Assembly: GCA_963663405.2 (NCBI GenBank)
Contig: CAXXSM010000027.1
Location: forward strand, 1 to 61,967
Source of the DNA: a bacterium
Lineage (GTDB): Bacteria > Hinthialibacterota > Hinthialibacteria > Hinthialibacterales > Hinthialibacteraceae
Direction: 5' to 3'
Length of the DNA: 61,967 nt
Below the pieces are notes generated by a model. That model did no database searches. It was not told the origin of the DNA and saw only the letters and a program-made list of their open reading frames with translations. Each line of letters begins with the position of its first letter. Within the stretch, counting starts at the first letter, position 1. Both the position numbers and the translations under genes were made by a program. Shown in pieces: positions 1 through 61,967 of this stretch.

Positions 1-1500
1 ATCTTGGAATTTTAAGCAATCTTCATAGCGTCCTGCCTTCGCCATTTTCGCGCTGGTGTGGGCATAGTGAGCGCTGATTACTTCTGCATTGAGATCCTTT
101 TTTATTTCGGAATAGTCTGAGGAGCAGTGGATCATTTCGGTAATCACTCGCACCCATTTACTTCCGTCTTTTGATGTATACTCAGTAATAGCCTGTATCG
201 GCAAACTTTCTATTTTAGTGAAGTCTATGTTCTCCATCTTTTCCAATTCTGCTAGACTCTTCATCGAGTATTTGCAAGTAACTGAAGATTCCGCAGTAAC
301 ACTGCCTCTATCTTGAACATACAAACCTTTCCCGTCAGATAGGTATTTATCAGGCACATCCACGAATTCCATTATTTGTGGGACTCTGACTTTGACCACT
401 ACTTGGGTTGCTAGAATTTTTGATGAAACGAGTTCAGTGAAGTCTGAGGACAGATTTCTCGGGTCTACTCGTAGGATATCCCCATTGGTTTCATCGACTA
501 AGGGACAGAGCAAATCCAATCTGCATTCTGTTCCTACAAGAGAAATGACCGAAACAATAATATCGTGGTGCTTGGCATATTCTCCGACTTTGGAATAGAA
601 CTCCTTTATTTTACTATAGTCAGCTCCACGGCGAGTGATTGAGCCCATTCCTACATTGGCTAATCCATCTGTGCAAATTATAATTTTTGATCCGGGCTTT
701 CCTTTGGCTGCCAGGGCTGAGGCAGCCACCACCGCAGGTCCCAGAGCCGTGCTTCCCTCTGGGGAGATTGGCTCCAAAATTTTTAGAAGTTTGGGAGCCG
801 ATTTCTCAACAGAAGCGGACATATATTTATCACTGTGATTTGAAACTTCCTCTACAACTCCAAAGAAATCTTCGTGCAATCTGCGAGAAAGCATCAAGGG
901 AGGACTAGAGCCATCTCCATATATCGTCACTTCTGATTCAAATGTGATAATTCCTAGTTTTCTTTCTGGATTCTCTTTTACACTTGTCTGCACTTGGGAG
1001 TCAATCGCTACTTTGACTGCCTCAAGACGTGAAATATAATTGGGGTCTTTTGAATACTTCGTTTTGGCATTAGATGACATTTTCTCCGCCATACTTCCAC
1101 TATTGTCAACGCAGAAAATCACAGAGATATCATCGGATTCCAATTTCATCTCTTCTTTTGCTTCTGCCTTGATAGCAGGTTTTTCGATAAGATATGTGAC
1201 TAAATCTGACTTCGGAATTTCATTAGGATCCATCAGAAGAACATTTTTGTTTCCGCAAAACTCACAATTCCAAGTATATTCAGTCCCGGATTGCTCCAGT
1301 TTACTATACTTGTTCAAATAAGACTTGCATTTGGAACAAGTTATAGGGTCTCCAGTTTCTGGCTTGGGTGGGCTATCCAAGGCCAAAAAGTCAATTTTCA
1401 CAATATTAATGTCTACATTTTTTTTGACCTCTTCCTCTGAGCTTTTCTTGTCTTCCTCGGTAGCAGGTTTCTCCGTACCTAGTCCACCATTGTCTACTTG
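1..1500 (-). CDS. Partial Sec23/Sec24-type zinc finger + von Willebrand A domain protein (eukaryote/Asgard-like); no start codon, runs off the window edge
   Basis: Manual translation of the minus strand gives 500 codons without a stop: TGDPITCSKCKSYLN...WNCEFCGNKN (CxxC...CxxC), VIFCVDNSGSM (MIDAS DxSxS), STALGPAV, IIICTDGLANVGMG. Absent from the ORF track because it is incomplete. Confidence 0.8.
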
Positions 1501-1615
1501 TCTGAACCCTGATTCTAAAGATTATAGGATTACCATGATTCAAAAATCAAGAAAATCAGGCGAATCAAGAAAAGGCCGCGCCAGCGGGCTGGCTTTTGAA
1601 TCAGGGTTCAGACAA
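1498..1615. repeat. 118-bp MITE-like element with perfect 18-bp terminal inverted repeats
   Basis: TTGTCTGAACCCTGATTC (1498-1515) is the exact reverse complement of GAATCAGGGTTCAGACAA (1598-1615); internal GATT/AATC motifs recur at ~9-nt spacing. Confidence 0.8.
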
Positions 1616-1732
1616 TAATAAATCCTTCCCTCCCCCACCTCGTCCTAGAAGAAAACAAGATTATATTGTTATGATATCAAGTAGAAACCATAGGCAAGAA
1701 ATAAAACCGATCATTCTACAAGGAGAGAGGCG

Positions 1733-2806
1733 ATGCCGAATCTGTTTGGACGTAAATTCAACCGTACGCAGTTGGAGAAATACACGGGGGCGCCTTGGCA
1801 ATGTGGGGGCGTGCGGCGCCTGCGGTTCGCCGAAGGCCCGGAAGCAGGTGTGGATATCGTGCAATTCGATACGGGGACGGGATTAACGTTCAACACTCTG
1901 CCCAGCCGGGGATTGGACATCGCTTCCGCCAAATTTCAAGGCGCGTCGCTCTCAATGGATCTTCCTGCGGGAGAAGCGCATCCAGCGTTCCTCGATCCAG
2001 AATGGCTGGGCTGGCTCAAGACGTTTTTCTGTGGTCTCGTCACGACATGCGGCGCCACCTGGGCGGGAGCGCCTTGTGAAGATCAGGGCGAACGGCTTGG
2101 GCTGCATGGACGCTATTCTCATTTACCCGCCCGCAACCTGAAGATCGGCGATGAATGGACCGGCGCGAATCGCCGCTTGTGGGTTTCCGCCGATATTCGG
2201 GAAAGCATCCTTTTTGGACCGAATCTTCTGATCAAACGCACAATATCTACTGAACTCGGTTCCAACACCATCACCATTCAAGATAAAATCCGGAACGAGG
2301 CGTTCTCCCCCACGCCCCATATGTGGCTCTATCACATCAACATCGGATTCCCCGTGCTCGATGAAAACACGGAACTGTTAGTCAATTCATCCGTAACGCC
2401 GCGGGATGAAGAAGCCGAAAAAGGAAAAGAGAACTACAACCGTTTCGAAACACCCAAAGCGGGATACAAAGAAAAAGTCTACTATCACGATATTAAAACA
2501 GACCGGAAAGGCTTCTGTCACGCGGCGCTGGTCAATCCTAAATTTAACAACGATCAAGGATTGGGCGTTCTCGTCAGCTTCCGCAAAAAGGAACTGCATC
2601 GCTTCGGCCAATGGAAAAACATGGGTGCGGGAGAATACGTCTGCGGCCTCGAACCCAGCACCTGCAGCGTCCAAGGCCGCGCCCACGACCGGGAAGATGG
2701 AATCCTCCTCTTCCTAAAACCGGGCGAAGAAAGAAACTATCATGTCGAAATCACCGTCCTTCCCGATAACGAAGCGATCGAATCGATCCGAAAAATGATT
2801 GGATGA
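1733..2806 (+). CDS. Aldose 1-epimerase family protein (DUF4432-like)
   Basis: 357 aa; RGLDI, F.GLVTTCG, LGLHGR, LYHINIGFP, GLEP motifs; purine-rich RBS upstream. Confidence 0.8.
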   Translation: MPNLFGRKFNRTQLEKYTGAPWQCGGVRRLRFAEGPEAGVDIVQFDTGTGLTFNTLPSRGLDIASAKFQGASLSMDLPAGEAHPAFLDPEWLGWLKTFFCGLVTTCGATWAGAPCEDQGERLGLHGRYSHLPARNLKIGDEWTGANRRLWVSADIRESILFGPNLLIKRTISTELGSNTITIQDKIRNEAFSPTPHMWLYHINIGFPVLDENTELLVNSSVTPRDEEAEKGKENYNRFETPKAGYKEKVYYHDIKTDRKGFCHAALVNPKFNNDQGLGVLVSFRKKELHRFGQWKNMGAGEYVCGLEPSTCSVQGRAHDREDGILLFLKPGEERNYHVEITVLPDNEAIESIRKMIG

Positions 2807-2816
2807 TAATATGAAA

Positions 2817-2901
2817 CACGGGCGTCCCGCCCGTGAGCGCCAAAGGCGCCCAGCCTTTATCCTGAAAATCCTATCCATCCTGCCCATCCAGATTCAGACA
2901 A
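2817..2901. repeat. Intergenic palindrome plus half copy of the TTCAGACAA-ended repeat family
   Basis: CACGGGCG-tcc-CGCCCGTG hairpin at 2817-2835; ATCC at 9-nt spacing ending in ATTCAGACAA at 2859-2901, resembling the right end of 1498-1615. Confidence 0.55.
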
Positions 2902-3048
2902 AATAAACCGGGTACCCAGGGCAAGGTTTTTTTCTGCCCTGGCATTGAACCGTAAAATTTTACAATGGGGTGATGTATTTTTCGATATCAGCGGGGCCTA
3001 AGTGCAAAATATGGGAGGAACTTTTACTGTGGATTTACATTGAACTGT

Positions 3049-4887
3049 TTATTGACAATCGCCAACAATCCCCAAATCCACAAATTCAACATACATCCAA
3101 TACGGGATTTCCAGCAAATTTACCTGATCGCCTGAATCAATGATAATCGTGATGGGGAGGAATGTGTTGTTTGCGTAATCGGGAAGGTCCTCAGATGGAG
3201 TCATCAACACGGTACTATAAATTGATGAAGCGAGTGAGTTATCCCATGAGATGTACCCTCCACTGCTGATCCCGTCCCCTCCAATGTCAGGCGCCTCTCC
3301 ATTAAACAAGAGTTTCCAGATCACCGCCTGGATTACGTTACGATGAACGCCAATATAAGAGCCATAGCGGTAATTGACTAACAAGTAATTCACTAATTTA
3401 AAATTCTCTGGATTGCCAACCAGGGAACATACATCCGTCTCAGAAGTGTAAATCCCAATATTATTATACCACACGCCCAGTTGAATTTTTGTAAGCATAT
3501 CCGCGCACCAGGCGGGATACGTTTCTTCACCCCCCAAAGCCGTCGCAGGAATGAACTGCGCGTCGAAATAACTTCCATTTATTTTCCCCGGCCAATACCG
3601 CCTGCCAAATCCATCGCCATTGACAAGGTAACTTGTGTCGATCGACGCGCAATCATATGGCATCAAAGTATTCTGAGGGTAATATATGAATAAACCAATG
3701 CCAATCCGGTTTTGTAGTACAAGAATCGCAGCCCAATCATCGCAGGATAAGTTGTTATATCTTACATCAACGTAATCTCCTGATCCGAGACCCGTATTGG
3801 CGATGAGGCTGAAAATATTCGTTAATTGATTATTATCGCAGTTGAGTTGAGCCAAAGCGGTGTTGTTGGTGACATCCAGGCTGGTCAATTGATTGCTTTT
3901 ACAATTGAGGTGAATCAAAGCTGTGTTGCTGGAGACGTCCAGGCTGGTTAATGGATTTTCATAGCAGTAAATTAAAGTCAAAGCGGTGTTGTGAGATACA
4001 TCCAGACTGGTTAATTGATTGCTGTTGCAGCGGAGTTGAATCAAAGCCGTGTTGTTGGTGACATCCAGACTGGTTAATTGATTTCTGTCGCAGTAGATCA
4101 GAGTCAAAGCGGTGTTGTGAGATACATCCAGACTGGTTAATTGATTCTCGCCGCAGTCGAGTTGAGTCAAAGCGATGTTGCTGGTGACATTCAGGCTGGA
4201 TAATTGATTATTCCAGCAGTGGAATTGAGTCAAAGCCGTGTTTTTGGTCACATCCAGGTTGGTTAATTGATTACTCCAGCAGAGGAATTGAGTCAAATCG
4301 GTGTTGTTGGTGACATCCAGGTTTGTTAATTGATTTCTCCAGCAGTGGAATTGAGTCAAAGCCGTGTTTTTGGTCACATCCAGGTTGGTTAATTGATTGT
4401 CGCTACAGTAGAGTTTATACAAAGCGGTGTTGTTAGTCACATCCAGGCTGGTTAATTGATTGCTTTCGCAATGGAGATTAATCAAAACGGTGTTGTTAGA
4501 GATATCCAGGCTGGTTAATTGATTGCTATCACAATTGAGAGTAACCAAATCTGTATTGTGAGAGATATGCAGGCTGGTTATTTGATTGTTACGGCAGACG
4601 AGTCCCCTTATACCAGTAAAATATTCTATTCCAGTTAAATCACTTATACCAAGTCCATGGCAGTTGAGAACACCCGTCTTCGCCGCCGCATCGGCAGCGG
4701 TGAAATCTCCCCCCATGTAACTCTCAACAAAGCTGAGGAAATTCGTGTCTGGGAAATGGGCGGGATCATTGATGTAGCCCTGCGCAGTAGAAAAATTGGT
4801 CATGAGTACGCTCATAAGCGCCAGTGATACAACAATAATAATCTTTCTCGATCGTTTTCTACATTTCGCGTTTTCTGAAGAAGGCAT
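3049..4887 (-). CDS. Secreted internalin-like leucine-rich repeat protein with C-terminal thioester-like domain
   Basis: 612 aa; N-terminal signal-like segment, cap FPDTNF...ISDLTGIEYF, ~13 repeats of LxCxxNQLTSLDVTNNTALxx; C-terminal WCAD...IQAVIW. Confidence 0.85.
   Translation of the reverse strand: MPSSENAKCRKRSRKIIIVVSLALMSVLMTNFSTAQGYINDPAHFPDTNFLSFVESYMGGDFTAADAAAKTGVLNCHGLGISDLTGIEYFTGIRGLVCRNNQITSLHISHNTDLVTLNCDSNQLTSLDISNNTVLINLHCESNQLTSLDVTNNTALYKLYCSDNQLTNLDVTKNTALTQFHCWRNQLTNLDVTNNTDLTQFLCWSNQLTNLDVTKNTALTQFHCWNNQLSSLNVTSNIALTQLDCGENQLTSLDVSHNTALTLIYCDRNQLTSLDVTNNTALIQLRCNSNQLTSLDVSHNTALTLIYCYENPLTSLDVSSNTALIHLNCKSNQLTSLDVTNNTALAQLNCDNNQLTNIFSLIANTGLGSGDYVDVRYNNLSCDDWAAILVLQNRIGIGLFIYYPQNTLMPYDCASIDTSYLVNGDGFGRRYWPGKINGSYFDAQFIPATALGGEETYPAWCADMLTKIQLGVWYNNIGIYTSETDVCSLVGNPENFKLVNYLLVNYRYGSYIGVHRNVIQAVIWKLLFNGEAPDIGGDGISSGGYISWDNSLASSIYSTVLMTPSEDLPDYANNTFLPITIIIDSGDQVNLLEIPYWMYVEFVDLGIVGDCQ
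3820..4595 (-). repeat. 63-bp coding tandem repeats (21-aa LRR units)
   Basis: Recurrent ACATCCAGGCTGGTTAATTGATT-like motif every 63 nt inside the LRR gene. Confidence 0.85.
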
Positions 4888-5187
4888 AGATACACTCTCC
4901 TATAGGGAATAGATTATTGGAGGAGATTCGCCACTCGCTCCTAGTTTCCCTCTTAGTAACTAATATTTTTAAGGGAAACAGATCACTGCTTCCATATGAA
5001 CTGCGTATTAAATAACACTATAAGGCATATTTTATTCGTTGGATAGATGAATATATAAAATAAACTTAAAAAGCATCATATCGTTACATGATATGACAGG
5101 TCAAGTTTGATGAAATGGCAATGAAAGGAGCGCCTTTCTCTCTATCCTTCTCCCCCCAAACCGTGATACACTCTACCCAACTGTTTA

Positions 5188-6510
5188 TTGCTGGAGGATA
5201 GATTCATGACAGAGAATTTAAAACGCCGTTCATTTATTAAAACCGCCGCTTCCGCAGGGGCGCTCGTATCCGCTCCGGCTGTTCTGGGGGCGGAAAAAGT
5301 CAAGAAATACAGAACCGCCACGATCGGGACCGGGTGGTGGGGGATGAATATCACCCGCTACGCCATCGAGTCTGGGGAATGCAAGTTTGTCGGGATCTGT
5401 GATGTCGACCGCCGCCATCTCGACGGCGCGGCGGAAGAGATCAAAAAACGCTGCGGAGACGAGCCGCGTAAATACAAAGACTTCCGCGAGCTGCTGGAAA
5501 AAGAGAAGCCGGAAATCGTCATCGTCGGCACGCCGGATCACTGGCATCCACTCTGCGCAATCGCCGCCATGCAAGCGGGCGCGCATGTCTACGTTGAAAA
5601 ACCGATCTGCCACACAATCAATGAAGGCCGCGCCATGGTCAAAGCCGCGCGAGACTGCAACCGTGTTGTCCAGGTCGGAACCCACCGCCGGAAAGGTGTA
5701 CATAATATGTCCGGCATGGAGTTCCTGCGGTCGGGCAAAGCCGGCCAGATCGGCATGGTTCGCGCGTTTGTTCACTATCATGGCGGCGCCGGACAACCCA
5801 CCCCCGATTCCGAGCCGCCGGAAGAACTCGATTGGGATATGTGGTGCGGCCCCGGCCCTATGCGGCCATTCAACAGCCGGATTCACCCCAAAGGCTTCCG
5901 CCGGTTTCTCGATTACGCCAACGGCCAGCTGGGCGATTGGGGCATTCACTGGCTCGATCAGATTTTATGGTGGTCGGAAGAGCAGCATCCCCGCAAAATC
6001 TCATCCATGGGTGGGCGCCATATCTGCCGCGACAACACCGACGCCCCGGACACGCAAATCGTTCAATACGATTTCGAATCCTACACCGCCACTTGGGAAC
6101 ACCGCTGGTACGCCGGAAACAGCACAGAAAAACACAATATCGGCGTCTATTTCTACGGAACCGAAGGAATCTTCCACATGGGCTGGATGGATGGATGGAC
6201 CTTCTACCCCCGGCGTGGAGAGCCGATTCATGAAGACTGCTCCTTCGATCATTCCATCACGCGGGACAATGAAAACATCCGGGGATTGTTCGCCGATCTG
6301 CTCAAGTGCGTCAAAACCGGCGAACGGCCCATCTGCGATATTGAAATCGGTTACCGCGCTACCGCCATGAGCCTGCTCGGTATGCTCTCGCACAAGATCG
6401 GGCGCTGCTTCGCTTGGGACGGTGAAAACGGAAAGATCCTCAATCCCCCCGAAGCCAACAAATACCTCAGCCGGAAATACCGCGCGCCTTGGAAATATCC
6501 TGAAGTCTGA
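5188..6510 (+). CDS. Gfo/Idh/MocA family oxidoreductase with Tat signal
   Basis: RRSFIK twin-arginine leader, IGTGWWG, GTPDHWH, HVYVEKP, DWGIHWLD. True start probably ATG at 5206. Confidence 0.9.
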   Translation: MLEDRFMTENLKRRSFIKTAASAGALVSAPAVLGAEKVKKYRTATIGTGWWGMNITRYAIESGECKFVGICDVDRRHLDGAAEEIKKRCGDEPRKYKDFRELLEKEKPEIVIVGTPDHWHPLCAIAAMQAGAHVYVEKPICHTINEGRAMVKAARDCNRVVQVGTHRRKGVHNMSGMEFLRSGKAGQIGMVRAFVHYHGGAGQPTPDSEPPEELDWDMWCGPGPMRPFNSRIHPKGFRRFLDYANGQLGDWGIHWLDQILWWSEEQHPRKISSMGGRHICRDNTDAPDTQIVQYDFESYTATWEHRWYAGNSTEKHNIGVYFYGTEGIFHMGWMDGWTFYPRRGEPIHEDCSFDHSITRDNENIRGLFADLLKCVKTGERPICDIEIGYRATAMSLLGMLSHKIGRCFAWDGENGKILNPPEANKYLSRKYRAPWKYPEV

Positions 6511-7024
6511 TCAGCGCTATAAAATACTGAGTGATAAGGGCAAGTAATGACGCTTACGCTGGAGCAATTACTTTTCTCCGTCCTTGCCTTATATCATACA
6601 ACATACGATCACTACAAAATCAACCATAAAAAAACTTGCCGAATGGTTAGTTTTACGAATCGAAGAATTCCTCTTCTAATTTGAACCTTACATTTCGATT
6701 CCGCCGAGAGCAGGAAATCAGGCAAAACAATTGTTGAAGATTTCTCTATATTTAAGTCAGTTCGTAAAGTTATGTTTTTGAGGAAGTTAGGAATGGGCAA
6801 GAATTTTAATTGCGGAACAGAGTAAATTCCTTATGAAAATCAATAATGATGAATAAATAGAGAAAATTTCACGTTGGACGAAGCGGCTCCGCCGCAGAGT
6901 GTCGTACGCCGAATTTTCTAGTTGAACAATCCCCTTGCGAAATCTCCTGAGTTGTCATGTATTTCTTCTGAGAAGGCAGTGGCTGTAAGACTGCCAACCA
7001 CTACTTATTTACAGGAGAAAGATC

Positions 7025-7339
7025 ATGAAATCATTACGGAAACGCATGATCGAAGACATGACGTTAGCAGGACTGAGCGAAGGCACGCAAAAAGCATACG
7101 TCCGAGCCGTCGCCTCATTCGCTCTAGAATTTGATTGCTCGCCAGAATGCATTAGCGAGGAACTCGTCCGGGTCTATTTACTGAATTTGCGAGACGTGAA
7201 GAAAGTCGCTCTCGGAACGTTTCAGGTCCACTACAGCGCGCTGAAATTTCTTTATCAAACCACGCTGGATCTGGGGTGGCCGTTGTTTGCAAAAAAAAGA
7301 TTCGTAAGCCTCGCCAAAAGCGCCTGCCGCATTCATTAA
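7025..7339 (+). CDS. Phage-integrase N-terminal SAM-like domain (N half of recombinase)
   Basis: LRKRMIEDMTLAGLSEGTQKAYVRAV...SALKFLY; RBS AGGAG; overlaps the catalytic ORF in the -1 frame at an A8 tract. Confidence 0.85.
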   Translation: MKSLRKRMIEDMTLAGLSEGTQKAYVRAVASFALEFDCSPECISEELVRVYLLNLRDVKKVALGTFQVHYSALKFLYQTTLDLGWPLFAKKRFVSLAKSACRIH

Positions 7340-7872
7340 CCCATTCCCAAGTTCGCGCCCTCCTGGCCGCCGTCAGGAAAACGCCCTACCGGTTGGCTCT
7401 AACGTTGATGTATGCGTGCGGCCTTCGGACCAGTGAAGTCATCTCTCTTCCGGTGCGGCAGATCGATTCCAACCAAATGAGTTTACGGATTATTGGGAAG
7501 GGCGATAAAGAGCGAATCGTTCCTCTCCCGGACACCTTGTTGGAGCCGATGCGTGAACTCTGGTTGATGCATCGCCATCCCACCTGGCTATTCCCCAACC
7601 AACAAGGCTCCAACCACATTCCCTCATCGACACTCGGCAAAGCGTTTCGCTTGGCCTGTAACGCTACCGGGCTGACAGACGATGTGAAGCCGCATTCGAT
7701 GCGTCATTCGTTTGCCAGCAGATTGCTGGAGAACGGCGAAAGCCTGCGCGTTGTCCAGATTCTTCTCGGCCATTCCAGTATTCGTTCGACACAGATCTAC
7801 ACTCATTTGACTGAGCCGCTTCGCCACGAGGCTCAGGATCGGATCAACGCCGTGTTCGCCGATCTGATGTGA
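7276..7872 (+). CDS. Tyrosine recombinase catalytic domain (C half)
   Basis: All catalytic residues present: GLRTSE (R), GKGDK (K), HSMRH (HxxR), LGHS (H), TQIYTH (Y). Confidence 0.92.
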   Translation: MAVVCKKKIRKPRQKRLPHSLTHSQVRALLAAVRKTPYRLALTLMYACGLRTSEVISLPVRQIDSNQMSLRIIGKGDKERIVPLPDTLLEPMRELWLMHRHPTWLFPNQQGSNHIPSSTLGKAFRLACNATGLTDDVKPHSMRHSFASRLLENGESLRVVQILLGHSSIRSTQIYTHLTEPLRHEAQDRINAVFADLM

Positions 7873-7881
7873 GGAGGAATC

Positions 7882-9048
7882 ATGAATTGCACTTCATCGA
7901 ACCTCGAACTCGGCGATGTGGTTCGCCGGTTTGGCCCGGCCTATATCCGGCAGCAAGGGAAGCGCCTTTTGCCCTCCCAGCGTAAAGCGCTGCACGATAT
8001 CATGGCCTGTCATACGGCGGAACTGGGAGGGCATCGTTATCACTGTCAGGACTGCGGCGAAGACTTCTGGGTGTATCACGGGTGTGGCAATCGATCCTGT
8101 CCGTCCTGTCATTCCCAGGCGATGCGGCAATGGATCGAGAAGCGGGAAGACCAGATGCTTGGCTGCCGTTACTTTCATGTAATCGTAACAGTTCCGCAGT
8201 CTATCCGGGCGGCTTTCTTGGCTCATCAAAAGATTCTCTATGGGTTGCTGATGACGACGGCTGCTTCCTGTATCATGGATCTGATGCGCAATCCCCAAGT
8301 CGTTGGCGGTACCCCGGCGATCCTGGCCGTGCTGCACACTTGGCGGGGAGATCTGGAATTGCATCCACATGTCCATCTGTTGGTCAGCGCCGGCGCCGTG
8401 AGTGAGGACGGCCACTCTTGGATGGAACTCCGCCACCCGAAATGGCTTCTCCATGTGGGAACGCTCAGCTTACTCGTTCGCCGGCGCTTTAAAGAACGGC
8501 TCGAAAAAGCGGCGCCGGAGATCTTCCAAGGCATCGAGACCAAGGTCTGGAATAGAGGCTGGAACTCGTTCTGCAAACCGTATGGCAAAGGCGTGAAAGC
8601 CATCTTGAATTACCTGGGGCGCTATGTCTATCGCATCGCGATCTCCAACCACCGGCTTCTGGCAATGGACGCTACCCACGTGACGTTCCGCTACAAGACC
8701 TTCAAAGAGAAGCATTGGCGAACTCTCCGCTTGCCGGGCGAAGAATTTCTGCGGCGCTTCGTGATGCATGTGCTCCCCCGCGGCTTCCATAAAGTCCGCT
8801 ACTATGGGCTGTGGCATCACTGTCATCGGGACACACGCAATCGAATCCGTTTGCTCCTCGCCCCCAAGGCGGAGAGCGTTTCTATTCCCGAATCGGTTGA
8901 GAATTCCATCGTTTCAAAAGAGACCAACGACAAAGCAGTATTCGATCGGACCGGCCAAGAATCGGCGCCGGAATGGCCTAAATGTCCGCGTTGCAAAAGC
9001 TGTAACGTGATTGTCATTGAAACCCTCAATCGGAATCGAAGCCCCTGA
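7882..9048 (+). CDS. IS91-family Y2/HUH rolling-circle transposase
   Basis: N-terminal Zn domain CQDCG...CGNRSCPSC, LHTW...HPHVH (HUH), YLGRY (YxxxY), HVLPRGFHKVRYYG, C-terminal CPRC; RBS GAGGAGG. Confidence 0.93.
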   Translation: MNCTSSNLELGDVVRRFGPAYIRQQGKRLLPSQRKALHDIMACHTAELGGHRYHCQDCGEDFWVYHGCGNRSCPSCHSQAMRQWIEKREDQMLGCRYFHVIVTVPQSIRAAFLAHQKILYGLLMTTAASCIMDLMRNPQVVGGTPAILAVLHTWRGDLELHPHVHLLVSAGAVSEDGHSWMELRHPKWLLHVGTLSLLVRRRFKERLEKAAPEIFQGIETKVWNRGWNSFCKPYGKGVKAILNYLGRYVYRIAISNHRLLAMDATHVTFRYKTFKEKHWRTLRLPGEEFLRRFVMHVLPRGFHKVRYYGLWHHCHRDTRNRIRLLLAPKAESVSIPESVENSIVSKETNDKAVFDRTGQESAPEWPKCPRCKSCNVIVIETLNRNRSP

Positions 9049-9243
9049 TCGATTCCGATTGTAAGCATCGCGATGGTAATATAAAGAAATTATAACTTTA
9101 CGCGGGAAGATTTTTTACTTTTCTTGCCGTGAGGGGATTTCTATAGCTTCAAGAGGATTTTCTCTTTCTAAACTATCAACTTCTCTTCCTCAATTAAGCC
9201 GTTTCGCGAATAAATGGCGTGTTATTGGTTCTCACATTCCCCC

Positions 9244-9302
9244 CGCACTTCGTCCAATAGAGTTTGTATCTCGGCTTCGCTCGATAAAAACTCCTATCTA
9301 TT
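9244..9302 (+). other. Right-end imperfect hairpin (attC-like / oriIS candidate)
   Basis: CTTCGTCCAATAG (9248-9260) is the reverse complement of right end + left end (CTA+TTGGACGAAG); inner arms AGTTTGTATC/GATAAAAACT; identical in all three copies. Confidence 0.7.
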
Positions 9303-9332
9303 TCGCGCCGGATTCAATATATTTTGCAGAAA

Positions 9333-10676
9333 TTAGAATTCACTCTCTGTAGATCCATAAACCCTGAACCCATCATATTCCCAAAGAAGGATGAAATCCC
9401 GCTCAAGAATCTTTAGCATACTGCGATATAGGGATTCATCAATTCTATCGTAGACTTCCCCATAAAGAGCCGTATCGATAACCACACGGTTAGCTTGCGC
9501 TATGCTTTGCTCATCCGTCAGTCCGCGTGGAAAAGGGAGCAGGCATCTTTGCTGGGCTAGAATACTGTGATACGCGCTGTTTTGCACACTGACGATATAG
9601 TTTCTTTCCTCGAATAACGATTTCAGAGATTCCGCGATAATATGATCCCGTTTCGTAGGGATGAATTTTGACCAATGATAGTCAGAATGATATTTCTCAA
9701 ACCAAAACTGCCTCGATAAAGGCGATGGGGCCAGCAAAGCGTGAAACATAAAACTCACGATCAGTATGATAAGCGAGGTGATCCGTATGGAATGAAACCG
9801 TTTGAATCGCGGAAGCCATCGAGCGATTTCAGGTATCCCCAGGATCGCTGAAAAGACAATCGGGATCGTGAAAATGATCGCGTATTGCGTACCAATACTG
9901 TAATGGGAAGCGTTCGAATTGAAGAGCACAAAGATAAAAGGAAACAGAATGGGCGCCAACCAAGTAGGTTTCATCACAGACAAAAAAGCAAAGGGCGCAA
10001 ATAAACAAAAGAAGAAAAAGACTTTTGGGAAGAGTGGCTGTATCGTACTGAGCGTGACGCCATAAGGAGTCAAAAGCAGTCCACCCAAAATCGTGAAACA
10101 GGTGAAGTAGAACATGTAAAGATAATTCATATACGCTGAGCGCCAGTAAGCCGTGATAAAATAGAGGATCAGCACAAAAGGTGTCACCTCTTTAACCGCA
10201 AAGAGCAGGAAAGTTACCGCTGACAATCGGGGCAGCGTCCACTCTTTCTTCCACTCCCAATAGTAAAGTAAACCAAACAGCAACGGAAACCAATGATCCG
10301 TGTGAAAATCATAAAGACATATATACCAGACTGGAGAATATAATAGATAGGCCAGCGTTATCCAACACGCGGAGAGCGAATCCTTCAGAACACACACTGC
10401 AAACCGATGAACAATCCAAGCGCTCAACGTCACAATACCACACTGCAAAAACAGTAATGGAAGCATTCCGCCGAGTTCATACAATGGAATATAGAGCCAG
10501 TAAATTGGCCTGTGAAAGTAGAAGGCTATGGGTAACGGATTGCGTAAAAAGGAGTATAAACGGTGTTCCCAGATTCCAAAGTCGTAAAAATGATAAGAGA
10601 GGGAAGACCAGCGTAATAGAGCCAGAATAGAGACGGGCAGCATGAAGAGGAAAAGCAATTTAGATTTAACAAGCAT
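9333..10676 (-). CDS. Polytopic membrane protein, DUF2079/GT-C-like
   Basis: 447 aa, many hydrophobic segments; YDFGIWE, YDFHTD, VKE and TQY motifs. Confidence 0.6.
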   Translation of the reverse strand: MLVKSKLLFLFMLPVSILALLRWSSLSYHFYDFGIWEHRLYSFLRNPLPIAFYFHRPIYWLYIPLYELGGMLPLLFLQCGIVTLSAWIVHRFAVCVLKDSLSACWITLAYLLYSPVWYICLYDFHTDHWFPLLFGLLYYWEWKKEWTLPRLSAVTFLLFAVKEVTPFVLILYFITAYWRSAYMNYLYMFYFTCFTILGGLLLTPYGVTLSTIQPLFPKVFFFFCLFAPFAFLSVMKPTWLAPILFPFIFVLFNSNASHYSIGTQYAIIFTIPIVFSAILGIPEIARWLPRFKRFHSIRITSLIILIVSFMFHALLAPSPLSRQFWFEKYHSDYHWSKFIPTKRDHIIAESLKSLFEERNYIVSVQNSAYHSILAQQRCLLPFPRGLTDEQSIAQANRVVIDTALYGEVYDRIDESLYRSMLKILERDFILLWEYDGFRVYGSTESEF

Positions 10677-10723
10677 GGGTGGATACCCTCATGGATCTCT
10701 ATTTAAATCCATGACTCAAGCGT

Positions 10724-13700
10724 CTAGCTTACCTGAACCGTACTGATGCGGACCGGTTTATCCGAAACCTGATTCAGCAGCGTTTCCACTTCATGACGCT
10801 GCGCTGGATTGCGCAGAATCAACGGCATGTAACCGCCTCCACCGGCGCCGGCTAGAGAGCATCCATAGAGATAGGGACGAATCGCGTTCATCATTTGCGT
10901 CACGTTTTGAGGTTCGGCCCCACTGGCCATTTTCTTTTTTTGGCTCCAATACGTGTCCAGACACCGGCCCACGCCTTCCAGGTCTTCCCGTTCAAGACAT
11001 TCTCTCGCCTGATAAGCGTTTGTAGTAAGGTTTTCCACTAATTCCACAATTTCGGGAGAACGGGCGTACCATAGGCGAATCACTCCTTGCAGGAGATTGC
11101 GCGCAAGCCGTGTTCGCCCTGTGTAAACCAGTAAAACATGATCATTCAGCGTCTGAATCATTGATTCTGAGAGATTCAACACCTCATGTTCGACCCGCAA
11201 CGGCAATGATGCGGATGAGTGAGCGATCTTTACACCGGCGATTAATCCACCCACCTGATCCTGCCAACCGCCGCCGGTTGTCAAGAGTTGCTCCAAAACC
11301 AAGACCGCGTGTATCAGTGAGGTGTCATTGTAAATAAAACCAACCGCTTGCCCGATAGCGCGCAACAACGCCGCCGCTAGAATACTGCTGGTTCCCAAAC
11401 CGGAACCCGTCGGAAGATTCGACCACGTTTCGATTTCCAAACCACCTTCGATCTTGTCCAGCTGTTTGGAGAGTGGTTCCTTTGACTCAGCGTTAATGAT
11501 CTGTGTCACAATCAAGGCCGCTTTACACAACGCCGCTGGAGCCAAGGGTTGCGCGTAATCCTGCATCTCATCAAGATTCCGGCAAACCACGTGTACGTTT
11601 CGATCAATGTTAAATCGGAGAATTCGTTCTTCAATCCGCCGGACCTTGGCGCCAATCGGCTTTTTCCCGTCCAGCGCCACCGCCATATTGACCACCACTC
11701 CTCCCTGTTCGTAAGTAATAGGAGGCGTATCCGACCACCCCCCAGCAAGGTCAATTCGAGCGGGGAGTTCAACTGTAATCCATTCATCATAAGGCGTTGG
11801 CTTTGATTTCGTTGCGTTAATCGGCGCTGTCTGAACAGATTTACGGATCAAGACTTGGGCAGCGCCTTCATAATGACGCGCGGCGCGGATCAACCGCTCC
11901 GGACTGTCAAGCCAGTGAGTTCTTTCGTTCGCGAGAGATTGAACCGCCTGGCGGATATCCCCGCGCTCCAGCGCGTCGAATCCCGCTTTCCAGTTCAGGT
12001 TTCTCATCGGACCGGAGCGTAATCCTCCCCGATTATCCGCAAAGAGCGCAAGCGTATCGGCGATAGTGGAGAAAATGCGCGCGGCGGCCGCCGGCTCCGC
12101 TTCCATCGCCAGCGTGTCCAGATTCTTGACTACATCGGTCTGTCCTTCCATCGCGAGACGTTTTAAGAGTGGAAGCAAATACTCTTTTTGACCACTCTTC
12201 TGAAAGCAGTTTTCAATCAAATGTAAATCCATCTTGTGCGACAACGTCTGGCGCCAAGAAAACTCGCTGACCGGATCGGCTTGTTGAAGAATATCCGCCA
12301 ACGACAATCGTTTGGAAACTCGCCATTTTTTCAATATAGCGCTGGAGACGGGCTTTGGATTCTGCATCCAAAGAACCGATTCCAGCCATTCACCTTGCCG
12401 CAGAATAGGAAAGAGTTTCGCCGTCCACAACGTGCGGGACGCAGGCGGAACATCCGGCCAAATCTCTTCCGCATCCAGCCCATGCTCCGCGAGAAATTGA
12501 AACCACGGCTGATTCACAAACGTCGCGTTGTCATCTTGATAGTGAAGTTTGATCGCGTCATAGACGCCGTAGAGAATTACTACATTGTTCGTCTCTTCCT
12601 GGCTGTCCGCTTGAAGCGCAATCTCCTTCAAAACAATATTGTTTTCAATACAGATTCCATAATACGAGCGGATGCCGGAACAGACCGCGCCTGCGCCTAC
12701 TCGCCAGTTTCCCTTGAGTTCAGAATGTTCGATAACAGCGTCCGGTTCAGCTTTCCCCACTCCGGTTAACAGGCTATTAATCACAACGGCGTTTTCTTCC
12801 AATTCCTCCGATTCAATATACGCCCGGACATGACGCTGGAAACCAAACAGCGATTTAAAATGATCGTTTGCCGTAAAGAGATCAACATATTCCTTTGTGG
12901 TTCCGGCATGAGCGAATTCTCCCCCCTGAACAATGACCGCATAAAAAGAAAGATTATGCAGATGTTCCCATAACTGTTCCCGCGCGGCTTGAAGAGCGTT
13001 CCGGTTTTTCGCATCGGAGAGCATCGCAAAATACTCGGCTTGATCCGTGCCCTGTACCAAACAGACAAGAATATCCGAGTAGAGTTCAATTCGCAGTGGT
13101 TCCGCCCCATTATCCACGCCAAGGTATGAGCACGCGTCCAGCGGAGGGGCCACATTGAGTGATAAGAGAGCGCATGTTGTTTCGGGACAAAAATAAAGGA
13201 TCCCCGAATCCAAAGGATTTTTCCATCCACAAGCAGCGATTGCTTGGTGAGAATATCCTGCGCAGGTTTTTGGTAAAAAGCGTCTACCAATCCCGTATCA
13301 GGAGAGACTTTATACACGCCATGTCCGGCGGCGTAAGACGCATGGGCGGGAATGGCGACTCCCGTCACACCTCCCTGATTCCAGATATACTCTTTCTCCG
13401 GCAGGTGAAGAAGCACATCGCCACTGGCTACAACCAATCCGGCTTCCACCGAAGCGGTCATGACCGTAATCTGCTTCATCAATAACGAGAATGGGGAAGC
13501 CAACTCACCTGGTTCAATCTCGAACGGAAAACTGGAGAACGCTTTGCCTGTCACAGAGCAGAGAGGAATCCTCTGACTGTCGCCCCCCGGAATGAATAAT
13601 AAGGATTTTAGACGATAGCAACGATTCTGGATCAATATACGAAAATCCTTTTCGCGCGGAAAGGTATTCAGTGACCGTCAACAAGGCGTTCAACGTGGCC

Positions 13701-13887
13701 CCTCCGCTGCCGATCCGCTCCGAAGAAGGATCGGGAACCGCCAGCGCGATTGTTTGGCCCGCGATTATTCTTTCTGCTGGAGACGGTTCAGCTCCTGTTG
13801 ATAACTTTGCGCTTGCGCCGGGCTGGCCGCCGTCACAACAATCGCGGACCAGGGGATAGATTGATTCATAGGGTCATTCTCACTCAT
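10724..13887 (-). CDS. Bifunctional L-fucokinase / fucose-1-phosphate guanylyltransferase, split by two frameshifts (~13585, ~13215)
   Basis: Manual translation from ATG 13887: RIGSGGATLNAL, HSGG(D)SQRIP; GHMP kinase motifs PARIDLAGGWSDTPP, LPTGSGLGTSS, GGGWQDQ, LAGAGGGG. Confidence 0.85.
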
Positions 13888-14051
13888 GCTTTCGAATCAA
13901 GTGATGCAGCCGATGAAACGAAGGAACAAATAGTTTTTCCTCCTCATTTTGAGGAGAATTGGGAGTAGGATTGCGTAATAAATAAGCAATATCACTAATA
14001 ATTAATGTGATCTTAAGATGGTAGAAATAAAATGAATAAGATGATCGACAT

Positions 14052-14189
14052 TTACTCCTTCTCAGATGAATTCAACGATTTCGTAAACGCTTCAACCAGG
14101 TTTCCCAACCGGATTATCAAAATAAACAGAGCCACTCCAAGAAGCAACTCTACCACTGCGCTAACCATTGTTGGAATTAAATCCGCCAT
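14052..14189 (-). CDS. 45-aa single-pass membrane protein
   Basis: MADLIPTMVSAVVELLLGVALFILIIRLGNLVEAFTKSLNSSEKE; AGGAG RBS upstream; resembles the neighbouring small ORF. Confidence 0.6.
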   Translation of the reverse strand: MADLIPTMVSAVVELLLGVALFILIIRLGNLVEAFTKSLNSSEKE

Positions 14190-14214
14190 TTTAATACACT
14201 CCTGATAAAGATTG

Positions 14215-14355
14215 TCATTCTTTCTTCTTTATTTTTAAATCTAATAATTCTGATAATGTATCGAGCAAGGAAAGCAGCCGGAGAATCACTACAAATAAAC
14301 CGATTCCGACCAGGAGATTGATAATCAATGAAATGATTTGAATCATATTTTCCAT
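14215..14355 (-). CDS. 46-aa single-pass membrane protein
   Basis: MENMIQIISLIINLLVGIGLFVVILRLLSLLDTLSELLDLKIKKKE; ATG directly follows the stop of the upstream gene (TAAATG). Confidence 0.55.
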   Translation of the reverse strand: MENMIQIISLIINLLVGIGLFVVILRLLSLLDTLSELLDLKIKKKE

Positions 14356-17300
14356 TTATATTTCTCCCTGTTTCTCTTCCCTCTGTTCCCGATCATTTTT
14401 TTTCAATTCGATTAATCCCCGGATGACGCCCACAGCCAGGAAGAAAAAACCGGTAACGGCGAATTGTTCCGCCACCGGTTCCAGTTTCACTGAAACAAGC
14501 GCCAAGATAAAGAGTAATATTACAATAAATCCTGCAATAAAGGGAGTACCAGAATCACGATAGACATAAACAGCGGCCGCTGGAAGAGTCCTGAAAAACC
14601 AACCTTTGATCATCCGCATAAAATGCCCAAAAGTAATCACGAAAGCCATTGCGCCCATCGTGAAAAAATAGTTGCTTTGATGGCCGCGCATTGGAGTTTG
14701 CATACCGATTCCATACAGTCCACCAGTGGCGAGAAACCATAGAACCAAGAGCCCTTCTTCGGGGATAAACCAATATGCTTTGTTCAATCCCGATAAAACC
14801 GGCTGACACAGAAACTTCATCACCGCCATGATCTTACGCCGGACAAAGTAAAGTACGCTCAGGACACCCAAGAGAACAAGCAATGTCATTCCCATTATTT
14901 TCAGACGGCGGACAATGGAGGGGGCTTTCTTCCCCACTTCGCTGGTGGTTGGAATCGTATACTGCGCCTGCGCTTCGAAACAAGTTGATTCGATCTGGAA
15001 GAATGGTGTGTTTTTCAGAGTCAGTACATGATCGCCCATTGCGATAGGCGTAAGTCCGAGTACTTGCCATTCAACCGCATCATCGGGAAACAACAACGTG
15101 TTGAGTTTCAACGGCTTTTCATCGATCTCAATCGCAAGTTGATCAAGTTCATTTCGGGCAGTGCGTCTTAACCAAGACACTTTCAGTTGAGGAACGGGAA
15201 AAACGGCCAATGATTCTTCTCCTGAATAGCGCACTCGCAGCGAAAAATCACTGCTAATCTCCTGGAAATCTTGAAAATTGAAAATAGTTGAATCCTCAGG
15301 AAATGGAATCTCCCCACCAGGATAGTGGATCGCCAATTCGAAACTGGGAGGAAGGTTCTTCTCAATCGTCAGAGTCAAAGGTTGAACGTACTCTTGTTCA
15401 ACCGGAACCATTAATTCAAATACATTGCTTGAGGATGCCCAAAAATAGAGTTTCTTCTGTTCTTCATTATAAACGGCATTCCCACTAGGTGATTCGGTTA
15501 GTGGAATCGTTTGATTCAATTCCCACCATTCATATTGATCGTAATCCATCTCTCCAGCAAAATCGTTTGATACCGTGTCAATAACAAGAAAATTCAGTGT
15601 GCGATTACCGAGTTCTATCTGTTTTTCCGGTTCAATTGTAATGTCATTAATCATCGATTGAGGGGGTAAATCCAAGGGGAAAGGATTTCGTTTCGTTGGC
15701 AGAGAAATGTCGATTTGGCGGTCTTCCAGAAACATGTCTCGATAGCGAAGATGAATATCAAACGGTTCCTCTTGGGGAGAGACGCCCCCGTAATACAAAT
15801 AGGAAGTTCCCATAAACTGTTTGTTATTGTTTTTCCACTGAATAATCATGTCCTGATCCTCGGGCGCCGTCTTGAATGGCGCGCCATCCACTTTTTCAAT
15901 AGTAATCTCCCAAGGGATCATGATTTTGTTTGCGTACTCGATGTCGTTACGTAGGATCGAAAATGTAAAACGCGTGTCGCCGTCATCACTAAGTTCAAGA
16001 GGCGCGCAATGATTGGGAAGAAGATTATCCCACTCCGACACTCGGATGACGCCTTTATCAGTATGGATAATATTTGCCTGACACCATTTCAGATTTTCGA
16101 CCTTCGCAATATAGCGGGGTTTCTCATCCCCCTTTTTGATGGTTAATCGGATTTCCGGCGTTATATCCGACATATGAAATCCTGCGAATTTCATGTGCGT
16201 TTCATCTTTTTCGATCTGATAGTACGCGCCCTCTACGCTGAAATCAAAGTCTTGATCTCCATAAGGTGTAGAGATAAACCTGGGATTAATTTTCTTTAGG
16301 ATGAACTTTTTACCAAAAACTGGCGTAAATTTTTGAAGCACATGATTTTGTTCCACGGCGGGAAAAGTGGGGATAAATGCCTTGATCTTTTTTTCTGGCT
16401 CTTGAAAGACGACCGGCGTATCAATCGTCCGGCGGTCCGCTAGAAAGGCATTGTCCCATGTGACGATCTGCGGAGATTCCAATTTGGCCTCTACCGTGAC
16501 GGATAAAATCGAGCCATTCATGATATTTTGCTCGTTAAACGCTTTTTCGAGATCAATATCAATGGTCCGATTCAAGTCATTGCTGTTGACTGTCAGTTCA
16601 AGGTTTGACGCGGCTTTATTCTGGGGGCCTTGATAACTGTAGGTGGCGAGTTTCTTGATTTTTTTCTCTTTCTTAAACGCAGGGATATTGGCGCCGATAT
16701 ATATAATTGTTTCCATGAGTGTGCTCGTTCGCGCTTGAATCTTGAGACGTTTGAAGGTCTCACTCAGATCGAGAACTTCCACTTCATAGCCACCCGACAT
16801 CTCCCGCCGGTGAACCATCTCTTGATACGTCACAAAGCGGTCCCGCCGTTTATCCCCTGTGGTGTCCAGGGAGAGAACAACCATGCGCAGGTCTGTTTTC
16901 GGCAGCATATAAAATTTGATCAGATCAAGATCCTCGAGTGCCATATCTAAACGTCTTTGAAAAACAACCTGATCTTCATGCTGCGTGTAATACCACTTAT
17001 CATCACTTTTGAATCCCAATTCACGTTTCACCAGGTACATCTTGGATTTTACGGCGTACTGACCATTTTCCATATCGATTTCATGGAGAAGGGAGAGTTT
17101 TTCCTTTTGGGGTGGGTAATCACCTTGCAGGATAAAATCAGGGATTCCATCATCGTCGGTATCGAGATGAATCGATATATTCAATACCATCTCATGATAA
17201 GGATGAGCCAGTTCCCATTCAAGAAAGAGGTGATTGAAATTGAGAATCTTTAAAGGCTCATTTTCAGAAGACAGTTTCCACACTTTGGAAATAGGATTTG

Positions 17301-17565
17301 ACCGGCAAAGAAAAGTCTCCCCCTCATCAATCAATAGTTTTTTGTTGAGAAACCACTGCATAGGTTCCGTAACGGGTTCAATTTTCGCTTTGACCAGAAA
17401 ATTGTCATCTTTCTTCAGTGTAAAAAGCCCATGATCCATCTCTTCGATATAGCGGTCCTCTGAATCAACTAATGGGTACGACAGCGAATGTCCACCTGAA
17501 CTTTGGGTGAAAGCAGTTGGACCGGATAATAAAAACCAAAAAACAAGAATGAAAAATATCGGCAT
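14356..17565 (-). CDS. Large exported protein with C-terminal multi-TM anchor, function unknown
   Basis: 1069 aa; signal peptide, long soluble region, about five C-terminal hydrophobic helices. Confidence 0.7.
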   Translation of the reverse strand: MPIFFILVFWFLLSGPTAFTQSSGGHSLSYPLVDSEDRYIEEMDHGLFTLKKDDNFLVKAKIEPVTEPMQWFLNKKLLIDEGETFLCRSNPISKVWKLSSENEPLKILNFNHLFLEWELAHPYHEMVLNISIHLDTDDDGIPDFILQGDYPPQKEKLSLLHEIDMENGQYAVKSKMYLVKRELGFKSDDKWYYTQHEDQVVFQRRLDMALEDLDLIKFYMLPKTDLRMVVLSLDTTGDKRRDRFVTYQEMVHRREMSGGYEVEVLDLSETFKRLKIQARTSTLMETIIYIGANIPAFKKEKKIKKLATYSYQGPQNKAASNLELTVNSNDLNRTIDIDLEKAFNEQNIMNGSILSVTVEAKLESPQIVTWDNAFLADRRTIDTPVVFQEPEKKIKAFIPTFPAVEQNHVLQKFTPVFGKKFILKKINPRFISTPYGDQDFDFSVEGAYYQIEKDETHMKFAGFHMSDITPEIRLTIKKGDEKPRYIAKVENLKWCQANIIHTDKGVIRVSEWDNLLPNHCAPLELSDDGDTRFTFSILRNDIEYANKIMIPWEITIEKVDGAPFKTAPEDQDMIIQWKNNNKQFMGTSYLYYGGVSPQEEPFDIHLRYRDMFLEDRQIDISLPTKRNPFPLDLPPQSMINDITIEPEKQIELGNRTLNFLVIDTVSNDFAGEMDYDQYEWWELNQTIPLTESPSGNAVYNEEQKKLYFWASSSNVFELMVPVEQEYVQPLTLTIEKNLPPSFELAIHYPGGEIPFPEDSTIFNFQDFQEISSDFSLRVRYSGEESLAVFPVPQLKVSWLRRTARNELDQLAIEIDEKPLKLNTLLFPDDAVEWQVLGLTPIAMGDHVLTLKNTPFFQIESTCFEAQAQYTIPTTSEVGKKAPSIVRRLKIMGMTLLVLLGVLSVLYFVRRKIMAVMKFLCQPVLSGLNKAYWFIPEEGLLVLWFLATGGLYGIGMQTPMRGHQSNYFFTMGAMAFVITFGHFMRMIKGWFFRTLPAAAVYVYRDSGTPFIAGFIVILLFILALVSVKLEPVAEQFAVTGFFFLAVGVIRGLIELKKNDREQREEKQGEI

Positions 17566-18187
17566 TTTTTGTTCCTGCGAAAGAAAGATGATTTGGAGCC
17601 CTATTTTACTAACAATCAGGAGTATTCTGAAGTTGCATGATCATAACACACTTTCACGCTATCTTGCAGCTTCCCGCTTAGGATTCTTGACAGGATCGAC
17701 TTCTTAATCCTCTTCTCGTTAAAGATTTAAGCTATATCGTGGATACGAGTGTATCCCCAGTGAGATCAGTATGTTGACGGATCCCCCAAAATAGGCTAGC
17801 ATGCTACGGAAACAATATTTGACACATAAATTATGGTTGTCATATTTCCTTTATGATATATGAATCGAAACAATATGAATCCGCTTCCCATTTTCAAGCG
17901 CCGCTTCAGAGACTTGAAAAATCTGTAACTAGAATCCGATAACGGGCTGCTATTATCTCCGCCGATCATAAATCGAAAACCTTATCTGTTTTAATTCGAT
18001 TGAGTGGGTAGAATTACAGCCGGAGCGCTCATGATCATAGCGAAAGAAGAATAGTGGAAGCGGAGATGATTCATGAGATCATTTGGCCATAAAATATTCC
18101 GTTTTTTAAAATACGTTTCTAAGCGGAGCCGACCTCTCCACTCTTTCTATCAGAACGATATAAATTCTAAGAAAGTGAATAGACCTT

Positions 18188-19495
18188 TTGCAGCCATTAA
18201 CGATTCAATCAGAAACAAAGAGAAAGATTTTCTCAATGAAATGGTTTAAAGACGATGCGTTTCTACAGGGGAGTTCGATTCTCTTTGTTGGAAGCATGAT
18301 TGGGAATATCTGCAATTACCTTTTTCAATTCTTTATGGCGAGACACCTCAGTTCCGAGGATTTTGGCGCGATGAATTCATTGCTGTCACTCTTTATGATC
18401 AGCGGTGTTCCTGCGTTGTCAATTATGTTGATCTCGTCAAAGTTTGTCTCCAACTTCAAAGCAAACGGAGAACTGGAGAAAATTCAGTCGTTTCGAAAGA
18501 AACTATTTAATCCGGTGGCCAAGTTTGGAGCGTTTATTTTTTTTGTATTGTTATTGATCAGTCCATGGGTTCAGTGGTATTTAAAACTTGATTCGGTTAT
18601 TCCCGTGATTCTAGTCTGGGTGACGTTGTTCTTCTCTTTTTTATTGCCTGTAAATTTGGGAGCCTTGCAAGGATTGCAGCGATTCTTCCCACTGGGAATG
18701 GCGAGACTGCTTGTCGGATTTTTAAAACTTCTTTTCGGCGCGGGATTTGTGCTTTGTGGATTTGCGCTGAACGGTTCCATCGCGGGAATGGTATTCAGTA
18801 CGATAACTGTGATTATCCTAACCAATTATTGGCTCAAAGCGCTGCCACAAAACCAGAAAGAGATTTCGGATCTTGGTGTCGGCGTCAATAAAATAGTCTC
18901 TTTCGGCGTCCCTGTCGTCTTGAACGCGTTGGGGATCATGCTGTTGACCAATATGGACATGGTGCTTGTCAAACATTATTTTCCAGTTGACGTAGCAGGG
19001 AATTACGCCAAGATATCCGTGCTGGGAAAAACAATCTTCTTTTTGCCGGGCATCATCGTCATGGCGATGTTTCCCATGGCGTCGGAGAGATTCGCGCAAA
19101 AAAAGACCGGTTATCGCTTATTGTTAAAAAGTATGGCCGCCGCTTTTCTATTATCGGGAAGTGGAATATGTATCTTTTGGATTTTCCCACACCAAATGTT
19201 AGTTCTTCTCTATGGAAAATCATTTACAGGAGCCGATCAGCTGTTGATTCAATTTTCATTAGCCATGTTGTTCATGTCTCTCATTAATGTGTCGACGACT
19301 TTCTCTTTGGCAATGGAAAAAAAGCGCTTTTTAGCGATCTTGTTCAGCGCAGGGATTGTTTTATATATTTTGATTCATTTCTTCCATTCCGATTTACAAA
19401 CGGTGATATTCATGATCATAGTCACCTTAACGCTGTGTTTCACCGTTCTCACATGCCTGACTTACAACGATATGAAGGGATCGTGTAGTGGATAG
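18188..19495 (+). CDS. Wzx-like oligosaccharide flippase
   Basis: ~12 TM segments; NYLFQFFMARHLSSEDFG, DMVLVKHYF...AGNY. Confidence 0.85.
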   Translation: MQPLTIQSETKRKIFSMKWFKDDAFLQGSSILFVGSMIGNICNYLFQFFMARHLSSEDFGAMNSLLSLFMISGVPALSIMLISSKFVSNFKANGELEKIQSFRKKLFNPVAKFGAFIFFVLLLISPWVQWYLKLDSVIPVILVWVTLFFSFLLPVNLGALQGLQRFFPLGMARLLVGFLKLLFGAGFVLCGFALNGSIAGMVFSTITVIILTNYWLKALPQNQKEISDLGVGVNKIVSFGVPVVLNALGIMLLTNMDMVLVKHYFPVDVAGNYAKISVLGKTIFFLPGIIVMAMFPMASERFAQKKTGYRLLLKSMAAAFLLSGSGICIFWIFPHQMLVLLYGKSFTGADQLLIQFSLAMLFMSLINVSTTFSLAMEKKRFLAILFSAGIVLYILIHFFHSDLQTVIFMIIVTLTLCFTVLTCLTYNDMKGSCSG

Positions 19496-20258
19496 TTGCG
19501 CAGTACTTGTTTTATCATGCGATAAATATGCCGATCTATGGAAGCCATTTTTTCAGTCCTTCTGGAAGTTTTGGCCTTCGTGCCCATATCCAGTTTATCT
19601 GGGATCGAATACCATCGCCTATGAGGGGGACCGCGTTGCCACACTCTTGTCTGGAGAAGATACGGATTGGTCCTCCAGTTATCGATCCATCCTTGCGCAA
19701 ATCGAAGAAGAATATCTCTACGTTTTTTTAGAAGATATTTTTCTGATTCAAGAGCCCGATCCAGAGAGAATCCGTTTTGTCTCTGAAATGATGATTCAAA
19801 ACAAGGGGAATCATCTCCATTTCGCGCCGATCCCGAAACCGGAACGGATAGAGAATGGTGTGGGGATTTATGAACGGGGGATGCCATATCGCGCCACGGT
19901 TGTCGGTTTATGGAACCGACAATATCTATTACAATTGATCTTGGATGGGGAAAGCGCTTGGAATTTTGAAATTCTTGGCTCCTATAGGACACAATATGAC
20001 GATGGATTCTATTGCGCTTCACCCGCTTTGTTTCATTGGCTGAACGTGGTTGAAAAAGGAGTGTGGCAAAAACGAGAATTAGACTATTGTATAAAGAATG
20101 GATACACCGTTGATCTTGACCGCCGGGCTGTATTAAGTGGTTGGGATCATCTATGCAGCCGGCTAAAAAAATTGTGGTTTGATTGTTTTATTTGTATCCC
20201 TTGGCGATACCGTGTCAAACTGATGAATGGATTAAGGAAATTGTTTATTTCCTATTAA
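19488..20258 (+). CDS. Putative GT-A fold glycosyltransferase-like protein
   Basis: VLVLSCDKYADLW, FLED, GESAWNFE; position in the glycan operon. Confidence 0.55.
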   Translation: MDSCAVLVLSCDKYADLWKPFFQSFWKFWPSCPYPVYLGSNTIAYEGDRVATLLSGEDTDWSSSYRSILAQIEEEYLYVFLEDIFLIQEPDPERIRFVSEMMIQNKGNHLHFAPIPKPERIENGVGIYERGMPYRATVVGLWNRQYLLQLILDGESAWNFEILGSYRTQYDDGFYCASPALFHWLNVVEKGVWQKRELDYCIKNGYTVDLDRRAVLSGWDHLCSRLKKLWFDCFICIPWRYRVKLMNGLRKLFISY

Positions 20259-20350
20259 CTTGTTGACTCAATGGCGTACTATGGAATCCGGATTTCTATT
20301 AAAGTTTCCGCTTTGTATAACGCCTGGTTTCGAAACACTGGAAGAGCATC

Positions 20351-21196
20351 ATGAGAGAAAACGGATTTCCGCTGGTTTCCGTCGTCATGCCAGCGTACAA
20401 TGCCGAAAAATATATTGAATGCGCTATCGAGAGCATAGTGAATCAGACGTACGAAAATTTTGAGTTTATCATTATCGATGATTGTTCGCAGGATAGCACT
20501 CCTGCGATTATCAAAAGATTTTCTGATTCCGACGCACGAATCAAAGGATATAGAAATGAGGAAAATCTTCATATTGCGCGAAGTTTAAATAAAGGAATCG
20601 GTCATTCAAACGGGAAATATGTCGCGCGGATGGACGCCGATGATTGGGCGTATCCAGACCGGCTGGAAAAACAAGTCCAATTCATGGAGCAGAATCCAGA
20701 TGTCGTTATCTGCGGCGGCCGGATGGAAATCTGCGATGAAGAGTTAAACGTATCCAGCCAAAGAGTGTATCAATTAAAAGATGAAGAGATCCGGCGGCGC
20801 TTGTATTATCATAGTCCATTCTCCCACCCTTTGATCATGATGAGAAAGGACGCCCTTGTCCACGCTGGATTGTATAATGTGAATCTGACAGACGCGGAGG
20901 ATTATGAGTTATATTTCCGGTTGGGGAATCTTGGAAAATTTGGAAATTTGGATGTGGTAATACTCAAATACCGCAAGCAAGACACTTCTTATTCTCACTC
21001 TCGAGTCTATCGTCAGGAATTAAATACTCTGTATGTCCGGATCAAATCCGTTATGGAGTATGGTTATACCATGAGATTTGTAGAAAAGGTCTTTTTAGTT
21101 TTTCAATTATTCAGCCTGAATCTCGTGCCGCCTAAATTCAAAGTCTATCTCTTTAATAAAATTCGAAATACACGAAAACGAGCTAAATCAAATTGA
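20351..21196 (+). CDS. Glycosyltransferase family 2
   Basis: VSVVMPAYN, IIDDCSQD, RMDADD, AEDYEL. Confidence 0.92.
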   Translation: MRENGFPLVSVVMPAYNAEKYIECAIESIVNQTYENFEFIIIDDCSQDSTPAIIKRFSDSDARIKGYRNEENLHIARSLNKGIGHSNGKYVARMDADDWAYPDRLEKQVQFMEQNPDVVICGGRMEICDEELNVSSQRVYQLKDEEIRRRLYYHSPFSHPLIMMRKDALVHAGLYNVNLTDAEDYELYFRLGNLGKFGNLDVVILKYRKQDTSYSHSRVYRQELNTLYVRIKSVMEYGYTMRFVEKVFLVFQLFSLNLVPPKFKVYLFNKIRNTRKRAKSN

Positions 21197-21870
21197 TCGA
21201 TAAACTTAAAAAACTATTGTATCATCTCTATCTTTCGATTGTTCATAACGATCCGTATTCCAAAGCGATACTCCGATTTTTATGGAACCGGGGGGATGAT
21301 CGAGACCGTATACTCTACCCCCTGCGAAAAGAAAGTGTTGTGTTTGATGTAGGAGGATACCGGGGTGATTTCGCGCAAAAAATCTTTACTCGATATCAAT
21401 CAACAATTATGATATTCGAACCCGTTCACGATTTTTACAGCATCATCCAAAAAAGGTTCCAGAAAGAAAAGGATAAAATCTTCGCCTACAATTTTGGACT
21501 AAGCGGCCAGACAAAAGACGAGACCATTGTCATTGATCGGGATGAATCATCTCTTTATCTCCTGTCTGAAGGAAAACGGCAGTCCATACAAATAATGGAT
21601 ATCGTAGAATTCATGGAGACGAACCGGATTGATGCGGTTGATTTGATCAAAATCAATATTGAGGGGGGAGAATATCCTCTTTTGCATCGGATGATCGATG
21701 GCGGGATTATTTCACGATTTAAAAATATTCAGATTCAATTTCATCAAACCTATCCTGGCGCGATCGAGGAACGAAATAAGATTCAGCATAAATTATGCGA
21801 GACGCATACCCAAACGTATGAATATTATTTTGTTTGGGAGAATTGGACGTTAAGGACTAAGACTCAGTAA
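21193..21870 (+). CDS. FkbM family methyltransferase
   Basis: VFDVGGYRG, FEP, LIKINIEGGE. Confidence 0.85.
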   Translation: MIDKLKKLLYHLYLSIVHNDPYSKAILRFLWNRGDDRDRILYPLRKESVVFDVGGYRGDFAQKIFTRYQSTIMIFEPVHDFYSIIQKRFQKEKDKIFAYNFGLSGQTKDETIVIDRDESSLYLLSEGKRQSIQIMDIVEFMETNRIDAVDLIKINIEGGEYPLLHRMIDGGIISRFKNIQIQFHQTYPGAIEERNKIQHKLCETHTQTYEYYFVWENWTLRTKTQ

Positions 21871-21871
21871 C

Positions 21872-22909
21872 ATGCGCATCCTTTATCAAATTCCCAGCCT
21901 TGAAACGATCTATGCCGCTAAGTTTATCTATTTGGGATATAAAAGCGCGTTTGAAGAAGATGGACATGCTTTCCGCCCTCTCACAGCGAACGATGATCTT
22001 CGCCATACGTTGGAATCATTTGAACCGGATATATTCATTACGTCTCTCAATGAATATAATTTAAAATTCTTAGATCTTTCATTACTCAAGAAATTCCGTG
22101 AAAATGGAATGCGGATGTTTACACAAATCCGCCCGTGGAAAACGCAAACAACGCAATATGGCGCCGTCGGGCTTTCTGAATGTCCAAGCCTGATTAAACT
22201 GATCAAAGAGAATCTTGCCGGCGATGTGTTCTTCCACTGGCTGGAACAAGACGATCCATTCATGGATGGCTTTGAAAAAGAAACCGGCTATCCCTTTCAT
22301 ACAATCCTTCTGGCGGCGGATAAATGTCGATTTTTTTATGAATACGATAAAAATTTTGCGTGTGATATTTCCTTCGTTGGAAATTACCTTCCACGAAAGA
22401 AAGCCTTCATTGATAAACATCTGACGCCATTGAAGAAACAATATTCTGTTAATATCTATGGAAATGACTGGACGTTTTTTAATCGGATTCTTGGTTTTGT
22501 ACAAAAGGGCGGACAATATTTAAATATTCCATACCTTAAACAATTAAGAACGATAACTCTTCCATTAGAAGATGAACACAAAGTTTTTTCCTCTTCCCTG
22601 ATATCGTTGAACATCCACGAAGAACATCAACGGAAATACGGGAGCGATTTTAACGAAAGAACGTTTAAAATCATCGCCAGCGGAGGATTCGAAATCTGCG
22701 ATCACGTAAAAGGACTTCGAAAATATTTTTCCGAAGAGGAATTGGTCATTGCGGAAAATACTGAGGAGTGGTACGATAAAATATCTTTTTTCATTCAAAA
22801 TCCAGAGAAAAGAAAACCTTTTATTGAAAAAGGTATGTGTAAAGTTATGTCAGAACATACATATCATAATCGTATACAGGATTTTTTTTATATCTATCAT
22901 AATCTATAA
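21872..22909 (+). CDS. CgeB-like glycosyltransferase (GT-B)
   Basis: DISFVGN, ISLNIH, FNERTFKIIASGGF, HTYHNR. Confidence 0.8.
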   Translation: MRILYQIPSLETIYAAKFIYLGYKSAFEEDGHAFRPLTANDDLRHTLESFEPDIFITSLNEYNLKFLDLSLLKKFRENGMRMFTQIRPWKTQTTQYGAVGLSECPSLIKLIKENLAGDVFFHWLEQDDPFMDGFEKETGYPFHTILLAADKCRFFYEYDKNFACDISFVGNYLPRKKAFIDKHLTPLKKQYSVNIYGNDWTFFNRILGFVQKGGQYLNIPYLKQLRTITLPLEDEHKVFSSSLISLNIHEEHQRKYGSDFNERTFKIIASGGFEICDHVKGLRKYFSEEELVIAENTEEWYDKISFFIQNPEKRKPFIEKGMCKVMSEHTYHNRIQDFFYIYHNL

Positions 22910-22932
22910 ACTAAGATTTTTTAATAGTCATC

Positions 22933-23730
22933 ATGAAAGTTTATATAAAACTCATTCTAAACAAGATTAAGCAGGCCGGATTACTAAAAACCGGGATGTA
23001 TTGTATAGCCGCTTTTTTTTATCCGATTTACAGAAAGATTTATTTAGAATTCGTTAGACATTCATATTCACAAAAACAGGAAGATTTAATCATTGATCGT
23101 CTGCTAAATTATCCAAAAACTGGTTTCTATATTGATATTGGAGCCAATGATCCTGTGAGATTGAATAACACAAAAAGATTCTACGATAGAGGTTGGACTG
23201 GAATTAATATTGAACCAAATTATATTAAATATAACAAGTTACAATCAGAAAGATCACGCGATATTAATTTAAATATCGCGCTATCCGACGCTTCTAGAGA
23301 TGATCTTATATTTTATATTTTTGATGCCGATGCCATTTCCACTCTATCAAAGGATCAAGCTCGATATTATCAAAAAGTTGGATATAAAATATTGGAAGAA
23401 CGCAAAATTATTACAAGCACATTGCAGAATATTTTCGAGACCTATATAAAAAGCCAACCAATTGATTTCTTAAGCATTGATACTGAAGGCTTCGATTTAA
23501 TTATTTTGAAAAGTAATGATTGGGAAAAATACCGCCCAAACATTATCATCATTGAATCGAGTGAACTAGATGATACTGTTAACAAAGCTAGCGTTCAAGA
23601 TAATCAAAGTGTTTTTTTTCAAAATATAGGTTATCGTCTAGTGTCTCAAACAACACATTTTGGCAATCTTCTTAATTCTATTTATATCGATACATGGATT
23701 GATCATTCTCACAATACGATTAATCAATAA
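22933..23730 (+). CDS. FkbM family methyltransferase
   Basis: YSQKQED, YIDIGANDP, GWTGINIEPN, LSIDTEGFD. Confidence 0.88.
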   Translation: MKVYIKLILNKIKQAGLLKTGMYCIAAFFYPIYRKIYLEFVRHSYSQKQEDLIIDRLLNYPKTGFYIDIGANDPVRLNNTKRFYDRGWTGINIEPNYIKYNKLQSERSRDINLNIALSDASRDDLIFYIFDADAISTLSKDQARYYQKVGYKILEERKIITSTLQNIFETYIKSQPIDFLSIDTEGFDLIILKSNDWEKYRPNIIIIESSELDDTVNKASVQDNQSVFFQNIGYRLVSQTTHFGNLLNSIYIDTWIDHSHNTINQ

Positions 23731-23806
23731 TATTCATTAATTCTCAATTTATGATTACAAACTATATTTATATATATTAAAGTTCATAAAAAAACAGGAT
23801 AAAATA

Positions 23807-24565
23807 ATGAATGTAAAAAATATATTCTATTTTCTGATTTATTTAATTTTAAATCCCAAATATTCTATATATCTTTTTTCGGGTATTGCTAACGAATATA
23901 TACAATATAAATGGCTTCAAAAATATAACATAAAAACATTTATTGATGTTGGCGCAAACAAAGGTATGATTTTCAAAGTAATTAATATGATGTTTCCACA
24001 AGCGAATATTTATGCCTTTGAGCCAATACCAGTTGAGTACAATAGCTTATTAAGAAAAACCAAAAAAGATAATATAATTATCGAACCATATGCAATTAGC
24101 AATGTTAATGGAAATTTTACATTTTACATTAATGATTTTAATCCAGCTTCTTCTTTGCTCCAATTATCTGATATAGGAGCGCAAAAACATAAATTTTTAA
24201 AAAATGTTAATTCAATTGATGTTAAAACAATGACATTGGATGAGTATTTCAAAGACAAATCGTTAGAAAAAAATGTTTTATTGAAGATTGATGTCCAGGG
24301 CGCAGAACAATTAGTATTAGAAGGTGGCCAGAAAATACTCCAAGATATTGATATTATAATTTTGGAAATATCCTACATACCTATTTATGAAAACTCATGT
24401 TCTTTTGATGATATATATAAAATTCTATCCACATATGATTTTATCTATTCCGGGAGCATCAGAGAATCAGAGTACTATCCAATTTTTAAGTTGAAAACGC
24501 AGGAAAATTGTATTTTTTTGAAGAAATCTATATATGATAACTATATAGATAATTATTTAATTTAA
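23807..24565 (+). CDS. FkbM family methyltransferase
   Basis: FIDVGANKG, AFEP, LLKIDVQGAE. Confidence 0.88.
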   Translation: MNVKNIFYFLIYLILNPKYSIYLFSGIANEYIQYKWLQKYNIKTFIDVGANKGMIFKVINMMFPQANIYAFEPIPVEYNSLLRKTKKDNIIIEPYAISNVNGNFTFYINDFNPASSLLQLSDIGAQKHKFLKNVNSIDVKTMTLDEYFKDKSLEKNVLLKIDVQGAEQLVLEGGQKILQDIDIIILEISYIPIYENSCSFDDIYKILSTYDFIYSGSIRESEYYPIFKLKTQENCIFLKKSIYDNYIDNYLI

Positions 24566-24591
24566 CTAAATAACATGGCTATCAAATAATC

Positions 24592-26859
24592 GTGGATATA
24601 AAATTTAATACTAAATTAAAGTCATTTTTAATTAATGGTTTTTTACCCTTATTCCTTTTTTTGATTTTTATTTTTTTTATCTCATACAAAATACTACCAT
24701 TGAACGGTGAAATCATCTCCTACTCCGATATCTCGTACAATTGGATAGATAGTTCTAGAAATTACTGTTCTACTTGGGTTGTATCCCAACTCGGTTCACC
24801 CGCCGTAGCCCAGATATATTCATATTTTCTTTACATTGTTCAATCATTATCAATGTTTTTAGTTAGTTTAAAAAATGGGGATGCGTATCATTGTTTCTTT
24901 CAATACTATTTCCCGATCTATTTAACCTGTATAATCGTTTATTATTCTATTTTTCAAATTTCTCATAATATCATCTATTCCTATTTTTCGGGTATATTGA
25001 TAATATTTAACAACTTTATATTGGAGCAAATGCTAGTTTGGTCTGGCCATTTCTTTTATTGTCTATCTGCATTATGTTTACTTTTCTACATTTTTTGGTG
25101 TATCAATGAATATGGATTAAGAGTATACTACATTGCGTATATTGTGCTTATTTCCTTTCTCGAATGGCATCCATTTATGTTATTCATTTATGTTTCATTG
25201 GTAATACTCTTTTTATTTATTGAATTTATTTTTACGAAGCAATTCAAGTATGTGTCTGCAATCTTCCTATCTGTTTTTCTTATCATTTTCACAAATTTTT
25301 ATTGGGTATTACCTTTTCTATACAATCTCATTTCTTCTACTGCTAAGCAAACCCATTTGGGCTATGTGAAAGGGGCGTATGGCGCATATTATTATACAGC
25401 TGGTTATGTAAATTTCCTAAATCTTTTGAATTATCCTATGATCGCCAATAGATCGGTCTTTGAATACATACACAATTCTTATCAGTTTTTATTTAATATA
25501 ATCATCTTATTCTTTGTATGTACTTTACTTTTTATCTATAATCGAAAAAAGAATTTAGTACAATATAGATTAGTATTAATTTTTCTTTTTATCTATTTAT
25601 TCTATTTTAATCTTGCTTTAGGCCCCAAATCTGTAATAACTGGAGATATATGGAAATGGGCATTTGATAATCTTCCAGGATTTTTATATTTCCGTTCCTT
25701 CACTCGTTTTATTATCGTAACTCTAATATCTCTTATTTTCGCAGGAGCTATTTTGTTGCAAAATTGCAAATTGCGTTATCATAATATCGTGTTATTAGCA
25801 TTGATTGTTTTAAACGTAACTTCATATCACATATTCATTTCAGGCACATTCAAAGGACTTGTAAACAATTTCATTGTTCCACACGAGTATTATGATATTA
25901 ACAATAAATATTTTCAGCAAAATGGTTCCACACCTACTTTCAATATATTATCATTTCCACATGTTCCAAATGAATCCTACACTTGGATACCAGACGAAAA
26001 ACCTGACATTAGAAAAATTTCTCTTTTTTTTCAGTCTAAATTCTTTAGCTCACCTGTGCTGGTCAATCACGAAGCCTATTATGAAAACTTAAGTATAGAT
26101 GAATACGAAGATGTATTTAGTTTTCACCATAAAAATGTAGATATATCGGAACGTTTTATAGAGAAGATAAATCAGTTGAACGTAAAGTACATTATTGTTC
26201 ATAATGATATCGTTGACACATGGAAAAAGAATAATATACCTGTCAATCCGCAAAAATATAACACGGTTCTTTCTACAAACAAATCACAATTTAAGATTGT
26301 TGAAAGAAATTCCTATTTCACATTATATGAAAATAAGAACTTTTTTCCTATATTATATGGTCAAAACGTTACGTTTCAGCGGATTTACGATACAAAATAT
26401 CGTATCAAAATTAGTAATATTGATGCAACATCCATCTTGACTTTTTTACAACGATTTAATCCTAATTGGAATATTTATTTGGATGAATATTATGCATGGG
26501 ATTTTAGAGAGGATTTTTCATATGATTTTCCAACATTGTCTACGGCTGAATACATTAATAAAAAATCATTTTTTGAAGGGGATGAGTTATTCTATTTATT
26601 GAAATCCAACAGTTTTGAGAACTCACATAAAGAAGTACATTATTTCGCTAATCAATGGAAGATTGATTCACAGTTTATACTCAATCATTTTCCGGCTACA
26701 TTCTATTGCAAAAATCAAGATAATAGTATAGATATAAAATTAACTTTGATATTTAAACCACAATTATTATTTTACTTTGGTATATGCATCTCTTTCATTT
26801 GTATACTAATTTTAATCATTTATGTGCTGATACAAAGATCTAAAAAACACTATTTATAA
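24592..26859 (+). CDS. Multi-TM membrane protein (GT-C-like), AT-rich
   Basis: 755 aa; ~11 N-terminal TMs, FRSFTRF, LNVKYIIVH, FANQW, final TM. Confidence 0.6.
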   Translation: MDIKFNTKLKSFLINGFLPLFLFLIFIFFISYKILPLNGEIISYSDISYNWIDSSRNYCSTWVVSQLGSPAVAQIYSYFLYIVQSLSMFLVSLKNGDAYHCFFQYYFPIYLTCIIVYYSIFQISHNIIYSYFSGILIIFNNFILEQMLVWSGHFFYCLSALCLLFYIFWCINEYGLRVYYIAYIVLISFLEWHPFMLFIYVSLVILFLFIEFIFTKQFKYVSAIFLSVFLIIFTNFYWVLPFLYNLISSTAKQTHLGYVKGAYGAYYYTAGYVNFLNLLNYPMIANRSVFEYIHNSYQFLFNIIILFFVCTLLFIYNRKKNLVQYRLVLIFLFIYLFYFNLALGPKSVITGDIWKWAFDNLPGFLYFRSFTRFIIVTLISLIFAGAILLQNCKLRYHNIVLLALIVLNVTSYHIFISGTFKGLVNNFIVPHEYYDINNKYFQQNGSTPTFNILSFPHVPNESYTWIPDEKPDIRKISLFFQSKFFSSPVLVNHEAYYENLSIDEYEDVFSFHHKNVDISERFIEKINQLNVKYIIVHNDIVDTWKKNNIPVNPQKYNTVLSTNKSQFKIVERNSYFTLYENKNFFPILYGQNVTFQRIYDTKYRIKISNIDATSILTFLQRFNPNWNIYLDEYYAWDFREDFSYDFPTLSTAEYINKKSFFEGDELFYLLKSNSFENSHKEVHYFANQWKIDSQFILNHFPATFYCKNQDNSIDIKLTLIFKPQLLFYFGICISFICILILIIYVLIQRSKKHYL

Positions 26860-26888
26860 TTCTTCAAAATATAATTAGGTATTTTATT

Positions 26889-27761
26889 ATGGATAGAATA
26901 AATTTTATAGGTATTGGACAACCTAGAAGTGGAACTACATGGATATCAAATTGTTTAGAGGAACATCCTGATGTGCTTTTTTCGAGTAAAAAGACAGTCA
27001 AAGAAATAAATTTTTTTAACAGTTTACCCCCTTATATAAACTATCATAAAGGGATTCAATGGTATTTAAACCAGTTTCCTGATTACCAAGAAGGTAAAAT
27101 AAGAGGAGAATTCAGCACTTCATACATGTGCGATCCTGACGCATATAAAAATATCCAAAAACATTTCCCAAACGTGAAAATACTTGTTATTCTCCGAAAT
27201 CCAGTGGATTTCCTTTTTTCATTGTATATGTGGTGTAAACAAAGCGTATTATACCATGATTTACCTGATACAATTACCAACCTGATCGAAGATCAGAAAT
27301 ATTACCCTCAATTTGTCGATAAAGGTTCTTATTATAAGTACTTAAAGGAGTATTACGATTGTTTTCCGAAAGGAAATATTCATGTAATGATATATGAGGA
27401 TATTATTATTCAACCTGAAAATCTTGTGAAAAATTTATATTCATTCCTGGGAATTGACGCTACATACATTCCTTCTGTCCTAAACAAAAAAGTAAACACG
27501 AGCATAAAAACAAGATTCAATTCCATACATAATATTATTTGTAAAATATCAGATTATTTCAAACAGAATTATCCAAAATTTCACCATTTTTATTATAATA
27601 GAAGATTATTTCAAGTACTATATTTTTATTTTATGTATAAAAGATCCAATTACAATCCATTGAATGATGATACCCGAAAAATAATCTATCAATTATATCG
27701 CGATGATATTATACAGCTAGAATCATTAATACAACGTGATTTGTCGATATGGAAAATTTAA
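26889..27761 (+). CDS. Sulfotransferase family protein
   Basis: IGQPRSGTTW (5'-PSB loop), KEINFF, GEFSTSY, LRNPVD..FS. Confidence 0.88.
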   Translation: MDRINFIGIGQPRSGTTWISNCLEEHPDVLFSSKKTVKEINFFNSLPPYINYHKGIQWYLNQFPDYQEGKIRGEFSTSYMCDPDAYKNIQKHFPNVKILVILRNPVDFLFSLYMWCKQSVLYHDLPDTITNLIEDQKYYPQFVDKGSYYKYLKEYYDCFPKGNIHVMIYEDIIIQPENLVKNLYSFLGIDATYIPSVLNKKVNTSIKTRFNSIHNIICKISDYFKQNYPKFHHFYYNRRLFQVLYFYFMYKRSNYNPLNDDTRKIIYQLYRDDIIQLESLIQRDLSIWKI

Positions 27762-27901
27762 GAGATACATTATTAGATAGATTTTATGTGGCTTTACCCG
27801 TATCTGTTTCAGTCTTATCAATTATTAAAAGCAGTGTATGCAAACGATTAAAATTGATTTTCAATAAAAATTGATAGTGTAGAGCTCACGGATAAATCTC
27901 A

Positions 27902-29029
27902 ATGATAAATAAATTATATAAAAAATTATATAATCTTATTATCAATATCATTATTGTTATGATATCAACTATAATTACAGTTACTATAATAGAAATCACA
28001 TTTTCTTTTATCATAAGAGATGCTAAATCAATAAAACTGAAAAATAATCTGAAAACTTTTTTAAAAGCATATGAATGTTCATACAAATTATATCACTACA
28101 TACCAAATTCAATAATCCCGCATAGCACAAGTGAATACGATGTAGTATATACAATTGATAAATATGGATATCGCAATCAGGAGGATTATGATTATTACGA
28201 TCATAATATTGTAGTAATTGGAGATTCATTTGCATTTGGCTTTGGTGTGGGAGACAACGAAGTATTTTCTCGTAAAATTCAATCATATAATGCAGGATTA
28301 TGGGGGCTTTCATTTAACTATCACTTAGAAGTATTAAAAAATATCTTAACATTTCAAACCCCTAAAAAAGTAATTTGGACTATATATCCATCTCATATTA
28401 TATCCATGACTGAGAGTCAATGGAAAGAAATATGTCCCGGAGATAAAGAAATTGAATTAAATAATATATTCCTATATTTTCTGAATAAAACATTGCCATT
28501 CATAACAAATCTTTATACTTTTAAATTTTTAAAGAATAGACTTAAAATAAAAGAGATTTATATTCGTAATAATAAAATCGTTATTCGAAAAGATTGTTAT
28601 TTTTTTAAAGAGATTATTCTATATGATAAAAAGATTAAAAATAATCAATATACTAGTAACAACGATGTGAATAAAAAGATATGTCAGGAGATGATTGAGG
28701 CTTATCGCAAATTTGACGATATTGTTAATACACTAATGGATATTTCTAATGAAAAAGGTATACAAATAATTCCTTTAATCGTTCCATCAAAACTCCAATT
28801 GAGAATGATAAAGGACTGGACTAATATGTCAAATATAGATCCTTATTTACCCAACAAAAAGATAAAAGAAATATTAATAAAGAATGGCGTTAACAAAAGT
28901 CAGATAATCGACTTATTAAATGTATTCATAAAAAGAGATGACATACATAAAATATATTATAAGAATGATGCCCACTGGACAAGTTACGGCCATGCAGTTG
29001 TCGCAGAAATATTGAACGAATATAAATAA
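27902..29029 (+). CDS. SGNH-hydrolase / AlgJ-like O-acyltransferase-type protein
   Basis: N-terminal TM, IGDSFAFG block, DAHWTSYGH (DxH). Confidence 0.75.
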   Translation: MINKLYKKLYNLIINIIIVMISTIITVTIIEITFSFIIRDAKSIKLKNNLKTFLKAYECSYKLYHYIPNSIIPHSTSEYDVVYTIDKYGYRNQEDYDYYDHNIVVIGDSFAFGFGVGDNEVFSRKIQSYNAGLWGLSFNYHLEVLKNILTFQTPKKVIWTIYPSHIISMTESQWKEICPGDKEIELNNIFLYFLNKTLPFITNLYTFKFLKNRLKIKEIYIRNNKIVIRKDCYFFKEIILYDKKIKNNQYTSNNDVNKKICQEMIEAYRKFDDIVNTLMDISNEKGIQIIPLIVPSKLQLRMIKDWTNMSNIDPYLPNKKIKEILIKNGVNKSQIIDLLNVFIKRDDIHKIYYKNDAHWTSYGHAVVAEILNEYK

Positions 29030-29130
29030 AAACCGTTCTGAATATTGTTCGTATTAACATAAATAAGAAAATATGGTATATGGATTTTAGTAAAAGGTAA
29101 TACATCACAATAAGTATGGATGAATTTTTT

Positions 29131-30093
29131 TCATAAATCATCAAGCATTACAATTCCTTTTTTATTACCTCCCCCAATCTTTTCCTTCACAATGTACAAT
29201 GGCCGGCGGATCACTTCAGTATGGATATGGGCGATATACATCGCGATCAATCCTAAGGCGGTTAGAATAATTCCACTTAAAAACGCGTTTAGCACTGCAA
29301 AATACGCTTGGGGAGTGTAGCCCATATAGTTATCCGAAATCAGCATGTAGATCAAGAGAAAAAAAGTGAATGAAGTGATACCCACGCCAAGATAACCGGC
29401 GATCCGCAATGGCAGAAAGGAAAATGAAGTGATCGAATTCAGCGCCAAGCGCACAAGCCGGCTGAAATTAAAGGAGGAATCCCCTCCGACTCGATCCGGA
29501 GATGTAAATTCAAGAGCGATTTTACTGAATCCCATCCAATCGATCATTCCGCGGAAGAATCGAGTGCGTTCTTCAAAAGTCTGGAATACTCGGATGACGT
29601 GTTGATCCAAGAGCCTGAAATCGGTGGAATTCGGAGTGAGAGAAATATTTGAAAAACGGTTTAATATAAAATAGAATAGTTTGGCGCCGATTTTACGGAT
29701 CAGCGTATGGTTGATATCCGTGCGAACGGCGCTGACAATTTGATAGCCTTCTCTCCATCGATCGACCATTTGAGGAATCAATTCCGGAGGGTGCTGCAGA
29801 TCAGCGTCGATAAAAATAACCGCGTCCGCATCGCCAACCTGATCTACACCGGCGGAAAGAGCGATCTCTTTGCCAAAATTTCTTGACAGGCACACGCCTT
29901 TAATTCGATCGTCTAAGTTCGATAGAGTAATTATCTTCAACCAGGAATCATCCAAGCTGCCATCATTAATAAATACAATCTCCCACGAATAATCGCGCAG
30001 CGATTCCATGGTGGATTGAATCGCTTTGTAAAACGACTCAAGGTTTTCTGATTCATTGTACACAGGTACAACAAGCGATATTTTTGAAACCAT
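29131..30093 (-). CDS. GT2 polyprenol-phosphate glycosyltransferase (GtrB-like)
   Basis: VVPVYNE, INDGS.D, LSRNFGKE, DADLQHPP, DFRLLD, two C-terminal TMs, RPLY. Confidence 0.9.
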   Translation of the reverse strand: MVSKISLVVPVYNESENLESFYKAIQSTMESLRDYSWEIVFINDGSLDDSWLKIITLSNLDDRIKGVCLSRNFGKEIALSAGVDQVGDADAVIFIDADLQHPPELIPQMVDRWREGYQIVSAVRTDINHTLIRKIGAKLFYFILNRFSNISLTPNSTDFRLLDQHVIRVFQTFEERTRFFRGMIDWMGFSKIALEFTSPDRVGGDSSFNFSRLVRLALNSITSFSFLPLRIAGYLGVGITSFTFFLLIYMLISDNYMGYTPQAYFAVLNAFLSGIILTALGLIAMYIAHIHTEVIRRPLYIVKEKIGGGNKKGIVMLDDL

Positions 30094-30499
30094 AATGTTT
30101 TGTGTAGTGCAAACTGTCTCTATTAATAATCACCTGAGATGAAGAACGGAATTAATTCTTGATTTTACCGCTTTGCCAAAGAGATGAACACCTTTATAAT
30201 CTATAATTGGAAAATCATGAATATCAAAACAAGATAACTGTTTTTTTACTGCATAAGCGTGATTAAAATTATACTGCGGATACCAATACAAAATCAAGAG
30301 GACTTTGTATGTGATCCTATGCATTCACTTGATTTACTTTTTTTGCAAAAATGCTTCCGTTTTACTGGTGTACATCATCTTGCCTTATATGCGCAGGTCT
30401 GAGTTTTGAGTTTATTGGAAAATTTGTATCGAGTAATATAGAGTTGTCAGACGTAATTATATCCATGACTCAATCGATTCACTTCCATACATTACTTTT

Positions 30500-31651
30500 A
30501 TGAAAATTCTTTTTGAAGGGCAAAGTCTACTTCCTCCAAGAACGGGTATTGGCCGGGTAACCGCTTATTTACTGCGTCATTTAGACCATCAGCATGAAAT
30601 CGAAGCGATCCATACTTTTCTATCCGTGTTTCCATGGGGTCAATATTGGAATTCTTCACTCCGCTCATTGCAAGGTATGGATTTTTCCAACAAGATTGCA
30701 TTTCACCGGCTTCCCATTCCACAAGGGCATATACTTACCATATGGAATCGATATTCATTCCCTCCAGTTGAATGGATTTTACCAAAAGCAGATCTCGTAG
30801 TTGGTCCAGCCCATGTACTTCCATCACGTGCTACTACACCCGGAATACTAACGTTATTCGATACTTCATTGATCGAACATCCAGAATGGTATTCCAAAAG
30901 CGCGGCTGGCTATCGAAAGCAAATCATAAATGGAATCCACTTTGCGGATGGATTGATTGTCCCCAGTAACATTGTAAAAGAAAAACTCATACACCTCTTT
31001 GGCCGTAAAGAAAAGGGAATTGATGTGATTCCCTGTCCGTTCGAAGGTGAATATCAAGTTATTAACCGATCCATGAAACATACGATTCGACTTGAGCGCT
31101 TTGGTAATACAGATCCATATATCTGTTGGATTGGAGAGATCAATCCCCGGAAGAATGTGCCACTATTATTCTCATTACTTAAACGACTGCTGTCAAATCC
31201 AAACAAAAAAGTGAAACTGGTATTGATTGGTGGTTTCGGTTTTCAAGGAGAAGAAATTGTCACCTCCGCACAGCAATACAATTTACAGATCGCTCAATGG
31301 CAAAAAGACCATCCACCAAAGGAATACGACATTCTCTTAACCGGTTATGTTAACGATAAGGATAAAAAAGAGATCTTATCCGCGTCAGATATACTTGTTT
31401 TTCCTTCCTTGGATGAAGGATTTGGGTATCCAATATTAGAAGCAATGGCGTCTGGCGTCCCAGTTGTTTGTTCAAAAGCCGGTTCCATACCAGAGATTGC
31501 GGGAGATTCGGCGCTAATCGTTGATGAAGTAAGCGATCTGGATGAGTATGTACAGCGTTGTGAAGAATTACTCTCTTCCAATCAGATGTATGAAATGTAT
31601 AGAAACAAAGGACTGATTCATCAAAAAAAAATATCGGAACAATCCATTTGA
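30500..31651 (+). CDS. Glycosyltransferase family 4
   Basis: RTGIGR, PRKN, FPSLDEGFGYPILEAMASG; 3' end possibly shortened at an A tract. Confidence 0.88.
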   Translation: MKILFEGQSLLPPRTGIGRVTAYLLRHLDHQHEIEAIHTFLSVFPWGQYWNSSLRSLQGMDFSNKIAFHRLPIPQGHILTIWNRYSFPPVEWILPKADLVVGPAHVLPSRATTPGILTLFDTSLIEHPEWYSKSAAGYRKQIINGIHFADGLIVPSNIVKEKLIHLFGRKEKGIDVIPCPFEGEYQVINRSMKHTIRLERFGNTDPYICWIGEINPRKNVPLLFSLLKRLLSNPNKKVKLVLIGGFGFQGEEIVTSAQQYNLQIAQWQKDHPPKEYDILLTGYVNDKDKKEILSASDILVFPSLDEGFGYPILEAMASGVPVVCSKAGSIPEIAGDSALIVDEVSDLDEYVQRCEELLSSNQMYEMYRNKGLIHQKKISEQSI

Positions 31652-31695
31652 GGATATTCTTTCGATCTACAAAAAGTATATCTAAATAGGATGAT

Positions 31696-32973
31696 CTAAT
31701 TATCCTTTTTACGGCTGATTGTGATGGCAGAGAAAAGCATCAAACATGTAGTGATCGCATCCGTTAGAACCGTAATCCAAGCGGCGCCGATAAAGTGATA
31801 GGTTGGAATTACGTAATAGTTGCCAATTATATTGATCGATACACCTAAAATATTGACAAACATATAGCAAAAAGCGCCTTTTTTTCCAAAGTTAACAAGA
31901 TAAAAGCCAATGGCGTTTCCGCCGAAAACAATCGGCAGAGACCACGCCATTACAAAGAAACCATCTGAAGCCATCCGAAACGTATCTGGATACAAAAATG
32001 AGGTTATATTCGAGCGGAATATAATAATCACGATCCCTAAAAACAATCCGGTTAAAAAAAACATAAAACCGATTTTAACCGATACAAGCAAAGCATATCT
32101 GGGATTTTGATGGACCATTTTGCTGACGGATGGCGCAAACGCGTGATAAAAGGCGGAAATGAAAATAGATAAAAAACCAATCGGCCGAAATACACATCCA
32201 TAGATCGCAATCATCCGTTCATATCCCAGCAGCTGCAACATCAACACATCAATACGCGCATAGATAATAAACGCGATCGCGCCGATACTAATAGGTGTGA
32301 TATCCATTAATAGATCGCGGTATTTCATTCGTTGGATATCAAATTCCTTTTCTTTCGAATCCGTGATGTACATCCTGGAATGTATCGATAAGATCGTACC
32401 CTGCGCGAAAAAGCGCAAACAGATTCCACCGGCCGCCCAAATAACGGGATAGGGTAAAAAAAGAACACAAACCAGTGTAACGAGAGTGATACCAAGACTG
32501 CTTGCCAGGCCAACATACACAGGAAATTTCACATGATCTTTTGAGCGATAAAAAGCTTCATACAATTCCGTGCGGGATTGAATATAGATCGTAATACAAA
32601 AAAAACCGATGATGATGGCATGTAATGATGAGCCGGTGGATAAAAGGACAAGAAGGTAAATCGCCAATCCAACCAAGAGTGTCGCACAGCGAAGCAATCT
32701 TCTGATCGAGTTTGAATTTGCCCGCCACCAATTTTGATTGCGGGCGTTTTCCCGCACAATAACAGCGGCTACACTGGAACCGATAATTCCAACGCCGATT
32801 TCCAGGCAAGACCGGCCCAGTTCATAAATATCCATATGGGATTTTGGAATGATTCGAAGGAGCAACAAAAAAAAGCCAAATTGGATCAAACCACTAAAAA
32901 GCTGATAAACGCCCAGCCAAATAGCGTTTTGCGTTATCGTTGAAAAGGACGCGATCTTTTGGTTTTTAACCAT
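31696..32973 (-). CDS. Second Wzx-like flippase
   Basis: Multi-TM; IYARIDVLML, IP.Y.FIGAAW.T. Confidence 0.8.
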   Translation of the reverse strand: MVKNQKIASFSTITQNAIWLGVYQLFSGLIQFGFFLLLLRIIPKSHMDIYELGRSCLEIGVGIIGSSVAAVIVRENARNQNWWRANSNSIRRLLRCATLLVGLAIYLLVLLSTGSSLHAIIIGFFCITIYIQSRTELYEAFYRSKDHVKFPVYVGLASSLGITLVTLVCVLFLPYPVIWAAGGICLRFFAQGTILSIHSRMYITDSKEKEFDIQRMKYRDLLMDITPISIGAIAFIIYARIDVLMLQLLGYERMIAIYGCVFRPIGFLSIFISAFYHAFAPSVSKMVHQNPRYALLVSVKIGFMFFLTGLFLGIVIIIFRSNITSFLYPDTFRMASDGFFVMAWSLPIVFGGNAIGFYLVNFGKKGAFCYMFVNILGVSINIIGNYYVIPTYHFIGAAWITVLTDAITTCLMLFSAITISRKKDN

Positions 32974-33137
32974 TTTGAACTTGATGATATGAAGACAATA
33001 TATTCATATAACACGATATACTTGTATCTACTGTATCTAACGTTTCAACAAACATCCACATCTTAAAGTTGTTAATAGTTTTTTTCAGGAAATAGGATCA
33101 ATCGTATAAGCGGCTTGAATCATTAGGTCAAAATGAG

Positions 33138-34316
33138 ATGAGGAATCCATTCGATATTGCATTTGATATCAGTTTCCTGCCTTCGACTGGAGGGTTTGGA
33201 ACCCATACAGCTCAATCGCTGCGTTATTTTATAAAGCATGACACGAAGCGGAATTATCTTCTTCTTGAAAACGAAATTCCTCCACTCACTTCCCAAACAC
33301 AAAACCGGGATGAAAATCGAGCGGCCAGATGGAGAAAGTTGCCTCCACATTGGCGCTATGAAAAAACAACTCGGCGCTCCCGTCTATTGTGGATGCTCTA
33401 CGATCTACCCATACTATTGAAAAAATATAAACCAAGGATATTTCACTCTCTCGATAATGTCACGGTCCCGGCCCGGTTAGACTTTTGCCAAACGGTATTA
33501 ATTCTACATGATATGATTCCGATATCACATCCACACTATTGCCGGTTGCAGGATGCGATCATCTGCCGGTGGTTATTCCACCGCGCCATTAAAAACGCAT
33601 CCAAAATTTTTACTGTATCACACTATTCTGCGGAACAGATTGTAAAACACTACCCCCATGCGGAACCGAAGTTATCCATCATTCCAGATGGTGTGGATCA
33701 CGAACGGTTTTTTCCCATAGAAGATCAAGAACGACTGGCTGAATCGTTAGCGCAAAAATATAGACTCTATTCACCAAAATATTTTTTAATTGTCACAACG
33801 CTCAGCCCACGCCGTAATGTAACTCGCTTCGTTAAAGCGTATGCGGAACATGTCAAGCGCGCACAAGAGAAAGAAACGTGCTTGACTATAGCCGGATGCC
33901 GTGGATGGAAAAATCACGATGTATTTGCTATGACACGGGATCTTGGATTGGACAATCGAGTCCATTTTCTTGACTATGTTCCAGATTATGAATTAACTGA
34001 ATTGTACCAATCGGCCTTCGCTCTCGCTCAACCCAGTCTATTGGAAGGATTCGGCCTCGTCGTTTTAGAAGCGATGGCCTGCGGCGCCCCTGTAATCTGT
34101 TCTTCAACAACCGCTTTGGGCGAAGTGTCCGGCGCCGCCGCGAGAACATTTGATCCATTGGATGAACATTCCATTTCCCAAGCGATTTCAGACATCTATC
34201 GAGATGATTCTATACGAAAAGATCTTTCTCGGCGGGGAATCGACCATGCAAAAAAATTTCATTGGGAAACAACCACAAAACAGGTTATTAATCTTTTTGA
34301 TTCCATACTGGAATAA
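33138..34316 (+). CDS. Glycosyltransferase family 4
   Basis: HDMIP, PSLLEGFGLVVLEAMACG, FHWETT. Confidence 0.9.
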   Translation: MRNPFDIAFDISFLPSTGGFGTHTAQSLRYFIKHDTKRNYLLLENEIPPLTSQTQNRDENRAARWRKLPPHWRYEKTTRRSRLLWMLYDLPILLKKYKPRIFHSLDNVTVPARLDFCQTVLILHDMIPISHPHYCRLQDAIICRWLFHRAIKNASKIFTVSHYSAEQIVKHYPHAEPKLSIIPDGVDHERFFPIEDQERLAESLAQKYRLYSPKYFLIVTTLSPRRNVTRFVKAYAEHVKRAQEKETCLTIAGCRGWKNHDVFAMTRDLGLDNRVHFLDYVPDYELTELYQSAFALAQPSLLEGFGLVVLEAMACGAPVICSSTTALGEVSGAAARTFDPLDEHSISQAISDIYRDDSIRKDLSRRGIDHAKKFHWETTTKQVINLFDSILE

Positions 34317-34631
34317 AACAAAAACGCGTGCATAGGTATCGCTTAAAAAGTGAGACATTTAGCGTTTTATTTTTTGAATCTACTTCATTTTTGATTTGTT
34401 ATCTATTTTCTGTCACGGTCCAAAATGACTTAAAGCGAAAACCAATTCACTTTTTGATGAATGTTTCTTTGAAACGTAAAATTCTTCCCTGCGATTTTCT
34501 CGATGTAAGCAGTGTGGAAGCAGAATTTTGTACCAATCGACTTCTGATCATTCTTCTCAACGATTATATTCAAACCGGTGAATTTCCTCCATTCCCTTTT
34601 GGCGCCACTTCAAATGAGCCAATACATTGGA

Positions 34632-35054
34632 TTAATGTAGAAAAGAAGCATGAATAACGACATGAATTAAATCGTTATCCGGGTTGAAACTACCACAAAA
34701 TTTATAAATCATACATTCTTCCTTTGATCTCATGAAAAAAAGCTCCCCACAAATGACCATCAACACGCCGCATTCGCGCAACGATTGATTGATCACGATT
34801 TCCCGATTCTCAATCCTCGTTTCCAACTCCTCGATTTCCGATTCCAATCCAACCTTTTGCTGTTTATCCAGTATCTCTTTCTTTAATTTCCTTCGTTCTG
34901 TAAGACTCATTTTGTCCATCAGTTGGCGCTGTTTTGCAGAAAACAGACTGGAATCCAGAGCCAGGAAACGTTCATTGAGTGTTTTAAGAGAATTCAGTGA
35001 TTTCTTCAAATAGTGGTTCGATCGAAACGTCATTTGTATTTTCTGAGTGAGCAA
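34632..35054 (-). CDS. Hypothetical coiled-coil protein
   Basis: 140-aa charged helical ORF; start uncertain. Confidence 0.35.
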   Translation of the reverse strand: MLTQKIQMTFRSNHYLKKSLNSLKTLNERFLALDSSLFSAKQRQLMDKMSLTERRKLKKEILDKQQKVGLESEIEELETRIENREIVINQSLRECGVLMVICGELFFMRSKEECMIYKFCGSFNPDNDLIHVVIHASFLH

Positions 35055-35094
35055 GGATCGGGCCCGGAGATTCCCTCCCTATAGACGCAATTAA

Positions 35095-38000
35095 TCAACC
35101 AAAACATACAACTTGCCCGTCCTTCAATGTGAGAATGATCCGTCCCTCGTGGTCCACTGCCAGCCCCCAAGACACGGGAGGAGCTGGTAGGGGATGTGAC
35201 CAGAGGATCGAACCATCCTGGATACGCAACGCGGTTACTTCGGTTTGTGTCGCGACAATCACCGCATTATCCGTGGCCGCGCAGGCGGCGCTTTCAGGAC
35301 ACTCGTATTCCCAGACTGGCTTCTCGGTAACTGCGAGTTCGCCCCACGTGGGGATCATATACGTCGCGTGCTCCCTATCCCTGACACTCTTGTTCAATAG
35401 TTCCTTCGTGATGGGCTTGTAGCACATGACCTTCTTATTATCCTTCCAGGCCACATCCCAATACGAGGTAGACACGAGGAGTGTCTTTTTCGCTGTTGTT
35501 GGATCGATTGTTGGATATTCGGGATCACCGTAATATGGCTGACCACAAGCCACAACTTTATCCCCGATCAAGAAGAGTTCACTACCACGGGGGCGCGGAC
35601 GATTCACACCGTTGAAGAGTATCAGATTCATTCAAACAGGCGCCATCGGCAAGATTATATACAGCCGGGGAAAGTGAGGAGCCGCCAGGTAAATACAGTT
35701 TGTGGTCATTAATCAGCATAGGGCCTTGAACGCTGATCCCCGTTCGCGCCGCTTGATCCAGGTGTCCAGATACGCTGTTTTGCCAACGGAGCGCGCCTGT
35801 AGCGGCGTCGAGCGCATACACGTATGTGCCATCGTAATTAACAATCCCGGCGGCAAAATACGCGATCCCATCATCCACCCGCACTCCACTGGCCACAGGC
35901 CAGGTGGACAGCAACGCGCCATAGACAGGAATCTTGCGCTCTTCCGGAGCGGCGCGAAAACTCCAAAGCCGCCGGCCGGTTTGCGCTTCGAAAGCATACA
36001 CACGCCCGTCTCCAGATCCAACTAATACTCTCCCGTTCCAGACAGTGGGCGATACCCGGACACCCCCTCCAACATAGGCTTTCCATTCGAGTCTTCCCGT
36101 GCGTCCATCAAGAGCGCGGACAATTCCATCCGAGCCACTGAGAAATGTAAGATCCCCCACAGAGACAGGCGCGGTGGGAGTAAAAGCAGCGCGAGGCTCC
36201 GCCCGCCAAAGCGGCGCCGCAGTAGTAGGGATAACAGCGCGTGATCGAGCAGTTCCTTGATTGTTGGCGCGGAACGTGGGCCAATCAGCGGCTGATTCGC
36301 GGAGTGGTTCAACTTCCAGAACGCCGCTTGCAGGCGCTTCGCGGCGCTCCGTATCGTTCACCTCTGGATTGAAATCGAAATCTCCCGCCGGTCCCAGACA
36401 GGTTAAGCCATAGAGCGTCAATTGACAGTCACACACCGAAGGCCACCAGTAAAGAAGGCCGTTCGCGATCGTGACTCCATCATGACAGTTGGGCCGCATC
36501 GGCGAGACCCAATGTCTCCGGCTTGTCTCCAAATCAAATCGGGTAGTGCCGCCCATCGCCCGAAAGAAGATCGCGTCCACCGAGCCATTCGGCCGTGTAC
36601 AGGCTCGGCGGCCGATATCGAGTTCGGCTAGGACTTCCCCCGTCAAAGGATCAAATCTCCGGCTGAAGTTGTTTCCCCAGGGACCGCTGATTCCATACAG
36701 CCCATCCTCCCGGAGCACCAACTGGAAATTGTCGTAGGGATATTCCCACAAAACGGTACCATTCTTTGCTGACACAGCAACGAGCTTCTGAATTTGCGGA
36801 CCAGCGAAATACAAAAACGTCATCGCTGCACTTCAAATACACCGTAGTGCGCCAGTTTGTCTGCCATCCTTGCCGGTGCGAATACTTGCCAAGTGCGGCA
36901 AAGAGGGCAGGAGCGTTCTCCGGCGTCTTTCTCCAGACGGGTTTTCCCGTTTCCGCATCGACGCAAGTCAGGAACGAGCCGAATCGAAACAAATAAATGC
37001 GGCCATTTTTCATGCAGGCCGCCCGGCTGTCCGCTGATTCAGATTCGCGATAACTCCATAAGACGCGGTTCGTGACGGGATCAATAGCGATAAGATTTTT
37101 CCCAAATCCCCAAGGATTTTCCGGTTGATTGAATCCTTTCGACACACGATCCCACGGCCAGCCATGCGCATCCCGGCGGCTTCGCTCGATCGGGTCCTTA
37201 GGCTCCTGGACGCCAATGAGCGCATAGAGCACACCATCCTCCAAAGCCATCCACTTCCAAAAGGTCCCTCCTGCGAGATCGGCGGGAGGGATGATCTCAT
37301 CGAGTAGTTTACCGGTTTCCGCATCGAAAACCTTGCAGGACATATCATCCCCCACATACAGCGCTTTCGGCGTTGCGATCATTGTATTGCGATGGATCAT
37401 AATGCCCGACACCAGCGGACGCTTCCACAGCAACGTCCCGTTATAGCCATTGAACGCCACCAGGGTATTCAGCAAAGACTCTTCCCGTTTCTTAAAGGCG
37501 ATATGACCGAACGCTTTGAACACACGGCCAGCCGACGCGACCGCCACTTGTGGCATGGGGGCGTAATAAGGCTCCGCAAGAAATTGGGTCAAGTAGGGAA
37601 ACCGCGCAACGCGATCGTTGGATTGAGGATTATTGTCAGGGCCATGATAGGGATGAGACCAATCGTCGATCCCGTCAGGAAAAGGCTTACTCCACACCTC
37701 ATCCCGGACAAGGGCTTTCCCCTGCGGCCGCAGGACACGAAGCGCCTCTTCCCGGTTGATATCTTGCCCATCCCCCACCGCGATGAGCGCATCCGCGATG
37801 TTGTCCGCCAAATGCAAATGAGTAAGCGAGCCTTTCTCGACGAAAATCCGATTGCCATAAAATCCCGCAACGTCGGCCGCATGGGACGCCGCTTCCACAT
37901 CTTCATCCCCGCGGCAATTGCACGTAAAGAATCAATTCGCTTGCTTCAGTAAGCCGTATAGCCAGATCACATCGAGAATCGCCAAGAACAACACAGATCC

Positions 38001-38190
38001 CCCGCGACACTCCGATTCTTTCGAGAAGAACACTGGCATTCGTGTTTTCATGAATGATTTGAGGGATCGAACTGATAGTCGAATTGAGGAAGATCGCCAA
38101 AGCGATCCAGAACGGCTTTCTCATAATAAGGTCTCCTTCACAAAAAAACATGACAAAATATTGGATGCAAGGTAAAACGTATTTTATCAT
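35095..38190 (-). CDS. PQQ-like beta-propeller protein with N-terminal methyltransferase-like region, split into four ORFs
   Basis: ORFs 37903-38190, 36651-37898, 35582-36823 and 35095-35631 read as one continuous protein (EALRVLRP.G, DDWSHPYHGPDNNPQS, repeated ALDA.TG...W). Confidence 0.75.
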
Positions 38191-38892
38191 AACAATCGAT
38201 CAAGTACTATTTTAGAAAGGAATTAATCCACTTTTAGATCTTGAAATCGGGAGACAAATTTGATAGGGAATGAATGATCCGGAATGAGGCCAAAAACCTT
38301 GTTCCGGTGATTTCAACCCTGTCCAAGGCTGATCAAATACAGCCGAAATCAAGATAGAGACATTTCTACTCTACAAGTATAAAGTGAAACCTGTGAAACA
38401 AGCAATTATAACGGTAAAAAGAGAATGTGATTATTCCATTCATCCTGTTTGCTGCAGGTAATAAGCAAAGCGAGATCGTTAAGCGTCTGTTTCAAATGCG
38501 CATGACACGGGATTTCAATTACACCTGGCATGAAAAGTCCTCCGCGTACGCGTTCGTAGGCATATCGAGTGATTGTGGTAATGTCATGCGTCAATAATAG
38601 ATAGGAGTTTTTATCGAGCGAAGCCGAGATACAAACTCTATTGGACGAAGTGCGGGGGGAATGTGAGAACCAATAACACGCCATTTATTCGCGAAACGGC
38701 TTAATTGAGGAAGAGAAGTTGATAGTTTAGAAAGAGAAAATCCTCTTGAAGCTATAGAAATCCCCTCACGGCAAGAAAAGTAAAAAATCTTCCCGCGTAA
38801 AGTTATAATTTCTTTATATTACCATCGCGATGCTTACAATCGGAATCGATCAGGGGCTTCGATTCCGATTGAGGGTTTCAATGACAATCACG

Positions 38893-40017
38893 TTACAGCT
38901 TTTGCAAACGCGGACATTTAGGCCATTCCGGCGCCGATTCTTGGCCGGTCCGATCGAATACTGCTTTGTCGTTGGTCTCTTTTGAAACGATGGAATTCTC
39001 AACCGATTCGGGAATAGAAACGCTCTCCGCCTTGGGGGCGAGGAGCAAACGGATTCGATTGCGTGTGTCCCGATGACAGTGATGCCACAGCCCATAGTAG
39101 CGGACTTTATGGAAGCCGCGGGGGAGCACATGCATCACGAAGCGCCGCAGAAATTCTTCGCCCGGCAAGCGGAGAGTTCGCCAATGCTTCTCTTTGAAGG
39201 TCTTGTAGCGGAACGTCACGTGGGTAGCGTCCATTGCCAGAAGCCGGTGGTTGGAGATCGCGATGCGATAGACATAGCGCCCCAGGTAATTCAAGATGGC
39301 TTTCACGCCTTTGCCATACGGTTTGCAGAACGAGTTCCAGCCTCTATTCCAGACCTTGGTCTCGATGCCTTGGAAGATCTCCGGCGCCGCTTTTTCGAGC
39401 CGTTCTTTAAAGCGCCGGCGAACGAGTAAGCTGAGCGTTCCCACATGGAGAAGCCATTTCGGGTGGCGGAGTTCCATCCAAGAGTGGCCGTCCTCACTCA
39501 CGGCGCCGGCGCTGACCAACAGATGGACATGTGGATGCAATTCCAGATCTCCCCGCCAAGTGTGCAGCACGGCCAGGATCGCCGGGGTACCGCCAACGAC
39601 TTGGGGATTGCGCATCAGATCCATGATACAGGAAGCAGCCGTCGTCATCAGCAACCCATAGAGAATCTTTTGATGAGCCAAGAAAGCCGCCCGGATAGAC
39701 TGCGGAACTGTTACGATTACATGAAAGTAACGGCAGCCAAGCATCTGGTCTTCCCGCTTCTCGATCCATTGCCGCATCGCCTGGGAATGACAGGACGGAC
39801 AGGATCGATTGCCACACCCGTGATACACCCAGAAGTCTTCGCCGCAGTCCTGACAGTGATAACGATGCCCTCCCAGTTCCGCCGTATGACAGGCCATGAT
39901 ATCGTGCAGCGCTTTACGCTGGGAGGGCAAAAGGCGCTTCCCTTGCTGCCGGATATAGGCCGGGCCAAACCGGCGAACCACATCGCCGAGTTCGAGGTTC
40001 GATGAAGTGCAATTCAT
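38893..40017 (-). CDS. IS91-family Y2 transposase, copy 2 (C-terminus frameshifted)
   Basis: Same protein as 7882-9048 up to CPR, then LQKL*. Confidence 0.9.
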   Translation of the reverse strand: MNCTSSNLELGDVVRRFGPAYIRQQGKRLLPSQRKALHDIMACHTAELGGHRYHCQDCGEDFWVYHGCGNRSCPSCHSQAMRQWIEKREDQMLGCRYFHVIVTVPQSIRAAFLAHQKILYGLLMTTAASCIMDLMRNPQVVGGTPAILAVLHTWRGDLELHPHVHLLVSAGAVSEDGHSWMELRHPKWLLHVGTLSLLVRRRFKERLEKAAPEIFQGIETKVWNRGWNSFCKPYGKGVKAILNYLGRYVYRIAISNHRLLAMDATHVTFRYKTFKEKHWRTLRLPGEEFLRRFVMHVLPRGFHKVRYYGLWHHCHRDTRNRIRLLLAPKAESVSIPESVENSIVSKETNDKAVFDRTGQESAPEWPKCPRLQKL

Positions 40018-40026
40018 GATTCCTCC

Positions 40027-40874
40027 TCACATCAGATCGGCGAACACGGCGTTGATCCGATCCTGAGCCTCGTGGCGAAGCGGCTCAGTCAAATGAGTGT
40101 AGATCTGTGTCGAACGAATACTGGAATGGCCGAGAAGAATCTGGACAACGCGCAGGCTTTCGCCGTTCTCCAGCAATCTGCTGGCAAACGAATGACGCAT
40201 CGAATGCGGCTTCACATCGTCTGTCAGCCCGGTAGCGTTACAGGCCAAGCGAAACGCTTTGCCGAGTGTCGATGAGGGAATGTGGTTGGAGCCTTGTTGG
40301 TTGGGGAATAGCCAGGTGGGATGGCGATGCATCAACCAGAGTTCACGCATCGGCTCCAACAAGGTGTCCGGGAGAGGAACGATTCGCTCTTTATCGCCCT
40401 TCCCAATAATCCGTAAACTCATTTGGTTGGAATCGATCTGCCGCACCGGAAGAGAGATGACTTCACTGGTCCGAAGGCCGCACGCATACATCAACGTTAG
40501 AGCCAACCGGTAGGGCGTTTTCCTGACGGCGGCCAGGAGGGCGCGAACTTGGGAATGGGTTAATGAATGCGGCAGGCGCTTTTGGCGAGGCTTACGAATC
40601 TTTTTTTTGCAAACAACGGCCACCCCAGATCCAGCGTGGTTTGATAAAGAAATTTCAGCGCGCTGTAGTGGACCTGAAACGTTCCGAGAGCGACTTTCTT
40701 CACGTCTCGCAAATTCAGTAAATAGACCCGGACGAGTTCCTCGCTAATGCATTCTGGCGAGCAATCAAATTCTAGAGCGAATGAGGCGACGGCTCGGACG
40801 TATGCTTTTTGCGTGCCTTCGCTCAGTCCTGCTAACGTCATGTCTTCGATCATGCGTTTCCGTAATGATTTCAT
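40027..40874 (-). CDS. Tyrosine recombinase, copy 2 (two ORFs 40560-40874 and 40027-40623 joined at A8)
   Basis: Translations identical to copy 1. Confidence 0.9.
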
Positions 40875-41193
40875 GATCTTTCTCCTGTAAATAAGTAGTG
40901 GTTGGCAGTCTTACAGCCACTGCCTTCTCAGAAGAAATACATGACAACTCAGGAGATTTCGCAAGGGGATTGTTCAACTAGAAAATTCGGCGTACGACAC
41001 TCTGCGGCGGAGCCGCTTCGTCCAATATGCGTTTTTCTGAAGCCGCTCATTCGAGGATGATAGGATCGCTTTCCCCCGTTAATCCCACGTCCTGAATTCG
41101 GACTAAATCGAGGTCTGGAAAACGGTTAAGAAGCGCTCGTACTATTGCTTTGTTGAAATTCTCGTCTGCCGCGAAGCGAAGCATGGCGGTATC

Positions 41194-41523
41194 TTATGGT
41201 TTGTACATACGCGACAGCAACTGTTTGCGCAGGCCGGATTGATCGTAGTGGGATTTAATTTCTTGAAGCGCGGCTTCATGCTCGGATTGACGTTTTTCTA
41301 GGTAAGCGTTAACGTCTTTTTTATGATGAAGATAATATCCGATTACTTGGTAGACATCGGCAACTTTTAGCACCGGATACTGACTAGCGATTTCTTCAGC
41401 TGTCAGGCCGGACTCATATGCTTTGATCACCGTATCCAGCGTCACACGCGTTTGCCCAATACGTATGGCGCCATCTTGGTCGTATGCCATTGGCAATTTT
41501 GATTCAACGAATGCAAGTGCCAT
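41194..41523 (-). CDS. DUF433 family antitoxin-like protein
   Basis: IRIGQTRVTLDTVI...G.TAEEIASQYPVLKVADVYQVIGYYL; GGAGG RBS before ATG 41523. Confidence 0.85.
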   Translation of the reverse strand: MALAFVESKLPMAYDQDGAIRIGQTRVTLDTVIKAYESGLTAEEIASQYPVLKVADVYQVIGYYLHHKKDVNAYLEKRQSEHEAALQEIKSHYDQSGLRKQLLSRMYKP

Positions 41524-41998
41524 TACTATATCCTCCAACTTTGAAATTCTACTCTAAAATCCAACACAGTTCAAATTCTTTTCGTTCTACTACGAAAAAG
41601 CACTGGAACCGAGCTCAGCCGATTTTTGATCGGCTGTCTATTCTAAAAAGGCTGAAAATCATTGATTATTGCAAGCAAAATATCAGACAAAATCAGCCAA
41701 AATAGATAGGAGTTTTTATCGAGCGAAGCCGAGATACAAACTCTATTGGACGAAGTGCGGGGGGAATGTGAGAACCTATAACACACCATTAATTCGCGAA
41801 ACGGTTCAATTGAGAAAGAGAAGTTGATGGTTTAGAAAGAGAAAATCATCTTGAAACTATAGAAATCCCATCACGGCAAGAAAAGTAAAAAAATCTTCCC
41901 ACGTAAAGTTATAATTTCTTTGTATAGCCATCGCGATGCTTACAATCGGAATCGATCAGGGGCTTCGATTCCGATTGAGGGTTTCAATGACAATCACG

Positions 41999-43123
41999 TT
42001 ACAGCTTTTGCAAACGCGGACATTTAGGCCATTCCGGCGCCGATTCTTGGCCGGTCCGATCGAATACTGCTTTGTCGTTGGTCTCTTTTGAAACGATGGA
42101 ATTCTCAACCGATTCGGGAATAGAAACGCTCTCCGCCTTGGGGGCGAGGAGCAAACGGATTCGATTGCGTGTGTCCCGATGACAGTGATGCCACAGCCCA
42201 TAGTAGCGGACTTTATGGAAGCCGCGGGGGAGCACATGCATCACGAAGCGCCGCAGAAATTCTTCGCCCGGCAAGCGGAGAGTTCGCCAATGCTTCTCTT
42301 TGAAGGTCTTGTAGCGGAACGTCACGTGGGTAGCGTCCATTGCCAGAAGCCGGTGGTTGGAGATCGCGATGCGATAGACATAGCGCCCCAGGTAATTCAA
42401 GATGGCTTTCACGCCTTTGCCATACGGTTTGCAGAACGAGTTCCAGCCTCTATTCCAGACCTTGGTCTCGATGCCTTGGAAGATCTCCGGCGCCGCTTTT
42501 TCGAGCCGTTCTTTAAAGCGCCGGCGAACGAGTAAGCTGAGCGTTCCCACATGGAGAAGCCATTTCGGGTGGCGGAGTTCCATCCAAGAGTGGCCGTCCT
42601 CACTCACGGCGCCGGCGCTGACCAACAGATGGACATGTGGATGCAATTCCAGATCTCCCCGCCAAGTGTGCAGCACGGCCAGGATCGCCGGGGTCCCGCC
42701 AACGACTTGGGGATTGCGCATCAGATCCATGATACAGGAAGCAGCCGTCGTCATCAGCAACCCATAGAGAATCTTTTGATGAGCCAAGAAAGCCGCCCGG
42801 ATAGACTGCGGAACTGTTACGATTACATGAAAGTAACGGCAGCCAAGCATCTGGTCTTCCCGCTTCTCGATCCATTGCCGCATCGCCTGGGAATGACAGG
42901 ACGGACAGGATCGATTGCCACACCCGTGATACACCCAGAAGTCTTCGCCGCAGTCCTGACAGTGATAACGATGCCCTCCCAGTTCCGCCGTATGACAGGC
43001 CATGATATCGTGCAGCGCTTTACGCTGGGAGGGCAAAAGGCGCTTCCCTTGCTGCCGGATATAGGCCGGGCCAAACCGGCGAACCACATCGCCGAGTTCG
43101 AGGTTCGATGAAGTGCAATTCAT
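41999..43123 (-). CDS. IS91-family Y2 transposase, copy 3
   Basis: Protein identical to copy 2. Confidence 0.9.
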   Translation of the reverse strand: MNCTSSNLELGDVVRRFGPAYIRQQGKRLLPSQRKALHDIMACHTAELGGHRYHCQDCGEDFWVYHGCGNRSCPSCHSQAMRQWIEKREDQMLGCRYFHVIVTVPQSIRAAFLAHQKILYGLLMTTAASCIMDLMRNPQVVGGTPAILAVLHTWRGDLELHPHVHLLVSAGAVSEDGHSWMELRHPKWLLHVGTLSLLVRRRFKERLEKAAPEIFQGIETKVWNRGWNSFCKPYGKGVKAILNYLGRYVYRIAISNHRLLAMDATHVTFRYKTFKEKHWRTLRLPGEEFLRRFVMHVLPRGFHKVRYYGLWHHCHRDTRNRIRLLLAPKAESVSIPESVENSIVSKETNDKAVFDRTGQESAPEWPKCPRLQKL

Positions 43124-43132
43124 GATTCCTCC

Positions 43133-43981
43133 TCACATCAGATCGGCGAACACGGCGTTGATCCGATCCTGAGCCTCGTGGCGAAGCGGCTCAGTCAAAT
43201 GAGTGTAGATCTGTGTCGAACGAATACTGGAATGGCCGAGAAGAATCTGGACAACGCGCAGGCTTTCGCCGTTCTCCAGCAATCTGCTGGCAAACGAATG
43301 ACGCATCGAATGCGGCTTCACATCGTCTGTCAGCCCGGTAGCGTTACAGGCCAAGCGAAACGCTTTGCCGAGTGTCGATGAGGGAATGTGGTTGGAGCCT
43401 TGTTGGTTGGGGAATAGCCAGGTGGGATGGCGATGCATCAACCAGAGTTCACGCATCGGCTCCAACAAGGTGTCCGGGAGAGGAACGATTCGCTCTTTAT
43501 CGCCCCTTCCCAATAATCCGTAAACTCATTTGGTTGGAATCGATCTGCCGCACCGGAAGAGAGATGACTTCACTGGTCCGAAGGCCGCACGCATACATCA
43601 ACGTTAGAGCCAACCGGTAGGGCGTTTTCCTGACGGCGGCCAGGAGGGCGCGAACTTGGGAATGGGTTAATGAATGCGGCAGGCGCTTTTGGCGAGGCTT
43701 ACGAATCTTTTTTTTGCAAACAACGGCCACCCCAGATCCAGCGTGGTTTGATAAAGAAATTTCAGCGCGCTGTAGTGGACCTGAAACGTTCCGAGAGCGA
43801 CTTTCTTCACGTCTCGCAAATTCAGTAAATAGACCCGGACGAGTTCCTCGCTAATGCATTCTGGCGAGCAATCAAATTCTAGAGCGAATGAGGCGACGGC
43901 TCGGACGTATGCTTTTTGCGTGCCTTCGCTCAGTCCTGCTAACGTCATGTCTTCGATCATGCGTTTCCGTAATGATTTCAT
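43133..43981 (-). pseudogene. Tyrosine recombinase, copy 3, with extra +1 frameshift at GKG|DK
   Basis: CGCCCCTTCC at 43501-43510 versus CGCCCTTCC in copy 2; may be a sequencing error. Confidence 0.7.
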
Positions 43982-44201
43982 GATCTTTCTCCTGTAAATA
44001 AGTAGTGGTTGGCAGTCTTACAGCCACTGCCTTCTCAGAAGAAATACATGACAACTCAGGAGATTTCGCAAGGGGATTGTTCAACTAGAAAATTCGGCGT
44101 ACGACACTCTGCGGCGGAGCCGCTTCGTCCAATGGATTTTTTACGATTTCTGTACATTTTGGACTGGCTCGTAAATTCATGTTTTTGAGGAGGTTAGAAA
44201 G

Positions 44202-44275
44202 TGGGCCATATAGGAATCGAACCTATAACCTGCCGATTAAGAGTCGGATGCTCTGCCTAGTTGAGCTAATGGCCC
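44202..44275 (-). tRNA. tRNA-Lys (anticodon CTT), CCA not encoded
   Basis: GGGCCATTAGCTCAACTAGGCAGAGCATCCGACTCTTAATCGGCAGGTTATAGGTTCGATTCCTATATGGCCCA: acceptor stem GGGCCAT/ATGGCCC, anticodon loop CTCTTAA, T-loop GTTCGATTC. Confidence 0.93.
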
Positions 44276-44631
44276 ATTTTTTGGTGTTTTTAAATTACAG
44301 CAGAAAACCACATTTGTGGAGACTTGGAAATTCTTATTCTATGTATTATCGGCAGGAACATGGAAAACAACAAGTGGTAACTGACTGATCGGGACTTTTT
44401 TTTAATCTTCAGAACAATCCTTATTCTCAGTTCTGGGATCATGCTCCTTCCTGCGCGCCTCATGTTTGAATAGAAAAGGATTTGACATATTATTTTGGGA
44501 TATAAAGAAATATTACATTTTTCTTTTACTCTGTCTTTCAGGTCTGATTTTTGCTCAAATAAATGATATTATATAATCTAACGAACAGGTTTGCGCCATC
44601 TTGGCGCGGACAGGGGCAGGTTTTAGCCAAA

Positions 44632-45771
44632 ATGGCAAAGAAACGTGATTATTATGAAGTTCTGAACGTCTCGCGTGACGCGTCGAACGATGAAATAAAA
44701 AAAGCGTATCGCAAAAAAGCGCTCAAATATCATCCAGACAGGAATCCTGGTGATAAAGAAGCGGAAGACAAATTTAAAGAAGCGACAGAAGCGTACGAAG
44801 TTTTAAGCGATTCGACGAAACGGAACAACTATAACCAGTTCGGCCACGCGGGTGTGGACGGGGCTGGTTATGGATCCAGTGGTTTCGGCGGCGCCGCGTT
44901 TCGTGACTTTCAGGATATTTTTGGTGATTTCGGCGACATCTTTGATGAATTCTTCGGAGGCGGCCGGGGCCGTGGGCGATCGTCCTCACGCGCCCGCCGG
45001 GGAGACGATCTCCGATACGATTTAGAAATTTCACTGATTGACGCCTTTAATGGAATCGAAAAAAGCATTGAAGTGCCTTCCCATATTCACTGCGAAACCT
45101 GTTCGGGAACTGGATGCGCGCCGGGATATTCACCCGAAACGTGTCCACAGTGCGGCGGCACTGGCCAAGTCAGTCTTTCGCAAGGCTTTTTCAGCATCTC
45201 CCGCACATGCAACCGGTGCGGCGGAACCGGCCGGACCATCACGCACCCTTGTGTCCAATGTCATGGAACCGGGCGGGTGATGCGGCGGCGGAAAGTGAGC
45301 GTCAAAATTCCACCCGGCGCCTGGACAGGCCTGAAGATGAAAATCCCCGGCGAAGGCGAGGCGGGTTACAATGGTGGACCGAAAGGCGATCTTTATATCG
45401 TCCTATCTGTTGCGCCGCATCCGATTTTCCAGCGGGATGGGGAAAATCTAAGCTGCGAGATCCCCATCTCCTTCACCCAAGCCGCTCTGGGTTCCGAAAT
45501 TCCCGTTCCGACATTGACAGGGAACGTCAAAATGAAAATCCCCGCAGGCACGCAAACCGGAAAAACGTTCCGGTTAAGCGGCAAGGGGATGCCAAGTCTC
45601 CGCGGCTATGGAAAAGGCGACCAGCTCGTTCGTGTGGTCGTAGAAGTTCCGACAAAATTGAGCACTAAGCAGCGTGAATTGCTGGAAGAATTCGCCCGGA
45701 TCAGTGGGGAAGACACAAATCCACAATCCCAATCATTTTTCAATCGGGTGAAGCAGGTATTCGGCGGATAA
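44632..45771 (+). CDS. dnaJ: Chaperone DnaJ
   Basis: [11 protein letters not shown] motif, G/F region, four CxxCxGxG repeats. Confidence 0.97.
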
Positions 45772-45831
45772 ACGTTGTTTTACCCAATAAAGGATTAACT
45801 GCGGCCCAGAGTATCTGAAGGGAGAATCATC

Positions 45832-46107
45832 ATGAAAAGCGCTTACGAACTGGCGATGGAACGCTTGGAAAAGGAAAGCCCATCGGGTCCTTCACTCACG
45901 GATGAGCAAAAAGCCCAACTCGCCGAAATCGATTCCAAATACAAAGCGAAAATCGCGGAAGTCAAAATACTTGCCGAACAAGATTTGAAACAAGCGGCGA
46001 CAATGGAAGAGATCGAAACAATCAAAGAACGCCAGCAAACCGATACCCGCCGGCTTGAATCCGAATGCGAAGAAAAGAAAAACGAAGCGCGTCAGCAGAA
46101 CAAATAA
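45832..46107 (+). CDS. Small helical hypothetical protein
   Basis: MKSAYELAMERL...; GGGAG RBS upstream. Confidence 0.75.
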   Translation: MKSAYELAMERLEKESPSGPSLTDEQKAQLAEIDSKYKAKIAEVKILAEQDLKQAATMEEIETIKERQQTDTRRLESECEEKKNEARQQNK

Positions 46108-46189
46108 AATTAGCACTACCCGTCAAGTCGAGAAAAAAGTTATTATTTGGTCAAAATAATCCTGCCTCTTCCAAAAATAAAGACTGCGT

Positions 46190-46483
46190 TCAATCATCCC
46201 CTTTCTTCTGTTCTTCCACTTGTGCAAGAGCGTCAAGCATTGTGCCCACCCGGCCCCGTGGCGGCGCAGCGAAGACTTTCTCCATCTCTTCAGGGCTGAA
46301 ATTTTCCTTGAGATATTGTTCTACCTCTATGCGTTCTCCCCAACAAGCGAAAAGTAGATGGCAGGGAAGCGCAAAATTCATCCGGCGGCAATATTCAAAG
46401 GTAACCGGCCCGCCTAATTGAGGGCAGCGCCATTTTTCCTCCGAATCATATTTCTTTAATGTCGGCCGATCGATTTCCGTCAT
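46190..46483 (-). CDS. Cys-containing hypothetical protein
   Basis: RCPQLGGPVTFEYCR...LPC...CW, four Cys. Confidence 0.65.
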   Translation of the reverse strand: MTEIDRPTLKKYDSEEKWRCPQLGGPVTFEYCRRMNFALPCHLLFACWGERIEVEQYLKENFSPEEMEKVFAAPPRGRVGTMLDALAQVEEQKKGDD

Positions 46484-46672
46484 GGTTCATTGCTCTTTTC
46501 TATATAAGAATCATCTTAATTCTACTAGCGTCACAACAATTATGAAAGCGGCTGTTGGACACTCTCTCCTGTTAGAGTGAATTCAAAAACAGAAGTATCA
46601 CTCAAGTTCTCCAATAAGACAAACTACACTATCCTATCCAAAACCACTTTTTTCTTCAAAGGATAACGATAG

Positions 46673-47293
46673 ATGAATCCGCAATTCATACCGAAGGTTC
46701 CATTGCATCAGGAATTGAGTGAAGAAGATCGTACACGGCTCCGTACCCGTCTCATGGAGATCATCAAAGAAAAATCCTTGAAAATCGCGCCTCCTGACAA
46801 GCCGTTTATCCTGACCTCCGGCCAGGAATCCACTTATTACATCAATGGAAAGAAAACAACCGCCGATCCGGAAGGTTTATATTGTCTTGCCCGTCTAATT
46901 CTAGAATCAATTAAAGAGAAAAAAATCGACGCGGTTGGCGGTCCCACATTGGGCGCCGATCCCATCGTGGGCGCAATCGCCGTGATGAGCCATCTGATGG
47001 AACGCCCCATCCCGCTTTTCATTGTTCGCAAAGAATCCAAAAAACACGGGACGCAGGATCAAATCGAAGGAGCGGATATCCAAGGAAAACGGGTTGTCAT
47101 TATCGAAGACGTCATCACCACCGGTGGTTCAGTATTCAAAGCGATCGAAGCGGTTCAACAAGGCGGCGCTACGATCATTGATATCATCGCAATCGTCGAT
47201 CGCGAACAAGGAGGCAAAGAAGCCTTCGCCGAACGAAACATCCCCTATCATCCCATCTTCACAATATCCGAAATCCTGCCTTCGTTGAAATAA
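46673..47293 (+). CDS. pyrE: Orotate phosphoribosyltransferase
   Basis: F.LTSG..S.YY, GGPTLGADP, VRKESKKHG, IIEDVITTGGS (PRPP loop), VDREQGG. Confidence 0.95.
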   Translation: MNPQFIPKVPLHQELSEEDRTRLRTRLMEIIKEKSLKIAPPDKPFILTSGQESTYYINGKKTTADPEGLYCLARLILESIKEKKIDAVGGPTLGADPIVGAIAVMSHLMERPIPLFIVRKESKKHGTQDQIEGADIQGKRVVIIEDVITTGGSVFKAIEAVQQGGATIIDIIAIVDREQGGKEAFAERNIPYHPIFTISEILPSLK

Positions 47294-47329
47294 AAATAAC
47301 GATTACCAGTCTGACGCATATGCTTTATT
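47201..47329 (+). repeat. 129-bp direct repeat, copy A (pyrE 3' end and downstream)
   Basis: Identical to 51532-51660. Confidence 0.9.
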
Positions 47330-47589
47330 TGGAAGAAAGCAGACGCTTATGATCTCTGTAAACATAGCGCGTGTCCGGTGAAGCGGTATGTTGTATCAAA
47401 CAACGATTAATTCGGGTTGGCTCTGTTTAAAACGTAGATAGAAATTTAATAAAAATGGCCGTTTTCATAAGCAAACACGGCGCCACGCTTCTTTCTGTGG
47501 ATCGTAATAGGAATGTTCGAAATATCCTATAGGACTCTTATATCGTTACGAGCTGGATCCAAGATCATAAATTTCATTTGGTATAATTT

Positions 47590-49920
47590 CAGACCTCCTG
47601 AGCTGGGCCGGGGGATTCCGTAGAGTTGATGATTTTGGCAAGATACCTTTTTGGGGATAAAAATGATCGATCCAAAAAGGAGCCCAGTTGATGCCACAAG
47701 GATTCTTACCCCACTTTGCCGATGTCGAGGAAGGCTACATCACCGATGTACTCTCGTACCGGAAGCAGGACGGTTCGGTCTATTATTTTCATGGCGCCTT
47801 TCCTATTTACACGCATCCAGAAACCGATCAAAAGAGTTTCCGTTTGATTACCAGTCAGTTTATCGTGAACGGGCAATGCACACAGATGGAGATCGTTCGA
47901 GCGTTTGGCGTGAGCGTGATCAGTGTGAAGCGGTGGGTCAAGAAATACCGGGAAGGTGGAGCGGCGGCGTTTTTTGAAACGCCTCGAACACGAGGCGCGC
48001 ATGTCTTGACGAAAGACGTTCTCCAGCAAGCGCAAGAGTTCTTGAACGAGGGGCTCTCTCGAGCGGAGATCGCCGATCAGTTGGGCCTTAAGCGGAATAC
48101 GTTGAATAAGGCGATCCAAGCCGGCCGCCTGGTGGAGCCGCTAAAAAAAACGATGCCGGAGGCCGCCCGAAAAGCGAGCGAAGCGTAGAAGACAGCCAAG
48201 CGGCGATGGGGATGGGCTGTACGCGAATGGTGGAGCGGGTCTGCGCGGCGACCGGGCAGTTGGAGGAAGCCCCGACTCGTTTCGAGACGGAATTGGATGT
48301 GGCGCAAGGCGGCGTGTTATGGGCGATGCCCGCGTTACTCGCCAACGGGCTGCTGAAGAATGTCTCGAAGAACTTTTCTCTCCCCAAAGGATTTTACAGT
48401 TGCGTCCACATTTTTATTGTGTTGGCTTTCATGGCGTTGACGCGGATCAAAACGCCAGAACAGTTGCGCTATCATCCCGCGGGGGAAGGGGGCAAGTTAC
48501 TGGGCTTAGATCGAATTCCCGAAGTGCGGACCCTGCGGGAAAAAATCAAAATTCTCGCCCAACCAGACCAGATCAAAGAATGGGGGGACGAATTGTCCCG
48601 GGAGTGGATGGAGGCGGATCCGGACGCGGCGGGCGTTTTATATGTCGATGGTCATGTCCGCGTCTATCACGGTTCGCAAACGAAACTGCCCCGCCGCTAT
48701 GTCGCGCGTCAACGATTATGTTTGCGTGGACTCACCGACTATTGGGTGAACGACGGCGAAGGCCGCCCCTTCTTTGTGGTGAGCACTCCATTCACCACCG
48801 GCTTGTTGGATCGGCTCAAACAAGACATTGTTCCACAGTTGCTAAAAGATGTTCCCCATCAACCCACGGCCGAAAACCTTGAATCCAATCCCTATCTCCA
48901 CCGGTTCGTCCTGGTGTTCGACCGGGAAGGCTATAGCCCCGGATTCTTCGCTCAGATGTGGGATTCGCGGATCGCGTGTCAAACGTACCGCAAGTTTCAG
49001 GGAGAAGATTGGCCAGTTTCAGAATTCGAGACAGTGAATGTGCGTCTGCCTGGTGGGCATGAATCGCCGATGCGCTTGGCCGAGAGAGGCGTCTTTCTGG
49101 GAGGAAAAATCTGGGTGCGGGAGATTCGCAAGTTGGGGGATACAGGGCATCAAACCGCTGTGATCAGTACGGATTATACATCGGATGCGAGTCAACTGGC
49201 GGCGCATATGTTCGCGCGTTGGTGTCAGGAAAACTTCTTTCGGTACATGATGGAACACTTTCATTTAGATGGACTTATCGGGTATGAAACGGTCTTGCCG
49301 GATGAGACGGTGAAAGTGGTGAATCCGGCCTATCGGAAATTGGAAAGCCAGATCAAAAGCCTGGCGGGGAAAAAGACTCGAAAGCAAGCGGAATTCGGCG
49401 CCCTTGTCCTAAAGGAATCCTCCGATCCGAAAGAGATCGAATGCTATGAAATCCAGAAAGGCGCCCTCCTTGAAGAGATCGGAGGGATGGAGAAACAACT
49501 CGATGAGTTCAAGCGGAGCCGGAAGCAAACGAAAAAGCATATCGCGTTTGTGGACTTGCCAGAGGAGGCAAAATTTCACCAATTGGCTCCAGCGAAGAAA
49601 CAATTCATGGATACGATTCGAATGATTGCGTATCGGGCGGAAACGGCGATGGTGGCAATCCTGCGGGAGGTGCTGAGCCGGGGAGACGATGCGCGTTCGT
49701 TGGCGCGGGAAATCATGACCACTGAAGCGGATCTGATTCCCGATGAAAAAAATGAGACTCTCACCATTCGACTCCATCACTTGACCAACCGCCTTTCCGA
49801 TCAAGCCGCCCGCCATTTGGCCGCTCAATTGAATGAAACCGAAACCATTTATCCTGGCACGAATCTACGTCTCGTTTACCAATTGGTGTCAGATCAATAT
49901 CCCCCAGATCAGGAGGCCTG
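47590..49920 (+). mobile_element. 2331-bp DDE insertion sequence (family unassigned) with 5-bp TSD
   Basis: IRs CAGACCTCCTGAGCTGGG / CCCAGATCAGGAGGCCTG (16/18 match); AATTT at 47585-47589 and 49921-49925. Confidence 0.88.
47691..48188 (+). CDS. IS OrfA, double HTH DNA-binding part
   Basis: QMEIVRAFGVSVISVKRWVKKYREGG and LSRAEIADQLGL; AAGGAG RBS. Confidence 0.85.
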   Translation: MPQGFLPHFADVEEGYITDVLSYRKQDGSVYYFHGAFPIYTHPETDQKSFRLITSQFIVNGQCTQMEIVRAFGVSVISVKRWVKKYREGGAAAFFETPRTRGAHVLTKDVLQQAQEFLNEGLSRAEIADQLGLKRNTLNKAIQAGRLVEPLKKTMPEAARKASEA

Positions 49921-49921
49921 A
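48206..49921 (+). CDS. IS OrfB, DDE transposase (probably fused to OrfA by -1 frameshift)
   Basis: LYVDGH, VFDREGYS, RWCQENFFR; frame is open upstream to the A8 tract at 48143-48150. Confidence 0.85.
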   Translation: MGMGCTRMVERVCAATGQLEEAPTRFETELDVAQGGVLWAMPALLANGLLKNVSKNFSLPKGFYSCVHIFIVLAFMALTRIKTPEQLRYHPAGEGGKLLGLDRIPEVRTLREKIKILAQPDQIKEWGDELSREWMEADPDAAGVLYVDGHVRVYHGSQTKLPRRYVARQRLCLRGLTDYWVNDGEGRPFFVVSTPFTTGLLDRLKQDIVPQLLKDVPHQPTAENLESNPYLHRFVLVFDREGYSPGFFAQMWDSRIACQTYRKFQGEDWPVSEFETVNVRLPGGHESPMRLAERGVFLGGKIWVREIRKLGDTGHQTAVISTDYTSDASQLAAHMFARWCQENFFRYMMEHFHLDGLIGYETVLPDETVKVVNPAYRKLESQIKSLAGKKTRKQAEFGALVLKESSDPKEIECYEIQKGALLEEIGGMEKQLDEFKRSRKQTKKHIAFVDLPEEAKFHQLAPAKKQFMDTIRMIAYRAETAMVAILREVLSRGDDARSLAREIMTTEADLIPDEKNETLTIRLHHLTNRLSDQAARHLAAQLNETETIYPGTNLRLVYQLVSDQYPPDQEA

Positions 49922-49967
49922 ATTTACAATTGTGTTTTTGCAAAAAAAAGTTAGGTAGTGGAATGAT

Positions 49968-51056
49968 TTAAGAAGCCCACTCAAATTTATCTTTTAGTAA
50001 ATGGAAACGATTATATGGGATTTTTCTGTCATGTTGGAGCATCCCCACAATGATTCCCGGAGCGATCCCCATCAGATTCGAAAATTCGATTATGTTATCC
50101 TTTCGAAATGATCCATCGTTAATAAATCGATTCCATACCCGTTTTGGTACTAATAAATTTGTTGCAAATTCGTTTGCTTCTATTTCAAGCGGTTGATCAC
50201 ACTCGTTTTTTTCGGAATCGATGAAGGGTTCTTTCTTGCCGTGTAAAAGTATATGACCCGCCTCATGGAAGAATGTATACCAAAAATGATCGTTGGTCTT
50301 GTACCGCAGAGTCATTAAAATTATCGCTTTCGATGGTGTGAGCCAATACGCGGCGCCGCTAAGACGGTTTTTCCCGATTGGTGGAACGCAGGAAACGACA
50401 ACTCCCGATTGCTTGCATAATGCTTCCATTTTTGGAAAAAATACTCTCGGCGATTCATTGGTCAATCCACGAATCTCATATAATGCTTTTTTGAACTGTT
50501 TTTTATTAAATGGGGGCGTTTCTTGCTCTTCCGCGATCAATTCCCCGATTCGCAACCAGGAGAAAATATCTTCCGGGCGGCTCTTAAATGTTTGTGATTC
50601 CCGGTATTGTACAGTGAGAGATTGATATCGTTCTTTCCAAGTTTCAACGCTGCCATAGCCAAAGAAATCCAACAGAGCATCGACTTTTTCCACTGAATCA
50701 ACAGGTTTCTCTATGATTCCTCTCTCAACAAGTTCTTTTATCGGGAAACTCTTTGCCCATACCACACGTTTTTGCAGTTCCTTTCTTTCCCGGATTTTTT
50801 CTTCTCGAAGTCGGTAGTTGGATTCCATATTGATCCAGGTCAACGCAGGGACATCAAGAATCCGCTCAAATTGAAGCGCGGTTTTTGGAGTAATCGGCGC
50901 TTTTCCATTCACGATCTCGCTGATCGTCTTGGGAGAACAATTACAACGCCTAGCCAATTCCGCCTGATTCCAATTCCGGGTTTCTAGAATTTCCTCAACT
51001 AACCATCCCGGTGGAACACTATAATCAGGATCGTATTTATAGATCGTTTGGCTCAT
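49968..51056 (-). CDS. HigA-type HTH antitoxin fused to ImmA/IrrE-like metallopeptidase
   Basis: PPG...QAELARR...ISEIVNGKAPIT HTH; FFHEAGH (HExxH); E.EANEFA. Confidence 0.88.
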   Translation of the reverse strand: MSQTIYKYDPDYSVPPGWLVEEILETRNWNQAELARRCNCSPKTISEIVNGKAPITPKTALQFERILDVPALTWINMESNYRLREEKIRERKELQKRVVWAKSFPIKELVERGIIEKPVDSVEKVDALLDFFGYGSVETWKERYQSLTVQYRESQTFKSRPEDIFSWLRIGELIAEEQETPPFNKKQFKKALYEIRGLTNESPRVFFPKMEALCKQSGVVVSCVPPIGKNRLSGAAYWLTPSKAIILMTLRYKTNDHFWYTFFHEAGHILLHGKKEPFIDSEKNECDQPLEIEANEFATNLLVPKRVWNRFINDGSFRKDNIIEFSNLMGIAPGIIVGMLQHDRKIPYNRFHLLKDKFEWAS

Positions 51057-51083
51057 GGCAGTTACCTCTTATTCAAACAAATC

Positions 51084-51419
51084 TCAGTGGTAATCCTCAA
51101 TATCGATGATTAAAATTTTGGTGACGCGGGAGAGATCAATTCCTCCATCTTCCTTTTGTGGAACCGGATCGTGGTTAGGTTGAAAAGTCAGCCGTTCATT
51201 CGGACTCACGTCAACCGCGAACTGCCCCTTACGGTTTTCCGTGAGCTGATGACAACGAATCGGTTTAGTAACAGGGACATCCGCAAGCGTCGCTGAGGAT
51301 TCCAAAGCGCTCAATCTCAACTCAATTTTCCGGGTGAGTTTCTCTCCATATTTCTTAACTAAACCAGTGTGGCTATTTAGAATCTTGGCCTGCTTTTTTG
51401 TCTTGAAAACTATTTCCAT
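51084..51419 (-). CDS. HigB/RelE-like toxin (plasmid maintenance killer type)
   Basis: RCHQLTENRKGQFAVDV...RL.F.P...IEDYH, directly upstream of the HigA-like gene. Confidence 0.85.
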   Translation of the reverse strand: MEIVFKTKKQAKILNSHTGLVKKYGEKLTRKIELRLSALESSATLADVPVTKPIRCHQLTENRKGQFAVDVSPNERLTFQPNHDPVPQKEDGGIDLSRVTKILIIDIEDYH

Positions 51420-51531
51420 TCCAATCGCCGCCAAAATGTATTACCTAAAAGGTAACAAATAATTGTTATATCCGCAAGTTCTATTCTATATTATTTTATT
51501 ACGCCGCAGTTCCACCTCAGAAATCGCCGAA

Positions 51532-51660
51532 CGCGAACAAGGAGGCAAAGAAGCCTTCGCCGAACGAAACATCCCCTATCATCCCATCTTCACAATATCC
51601 GAAATCCTGCCTTCGTTGAAATAAAAATAACGATTACCAGTCTGACGCATATGCTTTATT
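51532..51660 (+). repeat. 129-bp direct repeat, copy B
   Basis: Identical to 47201-47329. Confidence 0.9.
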
Positions 51661-51837
51661 GGGAAGAGAATGGACGTCTGGAATCGTGGCGCATGCCCGT
51701 AGAAGCGATCCCGTTGTATCATACCGCGATCAAAACGGGCCGGTTCTATTTAGAACGACAGTATCAAATGATGAGTGTCCTAACAGGCTCAAAGACCCTA
51801 TGACCGTTTTCATATCTTTGAGAGATTACATCCCATA

Positions 51838-52422
51838 TTATGGAATAACCCGAATAATGTCTCCATAGCTTCGCAACCCATTAGATATATTAAAAACACC
51901 TGGATACGTATGTTCTCCATCCGGGCCGACACTAACGACATAACGGCCGTTTGGCCACATGCCCTGCGCTTTTTGATATTGAACGGGATCATCAATGAAG
52001 CGTAATGTCAAATTTGTGTAACTACTTGGATTCCCATCCATGTTGAGATTTCCATAGGAGTTGCCATAAAGGGGTTCGGGATGTAATTCGACCGCGCCGT
52101 TTGCGGATAATTGATTTTTGGTTACGTTCGTACCCGTCTGAAAAATATCAACCGGCATACTAGCGATATAAGCGGTCGGGGTTGTAATGGCGTTATTCAG
52201 CACATTTTGCGCATGCGATGTGTCGTGAAGCGCATATACACCGTAATCAAGGCGATACATTTCGTATGCGGTGGATAGCGCTTTAAAATTGGCTTCGACT
52301 TGTGATAGTTGCGCGCGGGTCTGCGCATTCAAAAAATTCGGAACCGCTATCGCCGCTAAAATCCCAATAATCGCAACAACGATTAACAGTTCAATGAGGG
52401 TAAAAGCGTTTCTGTGGAACAT
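51838..52422 (-). CDS. Type IV pilin / pseudopilin-like protein
   Basis: AFTLIELLIVVAIIGILAAIAVPNF N-methylation motif; SVGPDG. Confidence 0.88.
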   Translation of the reverse strand: MFHRNAFTLIELLIVVAIIGILAAIAVPNFLNAQTRAQLSQVEANFKALSTAYEMYRLDYGVYALHDTSHAQNVLNNAITTPTAYIASMPVDIFQTGTNVTKNQLSANGAVELHPEPLYGNSYGNLNMDGNPSSYTNLTLRFIDDPVQYQKAQGMWPNGRYVVSVGPDGEHTYPGVFNISNGLRSYGDIIRVIP

Positions 52423-52609
52423 TTGATCTCTCCCCAAATCAATATATATTCATACATAATACCATCTTTACACCAGTGATTTCTAAACTTCAAGGGTATA
52501 GCTGGGGGAAAATACACAAAAACTATGAAGTGGGAATAACTACGTATTTGCTTATGAAAAAGCCGTTTCAGTATCTAAACAGTGATTCATCCAGGTCACT
52601 TCACGCTCC

Positions 52610-52767
52610 AAAACCTTAAAAATAATGAGATTAACGCAATTGGCGGTCTAATGCTGGGCGTCGATCCCATCGTGGGCGCGATCGTCGACCGCGAACAAGG
52701 GGGCAAAGAAGCCTTCGCCAAACGGAACATCCCCTATTTACTATATCTGAAATCCTCCCATCGTTGA
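52610..52767 (+). pseudogene. pyrE: Degenerate, internally deleted pyrE remnant
   Basis: INAIGGLMLGVDPIVGA joined directly to IVDREQGGKEAFAKRNIPY; both segments match parts of 46673-47293. Confidence 0.8.
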
Positions 52768-52838
52768 AAACAACATAGTTTGCAAGAAAATTCTCTTATC
52801 ATCCTTTCAAAGGGAAGGGTATCATTTTAGTTATCCAA

Positions 52839-54080
52839 GTGATACTATTTTCCTGTATAAAACACCATCCAATAAGTGTGGGAGTGATGGTAATGGAAAT
52901 GAATACGGCTGAAAATATCTCAGATTCCAATGAGTGGTTTGATGATTACGCTATTCCTGATGAGGGATTCCAGATCGATGAATACGATTTGACCGCCGCG
53001 CCGAATGATTTCAATGTGATAACAATCAATAATTTCATTGAATCAGGCGCGATTAAAATACCAGGATTCCAAAGAAACTATGTTTGGGATATTACAAAAG
53101 CTTCAAAACTAATCGAATCATTGATATTAGGATTACCTGTTCCTCAAATATTCCTATATGAAGAAGGAAGGAATAGTTTCTTGGTCATTGACGGTCAACA
53201 ACGGTTAATGTCGATTTACTACTTCATGAAACAACGGTTTCCACGAAAAGAAAAGCGGGCGGAATTAAGAAAGATTTTTGACCGAGAAGGAAAAATTCCA
53301 GATGAGATTTTAAACGATGATGAATATTTTAGTAATTTCAAACTCTCTCTACCTGAACGAGTTCCAAATCAACCAAATCTATTTAAAGATAAAAAATACT
53401 CTACTTTGAATGATTACAAATCACAGTTTGAATTAAGGCCGATACGCAATGTTATTGTAAAACAGAATGTTCCCAAGGATGATAATTCATCGATTTATGA
53501 AATTTTCAATCGGCTGAATACTGGCGGAGTGAATTTAACACCACAAGAAATCCGATCCAGCCTTTTTCACTCCGATTTTTATGAAATGCTTCAACGCATT
53601 AACTTGTCTTCTATATGGCGGGGAATCGTACGCACGCAAGAACCGGATCTTCATATGAAGGATGTTGAGATATTATTGCGTAGCTATGCCATGCTCATCG
53701 ATGGCAATGAATATAAACCATCCTTGATAAAATTCTTGAATCAATTTTCAAAAAAATGTAAAACACATACTCCTGAGCAAAACAAGTATCTTGAAAACTT
53801 GTTTAATTCTTTCCTGACAATATGTGAAGATCTTCCAGAAGGCGTTTTTATTAACAAGCGCAATAAGTTCAACATCGCTCTTTTTGAAGCATTTTTTGCT
53901 GCCGTATGCAGAGAACGGCTTCAGAAACGCGAGATATTAAAAGAATCATTAAACATCGATCAGATCAAGGAATTAGCGGAAGATCCAGAGTTCCTTGCGG
54001 CGTCACAGAGCAACACAACAAGTAAAGCCAATGTGTTAAAACGTTTGGAACGCGCCCATGCTATCGTCGATCCACTATGA
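52839..54080 (+). CDS. DUF262 (ParB/GmrS-like) domain protein
   Basis: IPGFQRNYVW, LIESLILGLPVP, VIDGQQRL, EIFNRLNTGG. Confidence 0.9.
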   Translation: MILFSCIKHHPISVGVMVMEMNTAENISDSNEWFDDYAIPDEGFQIDEYDLTAAPNDFNVITINNFIESGAIKIPGFQRNYVWDITKASKLIESLILGLPVPQIFLYEEGRNSFLVIDGQQRLMSIYYFMKQRFPRKEKRAELRKIFDREGKIPDEILNDDEYFSNFKLSLPERVPNQPNLFKDKKYSTLNDYKSQFELRPIRNVIVKQNVPKDDNSSIYEIFNRLNTGGVNLTPQEIRSSLFHSDFYEMLQRINLSSIWRGIVRTQEPDLHMKDVEILLRSYAMLIDGNEYKPSLIKFLNQFSKKCKTHTPEQNKYLENLFNSFLTICEDLPEGVFINKRNKFNIALFEAFFAAVCRERLQKREILKESLNIDQIKELAEDPEFLAASQSNTTSKANVLKRLERAHAIVDPL

Positions 54081-54092
54081 TGGGGGAACAAG

Positions 54093-54638
54093 ATGGAAAA
54101 AACGGTTGTGGACCGGCTTTATGACGAATATAAAGATCTAGTTTCTTTTCTCGATCGCAATAATGAGATTTCATTTCGTACTCTGGCGGATGCGAATTTC
54201 AGAAAATCGCTCCTTCTCGCGGCGGCTAGTTATTTTGAACATCATCTTACAAGTATATTGAGTGATTTCATTCAAAACGAATCCCCTGAGAATCAGCTTC
54301 TTTTTGAATTTGTCAAGAATAAAGCTATAAGCAGGCAATATCATACTTATTTTTCATGGAATGAAAAAAACGCGAATCAATTCTTCGGGCTTTTTGGTGA
54401 TTCATTCAAAACATACATGAAAGATGAAGTCAAGAACAATGAAGATTTAGACAAATCAATCAAAGCGTTTCTAGAAATTGGACAAGATAGAAATCGGCTT
54501 GTCCACCAGAATTTTGGAACCATTCATTTGGAAAAAACTACAAAAGAAATTTATGAACTCTATCAAGCTGCGCTTAGTTTTTTAGAATCTTTACCTTGTA
54601 AAATGCAGGAATGTATATCTCAATGTAAGAGTGAATAA
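54093..54638 (+). CDS. HEPN domain protein (RiboL-PSP-like)
   Basis: LLAAASYFE and RNRLVH (RxxxxH). Confidence 0.8.
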   Translation: MEKTVVDRLYDEYKDLVSFLDRNNEISFRTLADANFRKSLLLAAASYFEHHLTSILSDFIQNESPENQLLFEFVKNKAISRQYHTYFSWNEKNANQFFGLFGDSFKTYMKDEVKNNEDLDKSIKAFLEIGQDRNRLVHQNFGTIHLEKTTKEIYELYQAALSFLESLPCKMQECISQCKSE

Positions 54639-54664
54639 TTTTTAACTTCATATCGAGGAAAACC

Positions 54665-56026
54665 ATGCGTCCAGTCATCACGATTAAACATGTCCAAGTC
54701 GAATTCGAAGATCATAATTACCGCACGCCACTCAAATTTGGTGGAACCATTACAGATAAAGTCACTCTGCTCAATGCGCAAGTCTGTGTAGCGACTCCTT
54801 CGGGGCAGGAGAAAACCGGATTTGGTTCAATGCCTCTTGGGAATGTCTGGTCGTTTCCTACCCGCGAACATACGTACGACGAAACGCTGCAGGCGATGAA
54901 ACTGCTCGCGCAGGAAATCGGTTCAATCGCAAGCGGCTATGACGAGTATGAACATCCCGTAGGAATTCATCATTCCCTTGAACCGCTCTACCTGGAAGCC
55001 GCCAAAAAAGTGACCACTGATTGTCAATTGAAAGAACCGATTCCCACGCTCTGTACGTTAGTCGTCGCCAGCCCCTTCGACGCCGCCGTTCACGACGCCT
55101 ATGGGAAACTGTTGGGATTGAATTCATACCGTACCTATAGCGCGGATTATATGACGCATGACATCGCATATTACCTCAGCGAAGAATTCAAAGGCGAATA
55201 TCTCGATCGGTATGTGACTCCCGAACCCAAACCAAGAATGCCGCTCTACCATCTCATCGGCGCCGTCGATCCCATCACGGAAGCCGATATTCCAAACCGC
55301 TTGAACGACGGCCTCCCAGAAACGTTATCGGAGTGGATCGAGGCGGATGGATTGACACACCTGAAGATCAAACTGAACGGCGACAATCTGGAGTGGGATG
55401 TAAATCGAGTCGCCCTCATCGATCGCGTCGCGGAAGAAACACAAACCAAACGCGGTGTCTCTAAATGGGTGTACTCCCTCGATTTCAACGAACGCTGCGA
55501 AAACGTAGATTATTTACTCGACTTTTTAGGACAGATCAACGAAAAAGCCCCACGGGCGATGGCGCGCGTCCAATACATCGAACAACCTACAGCGCGGGAT
55601 CTGAAAGCCCATCCGGATAACAAAATGCACAAAGCGGCGGAAATCAAACCAGTCGTCATCGATGAATCGCTGGTCGATTACGAAAGCCTCCTTCTATCCC
55701 GCGAATTGGGCTATTCCGGCGTCGCGCTGAAAGCCTGCAAGGGCCAAAGTCAGGCGCTGTTAATGGGAGCCGCCGCGCAGAAATTCGGCTTGTTCCTTTG
55801 TGTGCAGGATCTGACATGCCCCGGCGCGTCATTTCTGCATTCCGCCGGTCTAGCCTCGCATATACCAACCATCGCCGCCATTGAGGGCAATGGCCGTCAA
55901 TACTGTCCTTCCGCCAACGAGGCTTGGATCGACCAGTTCCCCGGCATTTTTTCTTTGAAAGATGGAACCATTCAAACCGCCTGCTTGAATGGACTGGGAC
56001 TGGGGATTGTCGATCCATCGGATTGA
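54665..56026 (+). CDS. Enolase-superfamily (mandelate racemase-like) enzyme
   Basis: HLKIKL, SLDFNE, YIEQP, VIDES, ALKACKG. Confidence 0.85.
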   Translation: MRPVITIKHVQVEFEDHNYRTPLKFGGTITDKVTLLNAQVCVATPSGQEKTGFGSMPLGNVWSFPTREHTYDETLQAMKLLAQEIGSIASGYDEYEHPVGIHHSLEPLYLEAAKKVTTDCQLKEPIPTLCTLVVASPFDAAVHDAYGKLLGLNSYRTYSADYMTHDIAYYLSEEFKGEYLDRYVTPEPKPRMPLYHLIGAVDPITEADIPNRLNDGLPETLSEWIEADGLTHLKIKLNGDNLEWDVNRVALIDRVAEETQTKRGVSKWVYSLDFNERCENVDYLLDFLGQINEKAPRAMARVQYIEQPTARDLKAHPDNKMHKAAEIKPVVIDESLVDYESLLLSRELGYSGVALKACKGQSQALLMGAAAQKFGLFLCVQDLTCPGASFLHSAGLASHIPTIAAIEGNGRQYCPSANEAWIDQFPGIFSLKDGTIQTACLNGLGLGIVDPSD

Positions 56027-57839
56027 CCGAGCGGTAGATTCACGCATTTGGAGTGGCGCACAGTTGCAAAACAGCGATCGAAGCCTCTGGGAATCCAATC
56101 TGGCCTGTATCCAGGAGATGTATCCAGGCCTGGCGGTTTTATTATGTTCTCTCCCCTCAGCCGGTCATCCAGCTTCATCTTTAGAGGAAGACAAAACAAC
56201 GTTCGATCCCAATCGGGAATTGAATAAAGAATGGCGGCCCAACGCCGGGCTTCATATCGTCGACCGGTTCGCTTCCAACCGCTTAGCGCGCATTCTATTT
56301 GACCGGATCAATCTAGCGGACCTAAAAGAAGATCGGAACCGGCGTCTGTTATTACTCGAAGACCGTCCTCAAATCCTAAGAGACGCCCTTGAACGTGACG
56401 ATTGGAGAAGTCTGATTCACTCCGAGCGATGCCTCTTCGCGGTGGATGTTCCGGAACGCAACGCGTTCATGAAACTTCTCCGGACATACCCTCAATTGAG
56501 CCATACATCTTTCCAAATCTATGCGGGGGATCGTTCCTCCACCCAAGAACGGCGCGCATCGATCCGCCAAGCGCTCACCCAATACCAAAACGCGCTGACC
56601 CGCTCGATTCGTGAATTCATCCATTCCCGGCGCGGCAAACAAGCGCCGCCGTTTCCGAATACGATCCGCTTTTTCTCCGCAGGGCATAACTATCTGCAGG
56701 ACGCCTGCGTACAAGCGTTTCAGAACCTCGGGTATGGAGCGGAACGGTTGAAATGGAAAAATCCCGTTTACCGTTTCGTCCGTTCCACCGCCTGGATCCA
56801 AGCGTTTCGTGAGCGTGATTTCGACACCGCGTTTTTTCTCAATACCACCCCCTCTCTTTTTACGCAAAATAATTATCTCGCCGAGCTGCCTGTCCGTTCC
56901 CTCGTCTGGTTTGTAGACAACCCACGGCGGTATGTATGGCGTTCGCAGGATTTAGCAAATTTAGACGTCATCGGTGTCTTTGACCGAACCTATATCCCTT
57001 ACCTCAAGGAACGGACGAACGCGAAGGTCATCGAGGCGCGCACGGGATACGCCGCGCGATCGTACGAACAACCCATCCCCGAATATCCCGGTGAGTTAGA
57101 TATCGTCTTTGTCGGAGAATTGGGAATACGGAGCGGTCTCGCGCTGGAAGGAGGCTTCCGTAAAATCCAGCCAGAGGTTCTACCCATCGCTAATGAATTG
57201 CTCCACTCGGTCGAGGCCAGTCAATCCCTTCCTTTCACGGATCACGCCGAACAAGTGTTCGCGGAAAAAGAGATCCCCTACCGGGGAGCCCTTGTGGAAT
57301 GGATCGAAAACAAGGCGGCGGCTTTATGGAGACTTCATTTCCTCGAAGCGCTGACGGATACGAACCTGTGCGTTTTCGGCGATGCAGAATGGGGCGATCC
57401 CGCCCGCGCCGGCGCAGTGGCGAATTGCTACGCGGGTAGACGATTGGATTATTACACAGAACTGCCCAGCGTTTACGCGTCCGCGAAAATTAATGTGAAT
57501 ATCTTTCACGTTCAATGCGCCGCCGCTCCGAATCCACGTGTCTATGATGTCCTCGCCTGCGGGGGCTTCCTGCTCACCTTATACAATCCAGGGCTGGAAG
57601 ACGAGTTCGAAATCGGGCGGGATCTTGTTGTCTTTCGCAGCCGCGAAGAACTACGCGAGCAGGCCGCGCATTATCTCGCTCATCCAAAAGAGCGGGAAAA
57701 AATTGCGCGGCGGGGACAAGCCAAGGTGTTTGCAAAATGTGGATACCATGATAGAATGCAGTCCTTCTTGACTGCGATATCGACTCCACTACGGGGAGAT
57801 TTATATGAAAATGAGTTACCGAGACTTTCTCGTTCGTGA
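55989..57839 (+). CDS. CgeB-like glycosyltransferase
   Basis: WFVDNP, DIVFVG, YASAKINVNI, NPRVYDVLACGGFLLT. Confidence 0.8.
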   Translation: MDWDWGLSIHRIDRAVDSRIWSGAQLQNSDRSLWESNLACIQEMYPGLAVLLCSLPSAGHPASSLEEDKTTFDPNRELNKEWRPNAGLHIVDRFASNRLARILFDRINLADLKEDRNRRLLLLEDRPQILRDALERDDWRSLIHSERCLFAVDVPERNAFMKLLRTYPQLSHTSFQIYAGDRSSTQERRASIRQALTQYQNALTRSIREFIHSRRGKQAPPFPNTIRFFSAGHNYLQDACVQAFQNLGYGAERLKWKNPVYRFVRSTAWIQAFRERDFDTAFFLNTTPSLFTQNNYLAELPVRSLVWFVDNPRRYVWRSQDLANLDVIGVFDRTYIPYLKERTNAKVIEARTGYAARSYEQPIPEYPGELDIVFVGELGIRSGLALEGGFRKIQPEVLPIANELLHSVEASQSLPFTDHAEQVFAEKEIPYRGALVEWIENKAAALWRLHFLEALTDTNLCVFGDAEWGDPARAGAVANCYAGRRLDYYTELPSVYASAKINVNIFHVQCAAAPNPRVYDVLACGGFLLTLYNPGLEDEFEIGRDLVVFRSREELREQAAHYLAHPKEREKIARRGQAKVFAKCGYHDRMQSFLTAISTPLRGDLYENELPRLSRS

Positions 57840-57896
57840 ATTCTATCGAAACTCATTTTCATTTGTCTGTGATGATCCAAATCATGAGGAGAAATT

Positions 57897-58769
57897 ATGT
57901 CTATTTTTGTTGATGAAAACACCAAAGTCTTAGTGCAGGGGATTACCGGGAACGAAGGTTCTTTTCACGCGGAACAATGTATGGAGTATGGGACAAAAAT
58001 CGTGGGCGGCGTAACGCCCGGCAAAGGTGGAACCACGCATTTGGGCGTGCCTGTCTTTAATTCTGTTGCGGAAGGCAAAGAAAAAACCGGCGCGAACGCT
58101 TCGATTATCTTTGTCCCGCCTCCCTTCGCGGCCGACGCGGTGATGGAAGCCGCCGGGGCGGAAATCCCTCTCATAATCTGTATCACAGAAGGCATCCCGA
58201 CCTTGGATATGGTCAAAGTAAAAGAATATCTCTCCACCCGCAACAGCCGCATGATCGGCCCGAACTGCCCCGGTATCATCTCGCCGGGAAAATGCAAACT
58301 CGGTATCATGCCCGGCTTTGTTCATCTTCAGGGCTGCGTGGGTGTTGTCTCCCGCAGCGGCACATTGACCTATGAAGCCGTCCAGCAGATTACCGATGTA
58401 AAACTAGGGCAGTCCACTTGTATCGGCATCGGCGGCGACCCTATCGTCGGAACCACCTTCATCGACGCGCTCAAAGCGTTCAAAGACGACGAACAGACCA
58501 AAGGAGTCGTCATGATCGGTGAAATCGGCGGCTCAGCGGAAGAGGAAGCGGCGGAATACATCAAAGCGGAATTGAAGAAACCCGTCGTCGCATTCATCGC
58601 CGGCAAAACCGCCCCTCCAGGAAAACGCATGGGTCACGCCGGAGCGATCATCGCAGGCGGAAAAGGCACAGCGGCGGAAAAAGAAGCGGCCCTGAAAGCC
58701 GCCGGAATCACCGTCTGCGAAAGCCCCGCCGACATCGGCGCCCGCATGATCGAAGCGTTGAGTAAATAA
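57897..58769 (+). CDS. sucD: Succinyl-CoA ligase alpha subunit
   Basis: [38 protein letters not shown]. Confidence 0.97.
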
Positions 58770-58772
58770 AAT

Positions 58773-58860
58773 CGTAGGGTGGGTCGCGTCTTTATGACCC
58801 ACCGCTTTGGATTAATCGATTCGGTATTCGGCGCCTCAAAAAAACGCGCCCCATCCTGCA
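58773..58860. repeat. GTAG-type REP-like palindrome
   Basis: CGTAG followed by GGTGGGTC...GACCCACC hairpin, with a degenerate inverted partner ending CCCCATCCTGC. Confidence 0.55.
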
Positions 58861-59030
58861 TACTCTTTCTTCATTTTTTTTATTTGATAATCTCGACTCT
58901 GTTTTCCAGTCCAATCTTTCCACTTATTTTTTTGGAAAAAAATATTGCTATAATACTATTTTTATGTTCATAACGTCCTTTCACCTGAACAGCCGGACGA
59001 GATAAAAAACTTACCATAGGATACTACATC

Positions 59031-60185
59031 GTGCTTCGCATCCTCTCACTCAATTACGAATACCCCCCCATTGGAGGCGGGGGCGGGAACGCTCATCAAC
59101 ATATTCTGAAAGAATTCAGCCTCTTCCCCGATCTGCATGTCACTCTTCTGACGACGACGATGCGCAAAGATCTTGAATGTGAAGAAATCTCATCCCACGT
59201 CCGGATCATCCGGCTTCCGATTGAAAAGAAGGAACTTCTCTATTGGCGCCGTTCGGAAGTGATCCGCTATTTACTCATGCATTATGGATTCCTGAAACAA
59301 CATCTGAAACAATATACGTACGATCTCTGTCACGTTTTTTTCGGTTTTCCATCCGGAATGTTGGCCTATCTCTTCAGGAAACACTTTCCCTATATTGTTT
59401 CTGTGCGGGGTTCGGACGTGCCGGGATATAACAAGCGCTTTTCACTCGATTACTACTTTCTGAAACCGCTGCTAAACCGTGTTTACTCATCCGCCGCGAG
59501 TGTAATCGCCAATAGCCAGGGATTGCAGACTTTGTTCGAAAGTCAATTCCCTTCCCTTCCGGCGGGTGTGATCCCGAATGGAGTGGACACAAAAAGATTC
59601 GCTCCCATTTCCCGCCTCCCTCGTTCAACGATCTCACTCATCACCGTCGCACGGCTCATTCCACGCAAGGGGATCGATCTCCTGATCCAGGCTTGTCAAG
59701 AATTGGAACGGCGGAACATCGATTTTACCTTACACATCGTGGGCGATGGCCCGGAAGAAGACACGCTTAAGAAACTATCCTCTACATTAGGTCTCTCTGG
59801 CCATGTGCAATTTCATGGGCGGATGGAGCGTGGACAGCTGGCCCAGTTGCTGCCCCGATGCGATCTCTTCGTCCTCCCTTCGCACGCGGAAGGGATGTCC
59901 AACGCGGCGTTGGAAGCGATGGCGTGTGGTTTGCCATTGGTATTAACGGACACAGGTGGATCAAAAGAGCTGATTGATGGCAATGGCGAGATTGTACCCA
60001 CCGGCGACCAGGGAGCGTTGACCACTACGCTGCTCCAGTTCCTCTCATATCCCGATGAATTAAAAACGATGGGACTTCAATCCCGCGCCCTCGCGGAACA
60101 GTTTTCCTGGAAACGTGCAGCGGTACAATATCGTGATCTCTACTACAAAACGATCGAGGAGAAATTGAACCTTGGGAATCTATGA
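59031..60185 (+). CDS. Glycosyltransferase family 4
   Basis: EYPPIGGGGG, IPNGVD, RKG, EGMSNAALEAMACG. Confidence 0.9.
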   Translation: MLRILSLNYEYPPIGGGGGNAHQHILKEFSLFPDLHVTLLTTTMRKDLECEEISSHVRIIRLPIEKKELLYWRRSEVIRYLLMHYGFLKQHLKQYTYDLCHVFFGFPSGMLAYLFRKHFPYIVSVRGSDVPGYNKRFSLDYYFLKPLLNRVYSSAASVIANSQGLQTLFESQFPSLPAGVIPNGVDTKRFAPISRLPRSTISLITVARLIPRKGIDLLIQACQELERRNIDFTLHIVGDGPEEDTLKKLSSTLGLSGHVQFHGRMERGQLAQLLPRCDLFVLPSHAEGMSNAALEAMACGLPLVLTDTGGSKELIDGNGEIVPTGDQGALTTTLLQFLSYPDELKTMGLQSRALAEQFSWKRAAVQYRDLYYKTIEEKLNLGNL

Positions 60186-60906
60186 TTGGATCAAACAGCG
60201 TGATAAAGAGATCGCCGATGTGTATAAAGACAGCGATCTCTACTTTTCCCTTTCCCCTACACGCTGGAGTCTCTTCCGCAAGATATACCCGATCATCAAG
60301 AAGAATGTGCGGGGCCGCTGTCTCGACGCGGGCGCCGGGCGGATGGTCTACGGGCCCAAAGTGAAGCCCCTCACGGAAGACTATATCTCCCTGGATTGGT
60401 CCTTCCGGGAAGGCTTGAGCGCTGTCGGTTCGGTGCAAGACATGCCGTGGCGGGATGAAGCGTTCGATTCGATCCTATGTTTCCAAGTTTTAGAGCATGT
60501 GCCCGATCCCGAACGCGCGTTGCGGGAATATTGCCGCGCGCTCAAACCGGGCGGCGTCTTGATTCTGAGCGTTCCTCACCTCGCCTATCTGCATAATGAG
60601 CCCCACGATTATTTCCGGTATACAAAATATGGATTGCGCGTTCTGTTGGAACGAGTAGGTTTTTCAGATGTGGAAGTGATTCCCGCCGGTGGATTGCTCT
60701 CCTTTTTAGGGCACTTTCCATCCATGATTGGCAAAGCGGTTTTTCATCCCATTCCTCTATTGAATCGCTTCGTTGTGCGCCTAAATTCCATTTATGCTAA
60801 ACTGGTGGCGTGGTTGGACGATGGAATCGATCCCCGGAAATTATTCGCGCTCAAGTTTATCGCCATCGCTCGAAAACCTGATTCAATAGAGGAAAAAACA
60901 TCCTGA
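60172..60906 (+). CDS. Class I SAM-dependent methyltransferase
   Basis: LDAGAG, QVLEHVPDP, LKPGG, PHDYFRYT. Confidence 0.88.
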   Translation: MGIYDWIKQRDKEIADVYKDSDLYFSLSPTRWSLFRKIYPIIKKNVRGRCLDAGAGRMVYGPKVKPLTEDYISLDWSFREGLSAVGSVQDMPWRDEAFDSILCFQVLEHVPDPERALREYCRALKPGGVLILSVPHLAYLHNEPHDYFRYTKYGLRVLLERVGFSDVEVIPAGGLLSFLGHFPSMIGKAVFHPIPLLNRFVVRLNSIYAKLVAWLDDGIDPRKLFALKFIAIARKPDSIEEKTS

Positions 60907-61967
60907 TGGAAACAGAATGTATCCCGGAAGAAATAATCCAGGACAATCAACCAACTTCAATCAATGAAGGTTTTCAAAAAAGCTCTTTGGATCGATGGGA
61001 TTTACTCCTCGCGATCTCGCTGGGCTTGCTCGTTTTTGCCGTTCTTCTCACGCAACTCAATGATCCAGGAATCACATGGGACGAAGCCTCTCCCAGCTTT
61101 CCTAACGCAAAAAACCAAGCGGCGTGGATACACTCTCTTTTTTTCTCTCCCCGCTCCGTTCTCATCCGAAACCATCGATGAATATTGGATGAGCTCATCC
61201 GATCATCCATCACTGCCCCGGACGATCGCCGCGCTGTCTTATTTAATCCTGTCTCCTCCATTGGATGAGATGACGGCGCTGCGAATTCCATCAGCGCTGA
61301 AGTTTTCTCTTTTATTGGTTTCAATCTTTTTATTCCTGCGCCTCTTTCTTCCCAAAACAGCCGCGCTGGCGGGCGCGCTTTCGCTGGCGTTGATGCCCCG
61401 CATTTTCGGCCACGCCCATCTCTTCAGTCTGGATATCCCCATCATGGTCTGGTGGTTCTGGACGGCGGGAGCCGCGTTTCTGGTGATGCATGGACGCCTC
61501 CGGCCGATCTGGTTCGGTGTGGTATACGCGCTGACTTTCACTACCAAACTGCATTCCGTCTTTTTACCGTTTCCGCTGCTTGCGTGGGCCGCCGTTCTCA
61601 TCTTCCTGAAGAGCGATTCGAGACACGTTTTAATTCATCGCCTCTGTTGGGCGGTAGGATGGGCGGCTCTATTAACGCCCGTGATCTACATCGGGTTGCA
61701 ACCTTGGTTGTGGCATGACACATGGACCCGCATCTATGAACGATTCATAGACTATGCGGACAAAGCCTCGGACCGCCCCATTCCTTTATACTATTTTGGA
61801 AACCAGTATGGAAAGAACACGCCGTGGCATTATCCCCTTGTGATGTTCGCGTTCACGGTTCCACTCTCCATTTTATTCTTCTTCCTTTGGGGATTCATCA
61901 GCCCATTGTGTTCTACGCTTCGATACAAGATGGAGCAAAACCGCGTCATCATTCTTGAGAATGGAGG
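60906..61967 (+). CDS. ArnT/PMT-like (GT-C) glycosyltransferase, frameshift near 61145, runs off the window
   Basis: GITWDE in the first ORF; the alternative frame continues DHPSLPR...PRIFGHAHLFSLD...PWLW...PWHYP. Confidence 0.75.

Follow-up and report, generated by a model that had tools for sequence, protein, structure and literature searches.

An IS91-family insertion sequence with a tyrosine recombinase gene: conserved structured ends and probable IS91-type single-strand transposition

Elements of the IS91 type mobilize genes for resistance and virulence, and members of the family with an upstream gene of the phage-integrase type, such as ISAzo26 and ISSod25, are listed in ISfinder/TnPedia. 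In integrons, the bottom strand is the recombined strand, and the attC consensus is RYYYAAC...G^TTRRRY. The mechanism of IS91 has only recently been pinned to a bottom-strand single-stranded circle: according to PMC13181058, IS91 has subterminal palindromes at oriIS and terIS, makes no duplication, and moves as a bottom-strand circle of single-stranded DNA that is inserted by TnpA alone. Asymmetric terminal inverted repeats together with hairpins are described for Helitron2 (PMC3627910). The recombinases of IS91 elements were placed in an integron-like subgroup without the IntI insertion (bioRxiv 10.1101/542381). Poly-A transcriptional slippage has been described in IS genes (PMC1088944), a source that gave no match for IS91, integrase or recombinase, and a literature search for ISAzo26 returned no match.

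The element described here is 2427 nt long, with three copies in the window (the whole stretch of 61,967 nt analysed, from a bacterium of the Hinthialibacteraceae) and about 15 across the source genome. Copy 1 lies at 6874–9300 on the forward strand, and its boundaries were set by the three-copy alignment, 14 paired genome copies and empty-site comparison. Copies 2 (38598–41025, 2428 nt) and 3 (41703–44132, 2430 nt) lie on the reverse strand; in both, an extra T removes the conserved C-terminal CPxC of the Y2 transposase (372 of 388 residues matched in copy 2), and copy 3 carries in addition an extra G in the recombinase gene and differs by about 20 substitutions in its right-hand non-coding region. 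All copies start with TTGGACGAAG and end with CCTATCTA, followed by an invariant TT, and in the alignment the divergent flanks start immediately outside TTGGACGAAG on the left and CCTATCTATT on the right. The base preceding TTGGAC is G, A and A in copies 1, 2 and 3, respectively, and the bases following the shared TT are TCG, ATT and TTG in the three window copies. Because the element also begins with TT, the TT at 9301–9302 can be assigned neither to element nor to target. A 20-nt left-end word and a 23-nt internal word each occurred three times in the window, with none expected from 100 shuffles, and the three copies with the ends proposed in the original prediction were thereby confirmed. 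Across the genome, the copies occupy at least 12 unrelated sites on 10 contigs, each with its own recombinase.

Six uninterrupted paralogous sites read ...aaaaagaga^ttttagcag..., and the filled counterpart (C103) contains an exact 2427-nt insertion at the caret, without target-site duplication. Among 12 independent insertions, T was found at positions +1 and +2 in all 12 and at +3 in 10, while A occupied −1 in nine and −8 in all 12. Insertion at N^TT without duplication, as predicted, was therefore borne out by both the empty sites and the independent insertions. The orientation is fixed relative to the short target A^TT, and 7–11 nt upstream lies an A-rich stretch. In contrast to IS91, whose target is CTTG/GTTC, the present element uses N^TT with an A-rich stretch. 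This stretch is located on the far side of the cut and is unpredicted by the IS91 model.

The Y2 (HUH) transposase (7882–9048, forward strand, 388 aa, intact in copy 1) consists of an N-terminal zinc-binding domain (Pfam Zn_Tnp_IS91, PF14319) and a Y2_Tnp domain (PF04986), and scores 343.8 bits against NCBIfam NF033538 (transpos_IS91) at a cutoff of 125. His161 and His163 of the HUH motif and Tyr244 and Tyr248 of the Y-x3-Y pair do not vary among 34 sequences, and the Pfam search found no helicase domain in the 388-aa protein. Its identity to matches on E. coli plasmids, IS91 among them, is about 29%, and related Y2 proteins numbered more than 5441. The element belongs to the IS91 family of insertion sequences, in the subgroup whose Y2 transposase gene is preceded by one for a tyrosine recombinase. 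Like IS91, IS801 and IS1294, it combines a Y2 HUH transposase bearing an N-terminal zinc domain with a short target adjoining the oriIS end, a subterminal palindrome at either terminus and no target duplication, and with canonical IS91 it shares head-to-tail tandems and a small gene just upstream of tnpA. Unlike Orf121 of IS91, to which no similarity was detectable (E 0.62), this upstream gene encodes a tyrosine recombinase, and IS91 members of the ISAzo26/ISSod25 type have the same gene pair in the same order.

Profile searches assigned the upstream gene to the Xer/IntI-like tyrosine recombinases, and the two gene identities originally proposed agree with Pfam and NCBIfam. While the recombinase had been taken as one open frame, it is split. 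Frame 0 (7025–7339, forward strand) encodes the N-terminal SAM-like DNA-binding domain (Pfam Phage_int_SAM_4, E 1.6e-17) and gives a product of 104 aa if no translational shift occurs, whereas the catalytic domain (Pfam Phage_integrase, E 8.5e-41) lies in the −1 frame (7276–7872, forward strand). The frames are joined by a −1 shift at an A8 run (7291–7298, forward strand) in all three window copies, and independent short-read contigs span this run without an indel. When the recombinase was searched in 82 loci, both gene halves could be compared in 63, and 55 of these had a poly-A run and a frame change at the same domain boundary (−1 in 43 loci, +1 in 12). This conserved split suggests programmed recoding, and we regard the A8 run, from its sequence, as a candidate site of programmed frameshifting or transcriptional slippage. 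Full-length recombinase can be produced only via recoding at the poly-A run; otherwise the N-terminal DNA-binding domain is made alone. As with OrfA/OrfAB of IS1 and IS3, a slippery A-run marks the border between two domains, with a DNA-binding fragment made by default and the enzyme arising as the fusion. In the present element, however, recoding affects a tyrosine recombinase and not a transposase, and both −1 and +1 shifts occur.

The recombinase belongs to the element as an integral component and is under selection: its catalytic R-K-H-R-H-Y residues are kept in 62–63 of 63 distinct relatives. These invariant residues show that the recombinase cuts DNA somewhere, and the IS91-type explanation provides no site for such cutting. 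Against the integron-integrase profile TIGR02249, the protein scored 158 bits in two separate stretches, below the cutoff of 265, and against NF011946 it scored 118 bits (cutoff 435); the IntI-specific insertion was not found in the comparison with the integron-integrase profile, in agreement with a caveat of the original prediction. Together with the dispersal of the copies, which are not arrayed at an attI, this score does not uphold the description of the element as integron-like. Differences from integrons also include the missing promoter platform and the self-encoded rolling-circle enzyme, which integron cassettes do not have.

The left end carries a 12-bp inverted repeat core, TTGGACGAAGCG (6874–6885, forward strand), which we read as the terIS side and which pairs with a subterminal inverted copy, (CA)CTTCGTCCAA, at 9246–9257 (forward strand). 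At core position 11, an A·C mismatch on the top strand corresponds to a G·T wobble on the bottom strand. A small left-end hairpin, GCGGC-TCC-GCCGC (6883–6895, forward strand; GGA loop on the bottom strand), was recognized by sequence reading and folding, and reads GCGGC-TTC-GCCGC in relatives. The right-end (oriIS) hairpin spans 9261–9292 (forward strand), with arms at 9261–9270 and 9283–9292 and a loop at 9271–9282 that contains GCTTCGC (GCGAAGC on the bottom strand). It is followed by the terminal motif CCTATCTA (9293–9300, forward strand), with cleavage or joining after the final A; the consensus among relatives is CTT(A/G)TCT(A/G) or CTTAATTCG. Between the subterminal copy and the hairpin, TAG (9258–9260, forward strand) pairs with the right-end CTA only once the ends are joined. 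The perfect 13-nt complementarity that had been noticed can be read directly from the sequence, as CTTCGTCCAATAG (9248–9260) is the exact reverse complement of CTA+TTGGACGAAG.

The end-joined junction also exists as contiguous DNA, in a natural head-to-tail tandem of the same genome (G000:C118:28165–30592 and 30593–33019) that reads ...CCTATCTA directly followed by TTGGACGAAG.... Both strands of this junction fold as predicted, at −15.8 kcal/mol for the top (z −4.9) and −15.3 kcal/mol for the bottom (z −4.6), and none of 200 shuffles folded as well. The single-stranded fold consists of a 12–13 bp stem, a 5-nt bulge (CCTAT), a 10-bp stem and a 12-nt loop. In correction of the bulged stem of the original prediction, the inner 10-bp stem contains one G·A mismatch and no bulge, and the bulge sits between the two stems. 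An Rfam search with the natural junction gave no match at E up to 1, in a library where we know of no attC model. Further head-to-tail tandems were found on two metagenome contigs (L144 and L146).

A common layout of left-end inverted repeat, subterminal copy, covarying hairpin and terminal motif was present in 38 distinct elements, and the structures at both ends are conserved down to 34–50% protein identity. The repeat core is conserved as TTGGAC(G/T)(A/G)A(G/A)CG in these elements, and positions 7, 8 and 10 show compensatory changes; the left end and its internal inverted copy therefore covary, as had been anticipated, and the pattern of mismatches argues for pairing as single-stranded DNA. 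For the right-end hairpin, a 13-pair helix was 90.6% paired across 37 sequences, with double-sided changes in 10 of the 13 pairs and a covariation score of 0.489 compared with 0.165 in shuffles (0 of 500 as high). The mismatch position is non-Watson-Crick in only nine of the 37, and the palindrome of the relatives has near-perfect arms of 13–16 bp around a 6-nt centre, GCTTCG. In the 12-bp repeat core, we counted 14 A·C cells, which read as G·T on the opposite (bottom) strand, no unambiguous top-strand G·T and four other mismatches; in the hairpin, the top-strand letters gave 22 A·C cells (bottom G·T), three G·T and 23 others. Since the non-Watson-Crick positions are mostly wobbles on the bottom strand (14:0 in the core and 22:3 in the hairpin), the sequences point to a folded, bottom-strand, single-stranded intermediate like that demonstrated by experiment for IS91, and give indirect support to a circle of this kind.

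The hairpin had been described as completed only on circularisation, which the relatives do not support: the core pairing of 10–12 bp is independent of the junction, and extra junction pairs beyond the core number zero in 13 of 38 distinct relatives and at least three in only seven. If the element moves like IS91, the three extra pairs are a lineage-specific extension, and the supposed "13-nt hairpin" combines an oriIS hairpin with an asymmetric terminal inverted repeat. All relatives that bear a recombinase and whose ends could be read have the inverted repeat, down to a Y2 identity of 34%, and it could therefore be tied to the recombinase; in the one canonical IS91 examined, an asymmetric inverted repeat (10–28 bp here) was not found, the best local score being 17 in A/T-rich sequence. 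A similar layout is described for Helitron2 (PMC3627910), where one repeat copy lies at the extreme 5' end, by or within the 5' hairpin, the other is subterminal, just upstream of the 3' hairpin, and insertion takes place beside T-rich sites without target duplication. However, Helitron2 is eukaryotic, while the hosts here are bacterial MAGs, and has a Rep-helicase (RepHel) fusion and no tyrosine recombinase, and its subterminal repeat lies about 20–30 bp from the end, compared with about 45 bp here.

By analogy with IS91, single-strand transposition of the IS91 type probably explains the element and its ends, with a probability that we put at roughly 0.6. At the right end, beside the oriIS hairpin, the Y2 enzyme would nick the bottom strand (5'-AA^TAGATAGG), and the nicked strand would be displaced by replication. 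The displaced left end, where the small hairpin of terIS precedes TTCGTCCAA^, would then base-pair with the subterminal TTGGACGAAG near the 5' end, a pairing that may unite the ends so that termination is accurate and the single strand closes into a circle, which the Y2 enzyme would insert after the target AA. Canonical IS91, which has no recombinase, matches the present element in its cleavage point and terminal motif (TCCTATCGAT here, TCCTATCTA in IS91); its right end, ...TTCCTATCGAT, resembles ...CTCCTATCTA, and in both elements the left-end palindrome lies 7–9 nt from the cleavage site. As the cut and motif are IS91-like, the Y2 HUH motif and both tyrosines are intact and TnpA alone inserts IS91, no recombinase is needed for the ends, and we treat the recombinase as an accessory or regulatory partner and not as the end-defining enzyme. 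The hairpin as oriIS, a caveat of the original prediction, is thus better supported than an attC-like site.

A 12-bp repeat duplex cut at its edge (bottom strand 5'-GTCCAA^Y) would correspond in geometry to a tyrosine-recombinase half-site and to the integron R box. Points against an explanation by IS91-type transposition are this likeness, the link of the repeat to the recombinase, the negative result for the repeat in the one canonical IS91 examined, the A-rich stretch on the far side of the cut and the cutting by the recombinase for which no site is provided. In the contig-level read data, no circle, nick or strand polarity was seen.

The junction could instead be an attC-like site, with the repeat duplex as R box, the hairpin as L box and the loop as variable part; the Y2 enzyme would then only release the single-stranded circle, and the IntI-like recombinase would insert it at N^TT through one exchange of the bottom strand. 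Several features match cassettes: the element begins TTRRRY, has an RYYYAA(Y) box about 55 nt before its end and is cut at N^TT, and the tandem junction reads GTCCAAT and A^TTGGAC, a near-fit to the attC consensus that becomes exact in alphaproteobacterial relatives (GTCCAAC ... TCG^TTGGAC). The junction folds, the wobble bias marks the bottom strand, which is the one recombined in integrons, and the base before TT is complementary to the one that follows GTCCAA in 25 junctions and 26 left flanks among 38 of each, where chance gives about 1/4. The IntI-related recombinase keeps its catalytic residues and belongs to the integron-like subgroup noted above, and the inverted repeat accompanies it, with only one recombinase-less element checked. 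On the other hand, recombinase-less IS91 has the same cut site and terminal motif and is inserted by TnpA alone, both Y2 tyrosines are kept, and Helitron2 shows that such a repeat layout does without a recombinase. Of the 38 elements, 13 have no junction pairs outside the core, only N^TT is common to the targets and the supposed R' box, the repeat duplex measures 10–28 bp compared with 7 bp in attC, and the sub-cutoff score, the lack of the IntI insertion and the absence of an attI platform or cassette array also stand against insertion by the recombinase. We consider this route rather unlikely. In a broader proposal, recombinase-bearing IS91 elements would be a third system, after attC and the CTX phage, in which an Xer/IntI-type recombinase acts on a folded single strand, with the repeat duplex (cut at GTCCAA^Y) and the adjacent hairpin as a two-arm site. 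It would draw on the agreement of the motifs, the bias in wobbles, the joint occurrence of repeat and recombinase and the invariance of the catalytic residues, and we hold it to be unlikely.

Alternatively, the recombinase may act not in insertion but on double-stranded by-products, reducing head-to-tail tandems, double-stranded circles and read-through multimers at a dif/res-like site, either the right-end palindrome around GCTTCG or the tandem junction, with the abundant N-terminal fragment as regulator. Dimer resolution was itself a caveat of the original prediction, and tandems recur in this genome and in the two metagenome contigs. The palindrome, with its 13–16 bp arms and 6-nt centre, has the size of an Xer/Cre-type site, and a short default product with rare full enzyme resembles the regulation of IS1 and IS3. 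However, the arms vary with compensation while the loop is conserved, which favours structure over a protein site read by sequence, the bottom-strand wobble bias argues that the hairpin works as single-stranded DNA, and tandems persist in genomes. Such a role appears doubtful.

Taken all together, IS91-type transposition is the preferred reading for this element of a large and widespread IS91 branch that pairs the Y2 enzyme with an integron-like recombinase. The anatomy of this branch is now defined by exact ends, target, asymmetric inverted repeat, covarying hairpin, strand bias and recoding site, and the conserved poly-A split of a recombinase with invariant catalytic residues is a new detail. 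The question of what the recombinase does has been narrowed to a few bench tests. If it does not act on the folded junction, the element is an ordinary multi-copy insertion sequence. If it does, rolling-circle transposons and integrons would be linked, and, as these recombinases are the nearest kin of IntI, the integron cassette system could have such elements as its relatives or precursors.

The element is an IS91-family insertion sequence of a recombinase-bearing branch. Three copies lie in the window, at 6874-9300 (+ strand), 38598-41025 (- strand) and 41703-44132 (- strand), and in an alignment of the three they part from their flanks exactly before TTGGACGAAG and after CCTATCTATT. The left-end word and the internal word occur three times each in the window; since no matches were expected by chance and the layout is kept in relatives, a chance origin of these words was ruled out. 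Copies 2 and 3 have the same orientation with 677 nt between them, and copy 3 carries about 20 substitutions in its right non-coding part, its left end lying 68 nt from a tRNA-Lys(CTT) gene (44201-44275, - strand). A tandem array elsewhere in the window, at 3760-4689, is probably a repeat-containing coding region; it comprises at least 11 units of 63-nt period that are 61-79% alike.

In the whole genome assembly (170 contigs, 82% complete), we found 13 full-length matches, two interrupted copies and several remnants, and 14 pairs of left and right ends were spaced 2427-2936 nt apart. On contig C118, two copies (28165-30592 and 30593-33019) form a head-to-tail tandem, in which the junction ...CCTATCTA|TTGGACGAAG... 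that the original prediction had described is present as ordinary genomic DNA. As single-stranded DNA, this natural junction folds, as had been proposed, into two stems, of 12-13 bp and of 10 bp with a single mismatch, separated by a 5-nt bulge, at -15.8 kcal/mol for the top strand and -15.3 for the bottom strand (z about -4.9 and -4.6); an Rfam search with the junction gave no match. The copies, the ends, the tandem and the fold thus bear out what had been observed of the element, its ends and its junction. Logan contigs end at the ends of the element, and their depth, 26-38 within the element and 2 in the flanks, agrees with about 15 copies and bears neither for nor against circles. Among the joints listed for these contigs, there was no element junction and no empty-site joint. 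In contigs of two sequencing runs, the opening 22 nt of the element lead straight on to position 7750 (joint 6895>7750), skipping the recombinase gene, at depths of 4.9 and 2.9. A copy with this joint is absent from the assembly, and the joint may represent a deletion derivative or a chimeric contig.

The Y2 transposase (388 aa; 7882-9048, + strand) matched Pfam Zn_Tnp_IS91 and Y2_Tnp as well as NCBIfam IS91, the last at 343.8 bits with a cutoff of 125, and its aligned relatives (34 sequences) show no variation in the HUH histidines, the Y244/Y248 pair or the C-terminal CPxC. The full 388-aa protein is encoded at 13 places in the genome. Copies 2 and 3 lose the conserved CPxC tail through an additional T close to the 3' end of the gene, and in copy 3 the catalytic domain of the recombinase also contains an additional G. 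The recombinase gene lies upstream in two frames, with Pfam matches to a SAM-like N-terminal domain (7025-7339, + strand) and, in the second frame, to the catalytic domain (7276-7872, + strand). The protein is a recombinase of the Xer/IntI kind: its best NCBIfam scores, none of which reached the cutoff, were 175 for XerA (cutoff 220), 158 for the integron integrase (cutoff 265; matched in two stretches) and 148 for XerD, and its nearest solved relatives were XerD, IntI4 and XerA. Considering that the catalytic residues R, K, H, R, H and Y are kept in 62-63 of 63 distinct sequences, the recombinase must cut DNA.

The two recombinase frames are joined only through a -1 shift at a run of eight A (7291-7298) in all three window copies, and short-read contigs of two runs span this stretch with no indel. 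When the recombinase was sought in 82 loci, namely the 80 kept in our search for relatives plus L032 and L033 from relatives' genomes, both halves were comparable in 63. A -1 shift was required in 43 of the 63, mostly at ACG AAA AAA AAG, with an in-frame classic A_AAA_AAG heptamer, and a +1 shift in 12, where the sequence reads GGG GAA AAA AAG G. The recombinase was in frame in the remaining eight, and there the A-run is interrupted by other lysine or arginine codons. The frame changes at one and the same domain boundary in all the split loci, and Illumina-type and long-read assemblies concur on the split. Judged from these sequences, the split looks like a candidate for programmed recoding, by frameshift or transcriptional slippage. 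As both shift directions occur on a poly-A run, transcriptional slippage is favored; ribosomal frameshifting could be an alternative for the -1 class. The default product of the unrecoded gene would be a 104-aa DNA-binding fragment. In the papers searched, no description of the role or the recoding of an IS91-element recombinase was found, and the name ISAzo26 gave no papers.

Relatives of the Y2 protein are numerous, with more than 5441 at E <=1e-20 among 8000 scored, and matches were found in only 2 of 40 other genomes. Scanning genome contigs with the single protein returned nothing; an alignment-based scan gave 315 encoding stretches, from which 80 loci were kept, mostly in Planctomycetota MAGs and some in Alphaproteobacteria and other phyla. 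Both ends could be read in 47 loci, corresponding to 38 distinct elements with the window included, and five more loci were left out because the contig end was reached or the terminus was unrecognized. The ends are defined in the same way as in the window by three genomes, which hold three or four copies apiece. All 38 elements begin with (N)|TTGGAC(G/T)(A/G)A(G/A)CG followed by a small hairpin, carry near the right end an inverted copy ...GTCCAA followed by a 10-16 bp hairpin with the conserved apex CGGCTTCGCG, and terminate in CTT(A/G)TCT(A/G) or CTTAATTCG, then TT. This arrangement can also be made out in a Bradyrhizobium plasmid element with 34% Y2 identity. L067 and other loci with no recombinase match were considered as recombinase-less relatives and set aside as uninformative, being 5'-truncated or on cut contigs. 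A circular Sphingomonas plasmid of 4862 bp (NZ_CP155766.1; 37% Y2 identity) has just two annotated genes, for an integrase that is in frame and for a transposase of the IS91 family; it has no internal repeat, which rules out a dimer of the element. Just beyond the right end, the right-terminal 20 nt are directly duplicated in L120 (2600-2660) and a gtctggttttt unit is duplicated in L096, duplications that imprecise initiation or repeated insertion may have left behind.

The pairing at the ends is conserved across the family. Over 37 sequences, the right-end hairpin was 90.6% paired, compared with only 39-51% in slid registers, and both sides change in 10 of 13 pairs. Its covariation score was 0.489 against 0.165 in shuffles, none of 500 shuffles being as high; these figures are inflated by kinship of the sequences, and the compensatory changes are nonetheless plain in the alignment. 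The repeat core of the left end and the internal copy also co-varies between clades (GAAG, TAAG, TGAA and GGAA with matching partners). In the 12-bp core, where a 1-nt bulge occurs in one clade of five and L112 was excluded for its doubtful left end, we counted 14 A·C cells on the top strand, equivalent to G·T on the bottom strand, no unambiguous top-strand G·T and four other mismatches. The hairpin, in top-strand letters, has 22 A·C (bottom-strand G·T), 3 G·T and 23 other, the last recounted from per-pair lines. This bias fits pairing in bottom-strand single-stranded DNA; the wobble cells derive from perhaps five to seven independent changes, so it is suggestive and short of proof. By analogy and from the wobble bias, the proposal that the Y2 enzyme would make a folded single-strand intermediate is well supported.

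The related claim that the site is completed only in the circle is not supported. Contiguous extra junction pairs past TTGG/CCAA numbered 0 in 13 of 38 elements, 1 in 7, 2 in 11, 3 in 2 and 4 in 5, which exceeds chance (about three quarters at zero). In the third of the family with no extra pairs, three bases after GTCCAA lengthen the hairpin instead, and in 26 of 38 integrated copies the base before TTGGAC is complementary to the base after GTCCAA, so that the target supplies the first extra pair. The core structure is therefore independent of circularization. The perfect 13-nt match reported for the window is real there and confined to one branch of the family.

An exact-pattern scan of metagenome contigs for junctions gave 16 stretches. 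L144, L146 and L149 are true junctions of related elements. L144 and L146 each consist of a partial copy, a full copy and unique flank, the two right ends of L146 differing from each other; they are genomic tandems and no proof of circles. In L147, a left end is immediately preceded by a hairpin-plus-terminus stretch that lacks the upstream GTCCAA copy. In L141 and L148, which share the same flank, a true left end adjoins an ori-like sequence (...cccaaaaagtcatatcta|TTGGACG) resembling the last 17 nt of the right (oriIS) end with the remainder absent, either a remnant copy or a target mimicking the end. In L140 and L145, the left end is true and its flank fits by chance, and the remaining 8 of 16 are chance matches.

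The insertion site could be read from a copy lying within another repeat family, in which six uninterrupted members have the sequence ...ggaaaaagaga^ttttagcag..., with ^ marking where the element sits in the filled site. Comparison of the six empty sites with the filled one indicates that exactly 2427 nt were added and that a target duplication is absent, the cut position being ambiguous within the shared TT. This family is multi-copy in the genome (contigs C55, C65, C119, C161, C110 and C103; e.g. C65:27934-28013), and the interrupted copy at C103:40786-45042 has one of its members as target. In 12 independent insertions, the target bases at +1 and +2 were T throughout and the base at -8 was A throughout; position +3 was T in 10 and position -1 was A in 9, and an A-rich stretch extends from -11 to -7. 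Contig C103 also holds an apparent CRISPR array (9650-22130; 37-nt repeat gtatctccttatccctttgtaaggagcggattgaaac, spacers of about 34 nt), and a copy at 19126-22061, itself broken by about 500 nt near its right end, lies in one of the spacers.

We compared these features with canonical IS91, whose ends were defined from two copies on one E. coli plasmid. Its left end is CGAG TAGGCAGCC-TGGC-GGCTGC..., with a palindrome 7 nt from the end, its right end is ...GGGATTTAAATTCCTATCGAT, and its terminal TCCTATCGAT resembles TCCTATCTA of the element. Like the element, IS91 forms a head-to-tail tandem on this plasmid (CP061246.1, about 35548-37790), where a second copy about 90% identical shares the CGAG. 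The Orf121 of IS91 gave only sub-threshold Pfam matches and no similarity to the recombinase N-terminal fragment (E 0.62), so the likeness is in position only. A 2026 study of IS91 (PMC13181058) describes insertion with no duplication, a target tetranucleotide adjoining oriIS, subterminal palindromes at both ends, and both single- and double-stranded circles. Because the cut site, the adjacent motif and the palindromes of the element follow the IS91 pattern and the Y2 catalytic residues are complete, we assign its ends to the Y2 enzyme.

In the original prediction, a folded single-strand circle made by the Y2 enzyme would be inserted by the recombinase, a model that we retain as a live rival, albeit an unlikely one. 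It is favored by the retained recombinase catalytic residues and by the alphaproteobacterial branch, where GTCCAAC ... G|TTGGAC fits the cassette-end motif exactly. The asymmetric inverted repeat, present in every recombinase-bearing relative, also speaks for it, since no such repeat was found between the ends of the one canonical IS91 examined. In addition, a preprint (10.1101/542381) places IS91-borne recombinases, which lack the IntI insertion, in an integron-like subgroup. However, Helitron2 is described (PMC3627910) with the same asymmetric repeats and hairpins and no recombinase, and its describers proposed that repeat pairing sets the replication endpoint. The repeat may thus be independent of the recombinase, with a single element as the bacterial counter-example. 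Furthermore, the functional substrate of IS91 was reported to be a bottom-strand circle, inserted with TnpA alone supplied (PMC13181058). Taken together with the IS91 pattern of the ends, the recombinase is not supported as the inserting enzyme of this IS91-family element. Kinship to IntI and conserved recoding, together with the question of its role, make the recombinase worth testing at the bench.
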